Shown here: positions 1 to 64,000 of the stretch, piece by piece | Numbering within the stretch: the first letter of the stretch is position 1 | Layout of the letters: the number at the start of each line of letters is the position of its first letter | Source of the DNA: Escherichia coli | GTDB lineage: Bacteria; Pseudomonadota; Gammaproteobacteria; Enterobacterales; Enterobacteriaceae | NCBI RefSeq assembly: GCF_003019035.1 | Contig: NZ_CP027447.1 | DNA length: 64,000 nucleotides | Direction: 5' to 3' (one strand) | The notes under the pieces: model-generated | Seen by the model: the letters and a program-made list of their open reading frames with translations, nothing else | What the model was told of the DNA's origin: nothing | The model's database searches: none | Program-made: the position numbers and the translations under genes

Positions 1-1
1 T

Positions 2-376
2 AATACCTATCTTAGCGGCATTGGATTTGAAAGTAGCGGCCTGGCGGCAGCTCATGCCATTCATAACGGCATGACGCAACTGGAGGAATGCCATCATTGC
101 TACCACGGTGAAAAAGTGGCATTTGGCGTCCTGGTACAGCTCGTACTGGAAAACGCACCACAGGAGGAAATTGAAACCGTACTCAATTTCTGCCATAGCG
201 TTGGTCTGCCGACAAATCTTCATATGTTAGGCGTGAAGGAAATTAATAAAGATAAATTACGGGCAGTGGCTGAAGCAGCGACTGCTGAAGGGGAAACTAT
301 CCATAATATGCCATTCGTAGTAACAGCGCAGGACGTTCTTTGCGCAATTTTAACTGCACATCATTTGGGACTTTAA
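2..376 (+). CDS. Glycerol dehydrogenase family protein (iron-containing alcohol dehydrogenase), 5' end outside window
   Basis: In-frame translation from the window edge gives ...[50 protein letters not shown]..., which matches the C-terminal region of GldA-type glycerol dehydrogenases; stop at 374-376. It is a paralog, not the canonical gldA locus. Confidence 0.75.
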
Positions 377-443
377 AAAAATAATACGGCCTGTGCAAAG
401 CAGGCCGTTGGTGTCATTTTAAATACTTCATTCGGGAATAAAT

Positions 444-1712
444 ATGACCAGTAACTGGAAACGTTGGATCACGCTGGCGTTATGTGGTATTGCCGGAAGT
501 GCAATATATAAATTGCCTTATTTACGGGAAACCTATTACGACGCGATGCAGCAGGCTACAGGAGCGACTAATGCTGAACTTGGTTTTCTAATGACAGCCT
601 ATGGTCTGGTGAACTTTTTATTATATCTACCTGGCGGTTGGGCTGCCGATAGATTTTCTGCACGTAAATTAATGACCTTTTCATTAATTTCCACCGGGAT
701 AAGTGGTTTTTATTATGCGACCTTCCCCTCGTATACTATGATCTGTTTGTTACATGCACTTTGGGCTGTTACAACCGTATTTACGTTTTGGGCCGTGTGT
801 GTGCGAATTATTCGTACCCTGGGAACCAGCGAAGAACAAGGTCGCTTATACGGTTACTGGTTTCTGGGTAAGGGATTAACCTCCATTGTACTGGGATTTC
901 TTTCCGTGCCGGTATTTGCCAAATTTGGCGAAGGTGTTGATGGTTTACGGGCGACAATTATTTTTTATTCCGTAGTGACTATTCTGGCCGGTGTTTTAGC
1001 TTGGTTTGTTTGTCAGGATGAAACGCACAGCGAAGATAAAGCGAATTTCCGTCTGGCAGATATGGCATTCGTGCTGAAAATGCCGACGGTTTGGCTGGCA
1101 GGTGTTGTGACCTTTTGTATGTGGTCAATTTATATCGGCTTTGGCATGGTCACGCCGTATCTCACGCAGATCCTGCATATGGGCGAATCGGAAGTGGCAG
1201 TTGCCAGTATTCTTCGCGCCTATGTGTTATTTGCGATGGGGGGATTAATTGGCGGACAACTGGCCGACCGCTGTGCGTCACGCACGCGTTTTATGATTTA
1301 CGCCTTTATCGGCATGATTGTCTTTACTACCGTTTATTTCTTCCTGCCCGGTGAGTCGCGCTACGTCACTATTGCGCTGGCGAATATGGTTGCGTTGGGC
1401 GTGTTTATTTACTCTGCGAATGCCGTGTTCTTCTCAATTATTGATGAGGTTCGGATCCCGGCAAAAGTCACAGGGACTGCTGCGGGTCTGATCTCTTTAC
1501 TGACTTATTTCCCGGAAATCTACTGCTACACGATGGTGGGCAATATGGTCGACCGCAAACCGGGTATTGCCGGTTATCAGGATGTTTTCCTGTTCATGTT
1601 GGTTTGCGCATTCATCGGCCTTATCGCCGCACTGGTCCTCCAGCGTGTGAATCGTAAAAGTAAAAATCAAGTCAATGAAATCACTGAAAACAATGCGGAT
1701 TGCGCATCCTGA
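444..1712 (+). CDS. MFS-type membrane transporter
   Basis: 422-aa ORF, highly hydrophobic with multiple predicted TM segments and a basic loop (ADRFSARK) after the second hydrophobic stretch, typical of MFS permeases; substrate unknown. Confidence 0.65.
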   Translation: MTSNWKRWITLALCGIAGSAIYKLPYLRETYYDAMQQATGATNAELGFLMTAYGLVNFLLYLPGGWAADRFSARKLMTFSLISTGISGFYYATFPSYTMICLLHALWAVTTVFTFWAVCVRIIRTLGTSEEQGRLYGYWFLGKGLTSIVLGFLSVPVFAKFGEGVDGLRATIIFYSVVTILAGVLAWFVCQDETHSEDKANFRLADMAFVLKMPTVWLAGVVTFCMWSIYIGFGMVTPYLTQILHMGESEVAVASILRAYVLFAMGGLIGGQLADRCASRTRFMIYAFIGMIVFTTVYFFLPGESRYVTIALANMVALGVFIYSANAVFFSIIDEVRIPAKVTGTAAGLISLLTYFPEIYCYTMVGNMVDRKPGIAGYQDVFLFMLVCAFIGLIAALVLQRVNRKSKNQVNEITENNADCAS

Positions 1713-1729
1713 GTCTGACGGGGGAACCA

Positions 1730-3094
1730 ATGGTGGACATGATTAATGAAAGTGCACGGCAAACGCCAGTCATTGCACAAACGGACGTTCTGGTTATCGG
1801 GGGCGGTCCGGCAGGATTAACGGCGGCGATAGCGGCGGGGCGGCTAGGTGCCAGAACCATGATTGTTGAGCGTTACGGCTCACTAGGCGGCGTATTGACG
1901 CAGGTTGGTGTGGAAAGTTTTGCCTGGTATCGCCATCCGGGGACGGAAGATTGTGAAGGGATTTGTCGTGAATATGAAGGCCGCGCGCGAGCATTGGGCT
2001 TCACGCGACCAGAACCTCAGTCAATTAGCGAAGTTATAGATACTGAAGGATTTAAAGTTGTTGCCGATCAGATGATAACGGAAGCTGGCGTTGAGCCGTT
2101 ATATCACTCCTGGGTTGTGGATGTGATCAAGGAAGGGGATACGTTATGCGGTGTTATTGTCGAGAACAAATCAGGACGAGGGGCAATTCTGGCGAAAAGA
2201 ATCGTCGATTGCACGGGGGATGCTGATATTGCTGCTCGTGCAGGCGCGCCCTGGACGAAACGGGGAAAGGACCAACTGATGGGCGTCACCGTGATGTTCA
2301 GTTGCGCAGGTGTCGATGTGGCGCGCTTTAACCGTTTTGTTGCGGAAGAACTTAAGCCGACCTACGCGGATTGGGGAAAAAACTGGACGATTCAAACCAC
2401 GGGCAAAGAAGACCAGATGTTTAGCCCTTATATGGAGGATATTTTTACCCGGGCGCAGCAGGATGGTGTGATTCCAGGCGACGCCCAGGCGATTGCCGGA
2501 ACCTGGTCAACCTTTTCTGAAAGCGGCGAAGCGTTTCAGATGAATATGGTGTACGCCTTTGGTTTTGACTGTACCGATGTCTTCGATTTAACCAAAGCAG
2601 AAATCGCCGGAAGGCAGCAAGCATTATGGGCAATTGACGCTCTACGCCATTATGTTCCGGGCTTTGAAAATGTACGGTTACGCAATTTTGGCGCCACGCT
2701 GGGTACACGTGAATCACGGCTTATTGAGGGGGAAATACGTATTGCTGATGATTACGTCCTTAATCAGGGGCGTTGTTCGGACAGTGTAGGGATTTTCCCG
2801 GAATTTATTGATGGTTCCGGTTATCTCATTTTGCCAACGACCGGGCGTTTCTTTCAGATCCCCTATGGCTGTCTGGTGCCACAAAAAGTGGAGAACCTTT
2901 TGGTCGCCGGTCGCTGTATTTCCGCAGGCGTAGTTGCACATACTTCTATGCGCAACATGATGTGTTGTGCCGTTACCGGTGAGGCCGCAGGCACTGCCGC
3001 CGTGGTTTCGCTACAGCAACATTGCACCGTGCGTCAGGTTGCTATCCCTGATTTGCAAAACACGCTGCAACAGCAGGGCGCACGTCTGGCATAA
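1730..3094 (+). CDS. FAD-dependent oxidoreductase
   Basis: N-terminal dinucleotide-binding motif VLVIGGGPAGLTAA and internal CTGDADIA motif; paralog of the ORF at 12263-13633 (same motifs, colinear). Start moved to the ATG at 1730, preceded by a GGGGGA Shine-Dalgarno; the track ORF start at 1700 overlaps the upstream gene. Confidence 0.7.
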   Translation: MVDMINESARQTPVIAQTDVLVIGGGPAGLTAAIAAGRLGARTMIVERYGSLGGVLTQVGVESFAWYRHPGTEDCEGICREYEGRARALGFTRPEPQSISEVIDTEGFKVVADQMITEAGVEPLYHSWVVDVIKEGDTLCGVIVENKSGRGAILAKRIVDCTGDADIAARAGAPWTKRGKDQLMGVTVMFSCAGVDVARFNRFVAEELKPTYADWGKNWTIQTTGKEDQMFSPYMEDIFTRAQQDGVIPGDAQAIAGTWSTFSESGEAFQMNMVYAFGFDCTDVFDLTKAEIAGRQQALWAIDALRHYVPGFENVRLRNFGATLGTRESRLIEGEIRIADDYVLNQGRCSDSVGIFPEFIDGSGYLILPTTGRFFQIPYGCLVPQKVENLLVAGRCISAGVVAHTSMRNMMCCAVTGEAAGTAAVVSLQQHCTVRQVAIPDLQNTLQQQGARLA

Positions 3095-3394
3095 CAACAA
3101 GGCGCAGAGAGCTGAAAACCTGTCTGCGCCTTGCAGGAGAAAGACCATGAGGGATGATGACCTTGAGCACTTAAGTGCCAATTACTGGATAACCACAGTT
3201 CTCTGCGGCCTCTTTTTGGGGATATTCCTGTTCATGCTGCAACAGCATCAGTGTGGTTTAGCTCTGTATTGTATTGCGGTACTTTCACTTATTTGCGCCT
3301 TTTTTTCTTTACGCCTTTCCCGACAATTGCAACACATGAAAAAGGAACGGCGAAATATTCGTCCTCATTGAATGAAAACATTCAGGAGACTGAA

Positions 3395-4936
3395 ATGCAA
3401 TATTTAAAAAAACGCTTTTCTTTGATTGAACTGAATGTGTTTATCCCAGCAATATTATTTATTGCGGTAATCATTCTGTGTTTGACGATATATCCACAAG
3501 ATACCAGCCGGTATATAAATAAAATACATCATTTTTTAACCTGGGAAATGGGCGGGATTTTTCTGGTCATGACTTTTCTGGTTGTACTTTGTTGTCTGTG
3601 GCTGGCCTTCTCACGTTATGGCGATATCTTGTTAGGTCAGTCGGGAGAAAAGCCTGACTTCAGCTTGTTAACCTGGCTTGGACTTATTTTTACTTCTGGA
3701 ACGGGGGGCAGCTTGTTATATCTGGCCTCTGTAGAGTGGATTTGGATCATTCAGCAACCGCCTTTTGGCGCGGCAGCAGGAAGCGCTCAGGCTGCTCGTT
3801 GGGCCTCTGCTTATGGCATGTTCCATTGGGGGCCGTCCGCATGGGCATGGTATCTGATTTGTGCCGTTCCCATTGGTTGGTTTATGCATGTTAAGAAAAC
3901 GAACTCATTAAAGGTCAGTGATTTATGCCGTGGGTGTCTGGGGGCACGTGCTGATGGTTTTTGCGGGCATTGTGTGAATTTTTTCTACATGTTTGGTTTG
4001 CTCGGCGGCGCGGTAACGTCTCTGGCGCTGGGAACGCCGATGATTTCTGCCGTATTTTGCCATGTGTTCCATCTGGATCCTGCCGGGCAGTTTATCAATG
4101 TCATGGTTATTTTTATCTGGACGCTAGTGCCATTATTAATTCTCTTTTTTGGACTTAAAAAAGGTGTGGCATGGGCCAGTAACTGGAATATTCGTGCCGA
4201 TATTTTTATGCTACTGGCAATACTGATTTGTGGACCGACAGCTTTTATACTTAACCAATCAATTGATGGTTTCGGCCTGATGCTGCAAAATTTTGTAGCG
4301 ATGAGTTTAAGTACCGATGCTATTGGTCGTAGCGGATTTCCACAGATGTGGACCGTATTTTATTTTTCATGGTGGGTCGTGTATGCCATCCCATTCGGTT
4401 TATTTATCGCCCGTATTTCAAAAGGAAGGACGATCCGGCAATTGATTGTATGTGGAACTCTGGCAGGTTCATTGGGATGCATGGTTTTTTACATGGTACT
4501 GGCTAATTTCGGCTTATCGTTGCAGACAACTCATGTCATCGATTTTGTTCCCATACTTAACGAACAAGGGCGAGGCGTTGTCGTTTCTCGTTTACTGGAG
4601 CAGCTACCCGCAAGTCAGGTGTTTTTGGTTGCTTTTGGGGCTATAGCATTAATTTCATATATTACCGGACACTGTACTGTGGGTTATGCCCTCGGTTTTG
4701 CGACGCAAAAACGGGCAGATAGTGAGAGTGAACCGGCATTCTGGAACGTGGCATTTTGGTTGATTATGACCGGAATCGTCGCCATCACACTCTATCTTCT
4801 TGATGCGCAAAGTCTGCAACCGCTACAAACGGTCTCTATACTGGCCGGACTACCGCTTTGCGGCGTAGTGTTTATTTTATTGAAGAGTTTTTTGACACAG
4901 TTTGCGGCTGAAGAGAAAACCGCGAGAGATGAATAA
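3395..4936 (+). CDS. BCCT-family (betaine/carnitine/choline-type) transporter
   Basis: Polytopic membrane protein with Trp-rich segments (GPSAWAWYL, WWVVYAIPFGLFIARISKGRTIRQ) characteristic of BCCT carriers. Start set at the ATG at 3395 (MQYLKKRF), preceded by CAGGAG; the track ORF from 3251 is an unlikely N-terminal extension. Confidence 0.7.
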   Translation: MQYLKKRFSLIELNVFIPAILFIAVIILCLTIYPQDTSRYINKIHHFLTWEMGGIFLVMTFLVVLCCLWLAFSRYGDILLGQSGEKPDFSLLTWLGLIFTSGTGGSLLYLASVEWIWIIQQPPFGAAAGSAQAARWASAYGMFHWGPSAWAWYLICAVPIGWFMHVKKTNSLKVSDLCRGCLGARADGFCGHCVNFFYMFGLLGGAVTSLALGTPMISAVFCHVFHLDPAGQFINVMVIFIWTLVPLLILFFGLKKGVAWASNWNIRADIFMLLAILICGPTAFILNQSIDGFGLMLQNFVAMSLSTDAIGRSGFPQMWTVFYFSWWVVYAIPFGLFIARISKGRTIRQLIVCGTLAGSLGCMVFYMVLANFGLSLQTTHVIDFVPILNEQGRGVVVSRLLEQLPASQVFLVAFGAIALISYITGHCTVGYALGFATQKRADSESEPAFWNVAFWLIMTGIVAITLYLLDAQSLQPLQTVSILAGLPLCGVVFILLKSFLTQFAAEEKTARDE

Positions 4937-4991
4937 TGATGTTCAGGAATGCCCGGTAATTTGCATTATCGGGCATTTTACCGAACGGGAA

Positions 4992-6134
4992 TTAACTCAG
5001 GACTGCATGAAAATACCCTGCCAAATTTTCTCCGAGACGAATTAAATTATTTTCCCCCTGACTCAGCGCGGTGGGTAAATCACAAGGACCATTGACGACG
5101 GAAAAACAGGCTTCGATTCCACACTGGCGTAACTCATTCAAATCAAGTTGATCATCGATATACCCGGCAATTGCGATAACCGGAACGCCCATCATCTGGG
5201 CGATTTTGGCCGCCCCCACAGGTGCTTTGCCATTCAGGCTTTGACGGTCTAATTTACCTTCACCGACAATCGCCAATGCTGCATATTTTAAATGTTGGGT
5301 ATATTGAATCGCTTCCAGCACGAGCGAAATACCCGGTTGTAAGCGAGCATCGAGAAAAGCCATCAAGGCCGCGCCAACGCCGCCAGCCGCCCCAGAACCG
5401 GGTATCGTATCGACTTCTTTACCACAACAACGGTAGATGCAACGGGCATAGTTTTTCATTCCCTGTTCCAGTTGCTCAAGGTTGTCAGCACTGGCCCCTT
5501 TTTGTTGAGCAAAAACCCGAGTCGCGCCGTTATCGCCGGTTAGTGGGTTGGTGACATCACAGGCTGCAATAAATTTCACATTTTTCAATCGTGGATCGAG
5601 GTGCTGTAAGTCAATGTGGTGAATTGCCGCCAGCCCCATCCCATTAACGGAGACTGATTGCCCTTCGGCGTCTGTAAACGATGCGCCAAGTGCCGACATC
5701 AACCCAATACCGCCATCATTTGTAGCACTGCCACCCAGGCATAGAATAACGGTATCAATATTGTGTTCCAGGGCGGCGAGAATAAGTTCGCCAGTGCCAA
5801 ACGACGTCGTATAAAGGGGAGAACGCTGGACAGGAGAAACCAGTTCCAGCCCTGAAGCTTGTGCCAGTTCTATCACTGCGGTGGTTTGGTTGCCTAAAAT
5901 ACCGTATTGCGCATGTATTGATTCTCCAAGCGGTCCGGTGACTTTTTTAGTGTAAAACGTACCGTCAGTCGCATGAATGAGTGTTTCGAGCGTGCCTTCG
6001 CCGCCGTCAGCCACGGGCAAACACACCAGTTGGCTGCCAGGCAGGACCTTGCGCCAGCCGGTTGCCAGCGCTTCGGCGACTTTCCATGCGGGAAGGCATT
6101 CTTTAAAGGAGTCGGGGGAGATAACTATCTTCAT
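4992..6134 (-). CDS. Glycerate kinase (GlxK/GarK family)
   Basis: 380-aa ORF beginning MKIVISPDSFKECL... with GGSATNDGG and AAGG motifs typical of glycerate kinases; last gene of a gcl-hyi-reductase-kinase operon on the minus strand. Confidence 0.85.
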   Translation of the reverse strand: MKIVISPDSFKECLPAWKVAEALATGWRKVLPGSQLVCLPVADGGEGTLETLIHATDGTFYTKKVTGPLGESIHAQYGILGNQTTAVIELAQASGLELVSPVQRSPLYTTSFGTGELILAALEHNIDTVILCLGGSATNDGGIGLMSALGASFTDAEGQSVSVNGMGLAAIHHIDLQHLDPRLKNVKFIAACDVTNPLTGDNGATRVFAQQKGASADNLEQLEQGMKNYARCIYRCCGKEVDTIPGSGAAGGVGAALMAFLDARLQPGISLVLEAIQYTQHLKYAALAIVGEGKLDRQSLNGKAPVGAAKIAQMMGVPVIAIAGYIDDQLDLNELRQCGIEACFSVVNGPCDLPTALSQGENNLIRLGENLAGYFHAVLS

Positions 6135-6208
6135 AGCAGGTCTCTCAAAATAGGGGAATGGGGCAGGGCAACGAGTGAACGAAGGGAACCGGTGGTTCCC
6201 TTAATTCA

Positions 6209-7096
6209 TTATTTACGGATAGTGAAATTGGCTTGTGTTTCAAGCGCCCGAATTAGCGCAGAATGATCCCACTCTTTACCACCAAGCGCGGCGCAGGCGC
6301 TAAATAATTGTTGCGTCATAGCCGTGTTAGGAAGCGGGGTATTCAACAGGCGAGCATTCTCCAGTGCCAGATTCAGATCTTTTTGATGCAGGCTAATTCG
6401 AAAACCAGGGGCGAATGTCCCTTTGATCATCCGTTCGCCATGAACTTCCAATACACGAGAGGAAGCAAAACCCCCCATCAGAGCTTCACGTACGCGGGCG
6501 GGATCGGCACCTGATTTACTGGCAAAAAGCAGGGCTTCAGCCACCGCTTCAATATTCAGTGCAACAATAATTTGGTTAGCGACTTTGCACGTTTGACCAT
6601 CACCGATGTTACCGACCAGAGTGATATTTTTACCCATCAATTCCAGAATCGGTTTGATCTGTAAATAAACCTCTTCACATCCGCCAACCATAATGGAAAG
6701 CGTCCCGGCTTTCGCGCCAACTTCACCGCCAGAGACGGGCGCATCGATATATTCCGCGCCTCCCGCGATAATACGTTGTGCAAATGCTTTGGTGGCAACC
6801 GGGGAAATTGAACTCATATCAATGACAATTTTCCCGTGGCTTAAACCGTGTATTACGCCATAGTTGGGATGAAAAAGAACATCCTCAACATGTGGGGTAT
6901 CAGGGAGCATGGTGATGATGACCTCACACTCCTGCGCGACTTCACGCGGTGTAGAGCAAACAATGCCACGTTCACCAATAAGCTCTTGCGGTGCAGGTTC
7001 AAAATGCGCTGAAAAATAAAGAGTATGTCCGGCTTGTTGTAAATTATAAGCCATCGGCTTACCCATTATGCCGGTGCCGATAAATCCAATATTCAT
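6209..7096 (-). CDS. Tartronate semialdehyde reductase (2-hydroxy-3-oxopropionate reductase, GlxR/GarR family)
   Basis: 295 aa; N-terminal NAD-binding GFIGTGIMG and the block KNITLVGNIGDGQTCKVANQIIVALNIEAVAEALLFASK are near-identical to E. coli GlxR; overall a diverged paralog. Confidence 0.85.
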   Translation of the reverse strand: MNIGFIGTGIMGKPMAYNLQQAGHTLYFSAHFEPAPQELIGERGIVCSTPREVAQECEVIITMLPDTPHVEDVLFHPNYGVIHGLSHGKIVIDMSSISPVATKAFAQRIIAGGAEYIDAPVSGGEVGAKAGTLSIMVGGCEEVYLQIKPILELMGKNITLVGNIGDGQTCKVANQIIVALNIEAVAEALLFASKSGADPARVREALMGGFASSRVLEVHGERMIKGTFAPGFRISLHQKDLNLALENARLLNTPLPNTAMTQQLFSACAALGGKEWDHSALIRALETQANFTIRK

Positions 7097-7113
7097 GATA
7101 AATACCTCAGGGA

Positions 7114-7896
7114 TTAAAATTGAGTCTCGTTTTTTAGCCAGCGTAGACTTTCAGTCGTTGTCGTAGATGGAATATATTCGCAACCAATCCATCCCTGATA
7201 ACCAATCTGGTCTATATAATTTAACAACCACGGGTAATTAATTTCTCCCGTCCCTGGTTCATGACGCCCAGGGTTATCGGCTAATTGAATATGTCCAATG
7301 TTATTCAGGTTGTTTTTGATTGTTGTAGCAATATTCCCTTCCATGATTTGCATATGATAAATATCGTATTGGTAGCGCAAATCAGGATGTTTTACATCAT
7401 GAATAATATTGAGAGCTTGTCTGGTATTGTTAACAAAAAAACCGGGAATATCTTTTGTATTAATGGCTTCCAGAACTAACTTTATCCCATGAGAAGCCAA
7501 TTTATCTACCGCATAGCGCAAATTTTCGACCAGTGTTTCATGACATTGTTCATGCGAATAACCACCTGGATGTTTTCCTGCAAGGCAATTAACTTGTGAA
7601 CAATTAAGGGCCAATGCATACTCTATTGCCCTGGAAACGCCCTCCTGAAATTCTTTTGCCCGACCAGGATGACATGCAATACCCCGTTCACCCTCTTGCC
7701 AGTTACCCGCAGGAAGATTAAACAGAACCTGCGTCAGATTATGTTGATGCAGTTGCGAAACTAACTCATCTGCAGAAAAGTCATAGGGGAAAAGATACTC
7801 AACGCCGTGGAATCCTGCGTGACTTGCCTGTGCAAAACGTTCAATAAATGGATACTCGGTAAAGAGCATAGATAAATTTGCTGCAAACTTTGCCAT
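7114..7896 (-). CDS. Hydroxypyruvate isomerase
   Basis: 260 aa; conserved Hyi blocks (ANLSMLF, GERGIACHPGR, LVENLRYA, QYDIYHMQIMEG, GTGEINY); paralog of K-12 Hyi. Confidence 0.85.
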   Translation of the reverse strand: MAKFAANLSMLFTEYPFIERFAQASHAGFHGVEYLFPYDFSADELVSQLHQHNLTQVLFNLPAGNWQEGERGIACHPGRAKEFQEGVSRAIEYALALNCSQVNCLAGKHPGGYSHEQCHETLVENLRYAVDKLASHGIKLVLEAINTKDIPGFFVNNTRQALNIIHDVKHPDLRYQYDIYHMQIMEGNIATTIKNNLNNIGHIQLADNPGRHEPGTGEINYPWLLNYIDQIGYQGWIGCEYIPSTTTTESLRWLKNETQF

Positions 7897-7908
7897 AATC
7901 CTGTTTCC

Positions 7909-9648
7909 TTATAAATCGAGAATTTCTTCAAATTCTGTGACTTTATTAATGTCAGGTCCCATAGCGATATTAGTCACGCGTTCAGTAATAATTTCCACAA
8001 CAACAGGTACGTGAAATTCGTCACGCAAACGCTGGGCTTCTTGCAGTGCAGGCGCAATATCCTGTGATGCGAATACGCGAATCGCTTTACATCCTAATCC
8101 TTCAACCACAGCTTTATGATCAACGCCATAACCATTAATTTCTGGAGCATTAATATTTTCAAATGACAGTTGAACGCAATAATCAATATCAAATGCACGT
8201 TGTGATTGACGAATCAAACCAAGATAAGCGTTGTTAAGTAAAATATGGATATACGGAAGATTAAATTGTGCGCCGACGGCTAATTCTTCAATCAAGAATT
8301 GAAAATCGTAATCACCGGATATTGCCACAACGGGAACAGATGGATCAGCTTTTACCGCGCCCAGTGCTGCGGGCATTGTCCAGCCTAGCGGCCCAGCCTG
8401 ACAGGCATTAATCCAGTGGCGTGGGCGGTAAACATGTAAAAATTGGTTTGCGGCGATTTGCGCCAGACCAATTGTCGAAATATAGCGTGTCTCCGGTCCG
8501 AAAACCTTATTCATTTCGTGATACACGCGCTGCGGTTTAATTGGATTGCAGTCAAAGTCTGAACGACGAAGCATTGTGCGTTTACGCTCGGCACATTCGG
8601 CAATCCAGCGACTGCGGTCTTTCAGTTCTCCACGTGACTTCATATCACGGGCGACCTGAATAAATAGCGTTAAGGCGCTTTCAGCATCAGAAACAATGCC
8701 CAGATCCGGCGCAAATATCCGGCCAATTTGTGCAGGTTCGATATCAACATGAATGAATTTGCGGCCTTCGGTGTAGGTCTCAATGGCTCCGGTATGACGG
8801 TTTGCCCAACGGTTACCGATACCAAAAACAAAATCGGAGGCCAGATAACTGGCGTTACCATAGCGATGACCCGCCTGACATCCCATGCGACCAATCATTA
8901 GGGGATGATCATCTGATAATGCGCCCCAACCGCGTAAGGTTTGAATGACGGGAACGCCAGTTAACTCGACAAACTCACGCAACAATTCACTCGCTTCGGC
9001 GTTAATAATGCCACCGCCAGCGATGATGACGGGCTTTTCGGCGCCATTTAGCATTTCTAATGCGCGTACGGCCTGGGCCCGTGTTGCCTGAGGTTGCCAG
9101 GGGGTTAGTGGCTGATAGAGATCGATATCAAACTCAATTTCGGTCATCTGAACATCAAAAGGGAGATCTAAAAGAACCGGGCCAGGGCGGCCTGAACGCA
9201 TTTCCCAGAAGGCTTTCTGGAATATCCCCGGCAACTGACCCGCTTCGAGAATTGTGCGAGCCATTTTGGTTACTGGCGTGGCGATAGCCTCAATATCGAC
9301 GGCCTGGAAATCTTCTTTATGAAGTTTTCCTACGGGAGCTTGACCAGTAATGCAGAGAATAGGAATGGAATCCGCGGAGGCGGAATAAAGCCCCGTAATC
9401 ATATCAGTGCCCGCAGGGCCTGATGTGCCAATACACACGCCAATATTGCCATTCTGACTGCGGGTGTAACCTTCAGCCATATGCGAGGCGCCCTCAACAT
9501 GACGGGCCAGAATATGATCAATACCGCCTGATTTTTTCATCGCGGCATAGAGTGGGTTGATTGCTGCGCCGGGTACACCAAAAGCAACGCTAATGCCTTC
9601 TTTTTTCAGTATTTCTACTGCAGCTTCGATTGCACGCATCCTCGCCAT
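7909..9648 (-). CDS. Glyoxylate carboligase (tartronate-semialdehyde synthase), ThDP-dependent
   Basis: 579 aa; colinear with K-12 Gcl ([20 protein letters not shown]..., [43 protein letters not shown]) but clearly diverged, so a second gcl-type gene rather than the canonical locus. Confidence 0.88.
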
Positions 9649-10026
9649 ACATTATTTCTCCTGATATTTACGCTGAGTTGAATAGTCAGTCAATTTTGGA
9701 ATTTAACGACGAAATATCTTTGAGGAAATAAAAGGGCAGAACAAATTTCGCTGCACTGTTTCACAGTGAAACAACTCGTATGCCTGTGTTGTTTCAGTTT
9801 GAATAATGATAAATATCAAACGCAAAGATTTCAGATGTTGTTGGCAGTTTTAAAATTTATCTAATGTATTATTCGTTTTTTATTGCTTTAACGGTTATTC
9901 TTTCTAATGTATGTATGGTTACATTGTTGATAAGGTCTGTTTTTGTAATGATCCAGACTAGATATTATTGCGTTTGATCAAGCTTACTGGCATAGCATTC
10001 TGATACAAGTTCTGAAAATGACTTGA

Positions 10027-11976
10027 ATGGATATTATTATAATGAATAAAGAGTCGTATCATAATGATCTAAAAAATAAATGGAAAATGTTTGTTAAGCA
10101 TGGTTGGGTCGCGACAAATTCGACTAATCATGTGATGCTGAGGTCATGGCAAAAATGTCTCAAGCATTGTGACCCTCGCCACTGGAACACGCCTGTCAAA
10201 GCTTCCGGGCAAACATTGCAGACGATTTTTTCTCGTAACGAAGAGTTTATTAGAATTTCACAAAGAGTTGTTGAAGACCATTTCACTCTGGCTGGTGACG
10301 ACCGGTTGGCATTTTTGATCATTGACCCACACGGCTGGGTTCTATCGTTGAATGCAGCAGGCGATTATTCCAGTCAATTGCGAGAGTTAGGAATTGAATC
10401 TGGTATGTCATGGGCCGAAGATGGCATTGGAACCAATGTATATAGTCTTTGTCGGGAAACAAATTTATATACACAACTGGAAGGAGCAGAACATTTTAGT
10501 GAACAGCTACATTGTTATGCGATGAGCGCTGCTCCGGTCATTGATTATTATGGTAATATCCATGGATACATTGTATGTATAATTGAAACTACCGCCGAGC
10601 TTGTTAAATTAAAAACATCATATTCATGTGCAACAGAAATCGCTAATTATATCTATATTGAGAATGAACAAAAGTTAATAAACAAAGTACTTTGCCAGCA
10701 TAATGCTGTGATTGAATGCATGGATGACGGTTTTATTTGTTGGAATAGTCATTCTTTAATTACGATGGTTAATTCTCAAGCACAAACACTACTGAATATT
10801 GATAAAGAAAGTTTAATTGGTCAGAACATCCGAAAAGGATTCGTATTTCCGCCGATTTTGAATGAGGCAATTACACAACGGAACAAACTATCGCAAAAGC
10901 AAATTGTCCTCGAATGCCGTGGCGAATTTATTGAACTTATGGTTACCCTTCGCCCGTTAAGCGATGGTTCGTTTTTACTTTTTCTTCATCCATTAGACAA
11001 AATCAGGAAAATAGCCCAACAGCAAATAAGCACTAATGCAAATTTTACCTTTGACAGTTTACATGCGGCTTCAGGTGGTATGAAGCAGGTATTACTTATC
11101 GCTCGCCGGGCAATTAAATCCATCTCTCCGATTTTGATCAATGGCGAAGAAGGTGTGGGAAAATTGAGTTTGGCGATGGCAATACATAATGAGAGCGAGC
11201 AACGTGATGGGCCATTTATTTCTGTAGATTGTCAGATGCTATCACCAGAAAATATCTTACACGAACTTCTTGGCTCTGATGTTGGCCCTTCGCCATCGAA
11301 ATTTGAACTGGCTCATAATGGCACCTTATATCTGGATAAAGTCGAATATCTATCAGGGGAAGTTCAGAGTGTTTTATTGAAAGTATTGAAAACGGGGCTT
11401 GTTACTCGCTCAGACAGCCATCGTTTGATCCCCGTACGCTTTCGCCTGATTACATGTACCAGTAGTTCGTTACGTGAGTACGTGCAACAAGGGGCTTTTA
11501 GCCGACAGCTATATTATGAGATCTCCATGAATGAAATTGAAATTCCGCCATTGCGCAAACGTCGTGAAGATCTCAAGCAAATGATTGACGATATTATTGA
11601 TAAGTATCAGGAGCGCACTCGAAAAAAAATGACAATCACGCCTGACGCAAATTCAGTTCTGCTTGAGTACCGTTGGCCTGGAAACATCTCCGAGTTCAAA
11701 AATCGAATGGAGAAGGTATTTATTAACTGCAATCGGCTTGTCCTCGGATTAGAGAATATTCCTCTGGATATCCGACAAAATAACAGTAGTGGCGACGATG
11801 ATATCCCTCATCTTACTTCACTGGCAGAATTGGAGATGCAAGCTATTGAGCATACATGTCGTGTCTGCGAATGGAATCTAACTAAAGCAGCTGAAGTATT
11901 AAAAATTGGTCGTACAACATTATGGCGCAAGCTTAAAATCTATAATCTCTATCCAAATGTTGAGCATGCAGATTGA
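10027..11976 (+). CDS. DhaR-like transcriptional regulator (sensor domains + degenerate AAA+ sigma54-interaction domain + Fis-type HTH)
   Basis: 649 aa; central block INGEEGVGKLSLAMAIHNESEQRDGPFISVDC ... FSRQLYYE and C-terminal IGRTTLWRKLK closely parallel E. coli DhaR (CGEEGVGKALLSQAIHNESE ... IGRTTLWRKMKQ), with no GAFTGA motif. Divergent from the gcl-type operon. Confidence 0.75.
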   Translation: MDIIIMNKESYHNDLKNKWKMFVKHGWVATNSTNHVMLRSWQKCLKHCDPRHWNTPVKASGQTLQTIFSRNEEFIRISQRVVEDHFTLAGDDRLAFLIIDPHGWVLSLNAAGDYSSQLRELGIESGMSWAEDGIGTNVYSLCRETNLYTQLEGAEHFSEQLHCYAMSAAPVIDYYGNIHGYIVCIIETTAELVKLKTSYSCATEIANYIYIENEQKLINKVLCQHNAVIECMDDGFICWNSHSLITMVNSQAQTLLNIDKESLIGQNIRKGFVFPPILNEAITQRNKLSQKQIVLECRGEFIELMVTLRPLSDGSFLLFLHPLDKIRKIAQQQISTNANFTFDSLHAASGGMKQVLLIARRAIKSISPILINGEEGVGKLSLAMAIHNESEQRDGPFISVDCQMLSPENILHELLGSDVGPSPSKFELAHNGTLYLDKVEYLSGEVQSVLLKVLKTGLVTRSDSHRLIPVRFRLITCTSSSLREYVQQGAFSRQLYYEISMNEIEIPPLRKRREDLKQMIDDIIDKYQERTRKKMTITPDANSVLLEYRWPGNISEFKNRMEKVFINCNRLVLGLENIPLDIRQNNSSGDDDIPHLTSLAELEMQAIEHTCRVCEWNLTKAAEVLKIGRTTLWRKLKIYNLYPNVEHAD

Positions 11977-12262
11977 TGCTTTTCAAATTGAAAGAATTTT
12001 AATATCGCAGTGTTTCATTTTGATGCAGTGCTTTAATGGTATTGAAATATTGTGATGTGCTCCATAAATGCCAATGTGGTTATTAGCCAGGGAGACGGAA
12101 AATGTGTTTACACTCCTGAAATAATAAAAAATAGGCAAAGAGAGATGATCTCCTTGTATGTCTGTATTAGCATGATGTTGCTTGTTAATAATTAAAAATA
12201 TCAACGCGCTTATATAAGCGCGGGGGATTGTTTTACTCAATTATTGAATACGGAGATAAAGT

Positions 12263-13633
12263 ATGGAATTTTATCTGGAACCCGCTCGTAATATACCTGT
12301 ACTGGCAACCACGGAAGTGTTAGTTGTTGGTGGTGGTCCATCGGGTATTGCCGCAGCAATGAGTGCCGCTCGTGAAGGCGCAGCTACTATGCTGATTGAA
12401 CGTTTCGGTTGTTTTGGCGGAATGATGACAACGGCTGGCGTCGAGTCAATTGCCTGGTGGCGTCATGAAAATACGGTAGAGTCAGGTGGACTGGCACGCG
12501 AAATAGAAGAAACGGCAAAATCAATGGGGGCGTCCAGCCCTGAGCCGCAATCGAATAGTCAGGCTATTAACGCCGAGCGTTTCAAACTGGTTGCGGATGC
12601 AATGCTTGAACAGGCAGGTGTGCGCCGCGTACTACACATTACCGCCGTTGATGTTATTAAGCAGGGCAATAATTTACTCGGCGTAATAACAGAGAGTAAA
12701 TCTGGTCGTCAGGCTATTTTGGCGAATGTCATTATTGACTGTACTGGCGATGCCGATATTGCATGGTTTGCCGGAGCACCATTTATTAAGCGTGAACGTG
12801 AAGACCTGATGTGTATGACAACCGTTTTTAGTTGCGCAAATGTCAATAAAAACGCGTTCATGCAAAATATTAAGAGCACGGAACCTAAATATGGAGACTG
12901 GGGGGCGGATGAAGAAAATAAAAACTGGTCTTATGATGTTCATGAATCTTGTCGCGATATGTTTAGCCCTTATCTGGGTAAAGTCTTTGCGAAAGGAAAG
13001 TCGGCAGGAATTATTCCAAAAGATGTGACGTTAGGCGGTTCCTGGAGTACGGTCACCGAGTATGGTGATGCGAATTACTTGAACGTTGTCAGCATCCCTG
13101 CCGTCGATTGTACGGATGTTTTTGACCTGACGCGTGCAGAAATAGAAGGCCGCAAGCAAGCCATGCAGGCGATTGAAGCGTTGCGTCAATTCCAGCCAGG
13201 ATTTGAACAGGCACAATTAAAAAATTTCGGTATGACGGTGGGAACAAGAGAATCAAGACATATTATTGGGCGAGTCCAGCTTACGGAAAATGATATTTGT
13301 AATGAGGGACGTCATGCGGATTCAATAGGGGTATTCCCTGAGTTTATAGATGGAAATGGTCATCTTAAATTACCTCTTGAAGCGAACTATTTTCAAATCC
13401 CTTATGGCGTAATGATTCCGCAGCAAGTTGAAAACCTGTTGGTTTGCGGACGGGCAATCGATGCAGATAATTTCGCCTATGCGACAATCCGTAATATGGG
13501 GTGTTGTATTGTCACTGGAGAAGGTGCAGGGACTGCCGCTGCTATTGCCATTAAAAATAACACTACCGTTTCACAGGTAGATATTCAGACGGTACAGGAA
13601 CGCTTACAGCAAAATGGCGTAAAAGTCTTTTAA
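12263..13633 (+). CDS. FAD-dependent oxidoreductase (paralog of 1730-3094)
   Basis: 456 aa; VLVVGGGPSGIAAA Rossmann motif and CTGDADIA motif, colinear with the ORF at 1730-3094; first gene of an operon with the downstream transporter. Confidence 0.7.
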   Translation: MEFYLEPARNIPVLATTEVLVVGGGPSGIAAAMSAAREGAATMLIERFGCFGGMMTTAGVESIAWWRHENTVESGGLAREIEETAKSMGASSPEPQSNSQAINAERFKLVADAMLEQAGVRRVLHITAVDVIKQGNNLLGVITESKSGRQAILANVIIDCTGDADIAWFAGAPFIKREREDLMCMTTVFSCANVNKNAFMQNIKSTEPKYGDWGADEENKNWSYDVHESCRDMFSPYLGKVFAKGKSAGIIPKDVTLGGSWSTVTEYGDANYLNVVSIPAVDCTDVFDLTRAEIEGRKQAMQAIEALRQFQPGFEQAQLKNFGMTVGTRESRHIIGRVQLTENDICNEGRHADSIGVFPEFIDGNGHLKLPLEANYFQIPYGVMIPQQVENLLVCGRAIDADNFAYATIRNMGCCIVTGEGAGTAAAIAIKNNTTVSQVDIQTVQERLQQNGVKVF

Positions 13634-13647
13634 CAGGGAATAAAGTT

Positions 13648-15051
13648 ATGAGAGAAAAACCCAGTTTTTATGTCGCGCTTACACCGATCATTTTTATGAT
13701 GATCGTGTTGGTTGTTGGCATCGGTGTTATGGGCTGGCCTGCCAGCGTCTGTTTATTAATTTCAGCGGCGTTTTCCTGCATTATTGCAATGGCTAAGCTG
13801 AAATATACCTGGGATGAAATCCAGGGGTTTATTATCGATAAGATTTCGGCGGTGATGGCACCGGTACTTATCGTTATTTTCGTTGGCTTTATGGTCGCGA
13901 CATGGAGCTATGCAGGTACACTGCCGATGCTGGTTTATTACGGTATGTTACTGGTTGCGCCCGCATGGCTTTATGCCATAGCGTTTTTTCTGAACGCAAT
14001 ATTGTCCTATGTTTCCGGGGCATCATGGGGATCTGTCGCTTCTATTGGTGTTGCATTAATGGGCATCGGTTCCGGCTTACATGCCGATCTTCCAATTCTG
14101 GCGGCAGCCATTGTTACCGGGGCTTATTTTGGCGACAAACTTTCACCGTTAAGTGATACCACTAACCTGACTTCAGCGGTAACCAAAACTAAACTTTATG
14201 ATCTGATTAAATATCTACTCTGGACGACCATCCCATCAACGATTATTAGCCTGCTGTTTTTTACCTGGCTGGGAATGATTCATACTTCTACGGGCTCTAT
14301 TTCACCAGAAAGCATGCAGATGCTGGTACAGCTCAAAGAGTTATATAAGTTTGGTCTGTTACCGCTACTGCCTATGCTTATTGTTCTGTGCTTTACCTTT
14401 TTGCGTTTGCCTACAGTACCGGCATTATTAAGCAGTGCGTTCGTGGCCGTATTGGTTGGATGGCTGTATCAAGGTTTCCCGCTGGCCGAAGGTATTAAGG
14501 CCACAATGAGTGGTTTCCGTCTGACGATGATCACTGATTCAACGACGCTGTTACCTTCTGTGAAAGAACTGCTTGAACAAGGCGGCCTGAATAATCAGGG
14601 CGGATTCCTGTCATTTATTATCTGCGCCATGATGTTTGCTGGCATCCTGACGGGAACAGGAATGATGGATGTCACATTACAAAGTGCGGCAAACAAAATA
14701 AAAAGTGCTTTTGGCGCTATTCTGGCAAGCGGTGTTTTAGCGATCATCATTAACTTACTTACCGGTTCTGATGGTTTGAATAAGATTGTTATATCTGAAT
14801 TGATGATGAAGAAATTCGAAGATCTTAATTTATCACCGTTAGTCTTAGCCCGAACGCTGGAAGATTTTGGCACCATGAGCGCGCCAATTATTCCGTGGTC
14901 AGCTGCCGGATTGTATATGGCGACAACACTAGGCGTGCCGACGTTTAGTTACTTGCCGTACTGTGTATTCTGTTTCTGCTCGATGATATTTGCGTTGATC
15001 TATGCTTCTACAGGTTTCCGTTTACTGCGCTTCAACGAAGCAAAGGCCTGA
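13648..15051 (+). CDS. NhaC-family Na+/H+ antiporter-like transporter
   Basis: 467-aa polytopic membrane protein with the NhaC-type motif GAYFGDKLSPLSDTTNL; begins 14 nt after the upstream oxidoreductase. Confidence 0.65.
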   Translation: MREKPSFYVALTPIIFMMIVLVVGIGVMGWPASVCLLISAAFSCIIAMAKLKYTWDEIQGFIIDKISAVMAPVLIVIFVGFMVATWSYAGTLPMLVYYGMLLVAPAWLYAIAFFLNAILSYVSGASWGSVASIGVALMGIGSGLHADLPILAAAIVTGAYFGDKLSPLSDTTNLTSAVTKTKLYDLIKYLLWTTIPSTIISLLFFTWLGMIHTSTGSISPESMQMLVQLKELYKFGLLPLLPMLIVLCFTFLRLPTVPALLSSAFVAVLVGWLYQGFPLAEGIKATMSGFRLTMITDSTTLLPSVKELLEQGGLNNQGGFLSFIICAMMFAGILTGTGMMDVTLQSAANKIKSAFGAILASGVLAIIINLLTGSDGLNKIVISELMMKKFEDLNLSPLVLARTLEDFGTMSAPIIPWSAAGLYMATTLGVPTFSYLPYCVFCFCSMIFALIYASTGFRLLRFNEAKA

Positions 15052-15076
15052 GTTATTCAAGATAATAAATGCGTTT

Positions 15077-15102
15077 GCCGGATGGATTAATCTCCATCCG
15101 GC
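15077..15102. terminator. Putative bidirectional hairpin terminator between the convergent transporter and hypT genes
   Basis: Perfect 9-bp inverted repeat GCCGGATGG / CCATCCGGC with an 8-nt loop in the 86-bp convergent gap. Confidence 0.45.
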
Positions 15103-15137
15103 GTTAATGTCAAAATTCCATGTTCTGCAGAATAATG

Positions 15138-16049
15138 TCAGCTAAGCACAATCTCCAGCTCGCGCAGTTCACGCCAGAAGCGTTCGGCAACGGGATTCAT
15201 GCGGGTATTCATCCGGTATGCGTAGGCCTGAATCGGGATCACCAGTTCGTCCCGATTCAGCACAACGAGCTGCCCGCTGCGAATTTCTTGTTGGATAGCG
15301 TACTCCGGCAGCCAGGCAATCCCACAGCCGTCGAGGGCAACCTGCTTTAAAAGCTCGCTCATCGAAGAGACAAAAAAGGTGCTGAAACTTAACTCACTGT
15401 GGCGCGTCAGGGTGCGATTAATCAATCGCCCCATGTAGGAGTTGCGGCTGTAATTCAGTAACGGAAAGTGTGGCTGCGCGAGGTTAAAAAGTGCTTCTCC
15501 GTGTTCGTCACTGGCGCAGACGGGGAACAATTGAGATTCAAATAAGCGAATGTGGTCAAATGGTGCTTCCAGCAAATCTTCGTCGTGAAAGGAAAAAATA
15601 CAGTCACTTTGCCCTTCACGCAGTTTATCGACCGCTTCATCGACATCAATGGCTTCAATCGCCCAGGTAAAGAGCGGCGGCATCTGGCTGATAATGGACG
15701 GTAACAGACCGAGGGAAAGAGAGTGTGCAGCGGCTATCTTGATTTTACGTTGCGCGTAATCGCTGCCGCCACGCAGCTCTGCCAGATTGCTTTCTAACTG
15801 TTGCAACAGATGGCGGATCTGCGAATGAAAGATTTTCCCTTGTTCCGAGAGTTGCAGCGGCGTCACCTGGCGGTTAAACAATTCAACGCCAATCGCCTGT
15901 TCCAGTGCACGGATGCGGCGGCTGAATGCCGGTTGCGAGACGTTGCGACTGACTGCCGCCTGGGAAAAGTTGCGGCATTTTTCCAAGGTCAGAAAATCAT
16001 AAAGCCATTTTGTTTCAATATTATGCAAAACCGCACCACAGCCATCCAT
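15138..16049 (-). CDS. hypT: LysR-family hypochlorite-responsive transcription factor HypT (YjiE)
   Basis: 303 aa, N-terminal LysR HTH (FLTLEKCRNFSQAAVSRNVSQPAFSRRIRALE); matches K-12 YjiE in sequence and in position next to iadA. Confidence 0.88.
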   Translation of the reverse strand: MDGCGAVLHNIETKWLYDFLTLEKCRNFSQAAVSRNVSQPAFSRRIRALEQAIGVELFNRQVTPLQLSEQGKIFHSQIRHLLQQLESNLAELRGGSDYAQRKIKIAAAHSLSLGLLPSIISQMPPLFTWAIEAIDVDEAVDKLREGQSDCIFSFHDEDLLEAPFDHIRLFESQLFPVCASDEHGEALFNLAQPHFPLLNYSRNSYMGRLINRTLTRHSELSFSTFFVSSMSELLKQVALDGCGIAWLPEYAIQQEIRSGQLVVLNRDELVIPIQAYAYRMNTRMNPVAERFWRELRELEIVLS

Positions 16050-16113
16050 TACGTTTTACTCTGTCAGCCGCCCTTGCGGGCATTCTACGTCCATTCGGGC
16101 GGCTGACAACCGT

Positions 16114-17286
16114 TTAAGCCGTTTCAAACGTTCCTTTCACGCAGGCTTTGCCGTCTTTGACCATCAGTTTGCCGCGAGCGTATACCTGCTCAATGCGCAA
16201 TTCTGGCGTCATGACCAGTAAGTCTGCGTCATTGCCTGGCAGAATTTCGCCTTTCCCGCTCAGGTTAAGGAAACCGGCTACGCTACTGGTGAGCGGGCGC
16301 AGGGCATCGCTGATACTGAAATCATAATCTTTGACCAGCACCTGCACGGTTTCCAGCAACGTTTCAAAACCGGCAACACCGATATGGGTTAAATTCCCTT
16401 CGTCATCGAAGAACGGCTGGCTACCGTTGCCGTCGGAGCTGAGGGTGACGCGTGCCAGCGGAATACCCGCCTGAACGGCGCGGGCAATACCTTCGGCAGG
16501 GGCGACCGGTTCGTCAATGCTGCTGGTGATGTCGATGGTGCCGCCTTTGCGCGCGAACTCCAGCGCCTGCTCAAACAACGGAACGTTGCGGTTAACGTGG
16601 GTCGGCAGCAGCTTGCTGATCGGCACATCGCAGTTTTCCAGCAGGTCATAGACAGGCTGTAACGCCTTTTTACTGTCGCCCATGTGGAACACGGTGACGC
16701 CAGGTTTACCGCCAAGCAAACCGCCAACGCGGGATTCCGCCGCCATATTAGCCAGGTGATAAACGTCCGGTGCGGCAGAACGGTGATCAGAGATGGCGCA
16801 TTTCACACCAATCACGCGATCGATAATCGCCACGTCTTTTTCCACGGAACCCGTAATAGTGCGGGAAGGGACATGATAAGCGCCGGTCAGCATCCAGGCG
16901 CTGATGCCTTCTTCATTGAGCGCACGGGTCTTGGCGAGCAGGGATTCCGGGTGGCGAGAGATAGAGTCGGTGCCCAGCAGACCAACCACTGACGTGACGC
17001 CCGCTTCCGTCAGGCGACTTAACGCCACTTCCGGCGTGCGCGTCGTGGGACCTGCTTCACCGCCACCGCCAATCAAATGAACGTGTTGATCAATAAAACC
17101 TGGGCAGAGGATCTGCCCGCGGAGATCGACAACCGTGCAGTCCGGTACAATGTCAGAAGGGATATTACTGGCAACGGCGATAATTTTGCCGTTAGCGACG
17201 AGGACATCGCAAACTCCCCGATCTTCCGGCGCATACAAATGCGCTCCCTGCAGCAGGGTAAAACCGGCTGCGGTATAATCAATCAT
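16114..17286 (-). CDS. iadA: Isoaspartyl dipeptidase
   Basis: 390 aa, amidohydrolase-fold metal ligands (FIDQHVHLIGGGGE); same length and neighbourhood as K-12 IadA. Confidence 0.88.
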   Translation of the reverse strand: MIDYTAAGFTLLQGAHLYAPEDRGVCDVLVANGKIIAVASNIPSDIVPDCTVVDLRGQILCPGFIDQHVHLIGGGGEAGPTTRTPEVALSRLTEAGVTSVVGLLGTDSISRHPESLLAKTRALNEEGISAWMLTGAYHVPSRTITGSVEKDVAIIDRVIGVKCAISDHRSAAPDVYHLANMAAESRVGGLLGGKPGVTVFHMGDSKKALQPVYDLLENCDVPISKLLPTHVNRNVPLFEQALEFARKGGTIDITSSIDEPVAPAEGIARAVQAGIPLARVTLSSDGNGSQPFFDDEGNLTHIGVAGFETLLETVQVLVKDYDFSISDALRPLTSSVAGFLNLSGKGEILPGNDADLLVMTPELRIEQVYARGKLMVKDGKACVKGTFETA

Positions 17287-17298
17287 GGTAACTCCTTG

Positions 17299-17760
17299 TT
17301 AAACAATAAGCTGCATAACCCAGATCGACAGCAATGCGTTAATCACGCAGACCGTAATGATATGCGGGTAATATTTGGCATTCACTTCGGCTGTCCCCAG
17401 GCAGCGACCGACATTTTGCACCGGGTTGCCCATTAAATACATCGCGGGCAGTAAAACGGTGACATCGTGACCGGTTAATGCGCCAGCGGTTGCCAGACTG
17501 GCGGCAACACCGACTGCGCCGCCCATACTCATTAATGCGGCTAAAAGGACGGTTGCCGCTTCACCGGGTAATCCCCACAGCGCCATTACGGGTTCACAGA
17601 TATGCCCCACCCAGTCGAGCAGGCCGGTAATTTTCAGCGCCTGAATGATGACAAACGCCATCACCACGTTTGGCAGCAGGTTGGTCGTGGCGATAGTAAA
17701 GCCACGGCGCGCGCCATCGATAAACATATCCATGACGTTTTTGCGGACCTGAGTTGTCAT
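17299..17760 (-). CDS. yjiG: Inner-membrane protein YjiG (nucleoside-recognition-type small membrane protein)
   Basis: 153-aa hydrophobic ORF; position and size match K-12 yjiG; stop overlaps the start of yjiH. Confidence 0.8.
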   Translation of the reverse strand: MTTQVRKNVMDMFIDGARRGFTIATTNLLPNVVMAFVIIQALKITGLLDWVGHICEPVMALWGLPGEAATVLLAALMSMGGAVGVAASLATAGALTGHDVTVLLPAMYLMGNPVQNVGRCLGTAEVNAKYYPHIITVCVINALLSIWVMQLIV

Positions 17761-18452
17761 GCTTGCGCTCCTTGCGTTGGGTTGCGACGTTCTTCGAAGT
17801 TAAGCCAGACGCGCAAAATGTTGGCTCCGACAAATTTAAACACCAGGATGACGGCTAAAGGTACGATTACGGACGTGCCCAGAAAGGCAAACACCGCGAC
17901 GCCGGAAGAGAAGTAGTTGGTGATGATGGCGCTACCGCTGGTTTGATATGCGGCGAATATCACTTTATCACGTTCGGTAATTTCCCCTTCCTGCGCCAGT
18001 TCTTTGGTCATACCTGCGGCGGCATCGGTGTTTTGCAGGTTAGCAATCAGCGCTAGTGAACAGATGCCTGGAATGCCCAACAACGGTTTTAGCACGGGCG
18101 TCATTAACTGCTGCGCGGCGCGCAATCCGCCAAGACCATCGGTAATCGAGATAATTCCCAGAGAGAGAATGACTGACGGTGCCAGCTCCAGCGCAAAGAG
18201 AAAGCCATCTTTAGCCCCCGCGCCACCCGCCCCGCGAAACGAGGTGGTGGCTCCGTTCGCACCAGGCAGTTGCCCAAACGATCCGTTCAGAACGGAAAAA
18301 TCAAAAACGCGCCACCAGCTGTCTGTTCCGGAAAAAACACCGGAAAAAAAGATTATGGTGAGAAAAAAAGCCAGATACCCTTTAATGCCCACTTTTTCTG
18401 TCGCCAGCTCCCCGGCTACAGCATCCCCTTGTTGTGTCATAACAATCCCCAT
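17757..18452 (-). CDS. yjiH: Inner-membrane protein YjiH
   Basis: 231-aa membrane protein upstream of and overlapping yjiG by 4 nt, as in K-12. Confidence 0.8.
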   Translation of the reverse strand: MGIVMTQQGDAVAGELATEKVGIKGYLAFFLTIIFFSGVFSGTDSWWRVFDFSVLNGSFGQLPGANGATTSFRGAGGAGAKDGFLFALELAPSVILSLGIISITDGLGGLRAAQQLMTPVLKPLLGIPGICSLALIANLQNTDAAAGMTKELAQEGEITERDKVIFAAYQTSGSAIITNYFSSGVAVFAFLGTSVIVPLAVILVFKFVGANILRVWLNFEERRNPTQGAQA

Positions 18453-18689
18453 TGTTTTTTTGTGTTTGTGTGTTGCTTGAGCCAGGAAAATTCCTGGAGC
18501 TGAAAAACCTTATCAGCCATGTGGGTATGGGGAAAATGCAAGTATGTTTCTGGCTATGCGTTTTTTGCATAGCGGAAAAATTACGCTATAGGGAAAAGGT
18601 TCTGCGCTGGATTGAGTTGCAGTAAATTCATAAACCCAGTGACAATGACATAAGTAAATAAAAACAGAAAATCCAGGGACGAAAACGAG

Positions 18690-19274
18690 ATGGCAAAGTA
18701 CAACGAAAAAGAGCTGGCGGATACGAGCAAGTTTTTAAGTTTTGTCCTCCGACACAAACCGGAGGCGATTGGTATCGTACTGGACCGTGAAGGATGGGCG
18801 GATATCGATAAGCTCATACTTTGTGCCCAAAAAGCGGGCAAGCGGTTAACCCGTGCATTGCTGGATACCGTTGTCGCCACCAGCGATAAAAAGCGTTTTA
18901 GTTATTCCAGTGATGGTAGGTGCATCCGCGCGGTTCAGGGGCATTCGACTTCGCAGGTCGCTATTTCCTTTGCCGAAAAAACACCGCCACAGTTTCTCTA
19001 CCACGGTACGGCAAGCCGTTTCCTTGACGAGATAAAAAAACAGGGGCTGATTGCAGGTGAGCGTCACTACGTACATCTCTCTGCTGATGAAGCAACGGCA
19101 CGCAAAGTGGGAGCAAGACACGGATCGCCGGTTATTTTAACCGTCAAAGCACAGGAAATGGCGAAACGAGGCCTCCCTTTCTGGCAAGCGGAAAACGGGG
19201 TCTGGCTGACATCAACGGTTGCTGTTGAGTTTCTTGAGTGGCCGTTCATGCCGGCTGGGTTACAAAAACAATAA
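18690..19274 (+). CDS. kptA: RNA 2'-phosphotransferase (Tpt1/KptA)
   Basis: N-terminus [43 protein letters not shown]... matches E. coli KptA; conserved RAVQGHS and HGT motifs. Confidence 0.88.
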
Positions 19275-19297
19275 ATTCAAGATATTGCAGGGGTTAT

Positions 19298-19327
19298 ATA
19301 GGACTGATAAGCGCAGCGGATCAGGCA
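19298..19327 (-). repeat. REP (repetitive extragenic palindromic) element, reverse orientation
   Basis: ATAGGACTGATAAGCGCAGCGGATCAGGCA resembles the reverse complement of the E. coli REP consensus (GCCTGATGCG...CTTATCAGGCCTAC). A separate perfect 10-bp-stem hairpin (AAGGATACCC/GGGTATCCTT) follows at about 19352-19379. Confidence 0.5.
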
Positions 19328-19394
19328 ATGTAGCGTTTGTTATCAGTCTGAAAGGATACCCTCGCACAAGGGTATCCTTAATAACCTGCTGAAA

Positions 19395-30525: not shown

Positions 30526-31677
30526 TTACAGCATCTCAATAAAGGCCGCGACACGGGTGCTGAGCTGCCCGATATCTGAGGTGGAGTAGTCTGTTTCAAT
30601 AGCGATATAAGGAATGTTGTGCTGATGACGCACATGACGTTTAATCGCCAGCGATTCCACCGCGTAGGTATGGCACGCCTGCAAAATCACATCAACTACG
30701 CCATCGACCTGATATTCTTCAACCATCTGGCTGAGCATTTGCAGGCGCTGATCGTTCGGCGAAACACAGGAGCAGCCAATCGCCAGATATTTATCCGCCA
30801 GCGCGTCGTAGACATCGCCCGTTTCTGCCACGCATTGCTCGGTCGCTTTCGCCCCGGTGCAGTTTTCATAACCGACAACCCAGCCGCCATTCTCTTCAAT
30901 CGCGCGCACCACTTTTTCTGCTGCGCCGCCAATCGGGCAGCCGGTGATTAAAATGCGCGGACGCGGGTCCAGTCGCTGGCCTTCTTCCCACTGCTGACGA
31001 ACGCGGGCGGTCATTGCATCCAGTTCATTGATCAACGCCTCTTTATCGAACCGGAAGGTTGCGCCGTAAACCACTTTCAGAATGTCGCTGCCGCTAAGCG
31101 CCGGAGGATTTAACTGCCCCAAATGATAAAAGTTGGCCAGTGCGCGACGTTCGCGGTTTTTCAGCACAATGGCATCGCGCAGAGCATCTTCGCTAATCTC
31201 GTGCCCAAAACGTTCTTCTACCGTTTTTTGCAAGCGCAGCATCTCGGCTTTCCATAACGCGCGTGAGGCATCGTCCTTAACGCTGTTTGGCAGTTGCATC
31301 ACATGAACGGGCTTAAATTCCGCCATGTATTCATACATTTTCTTTTTGCCGTCGCAGGTGGTTTCACCCACCACCAGATCGGAAAAGTAGAAGTAGGGGC
31401 ATTTATCGGTTTTGCCGAAGCCGTAGCTGCTTTTAATCAGCGGGCAGAGATTACGCGGCAGGTCTTTTTCCGCTTCTTCAATGGTTTCATCAGAGGTGGA
31501 ACAGAGTGAAACCACAACCGCACCGGCTGCCATTGGGATCTCTTGCGGCATAAAAGTACAGTAGGTACCAACCAGCGGAATGCCGCGCTCCTTGAGATCC
31601 ATGACGGTGAGAAAGCCTTTCTGGCGAGCTTCAGAGAACTGATCGAAAATGGCGGGTAGATCGGTGACAAGTGACAT
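30526..31677 (-). CDS. yjiM: 2-hydroxyglutaryl-CoA dehydratase D-component-like protein YjiM
   Basis: Matches K-12 YjiM from MSLVTDLPAIFDQF...; start set at that Met (the track ORF has a 7-codon extension); Cys-rich (CTFMPQ, GCPIGG, GCSCV) as expected for the Fe-S dehydratase family. Confidence 0.82.
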   Translation of the reverse strand: MSLVTDLPAIFDQFSEARQKGFLTVMDLKERGIPLVGTYCTFMPQEIPMAAGAVVVSLCSTSDETIEEAEKDLPRNLCPLIKSSYGFGKTDKCPYFYFSDLVVGETTCDGKKKMYEYMAEFKPVHVMQLPNSVKDDASRALWKAEMLRLQKTVEERFGHEISEDALRDAIVLKNRERRALANFYHLGQLNPPALSGSDILKVVYGATFRFDKEALINELDAMTARVRQQWEEGQRLDPRPRILITGCPIGGAAEKVVRAIEENGGWVVGYENCTGAKATEQCVAETGDVYDALADKYLAIGCSCVSPNDQRLQMLSQMVEEYQVDGVVDVILQACHTYAVESLAIKRHVRHQHNIPYIAIETDYSTSDIGQLSTRVAAFIEML

Positions 31678-31792
31678 GATTTTCCTTCCCCGTACCACGG
31701 GAGATAATGAAAAGAGGCCACATTATTACCATTCTTTTAGTGCGGTTTATTTGATCTCTCTCGCGGTTAGCCACTTAGTTTTTCATGGATTT

Positions 31793-33073
31793 CTAAAAAT
31801 TGCCGAGGGGGAACAAAGCCGGGAGCTGCGACAGCAAATACAAAATTAGCCCAATACAACCGCCAACTAGCGTACCGTTGACACGGATAAACTGCAGATC
31901 TTTGCCAATATTTAACTCGATTTGCCGCGACATATCCCGCGCATCCCAGCTTTTTACTGTATCGCTGATGTGGCGCGTCAGGAATGCGGAAAACTCAGGC
32001 GCGACGCGGTGCGCGGCTTGTTCCAGGTGACCATTTAACGACGCCCGCAAGGCATCATCGGCAATTAACGTTTCACCAAACCATTGACCCGCTCGTGCGA
32101 TACGTTCTTTCACACGAGAATCTTCACTGTTGATATCCACTTTCAGCCATTCCCGTAAATCCCCCCACAATTCACTGAGATAGCGATTAAAAGCTTCATC
32201 TTCTTTCAGATAGCTTTTTACGGCATCGGCTCGCGCTGCCATTTCCGGATCGTTTTTCAGCTTGTCGATCATGGCAAAGGTGGCGCGATCAAACGCATTG
32301 CGGATCTGATGCGCACGATCGCGACTAATATCATCAAGCAAAGAATTCACCGCGTCAGAAACCAACTCCGCGCTATGTTCGCCCAGCCATTCGGTGGGGA
32401 GAATTTTGGCTTTCAATGGATGCTCGCTCTCCAGCCAGCGAACAATTTGCTGGGCGATAAACTTGCGCGATTTATCGCGCTGGAGAAGGGCGATCAACTG
32501 TGCGATCAGCGTATCCAGCAGCACCTGATGACGATCGTTTTTGGTCATACTCTCCAGCATCAACGCACTGGTGCCGGAAAGATCGACCTTATCAATCGCC
32601 CGATGGACTGCGCGCTTAAGCAGGCGCTGAATACGCGCATCATCGGTCAGTTCAAGAAAACCACTCATGATCTGCAACAGATGCTGACCAACGCGGCGGG
32701 CGTTTTCTGGCTGACTAAACCAGTTGCCAATCAACAACGCCGGTTCGTGACGTCGAATCAATGCCACCAGCGATTGGGTATCGAGAAATTTTTCCTGCAC
32801 GAACTGACCGAGATTTTCGCCAATCCGGTCTTTATTACGCGGGATAATCGCCGTATGACGAGAAATGATCGGAATCGGCACGCGGCGAAATAGCGCCACC
32901 ACCGCAAACCAGTCCGCCAGCGCGCCGACCATCGCCGCTTCAGCAATCGCCTTCACGCCGCTCACCCAAAAATTGGGCGGCAAAAACAGCGTAACGACAA
33001 AGGTAGCAGCGGCGATAAGCAGTAAAGAGAGCGCCAACATTTTGGCGCGTCTGAGTTCAATGAGTTTATTCAT
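31793..33073 (-). CDS. yjiN: DUF445-family inner-membrane protein YjiN
   Basis: 426 aa, N-terminal TM segment then a long helical soluble region; position and size as K-12 yjiN. Confidence 0.8.
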
Positions 33074-33113
33074 AACGTTAAGAATAGAGCCTGACGGCAG
33101 GATCGCGCAAAAA

Positions 33114-34346
33114 TCACCGCTCCTCCGCCAGCTCGGCAGCCTGATGCTGGCGCACGCGATTGAGCAATCCCGCCAGGGTGAAAACGACGATAACGCCCGC
33201 TAAAACGGCTAACAGATGAAACGGCAAGCGACCGCCGTTAAACCACAGCCAGCGGCCGATTTCGACTGAGACAGACATCACCATCAGGATCACCATATTT
33301 AGCGATGCGGAGACGGTCCCTTTCGGTAAGTTATTGGAAAACAGCGTAAAGCGGAATAAGGTCGGGAAAATCAAACCAATCCCGAAAGCATACAGACTGG
33401 TGCCCAGCACCGACCACAGCCAGACGTGCGGCGACAGCAGATTGCCGATAATCAACAGCGAGAGGCCGACCAGTTGAAGGGGTACGGCACGCCAGATAAA
33501 CCGCGGTTCGGTCGGATCTTTAACGAAACGCGCCACGATGGCATTCGCAACAATCACCGCGCCGAACACCGGAACCTGTGTCCAGGCGAACTGCGAAGTT
33601 GTTAAGCCGCCTGCATCGATAAGGATCACCGGCGAGACAGCCACCCAGCTCATCATCGGGATATAGCTTAAAGAGATGGTTGCTGCGCCAAAGAGGAACA
33701 GCCGATTGCAAAAGACATTACGAAAATCGCGCAAGACGCTTTTGGCGCTAAACGGAACCGCGCCGCGCTTCACCGTCTCTGGCATCGCCAACAGTAAGCC
33801 AACAAATGAGATAAAACCCATAACCGCAATGATGGCAAAAAGGACTTTCCAGTGCATAAAGTGCATCAGAGCTGCGCCGGAAAGCGGGCCGATAATCGGC
33901 GCAATCAGTACGATGGAGGTGATAATCGCCATCAACTTGATCCCTTTTGTCTGTCCGAACGCCTCCTGCACCGTGACATAACCAACGGTGGCAATAAAAC
34001 AGATACTGGTGCCCTGAATGGCACGCGCGATAAGAAACTGTGTCATAGACGTTGTGAACATTGTCGCGGCGCAGGCAAGGGTAAAAATTAGCGCCCCGGT
34101 AATCAGCACCGGCCTGCGGCCAATTCTGTCGGAAAGTGGCCCCAATAGCCACTGTAACGCCATACCGCCAGCGAGATAGAGACTGACGGCAGCAGGGGCC
34201 AGACTGACATCGGCATTAAAATCACGTACCACATTAATAATCCCTGGCTGGATTAGATCCGTCGACAGGTACGCGGCAAAGTCATACAAAATCAACGCCA
34301 TCGGGAAAAACAGCGTGGCGGCATGGCGGGCAAAAAAACGTGGCAT
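33114..34346 (-). CDS. mdtM: Multidrug efflux MFS transporter MdtM (YjiO)
   Basis: Matches K-12 MdtM from [36 protein letters not shown]...; start set at that Met (410 aa). Confidence 0.85.
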
Positions 34347-34813
34347 AAAAAACAACTCCTTGTCCGGAGAACCCCAATGGGGAAAACGAAATTCAATACC
34401 GTCGGTAATGACGAAAGGCAGGCGAGAAGGACAAATGTACTGAATTTCATGTAATCAACCACACTGCCTGTGAACACACAGACAGAGAAATACCTTCTGA
34501 CTCCAGGTCAGAATGTATAACGATTACAAATAGTCATCAGCACATTACACCTCTTGAATTGATGGATTGCATAGAAAATATACACCTTAAGTGTAATTAA
34601 AATTTGCGGTTAATCAAAAGAGCGCGGTGGAAAGGGGAATATCTGCCGGGTACAGGACATGTAAAAACACGAGCCTGTTTCCGGAAAAATGTATCGTTTG
34701 CAGAGGAACAAAAATAGCCTGGAAAGCACCTCGGGGAACGAGAAATTGCCGGGTGAGAATTGTTTTGTTAGTCGCTACAGTCGGGCCATCTTATCTACAG
34801 GTGACGGATCGCC

Positions 34814-35770
34814 ATGACAAACTTCACGACCAGTACGCCGCATGACGCATTATTTAAATCCTTTCTCACGCACCCTGACACCGCGCGGGATTTTATGGAG
34901 ATCCACTTACCCAAAGATTTACGTGAACTGTGCGATCTCGACAGCTTAAAACTGGAATACGCCAGCTTTGTCGATGAAAAATTGCGGGCGCTACATTCCG
35001 ATATTCTGTGGTCGGTAAAGACCCGCGAAGGAGATGGCTATATTTATGTGGTGATTGAACATCAGAGCCGCGAGGATATCCATATGGCCTTTCGCCTGAT
35101 GCGATATTCCATGGCGGTGATGCAGCGCCATATCGAGCGTGATAAACGCCGGCCGCTACCGCTGGTCATCCCGATGCTGTTTTATCACGGTAGCCGTAGT
35201 CCTTACCCCTGGTCTTTGTGCTGGCTGGATGAATTTGCCGACCCGGCTACCGCACGGAAGCTTTATACCGCAGCGTTCCCGCTGGTGGATGTCACTGTCG
35301 TGCCAGACGACGAGATTGTGCAGCATCGCAGAGTCGCCCTGCTGGAGTTGATCCAAAAGCATATTCGCCAGCGCGATCTAATGGGGCTTATTGATCAACT
35401 GGCAGTATTACTGGTTACAGGGTGCGCTAATGACAGCCAGATAACCGCGCTGTTAAATTACATTTTACTGACTGGCGATGAAGCGCGTTTTAATGAGTTT
35501 ATCAGCGAACTTATCCGTCGAATGCCACAACACAGGGAGCGAATAATGACGATTGCAGAGCGAATTCATAATGATGGATGGCTGTTGGGAAGGGAGAGGG
35601 GGAGGAAAGAAGGGAAAGAAGAAGGGGAAAAGAGCCTCCTCCGATTGTTGTTGCAGAATGGGGCGGATCCTGAATGGATACAACGATATACCGGACTTTC
35701 GGCAGAGCAAATGCAGGCATTAGATCAGCCCTTGCCTGAAAGCAAGCGCGATCCATGGATCGAGTACTAA
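34814..35770 (+). CDS. rpnD: Rpn-family recombination-promoting nuclease (YhgA-like, PD-(D/E)xK), RpnD/YjiP-YjiQ equivalent, apparently intact
   Basis: 318 aa; N-terminal [24 protein letters not shown] and [11 protein letters not shown] motifs typical of YhgA-like transposase_31 proteins; Gly/Glu/Lys-rich stretch ([16 protein letters not shown]) near the C-terminus. Position corresponds to K-12 yjiP/yjiQ. Confidence 0.75.
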
Positions 35771-35797
35771 TCAGAGGCCGATGGCAAACGCAAAGCT

Positions 35798-35826
35798 GCC
35801 TGATGCGCTACGCTTATCAGGTCTAC
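35798..35826 (+). repeat. REP element
   Basis: GCCTGATGCGCTACGCTTATCAGGTCTAC is a close match to the E. coli REP consensus, lying in the rpnD-yjiR convergent gap. Confidence 0.7.
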
Positions 35827-35861
35827 ATAACCCATTAAATATATTGAATTTTAAAGATTTT

Positions 35862-35895
35862 GTAGACCTGGTAAGGTGTTCACATGGCATCCGGC
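35862..35895 (-). repeat. Degenerate REP element in inverted orientation (BIME-like pair with 35798-35826)
   Basis: Reverse complement reads GCCGGATGCCATGTGAACACCTTACCAGGTCTAC, a degenerate REP; the two REPs face each other. Confidence 0.5.
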
Positions 35896-36012
35896 ATGAA
35901 CGAAGCGCATTTTGCCTAAGCCATGCTGGAACGTGGAGATGACCCTGCAAAGATAAAACGAGTCACACGCTATTCGTGAGAGGAAATCAGGGGGCTCGCC
36001 ACTATTTCGAAT

Positions 36013-37425
36013 TCATTCCATTGCCCGATACACGGCTTCGCCAATTTGCTTCAGTGCTTCGCGATAGGTTTCGCTGAGCGGCAAAGCGCAGTTGATGCGC
36101 AGACAATTACGGTATTTGCCGGAAGCTGAGAAAATCGAGCCTGCCGCCACCTGGATTTTCATGCGGTATAGCTGCCGCGCAACGCAAACCATATCGACCT
36201 GTTCAGGCAATTCGATCCACAGTAAAAATCCGCCTTTCGGGCGCGTAATACAGATTTCGCAGGGAAAATATTCCCGTATCCAGCAGGTATAAAGCGCCAA
36301 ATTGCGCTGATAGATCTGCCGCATCCGCCGGATATGGCGATGATAGTGACCTTCCAGCACAAACGTTGCCGCCGCCATTTGCGTGGACGGCACATTAAAG
36401 CTGCTGATGGCATATTTCATATGCAGCAGTTTATCGTGATAGCGCCCCGGTGCGACCCAACCCACGCGCAGGCCTGGAGCAATACTTTTACTGAACGAGC
36501 TGCACAACAGCACTCGCCCGTCGATATCCCAGGAATGAATGGTCCGCGGGCGCGGATACTCCGTCGCCAGTTCGCCGTAGACATCATCTTCAAAAATCAC
36601 AATATCATGACGCTGAGCGAGAGAGAGAACGGCCCGTTTGCGCGCGTCCGGCATAATAAATCCCAGCGGATTATTACAGTTTGGCACCAGAATGATGCCT
36701 TTAATCGGCCACTGCTCCAGCGCCAGTTCCAGCGCTTCAACGCTGATGCCTGTTTCTGGATCGGTGGGGATTTCAATCACTTTCACGCCCATGCCGCGCA
36801 GCATCTGCATCGAACCGTAATAACAGGGGGATTCGACCGCGACAATATCGCCCGGTTTACACACTGCCATCAACGCCAGCGACATCGAGTTATGGCAGCC
36901 GCTGGTGATGATGATGTCATCGGCGGTGACCACCGAGCCGCTGTCGAGCATCAGGCGGGCAATCTGCTCGCGCAATACCCGCTGGCCGGCTAACAAGTCA
37001 TAACCGAGAACGGTTTGCAGATTATGCTGCACCACCCGGCTTAGCTCCCGCCACAGCGGTTTCAGGCTGGGCGTTTCGACATCCGGCGTGCTTTTACTTA
37101 ACGGAACAATGGAACTGTCGCTATGCGCCTCCAGCATATCCAGCACCTGATCCCACTGGGTAATTTCCACCGGGCGCTGCACCGGACGCGTCATCGGCGG
37201 TACTGGCGGCTGGGCTTTACGTTGTGCGACAAAATAACCCGAACGCGGCTGCGGAGTGATGAGCTTCATCGTCTCCAGCGTCTGGTACGCCTGCTGCACG
37301 GTGCTAATACTGACGCCGTGCTCCTGACTCAAGCTGCGCACCGACGGCAATTTCTCCCCGTGACGATACAGCCCTTGCTCAATCCGCTCTGCAAGCAGAG
37401 TCGCCAGATGTTGATAACGCGTCAT
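36013..37425 (-). CDS. yjiR: MocR-type transcriptional regulator (GntR HTH fused to PLP aminotransferase-like domain) YjiR
   Basis: 470 aa; N-terminal GntR HTH (LPSVRSLSQEHGVSISTVQQAY) followed by a fold-type I aminotransferase-like domain; same length and position as K-12 yjiR. Confidence 0.85.
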   Translation of the reverse strand: MTRYQHLATLLAERIEQGLYRHGEKLPSVRSLSQEHGVSISTVQQAYQTLETMKLITPQPRSGYFVAQRKAQPPVPPMTRPVQRPVEITQWDQVLDMLEAHSDSSIVPLSKSTPDVETPSLKPLWRELSRVVQHNLQTVLGYDLLAGQRVLREQIARLMLDSGSVVTADDIIITSGCHNSMSLALMAVCKPGDIVAVESPCYYGSMQMLRGMGVKVIEIPTDPETGISVEALELALEQWPIKGIILVPNCNNPLGFIMPDARKRAVLSLAQRHDIVIFEDDVYGELATEYPRPRTIHSWDIDGRVLLCSSFSKSIAPGLRVGWVAPGRYHDKLLHMKYAISSFNVPSTQMAAATFVLEGHYHRHIRRMRQIYQRNLALYTCWIREYFPCEICITRPKGGFLLWIELPEQVDMVCVARQLYRMKIQVAAGSIFSASGKYRNCLRINCALPLSETYREALKQIGEAVYRAME

Positions 37426-37601
37426 GCTGTATTCCTTATTTGGACCATACAGAGGGAAAAACCGGTACAGATGAGGCTAAAAAACCGGATGCAGATGCTG
37501 TTTTAACCTGTCTGTATGTTAAATAAAAGTAATGTTTGAATCTGTATTGTGAACTGCCAAAAGGCGGATGATGAAGCCTCTGAAAGATGAGGAGGCAGCA
37601 G

Positions 37602-37766
37602 ATGGAATTTCACGAAAACAAAGCTAAAGCACCGTTTATTGGACTTGTGCAACTCTGGCAGGCAGTGAGGACCTGGTGGCTGAAAAAGCAGACCCGGCGC
37701 GTGTTACAGCAGATGAGTGATGAGCGGTTGAGGGATATTGGGTTACGCAGGGAGGATGTGGAGTGA
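37602..37766 (+). CDS. yjiS: DUF1127 small protein YjiS
   Basis: 54-codon ORF below the track's size cutoff (MEFHENKAKAPFIGLVQLWQAVRTWWLKKQTRRVLQQMSDERLRDIGLRREDVE); ATG at 37602, TGA at 37764-37766; divergent from yjiR. Confidence 0.7.
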   Translation: MEFHENKAKAPFIGLVQLWQAVRTWWLKKQTRRVLQQMSDERLRDIGLRREDVE

Positions 37767-37807
37767 TGGGGCAATTTCCCTTCCCGTATGGGGAAGGGGA
37801 GAGAAAC

Positions 37808-38146
37808 TTAGCGTGGCGTTTTGCTACTAATCACCCCAATAAAATCCTGCACCTGCTTTTGTTTACGCGCCGACAGCTTGCACACCTGGCGCAGCGACAG
37901 CATCAGTTCGCTCTCTTCGGCGGCGGGTGGTTGGGCGGTGAGGACAATACAGCCTTCCATCACTTTGACATCTACCGCCGTGCCGGTGGCAAAACCGGCG
38001 GTTTCCAGCCACTGACCTTTCAGGGTGATGGCGGGAATACGGCTGTAATCCGGGTAGCGACTCGCATAACTCACGGTTAATTGACGGTTATTTGCCGGGG
38101 AGACTTCTGCTTCGAACGGTTGTGCAATAGAATGCGTGTCAGTCAT
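37808..38146 (-). CDS. symE: SOS-induced toxin SymE (type I toxin-antitoxin toxin, AbrB-fold)
   Basis: 112 aa, [52 protein letters not shown]... matches E. coli SymE; lies at the distal end of the hsd cluster as in K-12. Confidence 0.85.
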
Positions 38147-38216
38147 GATTACTATTCCTTAGAAATAGGGATTGTGATTAGCGGTGCGGGTGTGTTGGCG
38201 CACATCCGCACCGCGC
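38140..38216 (+). ncRNA. symR: Putative SymR antisense sRNA (antitoxin RNA for symE)
   Basis: Assigned by position only: in K-12 SymR is transcribed antisense across the symE start and 5' UTR. A TAGAAT -10-like hexamer lies just upstream inside symE on the + strand, and a 9-bp-stem hairpin (GCGGTGCGG ... CCGCACCGC) occupies the predicted 3' part. Ends are approximate. Confidence 0.4.
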
Positions 38217-38223
38217 TAAATAC

Positions 38224-38239
38224 CTGGATATATCATCAG
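38224..38239. promoter_or_regulatory. Candidate LexA box (SOS box) in the symE promoter region
   Basis: CTGGATATATCATCAG fits CTG-N10-CAG with an A/T-rich spacer, about 80 nt upstream of the symE start; consistent with the known SOS control of symE. Confidence 0.5.
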
Positions 38240-38360
38240 TAAATATGGGGAAAGTCCAGCTAAAAATAGAAAATAATAAAAGCGTTACTGGAAAGATCTG
38301 GAAGAGAAATTAACGTTAATTCAGAATGGCCGGATAACAAAGTGTATCCGGCCTTCATAA

Positions 38361-41300
38361 TTAGTTTAAAACACTCATATGATGTTCTTTAAAATTCTCT
38401 GCCTGTGCCAGCACTCCCATATAAACATCATCATTCGCTACTGGCGGGAACTTATGCTTGTGTAGAAGAAGAATAAGTTCAACTTTTAGTTTCGCTTTAA
38501 TATCATCGCGCTTACTCCAGTCAGGATATTTCGATGTGTTGTCAACCACGCTTTTCATCTCTTTTGCCAGTGACAGCATTTTTTCATCGTCATAGGTGAA
38601 CTGATATTTATCGCGCATATGAGCAAGAATGTCGAAAAACGCTTTTTCTTCAATATCAATACCTAAATCGGCCCATGTGCCCATTTCGGTTTTAATATCA
38701 TAGATAATATCGGTCATTTCCTGACTGAATGTATCGAATTCTTCACCGTTGAGTACATCATCTTCTCGCCGCTCATTATAACGATCTATAATCGCCTGGA
38801 AGCGGCGGGTGAAGTTAATCCCTTGCAACTGGTTCACTTTCTTGAAGTCGCTGATCGCTTTTTCCAGTAATTTTTGTAATAACTGGATCTTTGTTGCCGG
38901 AAGTTTGATCTTGTTAATTCGCGCCAGATAATCTTCGTCAAAAATATCGATGGATTCCGCTTTTTTATCGCCAAGAAAATAAATTTCTTCTACGCCATCA
39001 GCTTTTAGCGCTTCTGCAATCATTTCACGAACGCGTGCATTCATCTGGGTGACATCCGGTGCGTCACCTTTCGTCAGTTTGAAAACAATTGAACGAACAG
39101 CAAGATAATAGTGAATATGATCACGTTCTGTCTGTGATAGTGCTTCACTGCCGCAGCAGACGTCGTAGGCGGCTTTCATGCGTTTAACCAGTCCCATAAA
39201 ACGACGTTCAACTTTCTGGGTACGCAGAACAAATTCCGCCGCGCGGTTGAGGCAGGATAATTGCGCTTGTGGCTCACCACTAAAATAATCCCGACTGTCA
39301 AATTCGTAAAAGACTTGCCCCAACAAATCGAGATGGTTTTTAACTTCTATTACCGATTGCTGAATATCTTCAAAGTTGGTGGCATCAATGCGGGAATACA
39401 TTGCCAGTGCCTGGTTCATCTGACTTTTAATGCCGATGTAGTCCACCACTAACCCTTTACTTTTGCCTTCCAGTTTACGGTTAACGCGAGAAATGGTCTG
39501 GATAAGATTATGTTTTTGTAAGGGTTTATCAATATAGATGGTATCCAGTTCCGGGACGTCGAAACCAGTCAGCCACATATCAACAACAATGGCAATTTTG
39601 AAATTCGATTTAGCGTTTTTGAACTGCTTATCCAGCTCTTTACGATATTCTTTTGTGCCCAGTAAATCATAAAGCGCCTCGTCGTCATCTTTACCGCGCG
39701 TCATGACCATCTTCACCATTTCTGAAGGCGGTAACTCTTTCTGCTCCTGTTCCGTCAGGACGACGCCATCGGGGGCTTGCTTCACTTCAAACCAGGTAGG
39801 GCGAATAGCTTTAAGCTGGCGGTAGAAATCCCAGGCAATTTCACGGCTGGCACAAACAAACATGGCTTTGCCTTTTACGGTGGAACCTTCGGCTACGCGT
39901 TTTTCATAATGTTTAGCAAAATCTTCCGCGAGGGCTTTTAACCGATCTTCATCACCCAGTACCGCATTCATGGTTGCGGTGGCTTTTTTGCTTTCGTCGA
40001 TTTGCCACTCATTGGTGCCTGCGTTTGCGCACTCTTCGTAATACTTTTCGACTTCTTCCAGTTTGCTGGAGTCCAGGATCACTTTAGCCGCACGGCCTTC
40101 GTACACGATGCGTACAGTGATTTCATCCTGAACGGATTCGGTCATGGTGTAACTGTCGATCACCTCACCGAAGACATCGAGCGTCGCGTCAATCGGTGTG
40201 CCGGTAAAGCCAACATAGGTGGCGTTTGGCAGTGAATCGTGCAGGTATTTCGCAAAGCCATAAGTTTTGCGCACTTTTCCGCTTTCTTTATCGACGATGA
40301 CTTTCTGGTCGAGGTTAACCTGGCTGCGATGTGCTTCGTCTGAGATGCAAATGATATTGCTGCGTTCAGAAAGGAGTTCGGTGTCTTCGGTGAATTTATG
40401 GATCGTTGTCAGGAATACACCGCCACTATTGCGTCCCGCCAGTTGATTACGCAAATCTTCACGGCTGATAACAGGAACGATGGTGTCGTCGCCAATGTAA
40501 TTTTTGGCGTTGCACATTTGCGCAGAAAGCTGATCGTCCAGATCGGTGCGGTCGGTGATCAAAACAATGGTCGGGCTGGCAAACTCCACGCTCTTCATCA
40601 AAAGACGCGTTAAAAATTGCATGGTGTAACTTTTGCCACAGCCCGTTGCGCCAAAGTAGGTGCCGCCTTTACCGTTACCGAAAGGTTTACGCGCTTGCTT
40701 GATGCTGTAATAGAGTTTGCGGGCGGCATAGTACTGCGGATATCGGCAGCAAATTTTTACTTCGTGCTTAGCTTTATCCGGGAAGCAGATAAAGTTTTTA
40801 ATCACATCCAGCAGACGTACCGGATGAAACAGCCCCTGAATCATTGAGTGCAATGACGGAATTCCGTCCTGTTCACGGTTTTCATTACCGGTGACTTTGC
40901 GCCATGAGTAAAAATATTCATAGGGCGCAAACAGGTTGCCCATCCGGTTATTAACGCCATCGCTAATAATGCAGAGCGCGTTGTAGATAAACAGTTGCGG
41001 AATATCCCGGCGGTAGCGTTTACAGAGCTGCTTCCAGGCATCACCTATACTGGCTTCCTGCTCGCGCACCGCGCTTTTAAATTCAAAGACGACCAATGGC
41101 AGACCATTGATATAGAGAATGCCGTCAGGAATACGAGTCTGATTATCTTTGCCGGAGATTTTAAGCTGGTTAACAATCTTAATCCGGTTAAGCGGCGGAT
41201 TAATATAGGAGGGCGGGAGTTCTGCCGCCTGTTGCAACGGGACATCTTCGGCGTCAAATATCTGGCGCAGTGCGGCAGGTAGATGCCGGGTGTCGAGCAA

Positions 41301-41624
41301 TTCAATATAGAGATCTTTTTGTTGCCGATCGTCGCGTTTGAACAGAAAACCATTTGCCAGCCAGCGACAAAATGTTTTGTTGCTTTCATAAAGATCGGAG
41401 GCCGGAAGCGTGGTGAACTGTTTGATCAGTCGCTGAATCTCTTCTTCAGTAATGCCATCAGGCTGGTAGCGTGCCGCTAAATAATGACGGAGATCGTCTT
41501 CGATAATGACCTGATCGAGACTTGAACGAGGGACATTATCGCCGATCAGGTGTTGATATCCCTGATCCTGTAATAGTTCAATGATCGCTTGTTCTAATTT
41601 TGCTTCACTGAAAGAGAGACTCAT
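38361..41624 (-). CDS. hsdR: Type I restriction enzyme R subunit (HsdR), not EcoKI-type
   Basis: About 1087 aa; conserved nuclease motif (VVFEFKS), DEAD/DEAH helicase Walker A (GATGCGKSYTM) and helicase motifs. Start set at the ATG (MSLSFSEAK...) preceded by GGAG; the track ORF begins at an upstream TTG. The sequence and length differ from K-12 EcoKI HsdR. Confidence 0.88.
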   Translation of the reverse strand: MSLSFSEAKLEQAIIELLQDQGYQHLIGDNVPRSSLDQVIIEDDLRHYLAARYQPDGITEEEIQRLIKQFTTLPASDLYESNKTFCRWLANGFLFKRDDRQQKDLYIELLDTRHLPAALRQIFDAEDVPLQQAAELPPSYINPPLNRIKIVNQLKISGKDNQTRIPDGILYINGLPLVVFEFKSAVREQEASIGDAWKQLCKRYRRDIPQLFIYNALCIISDGVNNRMGNLFAPYEYFYSWRKVTGNENREQDGIPSLHSMIQGLFHPVRLLDVIKNFICFPDKAKHEVKICCRYPQYYAARKLYYSIKQARKPFGNGKGGTYFGATGCGKSYTMQFLTRLLMKSVEFASPTIVLITDRTDLDDQLSAQMCNAKNYIGDDTIVPVISREDLRNQLAGRNSGGVFLTTIHKFTEDTELLSERSNIICISDEAHRSQVNLDQKVIVDKESGKVRKTYGFAKYLHDSLPNATYVGFTGTPIDATLDVFGEVIDSYTMTESVQDEITVRIVYEGRAAKVILDSSKLEEVEKYYEECANAGTNEWQIDESKKATATMNAVLGDEDRLKALAEDFAKHYEKRVAEGSTVKGKAMFVCASREIAWDFYRQLKAIRPTWFEVKQAPDGVVLTEQEQKELPPSEMVKMVMTRGKDDDEALYDLLGTKEYRKELDKQFKNAKSNFKIAIVVDMWLTGFDVPELDTIYIDKPLQKHNLIQTISRVNRKLEGKSKGLVVDYIGIKSQMNQALAMYSRIDATNFEDIQQSVIEVKNHLDLLGQVFYEFDSRDYFSGEPQAQLSCLNRAAEFVLRTQKVERRFMGLVKRMKAAYDVCCGSEALSQTERDHIHYYLAVRSIVFKLTKGDAPDVTQMNARVREMIAEALKADGVEEIYFLGDKKAESIDIFDEDYLARINKIKLPATKIQLLQKLLEKAISDFKKVNQLQGINFTRRFQAIIDRYNERREDDVLNGEEFDTFSQEMTDIIYDIKTEMGTWADLGIDIEEKAFFDILAHMRDKYQFTYDDEKMLSLAKEMKSVVDNTSKYPDWSKRDDIKAKLKVELILLLHKHKFPPVANDDVYMGVLAQAENFKEHHMSVLN

Positions 41625-41690
41625 ATCGCGCTCCAACCCTGGCTAATTTCTGGTAAGCATTCCCGTATCAGTAGAAAACCTTACCAGAAA

Positions 41691-41710
41691 GCCCCTGATT
41701 TTACAGGGGC
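41691..41710 (-). terminator. Hairpin immediately downstream of hsdS (possible attenuator/terminator before hsdR)
   Basis: 7-bp perfect stem GCCCCTG/CAGGGGC with a 6-nt loop, about 8 nt after the hsdS stop, followed by T-rich sequence on the minus strand; an adjacent 10-bp inverted repeat (TTCTGGTAAG ... CTTACCAGAA) lies in the hsdR leader. Confidence 0.35.
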
Positions 41711-41718
41711 AAAATGCG

Positions 41719-43113
41719 TTATGCAGTTTCTGTATCGGTGTTGAGATCCGGAAGATCTTCCCGGGATAGCTCACCGGAGATGAGTTTCGGGAGCAGGGTG
41801 TCGCGGAGGTTGCTCAGGACTATTTGATTATTATTATGTGACTTGTCAATCCAAGGCATAACGATATTATAAAAAGTATTAATTATTTCAACATCTGGCA
41901 TAACTACATGTTCAGCCTCAAGAAAATATTTTGTCTGGAAGTTAGCGATTCCTGTACTTTGGTTTTGGTATTCCCACATTTTTCCATCGTTATATATTTT
42001 ATTGAGGTGTAAACTAATTATTAGCCCTATCTCTATAGATAACGGCTCAAACTTGCGACAAAAACTAGCAGGTTCAATAATACCCCCTAATCGACTTATA
42101 ATCTGTTCAGTCATGAAAATTGAACGGCCAGTTGACTGCGTTGGACTTCCTCCTGAAACTTCTATTATAATATCACCATTATTAATTTTTCTTTTTTCGA
42201 GTTTTTTGGGTTCTACCCATCTACATGGGGCAGAACTCATTTTCCCTGAAATTAACTCCGGGATATCAGTACCGCGCACTATCACTGCTTGAATTGTATG
42301 CTTTTCATCTCTGGAATCACTCCCCCAGTCACCACCAATTGTATTTTTTAGTAAACTATTAACATTTGAAAACTTCCAACCTTTAGGAATTAAACCTAAC
42401 TCCGTTTCTTCAAATTCACTTGGGAAAAGCGAGCGGATTTCCGCCGGAAGCGGTTTAAAATCTGTACTATTACGTACTTTTTGACGCAACTCGGCACGAG
42501 ATTGCAGAGCCTCCGGGATTGGATTTCCTGCATCCAGAGCGTTATCAACCACCGGATCAAAATCCACAAACCAGGATTTGAACAGGGTTTGGGACATTTG
42601 TTCTAATGACTTATTTATTACTTCATTGGATTTTAGCTTACTAAATATAAGAGTGTTTGTTTTTGCGATATGTTGGCAATATTTATCTGGTGCAAGATTA
42701 AATTCATAATCTAATATGGCTGTTTTATCACCCCTTGGCATTTTGGTGCCTTTGGATGTTAAAACAGTATGTTCGATGAATTTTTGATCCATTAATACTG
42801 ATAGAATATAATTAGAATTAATATTTTTTTTAGGACGGAATACAATTACATCGTTAGAACAGCCACCAGTTCGATCTGCAAGCCATAGTTTTTTAAAATA
42901 TGTTCTGATATTCGAGAATAAAATATCTCCAGAATGAAATTTTGTTATTTTCCCTGTGCTAGGTTTACTATTTGCTATTGATATACCTCCAAAATTGGTA
43001 AGCATATTTTCAGTTGATATGTAATCGCAAAGACTAATTTGCGATACATCAACTTTAGTAGTGATGATATCTACAACTTCTTTAAGTTTTATTTTCTCCC
43101 ACTTACTCCCCAT
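41719..43113 (-). CDS. hsdS: Type I restriction-modification specificity subunit (HsdS), two target-recognition domains
   Basis: Start MGSKWEKIKLKEV... overlaps the last 11 nt of hsdM (ATGGGGAGTAA); AT-rich coding sequence with two variable regions separated by a conserved central segment, as in HsdS proteins. Confidence 0.85.
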   Translation of the reverse strand: MGSKWEKIKLKEVVDIITTKVDVSQISLCDYISTENMLTNFGGISIANSKPSTGKITKFHSGDILFSNIRTYFKKLWLADRTGGCSNDVIVFRPKKNINSNYILSVLMDQKFIEHTVLTSKGTKMPRGDKTAILDYEFNLAPDKYCQHIAKTNTLIFSKLKSNEVINKSLEQMSQTLFKSWFVDFDPVVDNALDAGNPIPEALQSRAELRQKVRNSTDFKPLPAEIRSLFPSEFEETELGLIPKGWKFSNVNSLLKNTIGGDWGSDSRDEKHTIQAVIVRGTDIPELISGKMSSAPCRWVEPKKLEKRKINNGDIIIEVSGGSPTQSTGRSIFMTEQIISRLGGIIEPASFCRKFEPLSIEIGLIISLHLNKIYNDGKMWEYQNQSTGIANFQTKYFLEAEHVVMPDVEIINTFYNIVMPWIDKSHNNNQIVLSNLRDTLLPKLISGELSREDLPDLNTDTETA

Positions 43114-44722
43114 AACCCAGCACCTCCAGATTCTGGCGAATCGCACGATCCAGTTCTTCCGCCTGCTTCATCTGCTCAAACAACGTCTTCGACAATTCGC
43201 GCATTTTCGTCTCAAATGCCACGCCGTCCTCTTCCTGCTCGGCTGCACCTACATAGCGGCCCGGTGTCAGAACGTAGTCGTTATCTTTAATGTCTTGCAG
43301 GGTCGCAACTTTGCAGAAGCCAGCCTGGTCTTCATATTTTTCCAGCTTGCTGTCACCACGCGCAATCCGTGCAGCCAGTTCTTCCGGCGTACTGCGCCAG
43401 GCATGGTAGGTATCGGCGATGGTGGCAATATCTTCCGTTGTTAACTCTTTAGTTGTGCGGCTAATCATGGTGCCGAGGTTACGCGCATCAATAAACAGCG
43501 TCTCGCCCTGACGATCACGATAACCTTTGGCCGGATCGGCAGCCTTCGATTTGGTCATAAACCATAAACACACCGGGATCTGCGTGGTGTAAAACAACTG
43601 ACCTGGCAGAGCGATCATGCAGTCAATCAGATCATTTTCGATCATCTGTGCACGGATCTCGCCTTCACCGCTGGTGTTAGAACTCATCGAACCGTTTGCC
43701 AGCACAAAACCTGCTGTGCCGTTAGCCGACAGCTTGGAGAGCATATGCAAAATCCAGCCGTAGTTGGCGTTACCGGTTGGCGGCATACGATACCCAGCAA
43801 AACGTGGGTCTTTGGTTAATTCGGCTTCATTACGCCAGTCTTTCAGGTTGAACGGCGGGTTCGCCAGAATGTAGTCGGCTTTCAGGTCCGGGTGCTGGTC
43901 GCTAAAGAAAGTGTTTGCCGGTCGTTCGCCGAGGTTAGCTGAAAGACCGCGAATGGCGAGGTTCATTTTTGCCAGTTTATACGTCGTGGCAGTCAGTTCC
44001 TGACCATACAGCGCGATATCACGGCTTTTACCCTGATGGCTCTCGACAAACTTCACCGACTGCACGAACATCCCCGCCGAACCGCAGCACGGGTCATAAA
44101 TTTTGCCCTGAAAGGGTTCGAGCATTTCAGTTAACAGCGTAACCACACATTTAGGCGTGTAGAACTCACCACCGCCTTTGCCTTCAGTTGCGGCAAACTT
44201 ACCGAGGAAGTATTCGTAAACGCGTCCGACCAGGTCTTCTTTCGATAACGTTTCAACGTCAGTTTCGTGTGCCAGCGTTTCGATGTTGTCGATGGTATCA
44301 ATCAGTGACGCCAGTTTTTTGGTTTCCAGATTCTGACGGCTGAAGTAGTTGTCTGGCAGCGCGCCTTTCAGGGTTGGGTTACGTTTCTCAATGGTCGAGA
44401 GGGCGGTGTCAATACGAACCGCAATATCGTCCTGTTTGGCATTTTGTTTGATAAACGACCAGCGCGCCTCTTCCGGCAGGTAGAAAATGTTGTCCTGCTG
44501 GTAGAACACTTCCATCTCAAGGAAGTCAGCTTGCCCATCGGCAATCATTTTTTTGCGGCGTGCTTCAAACTTATCGCTGATGAATTTCAGGAACACGAGG
44601 CTCAACACCACGTGCTTGTATTCGGAGGACTCAACGCTACCGCGAAGCTGGTTTGCTGTATCCCATAATGTTTCTTCAAAGCCTTTCTTTGCTTTGGCTT
44701 TTTTAGTTGGTGCTTTGGCCAT
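43103..44722 (-). CDS. hsdM: Type I restriction-modification N6-adenine DNA methyltransferase subunit (HsdM)
   Basis: 539 aa; AdoMet-binding region (YDPCCGSAGMF) and catalytic NPPF motif (LANPPFN); the N-terminus (MAKAPTKKAKAKKGFEETLW...) differs from K-12 EcoKI HsdM. Confidence 0.9.
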   Translation of the reverse strand: MAKAPTKKAKAKKGFEETLWDTANQLRGSVESSEYKHVVLSLVFLKFISDKFEARRKKMIADGQADFLEMEVFYQQDNIFYLPEEARWSFIKQNAKQDDIAVRIDTALSTIEKRNPTLKGALPDNYFSRQNLETKKLASLIDTIDNIETLAHETDVETLSKEDLVGRVYEYFLGKFAATEGKGGGEFYTPKCVVTLLTEMLEPFQGKIYDPCCGSAGMFVQSVKFVESHQGKSRDIALYGQELTATTYKLAKMNLAIRGLSANLGERPANTFFSDQHPDLKADYILANPPFNLKDWRNEAELTKDPRFAGYRMPPTGNANYGWILHMLSKLSANGTAGFVLANGSMSSNTSGEGEIRAQMIENDLIDCMIALPGQLFYTTQIPVCLWFMTKSKAADPAKGYRDRQGETLFIDARNLGTMISRTTKELTTEDIATIADTYHAWRSTPEELAARIARGDSKLEKYEDQAGFCKVATLQDIKDNDYVLTPGRYVGAAEQEEDGVAFETKMRELSKTLFEQMKQAEELDRAIRQNLEVLGYGE

Positions 44723-44785
44723 GATGAACTCTGTTCAGATAAATTGGGTCGCTATTGTAATGGTAGAGACGGCAGATTTCGCCCT

Positions 44786-45952
44786 TTAATCCATCTCCAG
44801 CTCATCAAACAACTGCAAATCTACATCCAGCAATTCCACTGCATTGCTGCGGCGAATGCCGACGTTATTTTCGATTAACAGTTCCAGTAAGCGATCGCCG
44901 TCGATAAGCGTAATGGGCGCGGCCCCCGGAAAGAGCGCCGCTTCTGCACATTTCGCTGCAAATTTCCCGGTGGTGATGAGCGTACCGCGAATGGCCTTGT
45001 GGTAAGGCAACGCTCCGCGCAACTGGTCGATATACGGTCGAGTGATGGTGTTCTGCATTCTTTTGACCTGCACCACTTCGGTAATAGTGGTGATGCCGAC
45101 CTGCACCTGACCAATCACGTCCACACCTTTATCGCCTGAGGCTTTGGTCACTTCGACCTGCTCGTAGCCCATTGCTTCCAGTAATTGACCGACCAGTTGT
45201 TCAAATTTGTACGGGTTCATCGTGCTGATTTGTTCGCGCAGCAGCTCTTTTTGCTGTTCGTTATAGCGTTTTACCGCTTCCAACAGCTCTTTACGCGGAT
45301 CGCTTTTTCGTGCAGGCAACGCTTTTCCAAGCCAGGCGCGCCCGGTATCGGTGATGCGATAGCTCATGCCTTCACGGTTAACCATGTCACGGTCGATAAG
45401 GTTATAGAGACGGGAGTAGAGCGTGCTTTTCACTGAACTTGCTGACGCGAATTTCGAATGCTGATGCAAAAAGGCCTGCCATTCCGGCAATAAATCGGCG
45501 CGGCGCGACATTTCCCGGCCAGCCAGCAGCTCAAGCAGTTGCAGAATGCCTTCCTGGTCGTCCAGTGAACGCAGCGTTTTTTCGTCATCTTGCAGGAATT
45601 TTTGCCCGCGCGAGGTGGGCTGCCAGGTATCGTCTGGCGTGCTTTCCATCAGCTCAAACTGGGGATAGTTGAGGAATAAGTAGCAGCCGTAGCTGTGGCG
45701 CGGGTTCAATATGTGATTATCGGTATCCCAAATACGACGGGCGATGTCGGCATCTTCACCCGTTAAGCGTTCGCTGATCCACAGGTCAGGTTCCGACCAG
45801 TCAACGGGTTTTTGCGGCGTTCCGGTTTGCTCGTGAATGGCAGTAATCATATTGCGCACCGCTTTCAGGGAATAGCCTGAGACGGCTTTCATCATAGCCT
45901 TAACTTGCGCATAGGTAGGAAAAAGCGGGGTAATGACTTTGTAGTTTTTCAC
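44786..45952 (-). CDS. Mrr-like restriction endonuclease family protein (extended N-terminal region + Mrr-type PD-(D/E)xK catalytic domain)
   Basis: 388 aa; C-terminal third carries Mrr-catalytic-like blocks (GDKGVDVIG ... VQVKR ... GTLITTGKF ... LIDGD); N-terminal ~240 aa have no K-12 Mrr counterpart. GTG start preceded by AGGGA; 63 bp upstream of hsdM on the same strand. Confidence 0.65.
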   Translation of the reverse strand: MKNYKVITPLFPTYAQVKAMMKAVSGYSLKAVRNMITAIHEQTGTPQKPVDWSEPDLWISERLTGEDADIARRIWDTDNHILNPRHSYGCYLFLNYPQFELMESTPDDTWQPTSRGQKFLQDDEKTLRSLDDQEGILQLLELLAGREMSRRADLLPEWQAFLHQHSKFASASSVKSTLYSRLYNLIDRDMVNREGMSYRITDTGRAWLGKALPARKSDPRKELLEAVKRYNEQQKELLREQISTMNPYKFEQLVGQLLEAMGYEQVEVTKASGDKGVDVIGQVQVGITTITEVVQVKRMQNTITRPYIDQLRGALPYHKAIRGTLITTGKFAAKCAEAALFPGAAPITLIDGDRLLELLIENNVGIRRSNAVELLDVDLQLFDELEMD

Positions 45953-46105
45953 GGTAATCCCTTAACGACAGCGAGGTGTTTAGTGTGCCATGTCAGGCGA
46001 GAAATTCTATTGGATGAATCAAGTCCAACTCACACATTGTCAATTTCATGGTTGATTATTCGAAACGTGATGCTATTTCCAACATCAACGCTATAATTGC
46101 AGAAT

Positions 46106-46135
46106 AATTGTACATACATTTTTGTATATACAATT
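46106..46135. promoter_or_regulatory. Near-perfect 13-bp-arm palindrome (candidate operator / -10 region) upstream of the brnT remnant
   Basis: AATTGTACATACA-TTTT-TGTATATACAATT, with one mismatch between arms and an internal perfect palindrome TTGTATATACAA, ending about 14 nt before the brnT ATG; typical of an autoregulated TA promoter. Confidence 0.45.
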
Positions 46136-46148
46136 AGGGATGGCAACT

Positions 46149-46277
46149 ATGCCAATGGAGTTTGAATGGGATGCAAATAAGGCCAAAGGTAATCGGGTGA
46201 AACATGGCATCCGCTTTGAAGATGCGGTGTTAGTGTTTGATGATCCACAACGAACGGAATCGCTATGAGCATGGTTA
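46149..46277 (+). pseudogene. Truncated BrnT-like (DUF497) ribonuclease toxin remnant
   Basis: Translation MPMEFEWDANKAKGNRVKHGIRFEDAVLVFDDPQRTECYEHG* has the conserved DUF497 N-terminus (FEWD..K...N..KHG..FE.A..VF.DP) but stops after 42 codons, against about 90 aa for intact BrnT toxins. Confidence 0.5.
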
Positions 46278-46567
46278 AACATAAACGAGGGACCTCCTCT
46301 ACACTCGATGTGCAGCATGAGGCCGAACTGAAGGCGCTGGCGAATAAATCCGACGAAGATATTGATTACAGTGATATCCCACCTTCCAGCGATGAGCAAT
46401 GGTCTAACGCAGAACGCGGTAAGTTTTATCGGCCATTGAAAACTCAGGCCTCGGTGCGTATTGATTCTGATGTGATGGAATGGTTGAAGCGACCAGGTAA
46501 AGGCTATCAAACTCGCCTGAACGCAATTTTACGTGAAGCGATGCTGCGCGATCAGAACAAAAAATAA
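46265..46567 (+). CDS. BrnA-like antitoxin (CopG/RHH-related, COG3514-type), apparently intact
   Basis: 100 aa; C-terminal GKFYRPLKTQASVRIDSDVMEWLKRPGKGYQTRLNAILREAMLRDQ matches the conserved BrnA antitoxin signature (GYQTRINAILR); overlaps the 3' end of the toxin remnant. Confidence 0.6.
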   Translation: MSMVKHKRGTSSTLDVQHEAELKALANKSDEDIDYSDIPPSSDEQWSNAERGKFYRPLKTQASVRIDSDVMEWLKRPGKGYQTRLNAILREAMLRDQNKK

Positions 46568-46589
46568 TTCAGGCCGCCACATGGCGGCC
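46559..46589 (-). terminator. Putative rho-independent terminator of yjiA
   Basis: Perfect 7-bp stem GGCCGCC/GGCGGCC, followed on the minus strand by TGAATTATTTTTT, just downstream of the yjiA stop. Confidence 0.5.
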
Positions 46590-46600
46590 ATCATCCAAAA

Positions 46601-47557
46601 TTACTTCCTCAACCCCGCAAACGCCGCCCGAATCTCATCCTCCGGCAGCTGAATCCCGATAAACACCATCGTGCTATGCGGTTTTTCATCGCCCCATGGC
46701 CTGTCCCAGTCGGCGCTGTAGAGGCGCTGGACACCCTGGAACAGCAGGCGATTAGGTTCGCCGTCAATCCATAGCATCCCTTTGTAACGCAGTAGTTTAT
46801 CCGCCGACTCCAGCAGCAGGTTTTCCATCACGCGGGAAACTTCGCTGATATCTACCGGGTAATCCAGTTCCACCACAATCGACGAAATATCGTTTTGTTT
46901 GTCCGCGATAAAGTGGAAACGCGGTTTGGTGCTGACGACGTTCTCTTCCAGCATAAAACCGTTGGTGTTGAACAGCAGGCCCAGGTCGATGTCGCCGTGG
47001 GTGACGGTGTAGATCGGTGCACGGGCGTTGATGCGCGCCAGGCGTTCACGCAGTTTTTCTGCTTCGCCTGCGACGTCGGTTTTAGTCAGCAGAATACGGT
47101 CGGCGTAGCCAACCTGTGACTGGGCGATGGTGAACTGGTTCATCTGCTCATCGGCATGTACCGCATCCACCAGCGCAATCACGCCGTCCAGCAGGTAACG
47201 CTGGCATAAAATCTCATGGGAGAAAAAGGTCTGAATAATCGGGCCGGGATCGGCCATGCCGGTGCATTCAATCACCAGACGGTCGAACTGAATATTGCCC
47301 TTGTCGAGATTATCCAGCAGGTCGAGTAGGGCGTCTTCCAGCTCGTTGGAGCGCGAACAGCAGATGCAGCCGTTGGTCAGCGTTTTGATCTGCGTGACGC
47401 GATCGCCAATCAGTTGATCATCAACGGAGACTTCGCCGAATTCGTTTTCAATCACGGCAATCTTGTAGCCGTGTTGTTCGTTAAGAATATGGCGCAGCAG
47501 GGTGGTTTTGCCGGCGCCTAAAAAACCGGTGAGTAGGGTAACTGCAATCGGGTTCAT
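46601..47557 (-). CDS. yjiA: CobW/P47K-family GTPase YjiA (zinc-associated G3E GTPase)
   Basis: Matches K-12 YjiA from MNPIAVTLLTGFLGAGKTTLLRHILNEQHGYKIAVIENEFGEVSVDD...; GCICC metal-binding motif; the track ORF has a 28-codon extension that is not used. Confidence 0.9.
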   Translation of the reverse strand: MNPIAVTLLTGFLGAGKTTLLRHILNEQHGYKIAVIENEFGEVSVDDQLIGDRVTQIKTLTNGCICCSRSNELEDALLDLLDNLDKGNIQFDRLVIECTGMADPGPIIQTFFSHEILCQRYLLDGVIALVDAVHADEQMNQFTIAQSQVGYADRILLTKTDVAGEAEKLRERLARINARAPIYTVTHGDIDLGLLFNTNGFMLEENVVSTKPRFHFIADKQNDISSIVVELDYPVDISEVSRVMENLLLESADKLLRYKGMLWIDGEPNRLLFQGVQRLYSADWDRPWGDEKPHSTMVFIGIQLPEDEIRAAFAGLRK

Positions 47558-47567
47558 GCTCTCTCCA

Positions 47568-47771
47568 TTAACAACAGCGCATACCGCCTTTACCATCGCC
47601 GCCGTAGCGCGCGTTCTGGCGTTCGCGGAAGAATTCTTCATAGCTCATGTACGGCTTGTCGGGATGGTTGGTCTTCATATGCTCGACGTAGTTGTCGTAG
47701 TCTGGAATGCCAATCAACATCTTCGCCGCCTGGCCGAGATATTTTTTTGCCTGTCCTAAGTTACCAAACAT
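47568..47771 (-). CDS. yjiX: DUF466 small protein YjiX (BtsT-associated)
   Basis: 67 aa ([67 protein letters not shown]); lies 10 nt upstream of yjiA and downstream of btsT, as in K-12. Confidence 0.85.
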
Positions 47772-47820
47772 AGTTCACTCTGATAAGAACAAAGCCCCGC
47801 CGAAGCGGGGCTAAACACGG

Positions 47821-49971
47821 TTAGTGGTGCGAAGAGATCTTCACGCCGCCTTCCGGGATTGGAACGTACGGTGTTTCTTTGTCAGTACGTTTGTCGCTGT
47901 TACGCACCTTCAGCCAGGTTTTGAAACCGTAGAAGATGATGCTGTACACCACAATCAGGAACAGAATACTCAGACCTGCGTTGGTGTAGTTGTTCACAAC
48001 GATGTGGTTCATGTTGGCAATCTGCTGCGCCGTCAGGTCAGTACCGTTAGCAATCTTCTCTTTGTACTGGCTTGCCATGTAGAAGAAGCCTTCCATCTGC
48101 GGGTTGGTGCTGAACAGTTTCAGGCCCAGCGCCCAGGTGGTGCAGATAAGCAGCCATACAGCCGGAACAACAGTTACCCAGATGTATTGGGTGCGCTTCA
48201 TCTTAATCAGCACAACGGTGCCCAGTACCAGCGCTACGGCTGCCAGCATCTGGTTGGAGATACCGAACAGCGGCCACAGGCTCTTAACGCCGCCCAGCGG
48301 ATCGACCACGCCCTGATACAGCAGGTAGCCCCACAGACCCACACAGCCCGCAGTACCGATGATACCGGCAACCAGAGAGTCGGTTTTTTTCAGGAACGGG
48401 ATGAAGTTACCCAGCAGGTCCTGCAGCATAAAGCGGCCAGAACGGGTACCCGCATCCAGCGCGGTCAGGATGAACAGGGCTTCGAACAGAATACCGAAGT
48501 GATACCAGAAGCCCATGTCAGCCATCGGCAGCACTTTGTGGAACACATGAGCGATACCTACCGCCAGCGTCGGCGCACCACCTGCACGGTTCAGGACAGA
48601 AGGCTCACCAATGTCTTTCGCGGTTTGCAGGATCTGCTCTGGCGAAATCACGAAGCCCCAGGAGCTGACGGTCGCTGCCGCGTGTGCGGTAACGTCTTTC
48701 AGCTGCGCCATGATGATCGGCGCGTTCTCGCCACCCATTTCATGCAGGTTAGGCATGGTGATGCCGAGGCCAGCAGGCGGGGTGTTCATCGCGAAGTAAA
48801 GACCCGGTTCGATGATGGACGCAGCAACCAGCGCCATAATCGCCACGAAGGACTCCATCAGCATTGCGCCGTAGCCAATGAAACGCGCGTCGGTTTCGTT
48901 AGCCAGCAGTTTCGGTGTCGTGCCGGAAGAGATCAGCGCGTGGAAGCCAGATACCGCACCACAGGCGATGGTGATGAACAGGAACGGGAACAGAGCGCCT
49001 TTCCACAGCGGGCCAGTACCGTCAATGTACTGGGTCATCGCAGGCATTTTCAGTTCCGGGTTCAGCACCACGATACCCAGCGCCAGGCCGACGATAACGC
49101 CGATTTTCAGGAAGGTTGCCAGATAGTCGCGCGGTGCGAGGATCAGCCACACTGGCAGCAGTGCGGAAACAAACGCATAGCCAATCAGTGCGAAGGTAAT
49201 GGTGGTGTCTTTAAAGGTCAGTGCCGGACCCCAGTACGGATCGTGAGCAATCACGCCACCGAAGTAGATAGAGGCAACCAGCAGCACGATACCAATGACA
49301 GAGACTTCACCTACACGCCCCGGACGAATAAAGCGCATGTAGATACCCATAAACAGCGCAATCGGTACGGTTGAGCAAACGGTGAAGACACCCCACGGAC
49401 TTTCGGCCAGGGCTTTAACCACAATCAGCGCCAGGACGGCAAGGATGATGATCATGATTAAGAAACAGCCAAACAGCGCGATAGTCCCCGGTACTGGTCC
49501 CATCTCTTCTTTGATCATCTCACCGAGAGATGCGCCGTTACGGCGAGAGGAGATAAACAGCACCATAAAGTCCTGTACCGCACCGGCCAGCACTACCCCC
49601 GCCAGCAGCCACAGCGTGCCAGGCAGGTAGCCCATCTGCGCGGCGAGAACCGGACCAACCAGCGGACCAGCACCGGCGATAGCGGCGAAGTGGTGACCAA
49701 ACAACACGTAACGGTTGGTCGGAACATAGTTCAGACCGTCGTTGTTAATAACCGCAGGCGTCGCGCGCGTGGGGTCGAGTTTCATCACCTTCTGGGCGAT
49801 GTACAGACTGTAGTAGCGATAAGCCACCAGATACACCGACACAGAGGCGACCACGATCCACAGGGCACTGACGTGCTCCCCCCGACGTAATGCAACTACC
49901 GCGAGGCAGAATGCACCGATGATTCCGAGAATCACCCAGGGTATGTGCTTGAATATCTTTTTAGTATCCAT
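47821..49971 (-). CDS. btsT: CstA-family pyruvate/H+ symporter BtsT (YjiY)
   Basis: Matches K-12 BtsT from MDTKKIFKHIPWVILGIIGAF...; start set at that Met (716 aa); large polytopic membrane protein. Confidence 0.9.
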   Translation of the reverse strand: MDTKKIFKHIPWVILGIIGAFCLAVVALRRGEHVSALWIVVASVSVYLVAYRYYSLYIAQKVMKLDPTRATPAVINNDGLNYVPTNRYVLFGHHFAAIAGAGPLVGPVLAAQMGYLPGTLWLLAGVVLAGAVQDFMVLFISSRRNGASLGEMIKEEMGPVPGTIALFGCFLIMIIILAVLALIVVKALAESPWGVFTVCSTVPIALFMGIYMRFIRPGRVGEVSVIGIVLLVASIYFGGVIAHDPYWGPALTFKDTTITFALIGYAFVSALLPVWLILAPRDYLATFLKIGVIVGLALGIVVLNPELKMPAMTQYIDGTGPLWKGALFPFLFITIACGAVSGFHALISSGTTPKLLANETDARFIGYGAMLMESFVAIMALVAASIIEPGLYFAMNTPPAGLGITMPNLHEMGGENAPIIMAQLKDVTAHAAATVSSWGFVISPEQILQTAKDIGEPSVLNRAGGAPTLAVGIAHVFHKVLPMADMGFWYHFGILFEALFILTALDAGTRSGRFMLQDLLGNFIPFLKKTDSLVAGIIGTAGCVGLWGYLLYQGVVDPLGGVKSLWPLFGISNQMLAAVALVLGTVVLIKMKRTQYIWVTVVPAVWLLICTTWALGLKLFSTNPQMEGFFYMASQYKEKIANGTDLTAQQIANMNHIVVNNYTNAGLSILFLIVVYSIIFYGFKTWLKVRNSDKRTDKETPYVPIPEGGVKISSHH

Positions 49972-50238
49972 AGTAAAACCTGGCATGTATTGATTAATAG
50001 TTGGCCGAAGCCGTTCTAGGTTTGCGTTGCGTTTGAGGAGGTAAATTGACCGCTATCCTGCAGTGATGTTGCCAGAGTTACGCGCGCGTAAAGTAAGGTA
50101 AATAACTGAGTGGTTATTTTAGGGATGTAAGCGGTCAGGAATGGCGGTGAGCGGTTGGGCAAGAATTATTCGTCGGGTGGATATGTGATTGAGATCACAA
50201 TAAAAATGCCCCTTCGATAATTAACCGAAGGGGCGTTC

Positions 50239-51459
50239 TTAGAAGAGAGTGTCTAATTCTGCCAGTACGTTGTAGTCGTCATCAGTCAATAACAACGTTT
50301 TCCATTTGTCGAAGGTCAGGCACGGATGCGATGTGCCAAACACCAGAATATCCCCCACTTGCACGTCGCTATTAGCTGACAGTTGCAACATGCAGTGCTG
50401 ATCCATAATACCTGTACTGCGAATCGCCTGTGGATCAAATGCCAGTGATTTGCCGTTGCGGTAGTGGGCGACTGGTTGCGGCAGTCCGGCGTCGAAGGCG
50501 CAATCACGCTTACCAAAATTTACCACCGCACGATCAGCTTCCGGCACCGATTGCACCATGGCGACCAGTTCCAGCGCAGATGTGAGATCGCCTGCCAGAT
50601 CGCAGGCCACAGGATCACGGGCAAGCAACTGTTGTTGTGCCGCGTCGTAGATCCCGGTGTCGTGAGTGATGTAGCAGCCAGGGCGAATAACAATGCGGCA
50701 GTTATCAGGCTTTTCTGCCGCCAGCCAGATATTGCACACCACGTCATACCAGACCGTGCCTGCTCCGGTGAGAATAAACTCGCCATCAACCAGACTTGCT
50801 ATATCACAGGCCAGTTGTGCGGCATCCCGCAGCAGAGCTTCTACCTGCGGTTGTGGATCGTCACCGTGTAAAACGCCTTCATATAACTCAAGCCCCCGCA
50901 GGCGTAACCCCGGTAATTGGGCTGCCTGTTTAGCCAGTGTCAGTGCGGCATCCCTTGAGCGGCAACCACAGCGCCCGCCGGGGACACCCAACTCAATCAT
51001 CACGTTCAGTGTCTGTTGCTGACTGGCAAAAAAGGCAGACAAAGCGCGGGCGTTCTCAATGCTGTCGATACAGCAGATAAAATCGACCGTCGGGTAATGT
51101 CGTTGCAACTGGGCAATCAACTGCATATTCGCCTTGCCGACCAGCTGGTTAACCATCAGCACTCGCTGAATACCGCTCGCCATTGCCGCACCAGCCTGCC
51201 ATGCGCTACCGACACCTATTGCCCAGGCACCAGCCGCCTGCTGCGCCTGAAAAATCCACGGCGTCATGGTGGTTTTACCGTGCGGTGCCAGTGAAACGCC
51301 GCGCGCGTCAGCGTAGCGTTGCATCCACGTAATGTTGTTCTCCAGGGCCTGCTTTTTAATGATCGCGGCAGGTAAACAGACATCTTCGGCAAGGAGATTT
51401 GCGGGCATTTGCATCAGGGCAGATTTATGGGGAACCAGAGGTTCTGAGTGGTATTTCAT
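50239..51459 (-). CDS. PLP-dependent D-serine-dehydratase-like / D-threonine-aldolase-family enzyme (alanine-racemase N-terminal fold)
   Basis: 406 aa; PLP-lysine context LAPHGKTT near the N-terminus and a C-terminal beta-domain, typical of the DSD1-like family; divergent from the D-aminoacylase gene. Confidence 0.65.
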   Translation of the reverse strand: MKYHSEPLVPHKSALMQMPANLLAEDVCLPAAIIKKQALENNITWMQRYADARGVSLAPHGKTTMTPWIFQAQQAAGAWAIGVGSAWQAGAAMASGIQRVLMVNQLVGKANMQLIAQLQRHYPTVDFICCIDSIENARALSAFFASQQQTLNVMIELGVPGGRCGCRSRDAALTLAKQAAQLPGLRLRGLELYEGVLHGDDPQPQVEALLRDAAQLACDIASLVDGEFILTGAGTVWYDVVCNIWLAAEKPDNCRIVIRPGCYITHDTGIYDAAQQQLLARDPVACDLAGDLTSALELVAMVQSVPEADRAVVNFGKRDCAFDAGLPQPVAHYRNGKSLAFDPQAIRSTGIMDQHCMLQLSANSDVQVGDILVFGTSHPCLTFDKWKTLLLTDDDYNVLAELDTLF

Positions 51460-51659
51460 AACATTTACCTTTTAAGTTTTTCACCGTATCGGATGTGAGT
51501 ATCATTTGTAACTAAATGAAATATAAATATTTAGTTTATTTATCTTATTATTTATGAATAAAAGTATCATAAAATCATCTGGGTTTTGCGTAGTTTTCCA
51601 CTGTTTTTCGTCCTTGTAAATGGTTAACTTGTCACCATTGCAGAAATGGAGTGACGAAC

Positions 51660-53102
51660 ATGCAGGTTGACTGGTTAATCAAAAATGTGACCGTTATCGA
51701 CGGTAGCGGCGGCCCTGAATTTCGCGGTGACGTGGCAATAACAGGTGATCGGATTGTCGATATTGCCCCTGCGCTTAACGTTACGGCGCAGCAGGTCATT
51801 GACGGGGAAGGGCGGGTGCTGGCACCAGGGTTTATCGACGTTCATACCCATGACGATATCAACGTTATTCGCATCCCGGAATATCTGCCAAAGATCAGCC
51901 AGGGGATCACTACGGTGATTGTCGGTAACTGCGGGATTAGTGCGGCGTCGGCGAAAATGAAAGGTGAAGTTCCTGACCCGATGAATCTGTTGGGGGAAGC
52001 AGAGCACTTTATTTATCCTACCGTTGAAAGCTATGCCCAGGCAGTGGAAGCAGCCAGGCCGTCACTGAACGTTGGCACGCTGATTGGTCATACGGCGCTG
52101 CGTAATAACCATATGGACGACCTGTTTCGCCCGGCGACGGTGGATGAAATTGCCGCTATGCGTGCCGACTTACGTCTGGCGTTGAGTCAGGGGGCGCTGG
52201 GGTTAAGTTCCGGGCTGGCCTATGCAACGGCATTTCAGGCGACTACCGAAGAAGTCATGGCGCTGGCGGAAGAATTAGCCGGTGAGAAGGGCGTTTATAC
52301 CACCCATCTGCGTTCTGAATTTGAACCGATTCTCGATGCCCTGGATGAGGCGTTTCGTATTGGGCGTCATGGCAAAGTGCCTGTCGTGGTTTCCCACCAT
52401 AAATGCGCCGGGGCGAAAAACTGGGGGCGGACAAAAGAAACGTTGGCCTTTTTTGACCAAATGCGTCAACACCAGGAAATTGGCTGCGATGTCTACCCTT
52501 ACTCGGCCAGTTCTTCAACGCTGGATCTCAAACAAGTCACCGACGAATTCGATATTGTGATCACCTGGTCACAAACACATCCGCAGCAGGCCGGGAAAAC
52601 ACTGGCACAAATCGCCATCGACTGGCAGATGAGTATGCTGGAGGCCGCGAAGTTGCTGATGCCTGCCGGGGCTATCTATTACAACATGGACGAGCGCGAC
52701 GTCCGCAGAGTGTTGAGTTATCCGGTCAGTATGATTGGCTCTGACGGACTGCCCAATGATCCCATGCCGCATCCGCGTTTATGGGGCGCTTTCCCTCGCG
52801 TGCTGGGTCACTATTGCCGTGATGAAGGCTTATTCCCACTGACCACGGCTATCCACAAAATGACCGGGCTTTCTGCCAGCCGTTTTCGTCTGCCTCAGCG
52901 TGGGCTGGTGAAAGTCGGCTATTTTGCGGACCTGGTGTTGTTCGATCCACAAACCATTCGTGATGTTGCCAGCTTTTCTGATCCCAAACGCCCGGCAGAT
53001 GGCATTGAGGCGGTGATGGTGAACGGCGTTATGAGCTATGGTCGCGATAAACACATTACAGGCCGTGCGGGACGCTTCCTGCGCCGCCAGACCTCACATT
53101 AA
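51660..53102 (+). CDS. N-acyl-D-amino-acid deacylase (D-aminoacylase, amidohydrolase superfamily)
   Basis: Colinear with characterised D-aminoacylases: PGFIDVHTHDD, ISQGITTVIVGNCGIS, VVSHHKCAGAKNWGRTKETL, MIGSDGLPNDPMPHPRLWGAFPRVLGHY, GYFADLVLFDP. Start set at the ATG at 51660 (GGAG upstream); the track ORF begins at a GTG three codons earlier. Confidence 0.78.
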   Translation: MQVDWLIKNVTVIDGSGGPEFRGDVAITGDRIVDIAPALNVTAQQVIDGEGRVLAPGFIDVHTHDDINVIRIPEYLPKISQGITTVIVGNCGISAASAKMKGEVPDPMNLLGEAEHFIYPTVESYAQAVEAARPSLNVGTLIGHTALRNNHMDDLFRPATVDEIAAMRADLRLALSQGALGLSSGLAYATAFQATTEEVMALAEELAGEKGVYTTHLRSEFEPILDALDEAFRIGRHGKVPVVVSHHKCAGAKNWGRTKETLAFFDQMRQHQEIGCDVYPYSASSSTLDLKQVTDEFDIVITWSQTHPQQAGKTLAQIAIDWQMSMLEAAKLLMPAGAIYYNMDERDVRRVLSYPVSMIGSDGLPNDPMPHPRLWGAFPRVLGHYCRDEGLFPLTTAIHKMTGLSASRFRLPQRGLVKVGYFADLVLFDPQTIRDVASFSDPKRPADGIEAVMVNGVMSYGRDKHITGRAGRFLRRQTSH

Positions 53103-53111
53103 GGAGTGAAT

Positions 53112-53501
53112 ATGAGTATTAAACGTTACGGTACGGAAGGTGGAACAGGCACTGGCGGGCAGCATTTGCCGTTTGCCAGGGCGGTTGAGGCGGGCGGCTG
53201 GCTGTACGTCTCCGGGCAAACCCCCATGAAAAACGGTGAAGTGGTAGAAGGCGGTATCGTTGAACAGTCACGACTGGCGATCCAAAACTGTGTCGACATC
53301 ATGACTGAAGCCGGTTATAGCCTGGCGGATGTGGTTCACGTGAAAGTGATCCTGACCGACGCCCGCTATTTCCAGTCATTTAATAAAGTATTCAGAGAAT
53401 TTTTTGGCGAGAATCCGCCTGCACGTATTTGTTGTGTAGCTGATCTGGTTGTCGATTGTAAAGTTGAAGTCGATGTGACCTGTTATAACGCGACCCGCTA
53501 A
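53112..53501 (+). CDS. RidA/YjgF-family reactive-intermediate deaminase
   Basis: About 129 aa with typical RidA features (AGGWLYVSGQ, C-terminal VEVD); start at the ATG preceded by AAGGAG; begins 10 nt after the deacylase stop. Confidence 0.72.
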   Translation: MSIKRYGTEGGTGTGGQHLPFARAVEAGGWLYVSGQTPMKNGEVVEGGIVEQSRLAIQNCVDIMTEAGYSLADVVHVKVILTDARYFQSFNKVFREFFGENPPARICCVADLVVDCKVEVDVTCYNATR

Positions 53502-53603
53502 TAAATTTAAGAATTAAAAAAATAGACCGCAATTGAGTGCTGAATACATTCAGCACTCCGGGAACTCTTACTTTATTCTCTCTCTACTGGCAGGATGTGA
53601 ATT

Positions 53604-55073
53604 ATGAACAGTCATATCTTTTTAGTCGGCTTTATTATTTATGCCATCGCCATGATTTGGCTTGGTTGGTTTGTGTCTCGTAATCAGAAAAGCGGAGAAG
53701 ATTTTCTGCTGGGCGGGCGTTCGTTGCCGCTGTTTCTGACGCTGGGCTCAACCGTTGCCACGATGGTTGGCACGGGTTCCAGTATGGGCGCCGTGGGCTT
53801 TGGCTACAGCAATGGCTGGGCCGGAATGCTTTATGGCGTCGGTGGGGCCGTAGGTATATTACTGGTGGCGTGGCTGTTTGCACCGGTACGTAAATTACGT
53901 TTTATGACCATGAGTGAAGAAATATCTTATTATACTGGCGGGAGTCATTTAATTAAAAATATTGTCGGCCTGATGATATTTATTGCCTCTATTGGCTGGC
54001 TGGGGGCGCATATATTAGGTGGCAGTATGTATCTTGCCTGGGCAACAGGTATTGATCTTACTGTAGCAAAATTAATTATCGCCTTAGCTTTTGCGATTTA
54101 CGTTATTATCGGCGGTTATTCGGCGGTAGTGTGGACAGACACCATTCAGGCCTTAATTCTGTTCTTTGGCTTTATATTGATGGCTATTCTCGCCGTTGTT
54201 CACGTTGGCGGCTGGAGTGCGATTGAACAGGCGATGGACCCAAAAGCGATGAGCCTGTTTGCGATTGATAAAATGGGCGTTCTACCTGCGCTTTCGCTGG
54301 CGCTGGTTATTGGTGTCGGCGTACTGGCCACACCGTCTTATCGCCAGCGTATTTACTCGGGTAAAGATGTTCCCTCTGTACGCCGTTCGTTTGTTATTAC
54401 TGGGGTGTTATATCTGTTCTTCTCGATTTTGCCTGCCATTATCGGCATGGCGGCGTTCACCATGAACCCAAATCTGGAAAACAGCAACTACGCCTTCTTG
54501 TTCGCGACCAGTTTCTTACCTGCCATTCTTGGGCTGGTGGTGCTGATTGCCGGGCTTTCAGCCACCATGTCTTCTGCCAGCTCCGATGCCATCGCGGCGG
54601 TGGCGATTATGATGCGCGACGTCTACACCATGATTACCGGCAGAATGCCGCCGGAGGACAAGGCCATTACTTACTCACGCTGGATGTTGACCTTTGTTAT
54701 TGGCCTGGCGCTGGTCTTTGCTCTGACCTCTAATGACATCATCAGCTACATTACCAAAATGATTTCGATGCTGATGTCCGGGCTGTTTATCTGCTCGATT
54801 CTCGGTCGCTTCTGGCTACGCTTTAACTGGCAGGGCGCGCTGGCGGCGTTAGTGAGCGGTATGGTGATGTCAATTGTGGTGCTGATGAATGCCGACTGGC
54901 TGGCTTACTGGGGTAACCCGTGTATTCCGTCAGTGCTGGGCAGCCTGGTCGCTGGCGTACTGGTGACGTTGGTAACGCCAGCAAGTCAGGTCAGCCGGGA
55001 AGAAGCTTTGGCTATTATCACCAATGAGCGTGAAAACCAGAGTGTCGTGATCACCAAACCTGAAGAAGCATAA
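53604..55073 (+). CDS. Sodium:solute symporter (SSS) family transporter
   Basis: 489-aa polytopic membrane protein with an SSS-like N-terminal region (GGRSLPLFLTLGSTVATMVGTGSSMG); co-oriented with the deacylase and RidA genes. Confidence 0.72.
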   Translation: MNSHIFLVGFIIYAIAMIWLGWFVSRNQKSGEDFLLGGRSLPLFLTLGSTVATMVGTGSSMGAVGFGYSNGWAGMLYGVGGAVGILLVAWLFAPVRKLRFMTMSEEISYYTGGSHLIKNIVGLMIFIASIGWLGAHILGGSMYLAWATGIDLTVAKLIIALAFAIYVIIGGYSAVVWTDTIQALILFFGFILMAILAVVHVGGWSAIEQAMDPKAMSLFAIDKMGVLPALSLALVIGVGVLATPSYRQRIYSGKDVPSVRRSFVITGVLYLFFSILPAIIGMAAFTMNPNLENSNYAFLFATSFLPAILGLVVLIAGLSATMSSASSDAIAAVAIMMRDVYTMITGRMPPEDKAITYSRWMLTFVIGLALVFALTSNDIISYITKMISMLMSGLFICSILGRFWLRFNWQGALAALVSGMVMSIVVLMNADWLAYWGNPCIPSVLGSLVAGVLVTLVTPASQVSREEALAIITNERENQSVVITKPEEA

Positions 55074-55082
55074 CCGACAATG

Positions 55083-55988
55083 CTAATCGCCAAGTGGCTG
55101 GCGGTTAGCGCCCCCACGGTGGCTGTCTAACACGAGTTTTATCCGCCGCAGGCGATCTTTCGCCTGCGCTTTATTTGCCATTGCCAGTTCTGTTGCCAGT
55201 ACATCGACCATGGCTAACATCGCGTAGCGGGAAGGGGTGGGCTTAAAGATGTAATCACTTTCCTGAACCAGTAACGGCAATACCAGATCCACCTGTTCCG
55301 CCAGCGGTGTTTGTGCTGGCGTAATGGCAATAACACGCGCGCCATACTGACGGGCGATTGCCGCACTTTCGATGATTTCCGGTGTATAACCGCCCAGCGA
55401 AAGCACAATCACCACATCCTGCGGCATGACTGCCGAGCACATCATTCTCATCATCAGGGCATCATTCTGACTGACCACCGGTAGCCCCAGACGGAATAAA
55501 CGGTACTGAATCTCCTGTGAACAGATAGTGGAACCGCCGCCAGTTCCTAACGCAAGAATTTGCCGCGCCTGACTTAACCAGCTTACAGCCTGGCTGATGG
55601 CATTCATATCCAGCGAACGACGATGCGTCTCCAGCACGCTAATAATCGCTTCGTAGATCCCCTGAACACCGTCAAGATCCGGTACATCGAGAATAAACCG
55701 CTGCCCGACAGCCAGTGACTGCGCCAGTTTGACTTTCAACTCGCGGACATCTTTGCACCCCAGTGCACGGGCAAAACGCGTCACCGACGCCTGACTGGTT
55801 TGCGTTAACCGTGCCAGCTCAGCAATTGGCAACTCTACTGCGGCAGAGACGTCATCAAGAATAAATTGTGCGATACGCTTTTCAGTGGCTGTTAACGCCA
55901 TAAACCGTTCGGTAATGCAGGAGATGATATCGATGCTATAAGCCATAGGAGTATCACTGGTTCGAAGAAGATTGATACTTTGTACCAT
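55083..55988 (-). CDS. RpiR/MurR-family transcriptional regulator (HTH + SIS domain)
   Basis: N-terminal RpiR HTH (TATEKRIAQFILDD...ELARLTQTSQASVTRFARALG) followed by a sugar-isomerase (SIS) domain. Start uncertain: it could be Met1 or Met15 of the track ORF. Confidence 0.72.
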   Translation of the reverse strand: MVQSINLLRTSDTPMAYSIDIISCITERFMALTATEKRIAQFILDDVSAAVELPIAELARLTQTSQASVTRFARALGCKDVRELKVKLAQSLAVGQRFILDVPDLDGVQGIYEAIISVLETHRRSLDMNAISQAVSWLSQARQILALGTGGGSTICSQEIQYRLFRLGLPVVSQNDALMMRMMCSAVMPQDVVIVLSLGGYTPEIIESAAIARQYGARVIAITPAQTPLAEQVDLVLPLLVQESDYIFKPTPSRYAMLAMVDVLATELAMANKAQAKDRLRRIKLVLDSHRGGANRQPLGD

Positions 55989-56127
55989 AAACTGCCGCTA
56001 TAGAGTGTGACCCTCACAAAAAACGCAAGTTTGCTGCAACAAAAGCAGTGCCGACGCTTTTCCACAGCATAAAGTTTTCCACCACCAGGCCGACAACCAG
56101 TGTATCTGTCTAGTGGAAAGAGAAACC

Positions 56128-57792
56128 ATGTTAAAACGTATCAAGATCGTGACCAGCTTACTGCTGGTTTTGGCCGTTTTTGGCCTTTTACAACTGACAT
56201 CAGGCGGTCTGTTCTTTAATGCCTTAAAGAATGACAAAGAAAATTTCACTGTTTTACAAACCATTCGCCAGCAGCAATCCACGCTGAATGGCAGCTGGGT
56301 CGCGTTGTTGCAGACGCGTAACACCCTCAACCGCGCGGGTATCCGCTACATGATGGATCAGAATAATATTGGTAGCGGTTCAACCGTTGCTGAGCTGATG
56401 CAGAGTGCCAGTATTTCGCTGAAACAGGCGGAAAAAAACTGGGCGGATTACGAAGTGTTGCCGCGTGACCCGCGTCAGAGCACCGCCGCAGCGGCAGAGA
56501 TCAAACGTAATTACGATATTTATCACAATGCGCTGGCGGAGCTGATCCAACTGTTAGGTGCAGGCAAAATCAACGAGTTCTTTGATCAGCCGACCCAGGG
56601 ATATCAGGACGGTTTCGAGAAGCAGTATGTGGCTTACATGGAGCAAAACGATCGGCTCTATGATATCGCCGTCAGCGATAATAATGCCTCCTACAGCCAG
56701 GCGATGTGGATTCTGGTGGGCGTGATGATCGTCGTACTGGCGGTCATCTTCGCCGTCTGGTTCGGTATTAAAGCCTCGTTGGTAGCGCCAATGAATCGCC
56801 TGATTGACAGCATTCGTCATATTGCAGGCGGCGATCTGGTGAAACCGATTGAGGTGGATGGCTCTAATGAGATGGGGCAACTGGCTGAGAGTTTGCGCCA
56901 TATGCAGGGAGAGCTGATGCGTACCGTCGGTGATGTGCGCAACGGGGCCAATGCCATCTATAGCGGTGCCAGCGAAATCGCTACCGGCAATAACGATCTC
57001 TCTTCGCGCACCGAGCAACAGGCCGCTTCGCTGGAAGAGACGGCAGCCAGCATGGAGCAACTGACCGCAACGGTGAAGCAGAACGCCGAAAATGCGCGCC
57101 AGGCCAGCCACCTGGCGTTAAGTGCTTCTGAAACGGCGCAACGCGGCGGCAAAGTGGTAGATAACGTGGTGCAGACTATGCGCGATATCTCCACCAGTTC
57201 GCAGAAAATCGCCGATATTATCAGCGTAATTGACGGCATTGCCTTCCAGACCAATATTCTCGCTTTGAACGCGGCGGTTGAAGCAGCGCGCGCGGGTGAG
57301 CAAGGGCGCGGTTTTGCGGTGGTCGCGGGTGAAGTGCGTAATCTGGCCCAGCGCAGCGCTCAGGCGGCTCGTGAAATTAAAAGCCTGATTGAAGACTCGG
57401 TGGGCAAAGTGGATGTTGGCTCTACGCTGGTCGAAAGCGCCGGGGAAACCATGGCAGAGATTGTCAGCGCTGTGACCCGCGTGACGGACATTATGGGCGA
57501 AATTGCTTCGGCTTCTGATGAGCAGAGCCGTGGTATCGATCAGGTTGGCTTAGCAGTAGCTGAGATGGACAGAGTAACCCAACAGAACGCTGCGCTGGTG
57601 GAAGAATCTGCCGCCGCTGCCGCCGCGCTGGAAGAGCAGGCCAGTCGCCTGACCGAAGCTGTGGCAGTGTTCCGGATTCAGCAACAGCAGCAACATCAGC
57701 GTGAAACATCGGCTGTGGTAAAAACCGTGACGCCAGCTGCGCCGCGTAAAATGGCCGTGGCAGATAGCGGGGAGAACTGGGAAACGTTTTAA
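56128..57792 (+). CDS. tsr: Methyl-accepting chemotaxis protein I (serine chemoreceptor)
   Basis: Matches E. coli Tsr from [27 protein letters not shown]... through the C-terminal NWETF pentapeptide; the track ORF has a 5-codon extension that is not used. Confidence 0.92.
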
Positions 57793-57805
57793 TCGCCATA
57801 AAAAT

Positions 57806-57831
57806 GCCCGATAAGCAAAATGTTATCGGGC
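57806..57831 (-). terminator. Rho-independent terminator in the tsr/lgoT convergent gap (mainly for lgoT)
   Basis: Perfect 9-bp stem GCCCGATAA/TTATCGGGC with an 8-nt loop; on the minus strand it is followed by ATTTTTAT. Confidence 0.55.
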
Positions 57832-57840
57832 ATAGGGAGA

Positions 57841-64000: not shown

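Follow-up and report, generated by a model that had tools for sequence, protein, structure and literature searches.

What is a long, Mrr-like protein doing immediately upstream of a type I methylase gene? In a window of 64,000 nucleotides of Escherichia coli DNA (RefSeq assembly GCF_003019035.1, contig NZ_CP027447.1), a preliminary description made from the letters alone had picked out a reading frame of 388 codons whose product carries Mrr-like blocks in its C-terminal third. It had offered two readings: a type IV restriction enzyme placed with the type I system, or an uncharacterised nuclease effector with an N-terminal sensor domain. Here we dissect the protein into domains, follow these through other proteins and genomes, and weigh the explanations that the results permit; they favour the first of the two readings.

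The gene and its family

The reading frame lies on the minus strand, and the stretch that it forms with hsdM is 100% identical to its counterpart in E. coli SCU-301, in which PGAP annotates an identical CDS as 'restriction endonuclease' (WP_000800829.1).

44786..45952, minus strand: Mrr-like nuclease CDS, stop codon included, 388 aa (ORF list and PGAP)

The blocks quoted in the preliminary description are all found in the translation (GDKGVDVIG at residues 273-281, VQVKR at 294-298 and GTLITTGKF at 323-331), and the protein is indeed longer than K-12 Mrr (388 versus 304 aa). The start codon is GTG; a Shine-Dalgarno-like AAGGGA placed 5 nt before it speaks for this choice, as does conservation near the N-terminus, where P9 and Y14 are invariant and P12 nearly invariant across homologues. 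An IS621 copy that lies downstream of yjiR in SCU-301 is absent from the window.

The protein matches the PADLOC model PDLC04796 over almost its entire length (E 2.1e-207, 686.7 bits, residues 1-386 aligned to positions 1-383 of a model 390 positions long), which places it by sequence in PDC-S02, a class comprising several HMMs. PDC-S02 is a phage defence candidate (Payne et al. 2024, bioRxiv 10.1101/2024.01.29.577857), and the PDC families are defined by their embedding in type I, BREX or DISARM gene clusters (bioRxiv 10.1101/2024.01.29.577857). It is a catalogue entry with no assigned mechanism, to which the present analysis adds a domain dissection. Our literature searches found no experiment or paper on the nuclease of the window, nothing on Nissle 1917 in combination with type I systems and Mrr, and, for PDC-S02, no account of domain dissection, of module reuse of the McrB, GmrSD or KAP type, or of partner swapping. 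A defined non-nuclease function as a routine component of this hsd family, which the preliminary description had named as grounds for abandoning its proposal, is likewise not on record.

An Mrr nuclease domain with an intact active site

The C-terminal half resolves into a helix, a nuclease domain and a short tail.

45215..45316, minus strand: long linker helix (residues 213-246) from the candidate reader module to the nuclease (AF2 helix 219-244)
44876..45226, minus strand: Mrr_cat PD-QxK nuclease domain (residues 243-359; Pfam PF04471, E 3.8e-29; Foldseek)
45119..45121, minus strand: codon of catalytic D278 (GAC; sequence reading and alignment)
45062..45070, minus strand: codons of Q295-V296-K297 (CAG GTC AAA), the QxK of the PD-QxK site
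44789..44875, minus strand: C-terminal tail (residues 360-388), aligning with the EcoKMrr C-terminus

The proposal of an Mrr-type PD-(D/E)xK domain had been staked beforehand on the outcome of a Pfam search, which returned the highly significant Mrr_cat match given above. Homology to EcoKMrr runs end to end through linker helix, Mrr_cat domain and tail: BLASTP aligns residues 216-383 with Mrr residues 137-304 at 31% identity (E 1e-19), the linker helix region corresponding to EcoKMrr residues 137-165. D278 lies within a GVDV sequence aligned to GIDG of EcoKMrr, and Q295 and K297 align to its QAK. These residues and E292 are invariant among 38 homologues with identities as low as 50%, and both the catalytic D...QxK and the whole length of 388 aa are kept across phyla. 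The tail is acidic (pI 4.05), with conserved D378 and F382.

The best solved-structure matches for the nuclease domain are MspJI and AspBHI (Foldseek E ~1e-5), both modification-dependent enzymes; a phmmer search of PDB sequences with the protein retrieved MspJI alone, and weakly (E 0.019). The PADLOC mREase_IV model also matches (E 1.4e-27). Pfam further reports NA-iREase1 (PF22722), an inactive restriction-endonuclease fold, at E 1.7e-13; this match is far weaker than that of Mrr_cat, and the loss of PD-(D/E)xK residues that characterises the inactive family is not seen, D, Q and K being retained.

A two-lobed N-terminal module

The first ~215 residues are confidently folded by AF2 (pLDDT 95) into a two-lobed helical module.

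45587..45952, minus strand: N-terminal lobe 1 (residues 1-122), helical (AF2; invariant motifs; no Pfam family)
45317..45586, minus strand: N-terminal lobe 2 (residues 123-212), PadR/MarR-like winged helix

That the first ~240 aa have no recognised counterpart, as first described, agrees with the profile searches: Pfam and NCBIfam gave no significant family there, just weak winged-helix matches at residues 151-208, and for the whole protein NCBIfam gave nothing above threshold (a match to Sso10a fell below it). Mrr_N (PF14338) is absent among Pfam matches down to E<=10, BLASTP against EcoKMrr detects no similarity in the N-terminal part, and a profile of the module against PDB sequences returns nothing below E 0.05. 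In the AF2 model, lobe 2 is confidently predicted to be a winged helix, and lobe 1 is possibly a second one, a reading drawn purely from the order of its predicted secondary structure (helices 55-62, 65-76 and 84-94, strands 102-104 and 110-112). A tandem winged helix like those of FokI and BpuJI is a suggestion that we leave at that strength because a Foldseek search of PDB with the whole module gave no match at E<0.001, the best being the BpuJI recognition domain (E 0.015, TM 0.37).

Lobe 1 bears the invariant motifs GTPQxPVDW..PD.WI..RL and NPR(H/Y)xxG, and W52, P55, W58, I59, A71, W75, N83, P84, R85 and G116 are invariant in all the fusion types described below. Searches of PDB structures and of sequences found no relative of known function for this lobe, which could for that reason bind a protein or a small ligand instead of DNA. 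With lobe pI values of 5.9 and 6.9 the module is not basic, an unusual property in a DNA-binding domain.

Reuse of the module in other defence proteins

The same ~210-aa module stands at the N-terminus of McrB-like GTPases with AAA_5 and McrB_lid domains (Pfam), where it occupies the place of the DNA-reader domain; the genes of these proteins are directly followed by McrC or DUF2357/PDDEXK_7 genes. Fusions of the module to GmrSD_N and KAP_NTPase domains and to BrxC-like NTPases occur as well, as do combinations with HARE-HTH domains or, weakly, with EVE domains. Among the 150 representatives listed of 383 matches to the module, Mrr_cat is present in 58 and other effectors in about 15. The module is a portable domain without a Pfam family or a relative of solved structure.

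The hsd neighbourhood

The nuclease gene sits at the 5' edge of an hsd cluster ordered hsdM-hsdS-hsdR, outside the cluster rather than inside it, and in the same orientation as hsdM 63 bp away, as the preliminary description had noted.

46055..46146, minus strand: two sigma-70-like hexamer pairs, candidate promoters, ~100 and ~165 nt before the start codon
44723..44785, minus strand: nuclease-hsdM spacer of 63 bp, both genes on the same strand
43103..44722, minus strand: hsdM, type I methylase subunit, 539 aa (TIGR00497, PGAP)
41719..43146, minus strand: hsdS, specificity subunit (ORF list and PGAP; PGAP start 43113)
41691..41710, minus strand: terminator-like hairpin between hsdS and hsdR (pattern match only)
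38361..41636, minus strand: hsdR, restriction subunit (TIGR00348 E 4e-139 and PGAP; PGAP start 41624)

The TIGR00497 match of HsdM has E 1e-50 and falls below the NCBI curated cutoff (172.8 versus 242.75 bits); identity to EcoKI HsdM is 24%, and the neighbouring system is, as judged by these comparisons, not of type IA. Type ID systems are found in 12% of loci in the Immigration Control Region (PMC12707154), a share close to the 16% of genomes that carry the nuclease.

On the coding strand, scans of the spacer turned up nothing resembling a promoter or a terminator, and the hairpin would, as a pattern match, end a nuclease-hsdM-hsdS transcript. The promoter and terminator scans performed no better than on shuffled sequence, and the number of upstream sites was not above the shuffled expectation; from the spacing and the lack of consensus signals, the nuclease is probably transcribed with hsdM and hsdS.

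[quoted passage not shown] The best explanation is that the nuclease is an alternative allele to K-12 mrr in the yjiA-proximal slot.

Distribution and separability from hsd

A copy of the gene is present in 880 of 5426 complete E. coli genomes (16%), ST131 strains and Nissle 1917 among them. Plasmid and phage collections hold essentially no copies: three plasmid records were found, one of 834 kb, and the sole 'phage' match is a Salmonella contig.

Beyond E. coli, an hsd-like gene lies within 300 bp of the homologue in 28 of 67 species loci, and 25 of these 28 are co-oriented. Ten species have cassettes of the order hsdR-X-hsdM-hsdS, X being the nuclease homologue, with gaps of -4 to +24 nt; one locus (L036) reads hsdM-hsdS-X-hsdR, and the stop and start codons in such operons overlap or nearly do so. 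At BREX loci (L027, L031 and L034) the homologue follows the last called BREX gene and is not placed between BREX genes, and other homologues lie beside type IIG genes. The embedding in type I and BREX systems on which the PDC families were defined is thereby reproduced independently for PDC-S02 homologues. In 15 of 40 fully flanked loci there is no type I gene within 7 kb; the neighbours in loci lacking type I genes are other defence genes (SIR2/pAgo-like, DrmD-like and PDC-S39).

Where two nucleases are 70-85% identical, the HsdM proteins next to them share a median identity of only ~32%, and close nuclease relatives occur with unrelated HsdM families (at least 5 clusters below 40% identity). 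Within E. coli either partner can be missing while the other is kept: the nuclease gene stands intact next to a decayed hsd remnant from which hsdM and hsdR have been deleted, and the same hsdMSR exists elsewhere without it, homology to the window in that copy beginning exactly at the hsdM ATG. Partner swapping, survival beside deleted hsd genes, the hsdMSR copy that lacks it and the 15 of 40 loci devoid of type I genes all speak for the autonomy of the nuclease.

Comparison with known restriction systems

The window protein shares with EcoKMrr the homologous C-terminal half and the organisation as a single polypeptide without an NTPase domain. It differs in its front half, where two lobes of ~215 residues, including a winged helix other than Mrr_N, stand in place of one winged helix of ~90 residues, and in its setting, since mrr is divergent from hsdR whereas the window gene is co-oriented with hsdM at 63 bp. 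MspJI and AspBHI (type IIM/IV) likewise join an N-terminal reader to a C-terminal PD-QxK cutter; the putative reader of the window protein, however, is all-helical with a winged helix and lacks the beta-rich, SRA/PUA-like base-flipping fold. With the McrBC type it shares the N-terminal module, but it has neither a GTPase nor a McrC partner, and the module is joined directly to the nuclease.

Type IV enzymes associated with methylase-based systems have been described before. TgvAB is placed in a type I restriction-modification operon and acts in complement to it (PMC11411939), as does BrxU in a BREX operon (cited in bioRxiv 10.1101/2024.01.29.577857). The likeness lies in a (here predicted) modification-dependent nuclease in or abutting a methylase-based system in the same orientation, and in the proposed cover against modified phages that escape the host system. 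TgvAB and BrxU are, however, DUF262/DUF1524 His-Me nucleases with NTP-binding domains, in contrast to a winged helix and Mrr_cat with no NTPase, and their anti-phage activity has been demonstrated whereas that of the window protein is predicted. In EcoprrI, prrC sits between the hsd genes of a type IC operon, and the logic of PrrC is summarised in bioRxiv 10.1101/2024.01.29.577857. Relatives of the window gene likewise occur inside hsd operons, with stop and start codons that overlap those of adjacent genes; the ABC ATPase and anticodon-nuclease domains of PrrC, however, are absent from the window protein (Pfam, PADLOC), and several observations speak against dependence on Hsd proteins.

A proposed mode of action and its alternatives

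We consider it reasonably probable that the protein belongs to the Mrr lineage and acts on its own, without NTP, as a type IV (modification-dependent) endonuclease whose role is complementary to that of the methylase-based system beside it. This reading is favoured by the invariant catalytic residues, by the module in the reader position of McrB and in fusion with GmrSD_N, and by the recurring embedding in type I and BREX systems. The ancestral Mrr_N winged helix would have been replaced by the two-lobed module of ~215 aa as a DNA reader, in which lobe 1 and the PadR-like winged helix would together bind a base modification foreign to the host while tolerating the marks of Dam and Dcm and the m6A that the neighbouring type I methylase adds. 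The long helix would couple this module to the PD-QxK domain (D278, Q295, K297), which would cut nearby, probably after oligomerisation as in EcoKMrr and MspJI. The result would be a division of labour, the type I enzyme acting against unmodified DNA and the nuclease against invaders with foreign or hyper-modification, or against incoming foreign methylase genes. Counterpoints are the non-basic lobes (pI 5.9 and 6.9), the KAP and BrxC-like fusion partners, which are not classical type IV enzymes, and the lack of a relative of known function for lobe 1. To our knowledge, EcoKMrr does not stop phages such as T4, T5 and T7. A single PDC-S02 representative, not further specified, failed to protect E. 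coli B from T4, T5 or T7 (bioRxiv 10.1101/2024.09.26.614923); this counts against the type IV reading, though the class comprises several HMMs.

The failure of that PDC-S02 member to restrict hypermodified T4 (bioRxiv 10.1101/2024.09.26.614923) would suit a modification-independent nuclease effector that merely hitch-hikes in defence islands beside type I systems, being sequence- or structure-specific or triggered by another infection cue through lobe 1. The conserved aromatic and Asn-Pro-Arg signature of lobe 1 could form a ligand or protein pocket, Mrr_cat also occurs in defence proteins that are not type IV (ZorD, LmuA and Cap4-like effectors), and other defence genes are the neighbours where type I genes are missing. 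We nevertheless regard this as unlikely, though worth keeping in view, since the best-supported analogies are modification readers (the replacement of the McrB N-terminus; HARE-HTH and EVE domains) and since a modification-independent endonuclease that is neither regulated nor matched by a cognate methylase would poison its own host, yet 16% of complete E. coli genomes carry the gene stably and it persists without hsd. An enzymatically inactive protein, whether a decayed relic or a C-protein-like winged-helix regulator of hsd, would account for the NA-iREase1 match (E 1.7e-13), the winged helix and the location directly upstream of hsdM. Such readings were rejected on the conservation of the catalytic residues and are hardly credible: the D...QxK and the 388-aa length are conserved across phyla, Mrr_cat scores far above NA-iREase1, the gene occurs with no hsd genes at all, and the same hsdMSR is annotated as a unit in which it is lacking.

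The near-overlapping stop and start codons inside type I operons, and the prrC position of EcoprrI at L036, raise the prospect of a PrrC-like guard, a latent nuclease that fires when a phage anti-restriction protein disables the type I or BREX system. The N-terminal module would sense the inhibitor, for example a DNA mimic (Ocr or ArdA), and either abortive infection or a further round of DNA cleavage would follow as a second line. Both type I and BREX partners can be inhibited by anti-restriction proteins (bioRxiv 10.1101/2024.01.29.577857), and a non-basic module fits an acidic DNA mimic less badly than it fits DNA. Were the module such a sensor of DNA mimics, or of a stalled or disabled methylase-based system, instead of a reader of modified DNA, for which we see a slim chance, this Mrr-like family would be a nuclease 'tripwire' backing up type I and BREX immunity, with the same sensor reused on McrBC-like, GmrSD-like and KAP NTPase effectors. 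The association of close nuclease relatives with unrelated HsdM families (at least 5 clusters below 40% identity) speaks against a mask made by specific protein-protein contact, however, and the gene remains intact where hsdM and hsdR are deleted, which one would not expect of a toxic effector freed from restraint. Moreover, type I genes are missing nearby in 15 of the 40 fully flanked loci, and the McrBC-like and GmrSD-like scaffolds that bear the same module are direct DNA sensors. The guard was downgraded on the partner-swapping and decayed-hsd results, and we hold it to be improbable.

Implications

The pairing of type IV enzymes with methylase-based systems and the modularity of readers and cutters are already established, and the family is listed as a candidate; the advance is for these reasons incremental unless the substrate or the trigger proves unusual. 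What is new, and moderately so, is an Mrr relative that appears to have had its DNA-binding front half swapped for an undescribed module. If the nuclease is active, it would be a hitherto unrecognised obstacle to DNA transfer, to cloning and to phage therapy in strains of clinical and biotechnological importance, the gene being present in about one sixth of complete E. coli genomes. Once known, the target of the N-terminal module could add a new reader of DNA modification to the epigenetics toolbox, and it would explain why this family has been placed repeatedly in type I and BREX operons.

The nuclease gene in the Immigration Control Region

The 388-aa reading frame of the preliminary description was recovered by ORF listing and matches an identical CDS in E. 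coli SCU-301, annotated by PGAP as 'restriction endonuclease' (WP_000800829.1); SCU-301 and the window are 100% identical across the nuclease-hsdM stretch. An AAGGGA motif at a distance of 5 nt and conserved residues near the start in the homologue alignment (P9 and Y14 invariant, P12 nearly so) support its GTG start; the motif lies upstream of it. As described, a 63-bp spacer separates it from hsdM on the same strand (hsdM begins at 44722), and the motifs GDKGVDVIG, VQVKR and GTLITTGKF are all found in it.

The nuclease gene (X), codons of three invariant residues (read from the sequence) and hsd genes
44786..45952, minus strand: nuclease ORF, 388 aa, GTG start
45119-45121, minus strand: D278 codon
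45068-45070, minus strand: Q295 codon
45062-45064, minus strand: K297 codon
41719-43146: hsdS, downstream of hsdM
38361-41636: hsdR, downstream of hsdS

Among 5426 complete E. coli genomes, 880 carry the gene (95-99% identity), always on the chromosome, and in 801 of these carriers, including ST131 strains and Nissle 1917, it is colinear with the window hsdM. [quoted passage not shown] In K-12 this yjiA-proximal slot holds mrr, in opposite orientation; of the earlier statement that the two genes differ in strand and position, only the strand therefore holds. Since the slot is shared and the window contains no K-12-type mrr or mcrBC, the gene would appear to be an alternative 'Mrr allele' in the ICR, a reading that fits the statement that distinct type IV families accompany ICR type I families (review PMC12707154).

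An orphan brnA antitoxin gene adjoins the nuclease promoter region: brnA is intact (46265-46567, plus strand, within the stretch 46149-46567), only a remnant of the brnT toxin gene lies upstream of it (about 46149-46250), and the nuclease start and brnA lie 158 bp closer together than in a strain with intact brnT-brnA. The product of symE (37808-38146, minus strand) is 93% identical to K-12 SymE, and the symR antisense antitoxin RNA (38141-38217, plus strand; RF01809, 93 bits) is the sole Rfam family match within the 64-kb window. An IS621 (IS110-family) copy downstream of yjiR in SCU-301 (22235-23215 of contig L001) is absent from the window, where a 318-aa Rpn-like ORF (34814-35770, plus strand) directly follows yjiR; the window thus stems from another strain or from a variant free of the IS.

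A Mrr-type nuclease with a distinctive N-terminal module

The proposed C-terminal Mrr-type domain is borne out by Pfam, which places Mrr_cat on residues 243-359 (E 3.8e-29) and a weaker NA-iREase1 match over the same stretch. Residues 216-383 align with residues 137-304 of EcoKMrr, the K-12 enzyme taken from MG1655 (31% identity, E 1e-19), whereas nothing aligns in the N-terminal parts. In 38 homologues, down to about 50% identity, G273, D274, D278, E292, Q295 and K297 are invariant, so the PD-QxK site described for Mrr (review PMC12707154) is intact. This invariance rules out the 'inactive REase' label attached to NA-iREase1, and an inactive protein or regulator, which that weaker match would favour, is very improbable. 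The full-length AlphaFold model (pLDDT 84.7) has MspJI and AspBHI, then FokI, as its best solved relatives.

The first ~215 residues match no significant Pfam or NCBIfam family, with only weak winged-helix matches at residues 151-208, in keeping with the earlier impression that this region lacks a recognisable counterpart. Even so, conservation within the family is highest in this N-module (~210-215 residues), which bears motifs such as EQTGTPQxPVDW, PDxWIxERL and NPRHxYG. The structure prediction suggested for it, run on the module alone with a 32-sequence alignment including distant fusion proteins, yields a confident fold (pLDDT 95.4, pTM 0.91), in which lobe 2 (residues 123-212) is a predicted winged helix and lobe 1 (residues 1-122), from its helix-helix-helix-hairpin order, possibly a second one. 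A long helix (residues 219-244) connects the module with the nuclease domain. The lobes are near-neutral (pI 5.9 and 6.9), a caveat against reading the module as a DNA binder.

Residues 1-240 matched only 383 representative clusters (phmmer, full database), and the module occurs outside Mrr-like proteins as well. The best 150 of these 383 representatives comprise 58 with Mrr_cat, 10 with a McrB-like ATPase and 5 others, the remainder being module-only proteins or fragments. Pfam scans of 13 atypical matches identified AAA_5 (McrB-type) in four, GmrSD_N, KAP_NTPase and an additional HARE-HTH in one each, and EVE, weakly, in two; one protein has the module in tandem. In the metagenomic protein P0121 (637 aa) two copies of ~210 aa precede Mrr_cat, which hints that they may be used as repeated DNA-contacting units. 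The next gene after that for a McrB-like fusion is McrC (PF10117) in each of two independent contigs, and a DUF2357/PDDEXK_7 nuclease gene comes after it in a third. The N-module thus sits in the slot of the modification-reading DNA-binding domain of McrBC-type type IV systems, the strongest argument for a role in directing the nuclease to certain DNA. Possible further carriers of the module are the 'NTD-wH-NTPase' proteins, uncharacterised partners of McrC-like subunits, that Helbrecht et al. mention (PMC11037411). In one contig (L009, 4331-5752) an Eco57I-type (PF07669) methylase/restriction gene lies after the module-bearing McrB-like protein and its McrC partner, so that here too the module is paired with an adenine-methylase system.

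Association with type I and other defence systems

The whole protein matches a PADLOC phage defence candidate family, PDLC04796 'PDC-S02', end to end (E 2e-207). Payne et al. (bioRxiv 10.1101/2024.01.29.577857) defined PDC families by the embedding of their genes in clusters of type I RM, BREX or DISARM, and made them public as candidates still to be tested. In a cold-seep study, four of eight candidates protected against T4, T5 or T7, and the one PDC-S02 representative, which had been put into E. coli B, was not one of the four (bioRxiv 10.1101/2024.09.26.614923); literature searches returned no publication on the E. coli protein itself.

Our survey of one genome per species gave 67 loci with full-length homologues, spanning Proteobacteria, Chloroflexi, Bacteroidetes, Firmicutes, Planctomycetes and others, in which hsd genes were sought by phmmer and hmmsearch with seeds from four type I systems. 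An hsd-like gene lies within 300 bp in 28 loci (25 co-oriented) and within 7 kb in 36; for the 40 loci flanked on either side by 5 kb or more the counts are 20 and 25.

Gene orders around homologues of X
X-hsdM-hsdS-hsdR: enterics
hsdR-X-hsdM-hsdS: ten species, gaps -4 to +24 nt and 2 to 22 nt (Pseudomonas, Stutzerimonas, Thiocystis, Polaromonas, Limnobacter, a Magnetococcales MAG and others)
X-hsdR-hsdM-hsdS: recurrent
hsdM-hsdS-hsdR-X: recurrent
hsdS-X-hsdR: a Firmicute, 4-nt overlaps

In Modicisalibacter the homologue comes after a run of BREX genes, pglZ first and the brxD and helicase genes next; in two Desulfonatronovibrio contigs it comes after BrxL, in one of them (L034) also with PglZ earlier, and other homologues adjoin type IIG enzymes or other defence genes. 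The survey independently reproduces the embedding that defined PDC-S02. A nucleotidyltransferase/HepT-like (MNT-HEPN) pair lies inside the Thiocystis operon (L003, 11266-11920), and seven unidentified ORFs separate hsdS from hsdR in a Ctena symbiont (L037, 5691-12380); such operons of relatives act as multi-passenger defence cassettes.

Expression and autonomy from hsd

On the nuclease strand the 63-bp spacer contains no promoter-like or terminator-like match, and pattern matching places two promoter-like sites ahead of the GTG, at distances of about 100 and 165 nt. Promoter-like and terminator-like matches are no more numerous than in shuffled sequence; they allow a putative nuclease-hsdM-hsdS transcript. 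A GC-rich terminator-like hairpin with a T-run (41691-41710, minus strand), in the 82-bp hsdS-hsdR gap (41637-41718), suggests a transcript of its own for hsdR, apart from that of hsdM-hsdS, an arrangement shared with other type I systems.

Nuclease pairs 70-85% identical adjoin HsdM proteins whose median identity is ~32%, and below 40% identity these HsdM partners form at least five clusters; similar nucleases beside dissimilar HsdM indicate that the gene swaps type I partners. It lacks a colinear full hsdM in about 79 E. coli genomes (880 versus 801), and in E. coli 2016C-3878 is intact beside a deletion joining the hsdM N-terminus to the hsdR C-terminus. Conversely, another locus has hsdMSR of the same family but no nuclease gene, homology starting exactly at the hsdM ATG. 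Together, partner swapping, the deleted strain and the nuclease-less copy favour autonomy. A guard of the restriction system, in the manner of a PrrC-like effector that a specific Hsd complex keeps masked, is improbable, since the nuclease swaps partners and the gene is separable from hsd.

Of the readings offered initially we prefer the type IV one, given the intact Mrr_cat, the N-module that X shares with some McrB-like proteins, where it holds the reader slot, and the recurrent embedding in type I and BREX operons: X is probably a Mrr-lineage endonuclease that acts autonomously, depends on DNA modification and has a novel module as its reader. A less likely, though not negligible, alternative is a nuclease that is independent of modification or activated by some cue. 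The modification-dependent endonuclease would be positioned to complement the adjacent methylase-based system, as proposed for TgvAB with a Vibrio type I system (PMC11411939) and for BrxU with BREX (as cited in bioRxiv 10.1101/2024.01.29.577857), and its substrate would have to exclude Dam, Dcm and cognate type I methylation. A public defence catalogue already lists the family, and it belongs to an established biological theme; what is new is the anatomy and promiscuity of the N-module and the analysis of partner swapping.

Follow-up and report, generated by a model that had tools for sequence, protein, structure and literature searches.

In the window, which here denotes the whole 64,000-nucleotide stretch of Escherichia coli DNA that was analyzed, a small two-gene unit, brnT'-brnA, lies with a type I hsd cluster and an Mrr-family gene on one side and yjiA (46601 to 47557) on the other (Table 1). 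RefSeq/PGAP labels its two genes "BrnT family toxin, incomplete, missing C-terminus" and "BrnA antitoxin family protein" and treats the former as a pseudogene; the same label for an incomplete BrnT is carried by the locus of SCU-301, which is 99.8% identical to the window. The initial annotation had read this segment, between the hsd cluster and yjiA, as a toxin gene cut short and a complete antitoxin gene preceded by a palindromic operator, and the Pfam matches, the alignments and the neighboring genes all agreed with that core reading. The hairpin between the convergent brnA and yjiA scored as a terminator on the minus strand, that is, for yjiA, and it may also stop brnA transcription. A 139-aa ORF antisense to brnA (46091 to 46510) was treated as spurious, and an Rfam scan of 45500 to 47000 returned chance-level matches only (E ~0.5), with no sign of an RNA element. 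For yjiA itself, the program-made ORF list starts at an ATG farther upstream and arrives at 346 aa (46601 to 47641, minus strand), and RefSeq gives 318 aa.

Table 1. Features of the brnT'-brnA locus and its borders, in window coordinates
Feature	Coordinates	Strand	Basis
brnT' pseudogene	46149..46268	+	Pfam match, alignment with intact alleles, RefSeq annotation
Deletion junction	46251..46257	+	Alignment with intact alleles
brnA, intact, 100 aa	46265..46567	+	Pfam BrnA_antitoxin full model; RefSeq WP_000063158.1 "BrnA antitoxin family protein"
TATAAT, perfect -10 hexamer, probable brnT'A promoter element	46092..46097	+	Read directly; conservation
32-bp inverted repeat, probable BrnA operator	46105..46136	.	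Arm complementarity; cross-genus motif
GC-rich hairpin between convergent brnA and yjiA	46572..46589	.	7 GC pairs; T-run on minus strand only
388-aa Mrr-family restriction endonuclease, divergent neighbor, outside the module	44786..45952	-	Pfam Mrr_cat E = 3.8e-29; RefSeq "restriction endonuclease"

The remnant ORF runs from the PGAP start (ATG 46149) to a TGA at 46266 to 46268 and encodes 39 aa, MPMEFEWDANKAKGNRVKHGIRFEDAVLVFDDPQRTESL, made up of 34 native codons followed by 5 out-of-frame codons (RTESL). The stop codon of this ORF shares bases with the brnA ATG at 46265 (ATGA). The initial annotation had described this ORF as one of 42 codons, opening with the BrnT N terminus and ending early, and had proposed a DUF497 profile search, in which a lack of similarity would speak against that reading, together with an alignment to intact brnT. 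The count of 42 codons holds from an alternative in-frame ATG at 46140, and the Pfam model BrnT_toxin PF04365 (formerly DUF497) matched the remnant with E = 4.1e-8, over model positions 1 to 30 of 77 only. The alignment located the lesion: relative to the intact SE15 locus, a single 158-column gap follows window position 46251, the last collinear base, and the net loss of 158 nt corresponds to nt 104 to 261 of the 288-nt brnT and, with the accompanying frameshift, removes codons 35 to 87. Consistent with this, 31 of the 34 native residues are identical to those of SE15 BrnT, and a tblastn search with intact BrnT placed residues 1 to 34 at 46149 to 46250 and the last 8 residues at 46252 to 46275 in another frame, while revealing no further brnT copy in the 64-kb window. 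At the junction, deletion alleles read GAACGG and intact alleles GAGAGG. A clean microhomology deletion was considered and rejected, since the GAACGG filler matches neither intact allele exactly; the junction would be accounted for either by one deletion plus two substitutions or by a small compound event.

In Brucella BrnT, residues D6, E7, K9, R41 and E78 are required for RNase activity (PMC5086665). Mapped through an alignment with PDB 3U97, these positions correspond to D8, E/A9, K11, R48 and E88 of the E. coli protein. The remnant retains the N-terminal motif and is devoid of R48, E88 and most of the beta-sheet, from which we infer that it is unable to act as an RNase toxin; BrnT' would thus represent a pseudogene fragment of PF04365 rather than a functional member of the family. 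With its toxin gene truncated and frameshifted, the locus is not a functional type II module.

The antitoxin gene has fared differently. The initial annotation had reported a full-length BrnA ORF overlapping the remnant and bearing the string GYQTRLNAILR; the string was found, and Pfam BrnA_antitoxin PF14384 matched over its entire length (E = 6.5e-17, model positions 1 to 68 of 68, residues 37 to 93). By this profile match, the window BrnA is a full member of PF14384. In NCBIfam, neither BrnT nor BrnA nor the remnant matched a family, and the 388-aa neighbor gave only noise. Residues 14 to 57 of BrnA aligned with chain B of PDB 7VD7 (E = 1.3e-16; 33 of 44 residues identical), an entry whose chains, deposited as "toxin" and "antitoxin," are identical at 93 of 94 and 43 of 44 positions, respectively, to the Salmonella proteins; judged by this identity, 7VD7 is essentially the Salmonella ortholog of the locus described here. 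Because the antitoxin chain was co-crystallized with the toxin, we assign residues 14 to 57 as the toxin-binding segment. A literature search for 7VD7 and STM4528 yielded nothing relevant. BrnA has been described as a ribbon-helix-helix (RHH) antitoxin, with the RHH assigned to its C-terminal part (PMC11980606), and as a repressor that controls transcription of its own brnTA operon (PMC11980606, PMC5086665). In the C-terminal half, a single replacement, A68S, sets the window allele apart from the others. The Shine-Dalgarno sequence preceding brnA is weakened in the window (CGGAA versus GAGAGGA in intact SE15), and the output of BrnA is therefore uncertain.

Upstream of the remnant, the initial annotation had noticed a 30-bp near-perfect palindrome overlapping a -10-like TATA(T/C)A sequence. 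The palindrome is real and lies directly upstream as described, but it measures 32 bp, with arms of 14 nt each (46105 to 46118 and 46123 to 46136) that are complementary at 13 of 14 positions around a 4-nt spacer, and it resolves into two copies of a conserved 10-mer. These self-complementary 10-bp sites, TGTACATACA (46109 to 46118) and TGTATATACA (46123 to 46132), are spaced 14 bp center to center. The placement of the -10 element did not stand: the best candidate is the TATAAT at 46092 to 46097, just upstream of the palindrome, and not the TATATA within its right arm. Each of the nine E. coli alleles in the comparison retains this hexamer, as does Salmonella, while the flanking bases differ. 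No convincing or canonical -35 element was seen upstream of TATAAT, and a sigma-70 promoter scan returned no plus-strand site, since the -35 region fails the scan criteria, and two minus-strand hits, no more than expected by chance. At the expected -35 position, a block, TGATGCTATTTCCAACA (46068 to 46086), is conserved with Salmonella (TGAAGCTATTTCCAACA) and is unlike TTGACA; it may be a noncanonical promoter element or some other binding site.

Exact TGTATATACA occurs once in the 64-kb window; when one mismatch is allowed, the window has three sites, and two of them are those of the palindrome. We compared the 140 bp upstream of brnT at nine loci from eight genera whose BrnT proteins are 58 to 85% identical to that of E. 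coli, namely, the window, the Salmonella chromosome and plasmids of Klebsiella aerogenes, Xenorhabdus, Salmonella, Xylella, Moraxella, Acinetobacter and Iodobacter. All nine carry TGTATATACA between -42 and -22 relative to the brnT start, five exactly, three with one mismatch and one with two mismatches. An unbiased count of shared 8-mers ranked TATATACA at the top (seven of nine loci), and in a shuffle test on the six best loci, 0 to 10 of 5,000 shuffles matched the observed score. Both 10-mers are perfect in the Salmonella operator region, where the palindrome pairs at 14 of 14 positions, and the K. aerogenes plasmid has one additional copy, degenerate and equally spaced. Given that BrnA is described as an RHH repressor of its own operon and that the motif is conserved, the TGTATATACA sites very probably constitute the BrnA operator, positioned over the transcription start.

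Several deletion alleles have changed in this region: L002 carries a G-to-T substitution in the right site, L004 a T-to-C substitution just outside the sites, and L006 (E. coli E-1246, ~1625 to 1650; window 46093 to 46110) an 11-bp deletion between direct repeats ATAATTG...ATAATTG, which puts TATAAT directly against the operator; 114 genomes share the L006 junction haplotype. Such changes hint at relaxed constraint, which would argue against maintained autoregulation.

Comparison with known relatives placed the window locus within an established family. Intact E. coli brnTA, as in SE15 (ECSF_RS22835/22840) and Ecol_867 (BE928_RS23445/23450), occupies the same locus with the same promoter and operator region and is 97 to 98% identical to the window in DNA outside the gap, with BrnA identical or differing by 1 to 4 residues; the window, in contrast, lacks brnT nt 104 to 261 and is frameshifted. 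In Salmonella enterica, STM4528/STM4529 lie at the orthologous position (mrr-brnT-brnA-yjiA), with identities to E. coli of 85% for BrnT and 83% for BrnA, and this pair is intact with mrr alongside, whereas the toxin of the window is broken. The founding members of PF04365 and PF14384 are Brucella abortus BrnT and BrnA (Heaton et al. 2012, as related in PMC5086665 and PMC11980606). That pair shares with the window a toxin-first order and an antitoxin assigned to the RHH class, and the Brucella complex autorepresses (PMC5086665, PMC11980606); Brucella BrnT (PDB 3U97) is a functional toxin and is distant from intact E. coli BrnT (E = 1.6e-4). The same two-gene architecture is also found on plasmids (Acinetobacter pAB0057, K. 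aerogenes p35_E, Salmonella p28NP3 and Xenorhabdus XD_p), where the TGTATATACA motif stands 22 to 26 bp upstream of brnT, as at the window. Unlike the window locus, however, these plasmid modules are intact, with BrnT 58 to 72% identical, and presumably serve plasmid maintenance.

The immigration control region is the variable segment between yjiA and yjiN (PMC12707154). In K-12, the gene adjoining the 3' end of yjiA is mrr, and the interval between these two genes contains a REP-like element but neither brnTA nor any vestige of it; the idea that K-12 might keep a brnA trace there was checked and found unsupported. The initial annotation had placed the module in the slot where K-12 has mrr. 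This is correct insofar as both adjoin the 3' end of yjiA, but the two are not interchangeable, as Salmonella possesses both (hsdR-mrr-brnT-brnA-yjiA) and the window has an Mrr_cat gene of its own beside the remnant. We therefore regard brnTA as the yjiA-proximal edge of the island and not as an alternative to mrr. In SE15 and UMNK88, the island is otherwise "empty" (mdtM-IS1), and brnTA is still intact. There (SE15, L001 3288 to 3985; UMNK88, L019 2605 to 3302), an IS1 next to mdtM replaces the whole immigration control region and meets the conserved sequence upstream of brnT at the equivalent of window position 45966.

Three observations concern the surroundings of the module. The 388-aa protein sits between hsdM and brnT', with Mrr_cat at its C terminus and 240 N-terminal residues lacking a domain assignment, and possibly represents a type IV enzyme associated with the type I system beside it. 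The gene order in the window, RE-hsdM-hsdS-hsdR, is unlike that of K-12. Farther away, a 1,746-aa ORF (19395 to 24635, minus strand) is missing from the corresponding position of SCU-301, a strain nearly identical in other respects.

All E. coli counts given here refer to a set of 5,426 complete genomes. A megablast search with 45960 to 46600 recovered the locus in 2,112 of them, mostly as two-piece matches spanning ~795 bp versus 641 bp. A 54-nt junction-spanning query of the window type matched 103 genomes, and the corresponding query from the diverged deletion allele L006 matched 176, 114 of these at 99% identity or more. L006-type junctions could not be seeded by the window-type query; the union of both amounts to at least 217 genomes, in agreement with the 223 genomes (2,112 - 1,889) in which the locus is present and the deleted segment wholly absent. 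The junction is identical in L002, L004, L005, L006 and the window, SNPs differ on both of its sides, and the deletion alleles encode four different BrnA proteins. Together, the same odd junction, the flanking SNPs and the four BrnA variants point to an allele that originated only once and later spread and recombined. All five deletion alleles compared adjoin the same 388-aa "restriction endonuclease" (Mrr_cat), and type I hsdM is also present beside the deletion allele wherever the stretch extends far enough. Ecol_867 contains the same cassette with an intact brnT whose first 34 codons are identical to those of deletion allele L005, which indicates that the deletion arose within this cassette. 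The cassette of this single origin would be the one that combines this type I hsd system with the gene for the 388-aa Mrr-family protein.

The window type is one of several states of the locus in this genome set. Intact brnTA was found in ~1,781 of the 5,426 genomes, the 158-nt deletion in ~217 to 223, and no trace of brnTA in 2,809. In a further ~108 genomes, a deletion begins immediately past TTTCCAACAT (window ~46086) and extends to the final ~50 nt of brnT; TATAAT and the operator are gone, and brnA lies intact beside GmrSD and Fic genes. This second deletion type stops exactly at the 3' edge of the block TGATGCTATTTCCAACA described above, and in KK05-19 (L007 1400 to 1550) and Ecol_244 (L008 1440 to 1590) the promoter-to-brnT deletion fuses brnA downstream of Fic-family and GmrSD genes. 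Another ~505 genomes have a 63-aa "antitoxin" fragment beside an EcoAI-type hsdR. Inspected in 07_3636 and EC100 (L017 and L018, 2501 to 2692), the 63-aa ORF corresponds to the N-terminal, toxin-binding part of BrnA at ~79% DNA identity, without the DNA-binding half; it adjoins yjiA, and upstream of it lie a gene for a 322-aa multi-pass membrane protein and the EcoAI-type hsdR. In CE0021a (L021 3501 to 3777), an 11-bp deletion frameshifts brnT (GACAATCGGCCTGGTTTACGG to GACATTACGG) with brnA intact, a third independent inactivation. As read from these alleles, no fewer than four independent events at this locus removed or disrupted the toxin and spared brnA or a part of it. Loss of the toxin first is the expected order of decay, because loss of the antitoxin first would be lethal.

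From these data, we conclude with good confidence that the window locus is a decayed chromosomal brnTA type II toxin-antitoxin system, located where the E. coli immigration control region borders yjiA. It is an ordinary decay state of a known system, and the family, the locus and the exact pseudogene allele are already in public annotation.

Could the orphan antitoxin nevertheless be kept by selection? BrnA might act in trans, either neutralizing a plasmid BrnT, the anti-addiction role raised in the initial annotation, or repressing the promoters of incoming brnTA modules that bear TGTATATACA. Chromosomal anti-addiction modules are a concept reportedly put forward by Saavedra De Bast et al. 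in 2008, and, like those modules and other orphan antitoxins, the window locus has a chromosomal antitoxin without a working cognate toxin in a family that also resides on plasmids. The brnA ORF was intact in all eight alleles examined, with pairwise pN/pS values of 0.03 to 0.37 and a nearly invariant C-terminal DNA-binding half, and at least three independent losses of the toxin left brnA in place. Among deletion alleles, brnA polymorphisms comprised 5 nonsynonymous and 8 synonymous changes (binomial P = 0.002 versus neutrality), and L007 and L008 differed by 1 nonsynonymous and 10 synonymous changes. This nonsynonymous deficit could mean that BrnA is still useful rather than a passive remnant. 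We rejected pN/pS among orphan alleles as proof of selection, however, as the junction sits on several brnA haplotypes that also occur at intact loci, and recombination with intact alleles is therefore evident. Orphan BrnA proteins are identical to intact-locus ones (WP_000063156.1 and WP_000063148.1), so the low pN/pS may be inherited from, or recombined in from, intact alleles, and the constraint on brnA cannot be dated to after the loss of the toxin.

A target for such trans action was sought as well. The operator 10-mer is common to the plasmid brnTA modules of Klebsiella, Xenorhabdus, Salmonella and Acinetobacter, and an operator shared between chromosomal and plasmid brnTA of Gammaproteobacteria makes regulatory cross-talk in trans conceivable. 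Plasmid BrnT proteins in enterobacteria are 45 to 72% identical to E. coli BrnT, and small enterobacterial plasmids encode BrnT at 70 to 72% identity; for plasmid BrnT at 70% identity or below, cross-neutralization is uncertain. Near-identical BrnT was found in only three or four "plasmid" records, two of which exceed 650 kb and are probably chromosomal, and a search of a phage collection revealed essentially no close BrnT on real phages. An 85% BrnT match in that collection proved to be a Salmonella chromosomal contig filed there. E. coli genomes showed no second brnTA-like locus (median of 1 and at most 2 places per genome), and ~505 genomes keep merely the RHH-less fragment and 2,809 keep nothing. 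The anti-addiction concept has been discussed for E. coli orphan antitoxins in a survey in which BrnT/BrnA is not mentioned (PMC10790755). On balance, selective retention of orphan BrnA for a role in trans appears unlikely, and we consider it quite unlikely that BrnA represses the promoters of incoming brnTA plasmids and/or neutralizes their BrnT and in this way weakens plasmid addiction at the border of the defense island.

A function of the 39-aa BrnT' peptide itself, as a leader ORF for coupled brnA translation or as a BrnA-binding decoy, is very improbable. The overlap of its stop codon with the brnA start and an ORF open in all five deletion alleles compared would fit such a role, but the overlap is a by-product of the frameshift, the private changes of the remnant are mostly nonsynonymous (4 versus 2 synonymous, including D8N at the catalytic-equivalent site), and the ~108 genomes with the larger deletion keep brnA with neither remnant nor promoter. 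That the truncation is a sequencing or assembly artifact and the brnT of this strain actually intact, a correction that the initial annotation had named as a possible undoing of its reading, has next to no probability, as 158 nt rather than one base are absent and no fewer than 217 complete genomes, assembled independently by different laboratories and from different hosts, show the identical junction.

We thus return to decay of a chromosomal brnTA module as the preferred reading. The original promoter probably still yields a brnT'-brnA transcript and is probably still repressed by BrnA dimers at the pair of palindromic sites that closely follows the -10 element, and the ATGA overlap may continue to couple BrnA translation to the short ORF. 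A module with a dead toxin would no longer cause postsegregational killing or growth arrest, and no current function needs to be invoked. For the candidate BrnA operator consensus (TGTATATACA with 14-bp spacing), we found no prior description, and it is easy to test. To the known system, the present survey adds a population picture, that of toxin-first decay of a toxin-antitoxin locus at the boundary of the immigration control region.

Follow-up and report, generated by a model that had tools for sequence, protein, structure and literature searches.

The five genes that lie between btsT and tsr in the Escherichia coli DNA analyzed here (a 64-kb stretch, referred to as the window) very probably form an ong-family cluster, through which E. 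coli would use an N-acetyl-2-amino-2-deoxy-D-hexonic acid as a carbon and nitrogen source. The ong pathway supports growth on oxidized N-acetyl amino sugars, namely N-acetyl-glucosaminic acid from oxidized chitin (Jiang 2022, PMC9537276). Only in Pseudoalteromonas have its enzymes been assayed, its genes each been found essential, and OngR been shown to repress (PMC9537276), and we infer the functions of the E. coli proteins from these findings by analogy. The first-pass annotation of this DNA had left the substrate of the module unnamed; at the family level, the module corresponds to a named operon type of defined substrate, ong, for N-acetyl-D-glucosaminic acid (PMC9537276). What is new here is the covariation of OngB position 348 with the kinase and aldolase type of the cluster.

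Organization of the btsT-tsr module

In K-12-type genomes, tsr comes directly after btsT. Alignment places the variable segment between them at approximately positions 50201 to 56070 of the window, where it spans 5.87 kb versus about 100 bp in K-12, and it holds five intact, uninterrupted ORFs in the orientations originally read from the DNA. The five protein families first assigned to them were borne out by NCBIfam and Pfam profile matches. On the minus strand, an ongC-like gene (50239..51459) encodes a 406-residue fold-type III PLP enzyme (Pfam Ala_racemase_N and D-ser_dehydrat), and just 3' of it is a terminator-like hairpin (50208..50234, minus strand; GCCCCTTCGG...CGAAGGGGC, then a T run), for which a consensus scan gives an 11-pair stem with 7 GC pairs. 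Beyond a divergent control region (51460..51659) lie three plus-strand genes, encoding an ongB-like amidohydrolase (51660..53102; longest ORF from 51651) recognized by PDB matches and residue conservation, an ongD-like RidA-family enamine/imine deaminase (53112..53501; longest ORF from 53106; NCBIfam Rid family), and an ongIT-like sodium:solute symporter (SSS; 53604..55073). Convergent with this ongB-ongD-ongIT operon, a minus-strand ongR-like gene (55083..55946; longest ORF to 55988) encodes a MurR/RpiR-family regulator (HTH_6 plus SIS; NCBIfam). The RefSeq annotation of an identical copy in SCU-301 and the lengths of orthologues favor ATG starts at 51660, 53112, and 55946; since the regulator orthologues have 283 to 287 aa, the 55946 start is supported, and 55988, the end of the longest ORF, is probably not the true ongR start.

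Relationship to ong and the predicted pathway

We compared the five proteins with those of an ong cluster from Pseudoalteromonas in which OngB has 92% identity to the characterized PpOngB. Full-length identities were 45% for OngC (44.9% to the protein of Pseudoalteromonas sp. ZZD1), 54% for OngB (53.8% to PpOngB, in a gap-free alignment), 84% for OngD, 58% for OngIT (57.9%), and 44% for OngR; identity to the characterized proteins is thus moderate (44 to 58%) for four of the five. The ongC-like protein, which has in common with OngC the PLP lysine (K62, in PHGKTT) and an H378-P-C380 motif, is predicted to be a 2-amino-2-deoxy-hexonate (glucosaminate or galactosaminate) dehydratase/deaminase. 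Of the two types initially considered for this enzyme, dehydratase-like or aldolase, the former holds, and the aldolase type was rejected because the H-P-C motif is that of OngC. Its top PDB match is 3gwq (360 bits), an entry labeled D-serine deaminase without known function. The PAR-motif arginine of the ongD-like protein aligns with Arg105 of E. coli RidA. The symporter matches the TIGR00813 SSS superfamily model, falls under the cut-off of each named equivalog, and is predicted to be the inner-membrane importer of the N-acetyl-hexosaminate.

In the proposed pathway, the sugar acid would cross the outer membrane via general porins and be imported by the OngIT-like Na+/solute symporter. The OngB-like zinc amidohydrolase would take off the acetyl group to leave the free 2-amino-2-deoxy-hexonate, from which the OngC-like PLP enzyme would remove the C3 hydroxyl, and the OngD-like RidA would hydrolyze the resulting enamine/imine to a 2-keto-3-deoxy-hexonate and ammonia. 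This logic of deacylase, PLP eliminase, and imine quenching by RidA had been read correctly from the DNA and is the same as that of ong. In relatives of the module, the operon itself includes genes for a 2-keto-3-deoxy-sugar-acid kinase and aldolase, which settles the product class as a keto-deoxy-hexonate. Because neither enzyme is encoded in the E. coli module, the keto-deoxy acid would be handed to core enzymes. The E. coli core genome provides both kdgK/eda (KDG, Entner-Doudoroff branch) and dgoK/dgoA (in dgoRKADT; D-galactonate, De Ley-Doudoroff), which lie outside the module and are the predicted recipients of its product: KdgK/Eda would take it if it is KDG and DgoK/DgoA, of which relatives of the module have their own paralogues, if it is KDGal, and either route would yield pyruvate and glyceraldehyde-3-phosphate. 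Ong-type clusters have no linked DgoD dehydratase, as would be expected if OngC, and not galactonate, is the source of their KDGal or KDG.

The ong cluster of Pseudoalteromonas prydzensis ACAM 620 (PMC9537276; PMC12017989) has the five core gene types OngC, OngB, OngD, OngIT, and OngR in common with the E. coli module, with identities of 44 to 84%, matching OngB catalytic and specificity residues, and the same reaction sequence. It differs in having a TonB-dependent receptor, a GH20 hexosaminidase (OngA), and a KDG kinase (KdgK), whose absence from the E. coli module counts against the ong reading. The gene order is also different (an ongCRBD operon, whereas in E. coli ongC is divergent and ongR convergent), as are OngB position 348 (Gly rather than Asn), the linked enzymes (KdgK[/Eda] in the P. 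prydzensis type, DgoK/DgoA in the closest relatives of the E. coli module), and the host, a chitinolytic marine bacterium rather than a gut commensal or pathogen. Like ong, the enterobacterial 2-amino-2-deoxy-gluconate pathway converts an oxidized amino sugar to a keto-deoxy sugar acid by PLP-dependent beta-elimination, but its proteins and logic are unrelated: a mannose-family PTS phosphorylates first, a fold-type I lyase acts on the 6-phosphate, and activation is through sigma-54. That pathway has no deacetylase and therefore does not use the N-acetyl form.

Specificity of the predicted deacetylase

The product of 51660..53102 is predicted to be an N-acetyl-hexosaminate deacetylase. It has a D-aminoacylase fold with a subtype V Cys/His/His metal site and is better matched by PpOngB (560 bits) than by the classical D-aminoacylase AfDam (458 bits), with KleDacyl of Klebsiella pneumoniae (9G5M) scoring 938 bits. 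Of 20 published OngB catalytic and specificity residues, whose roles come from a structural study (PMC12017989), 19 are kept, the exception being PpOngB Gly348, which is Asn345 here. The metal ligands (C97/H222/H252) are present, as the original reading of a deacylase implied, together with H68/H70, D368, and the OngB-specific S292, Q298, A193, A256, E226, and S290; all residues distinguishing GlcNAc1A deacetylases from D-aminoacylases are retained.

The KleDacyl locus (PDB 9G5M/9GV8; PMC12149444) is orthologous and syntenic, with the five genes in the E. coli order and orientation, and KleDacyl is 84% identical to the E. coli deacylase. The Klebsiella locus adjoins lgoT-lgoR, has a hydroxyproline-type cluster on its left, as does that of E. 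coli FMU073332, and its operon holds two genes more than that of E. coli, for a DGOK-family kinase and a KDPGal-type aldolase. KleDacyl was studied as a biocatalytic D-acylase, a scope that did not cover sugar-acid substrates or operon context (PMC12149444).

We next consider the configuration of the substrate at C4. The module could act exactly like marine ong, scavenging GlcNAc1A monomer from chitin oxidized by the LPMOs of others and delivering KDG to KdgK/Eda, a reading that we hold only tentatively and under which the relatives' DgoK/DgoA would act on KDG and KDPG or be irrelevant. KDG induces the E. coli KdgR regulon, so a KDG product would turn on the very enzymes needed to process it, and the E. 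coli module could then have dispensed with its kinase and aldolase. The sugar contacts of PpOngB are identical save at position 348, with the C4-hydroxyl-binding Glu226 among those kept; PfOngB, 57% identical to PpOngB, is still GlcNAc1A specific; and Jiang et al. counted Klebsiella and Serratia clusters as ong co-occurring with lpmo (PMC9537276). Against this reading, all 14 Asn348 clusters with a linked kinase and aldolase, from two orders, have a kinase of the DGOK family (E values, 4e-90 and 8e-91) and an aldolase that scores above the KDPGal-aldolase cut-off and below the Eda cut-off. Moreover, GH20 is absent from every Asn348 locus compared, and only two OngB columns separate the two cluster types, residue 348 being one of them. 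In related clusters, the change from Gly348 to Asn goes along with the replacement of KdgK/Eda by DgoK/DgoA, an association suggestive of a galacto-configured substrate; the deviating residue and the DgoK/DgoA genes both speak against plain GlcNAc1A as the substrate. We put the chance that it is galacto configured (GalNAc1A), or that both forms are used, at about even; a gluco-only substrate (GlcNAc1A, as in the characterized marine clusters) is a lesser possibility, and something else is unlikely.

The first-pass annotation had proposed salvage of an N-acylated D-amino acid. The chemistry stands, but a generic D-amino-acid substrate does not agree with an ong-type cluster and OngB-type residues; N-acetyl-D-glucosaminic acid is formally an N-acetyl-D-alpha-amino acid and biologically an oxidized amino sugar. 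It is very improbable that the module salvages ordinary N-acyl-D-amino acids or D-amino-acid peptides, with a D-aminoacylase freeing D-Ser, D-Thr, or D-Met and the PLP enzyme and RidA yielding a 2-oxo acid. KleDacyl does cleave N-acetyl-D-Met, N-acetyl-D-Phe, and N-acetyl-D,L-Trp in vitro, D-stereospecifically (PMC12149444), an activity that PpOngB does not show, and OngC acts in vitro as a deaminase on D-Ser and D-Thr (PMC9537276); these activities, and the D-serine deaminase label on the PLP enzyme's top PDB relative, count against the ong reading. However, KleDacyl is very poor on these compounds (Km, 19 to 32 mM; kcat/Km, 1.5 to 2.8 min-1 mM-1, or about 25 to 47 M-1 s-1, with N-acetyl-D-Met reaching only about 47 M-1 s-1; PMC12149444), compared with 1,600 M-1 s-1 for PpOngB on GlcNAc1A (PMC12017989). 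This weakness, together with the OngB-type specificity residues, makes ordinary N-acetyl-D-amino acids unlikely native substrates. In classical D-aminoacylases (Alcaligenes faecalis AfDam, 1M7J; Bordetella N-acyl-D-Glu deacylase, 3GIP), the side-chain pocket is hydrophobic or Arg bearing, whereas here Ala, Ala, Gln, Asn, and Ser stand in place of Phe191, Met254, Leu298, Met346, and Thr292, giving a small polar pocket in a context of sugar-acid catabolism. In addition, the regulator is of a sugar-acid or sugar-phosphate type, and the keto-deoxy-sugar-acid kinase and aldolase in the relatives' operons play no part in amino-acid catabolism.

Regulator and control regions

An RpiR-type regulator had seemed unexpected in this setting, but OngR is itself an RpiR-family repressor (PMC9537276), and a phosphorylated keto-deoxy sugar acid is the end point of the predicted pathway. 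Among named relatives, HexR is closest to the ongR-like protein (top NCBIfam match, HexR subfamily; 199 bits, under its cut-off). The regulator would silence both divergent promoters, that of ongC and that of ongB-ongD-ongIT, as long as neither the substrate nor a phosphorylated intermediate further down the pathway is present. The divergent region, already singled out as the likely holder of control sites, is 200 bp long with 29% GC, and a phylogenetic footprint alignment shows three blocks in it without any variation among nine enterobacterial genera: TGAATAAAAGTATCA (51555-51569), TTTTGCGTAGTTTTCCACTGTTTTT (51584-51608), and CTTGTAAATGGTTAAC (51613-51628). It appears, from this conservation, to carry control sites, putatively an operator or promoter. 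A candidate operator word picked post hoc, AGTATCA, occurs there at 51498 and 51563, and four of its seven sites in the 64-kb window fall in the two control regions of the module. Shared k-mer analysis also found a perfect inverted pair, AGTATCA-N16-TGATACT (55950..55979), directly upstream of the ongR start, which is a candidate autoregulatory operator; neither Leclercia nor Klebsiella keeps the pair in this exact form.

Distribution and ancestry

A survey of 5,426 complete E. coli genomes found the module in 194 (~3.6%), always on the chromosome and with no plasmid copy; 193 carriers are full length, and one, HH45, has a decayed remnant that is frameshifted or truncated. The module had been described as an insertion, which probably has the polarity wrong: most likely it is an ancestral enterobacterial segment that K-12 and the majority of E. 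coli strains have lost by deletion. Ancestral retention is favored by flank synteny, native-like GC content (51.5%), low dN/dS, and the remnant decaying in one strain. The ongR-tsr-lgoT-lgoR flank is common to E. coli and Leclercia, and lgoT-lgoR is also found in Klebsiella, with flank proteins 84 to 90% identical, similar to the 82 to 86% of the ong genes. Absence from plasmids, alleles diverging by up to 2%, and the longer, Klebsiella-like configuration of FMU073332 add to this case. At least 12 enterobacterial species have this gene order, and the five genes are also found together in Vibrio. Within E. coli, the module genes compared are intact, with no stop codons, and not pseudogenized; dN/dS is 0.00 to 0.16 at a dS of 0.04 to 0.10 (0.12 to 0.16 for ongC, 0.02 to 0.04 for ongB, and 0.00 to 0.02 for ongIT), which indicates long-term purifying selection.

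Still less probable than D-amino-acid salvage is that the module is a nonfunctional relic that supports growth on nothing and is heading for deletion, as its loss from 96% of E. coli genomes, the HH45 remnant, the missing outer-membrane uptake and hexosaminidase genes, and the lack of the two downstream genes of Leclercia, Klebsiella, Cedecea, Rahnella, and Buttiauxella might suggest, since selection has kept dN/dS low, five intact ORFs are annotated in all full-length carriers among the 45 of 194 rows inspected, the core genome supplies the downstream kinases and aldolases, and the same five-gene form is found independently in Franconibacter (Enterobacter) pulveris and Shimwellia.

Gene content of the btsT-tsr module

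Five uninterrupted open reading frames were confirmed between btsT (47821-49971, minus strand) and tsr (56128-57792, plus strand), where the first-pass annotation had placed them. They encode a PLP enzyme of 406 amino acids (50239-51459, minus strand), an amidohydrolase (51651/51660-53102, plus strand), a RidA protein (53106/53112-53501, plus strand), a sodium:solute symporter (53604-55073, plus strand), and an RpiR regulator (55083-55946/55988, minus strand). The shorter of the alternative starts (51660, 53112, and 55946) are those used by RefSeq for the identical module copy in strain SCU-301, and ortholog lengths are consistent with them. Family scans with Pfam and NCBIfam bore out all five of the earlier family assignments, and no module protein reached a curated equivalog cutoff.

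The same five core gene types are found in the ong cluster of Pseudoalteromonas prydzensis, which catabolizes the C1-oxidized sugar N-acetyl-D-glucosaminic acid (GlcNAc1A) freed by lytic polysaccharide monooxygenases acting on chitin and which comprises genes for a TonB-dependent receptor, OngC, OngR, OngB, OngD, OngIT, KdgK, and OngA (PMC9537276). Every ong gene is needed for growth of P. prydzensis on GlcNAc1A: OngB (annotated as a "D-aminoacylase") converts GlcNAc1A to glucosaminate and acetate, OngC (a "D-amino acid deaminase") then yields KDG and ammonia, and OngR (MurR/RpiR) acts as a repressor, with OngD annotated as RidA, OngIT as an SSS transporter, and OngA as GH20 (PMC9537276). When compared with solved structures, the window deacylase scored 938 bits against 9G5M/9GV8 ("Amidohydrolase family protein"), 560 bits against 9KB1/9KB3 ("PpOngB" or "carbohydrate de-N-acetylated protein"), and 458 bits against 1M7J, the classical Alcaligenes D-aminoacylase. 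PpOngB is the GlcNAc1A deacetylase of the P. prydzensis ong cluster (PMC9537276). As the reference for the other proteins we used the cluster of Pseudoalteromonas sp. ZZD1, which has an OngB with 92% identity to PpOngB; full-length blastp identities to this cluster were 44.9% for OngC, 54.0% for OngB, 84.0% for OngD, 57.9% for OngIT, and 44.0% for OngR.

The PLP enzyme contains both the Ala_racemase_N and D-ser_dehydrat domains (Pfam), and it shares with OngC the PLP lysine (K62) within PHGKTT and the C-terminal motif H378-P-C380. Among fold-type III enzymes, a metal motif at the C terminus sets dehydratases (His-x-Cys) apart from aldolases (His-x-Asp). Scores of the PLP enzyme against the D-threonine aldolases 7dib and 4v15 are just 93 to 104 bits. 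A structure deposited as "D-serine deaminase" (3gwq) scores 360 bits, with about half of the residues identical by eye, and OngC homologs in the ong-type clusters of Paraburkholderia (L060-L079) are 40 to 41% identical to the window enzyme, apparently below 3gwq, which suggests that the OngC-type deaminase is split into paralogous subfamilies. The RidA-like protein scores 82 bits with TIGR00004, under the cutoff of 106 bits, and the Arg of its PAR motif aligns with Arg105 of E. coli K-12 RidA.

Taken as a whole, the module is probably an N-acetyl-hexosaminate catabolic module. The first-pass annotation had proposed a salvage route combining a deacylase, a PLP enzyme, and RidA; we judge that chemistry sound, and the module does belong to a known, named cluster type. 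Compared to the reference ong cluster, it is cut down to the five core genes and resides in a gut host without the reference's own genes for oxidized-chitin uptake or cleavage. No KdgK-type PfkB KDG kinase is encoded in the window module, and no TonB-dependent receptor or GH20 gene was found in the btsT-tsr interval. A set of E. coli accessory genes with only generic RefSeq names thereby acquires a concrete predicted function, a route for oxidized amino sugars, which are a nutrient class seldom considered for E. coli. The module may account for strain differences in growth on glucosaminic-acid-type substrates, and it may add fitness where amino sugars get oxidized, for example with chitin-containing diets or in the inflamed gut.

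Active site of the deacylase

The metal ligands and catalytic residues of OngB, along with the residues that separate GlcNAc1A deacetylases from D-aminoacylases, have been listed previously (PMC12017989). The window deacylase aligned with PpOngB without gaps over 472 amino acids (53.8% identity) and matched 19 of the 20 published residues, the sole mismatch being Gly348, which is Asn345 in the window protein (numbering of the 483-amino-acid ORF). The metal-binding residues, on which the first-pass reading of a deacylase depended, are kept: Cys97, His222, and His252 (subtype V) correspond to C94, H219, and H249. The HxH pair His68/His70 corresponds to H65 and H67, and the catalytic Asp368 corresponds to D365. 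The discriminating residues Ser292 (Thr in aminoacylases) and Gln298 (Leu or Arg in aminoacylases) are identical, as are Ala193, Ala256, Glu226, and Ser290, and the six discriminator residues are invariant across 19 homologs from six clades. Position 348 (PpOngB numbering) is Asn throughout Enterobacterales and Burkholderiaceae; Pseudoalteromonas and Pseudomonas have Gly there, and Vibrio has Cys. PfOngB is GlcNAc1A specific despite just 57% identity to PpOngB; the window deacylase, at 54%, sits at the limit of the identities covered by experiment.

The alternative that the module deacylase is a true D-aminoacylase conflicts with the makeup of this pocket. D-Aminoacylases have either a hydrophobic pocket (Phe191, Met254, Leu298, and Met346) or one bearing Arg295, and a Thr at the equivalent of OngB position 292 (PMC12017989). 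Such a pocket is absent from the window protein, which instead has Ala190, Ala253, Gln295, Asn345, and Ser289. Activity data are available for a close relative, KleDacyl, which is 84% identical to the window deacylase. This Klebsiella pneumoniae enzyme (9G5M) was introduced as a biocatalytic D-acylase and does hydrolyze N-acetyl-D-Met, N-acetyl-D-Phe, and N-acetyl-D,L-Trp, but slowly, with Km values of 19 to 32 mM and kcat/Km values of 1.5 to 2.8 min-1 mM-1, or ~25 to 47 M-1 s-1 (PMC12149444); PpOngB acts on GlcNAc1A at 1.6 mM-1 s-1 (PMC12017989). The KleDacyl publication does not mention sugar acids and does not discuss operon context (PMC12149444). At the recovered Klebsiella loci (L084-L086), the KleDacyl gene (10001-11440) lies in an ong-type operon with genes for a PLP deaminase, RidA, an SSS transporter, a DGOK kinase, a KDPGal-type aldolase, and an RpiR regulator. 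Since this operon has the gene order of the window module, we take the D-acylase activity to be a side activity. The crystallized Klebsiella "D-acylase" is probably a sugar-acid deacetylase in vivo, and its structure has likely been misattributed.

Covariation of deacylase residue 348 with the linked kinase and aldolase

Relatives of the module were collected by a scan with one genome per species, of which the best 80 loci were kept; Pseudoalteromonas, Klebsiella, and E. coli fell outside the best 80 and were added through a homologous-protein search and the encoding contigs. The window gene order is present in at least 12 enterobacterial species (73 to 96% protein identity), including Leclercia, Franconibacter (Enterobacter) pulveris, Cedecea, Rahnella, Buttiauxella, and Shimwellia. 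In Leclercia, Klebsiella, Cedecea, Rahnella, and Buttiauxella, two extra genes lie between the symporter and regulator genes. The first encodes a DGOK-family 2-keto-3-deoxy-galactonokinase (Pfam E = 4e-90), and the second encodes an aldolase that scores above the cutoff for KDP-galactonate aldolase (302 versus 207 bits) and below that for Eda. Vibrio has all five genes plus a KdgK equivalog and an Eda-type aldolase, as in the published ong pathway.

Which kinase and aldolase types are linked follows residue 348 of OngB with no exception across all loci compared. Asn348 occurs in Enterobacterales and Paraburkholderia, where the 14 loci with a linked kinase/aldolase have DgoK/DgoA, and Gly348 or Cys348 occurs in Vibrio, P. 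entomophila, Andreprevotia, and Pseudoalteromonas, which have KdgK with or without Eda. Among the loci compared, GH20 is confined to the Gly/Cys348 group, and no Asn348 locus has a GH20 or TonB-dependent receptor gene. The Paraburkholderia genes were checked (DGOK, E = 8e-91; KDPGal aldolase, 290 bits), and no galactonate dehydratase was identified adjoining them. Two of ~480 OngB columns are invariant in all Dgo-linked sequences and absent from all Kdg-linked ones; residue 348 is one of these two and is also the sole variable position among the 20 active-site residues. The other is Arg269 (480-amino-acid numbering), with the same Dgo/Kdg split. A single inherited Asn348 clade was rejected in a simple NJ tree of OngB, itself weak evidence, in which these sequences were not monophyletic (0 of 100 bootstraps); the tree, weak as it is, would favor two coincident switches over one inherited state.

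In the KleDacyl structure, Asn342 (the equivalent of residue 348), Glu220, and Lys248 contact a bound glycerol (PMC12149444), and the PpOngB counterpart of Glu220, Glu226, binds the C4 hydroxyl of GlcNAc1A (PMC12017989). OngC-type elimination leaves C4 and C5 untouched, so we infer that a KDGal product needs a galacto-configured substrate. Tentatively, then, the Asn348 ong subtype (Enterobacterales, including the window module, and Paraburkholderia) may represent an undescribed pathway for N-acetyl-D-galactosaminic acid that proceeds via KDGal. In such a pathway, the OngB variant would deacetylate oxidized GalNAc, OngC and OngD would convert D-galactosaminate to 2-keto-3-deoxy-galactonate, and the latter would be fed into the De Ley-Doudoroff route by dedicated DgoK/DgoA paralogs or, in E. 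coli, by core dgoKA. In the gut or rhizosphere, the substrate could come from oxidation of GalNAc derived from mucins or glycans. The OngB substrate panel does not include GalNAc1A (PMC12017989). Literature searches on a GlcNAc1A pathway in E. coli or Klebsiella, on galactosaminate catabolism, and on glucosaminate ammonia-lyase turned up nothing of relevance other than PMC9537276, PMC12017989, and PMC12149444, and no work on galactosaminate catabolism was found. Should the galacto assignment be correct, the Klebsiella "D-acylase" crystal structure would be the first for this enzyme. A single cavity residue that covaries with kinase/aldolase type offers a simple test of C4-epimer switching in the family. 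The window module is of the Asn348 subtype, and in this it differs from the reference ong cluster, its relatives feeding the De Ley-Doudoroff rather than the Entner-Doudoroff pathway.

The kinase/aldolase pair is missing in E. coli, F. pulveris, and Shimwellia, with a different symporter 3' end in each, and in E. coli, ongIT and ongR lie 9 bp apart with no kinase gene between them. Both kdgK/eda and dgoK/dgoA are part of the E. coli core genome, so either KDG or KDGal could be handled. In ~50 Pseudomonas species of the fluorescens/syringae group (L016-L083), an RpiR gene lies immediately upstream of an OngB homolog that has Gly348 and keeps every sugar-contact residue. No recognizable OngC, OngD, OngIT, kinase, or aldolase gene was found within 10 kb of these homologs; the rest of the Pseudomonas pathway, if any, is different or elsewhere in the genome.

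Control regions

The divergent intergenic region spans 200 bp (29% GC), and footprinting across nine genera revealed three invariant blocks within it (51555-51569, 51584-51608, and 51613-51628). The heptamer AGTATCA occurs there at 51498 and 51563 and as a perfect inverted pair (55950/55973) just upstream of ongR, so that 4 of its 7 occurrences in the 64-kb window fall in the module's control regions; across Enterobacterales, one copy is invariant. Neither Vibrio nor Pseudoalteromonas has the motif in its control regions, and other genera have not kept the inverted pair next to ongR. Having been picked post hoc, AGTATCA is a candidate operator predicted from sequence. The nearest named relative of the regulator is HexR, whose effector is KDPG. 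An RpiR/SIS regulator therefore fits the pathway, and the regulator type that had earlier been called unexpected suits it. Rfam returned no RNA family at the locus. A sigma-70 promoter scan gave sites no more numerous than in shuffled sequence, and we therefore assigned no promoter.

States of the btsT-tsr interval

In K-12-type genomes, btsT is followed directly by tsr. When filled and empty sites were aligned, conservation on the left ended at a CRP-type palindrome, TGTGATTGAGATCACA (50184-50199), and on the right restarted at ~56071, at CATAAAGTTTT, which we take to be the flagellar-type promoter of tsr. These edges define a variable segment of ~50201-56070, or 5.87 kb versus ~100 bp. Located upstream of btsT, the palindrome is near perfect, and both the SCU-316 allele and the K-12-like one (TGTGATTCATATCACA) retain it; it probably belongs to btsT rather than to the module.

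The module was present in 194 of 5,426 complete E. coli genomes (98.0 to 100% identity), chromosomal every time, and no plasmid copies were found. Its genes are not decaying, a possibility raised in the first-pass annotation: comparison of the window with two alleles (98.2 to 98.7% identical) gave dS values of 0.04 to 0.10 and dN/dS values of 0.00 to 0.16, with no stop codons. The GC content of the module is 51.5%, compared to 48.6% for the whole window and 54 to 56% for the flanking genes. The module had been described as inserted, yet no integrase, IS element, tRNA, or flanking direct repeats were found between btsT and tsr. The right flank, ongR-tsr-lgoT-lgoR, is shared with Leclercia, and lgoT-lgoR is shared with Klebsiella; in these comparisons, flank protein identities (84 to 90%) are close to those of the ong proteins (82 to 86%). 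A mobile or horizontally inserted island was rejected on the lack of border elements and plasmid copies, on base composition, and on flank synteny across genera.

At least five states of the interval exist in E. coli: ~100 bp in K-12; an unrelated hypothetical ORF of 180 amino acids in SCU-316; ong alone, as in the window and SMS-3-5; a ~16-kb form in FMU073332 with a hydroxyproline-type catabolic cluster before the module, as in Klebsiella; and a form in HH45 with ongC frameshifted and ongB truncated and abutting tsr. The simplest history begins with an ancestral enterobacterial segment that E. coli has lost by stepwise deletion, K-12 representing an end state. At this multistate locus, the K-12 btsT-tsr arrangement thus seems to be a derived one, produced by deletion.

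The ong module of the window is 100% identical to that of SCU-301, and positions 35859-49689 are colinear between the two (99.07%). Colinearity fails upstream of ~35859, and SCU-301 annotation was not carried over to that part: positions 1-35858 are rearranged or divergent, with blocks of 81 to 96% identity in another order. The window is therefore from a strain other than SCU-301, and its neighborhood is mosaic. An intact BrnA-family antitoxin ORF (46265-46567, plus strand) adjoins a segment (46149-46250) for which RefSeq, in the corresponding part of SCU-301 (99% identical), gives a truncated BrnT toxin; together (46149-46567) they look like a toxin-antitoxin pair in which the toxin has decayed.
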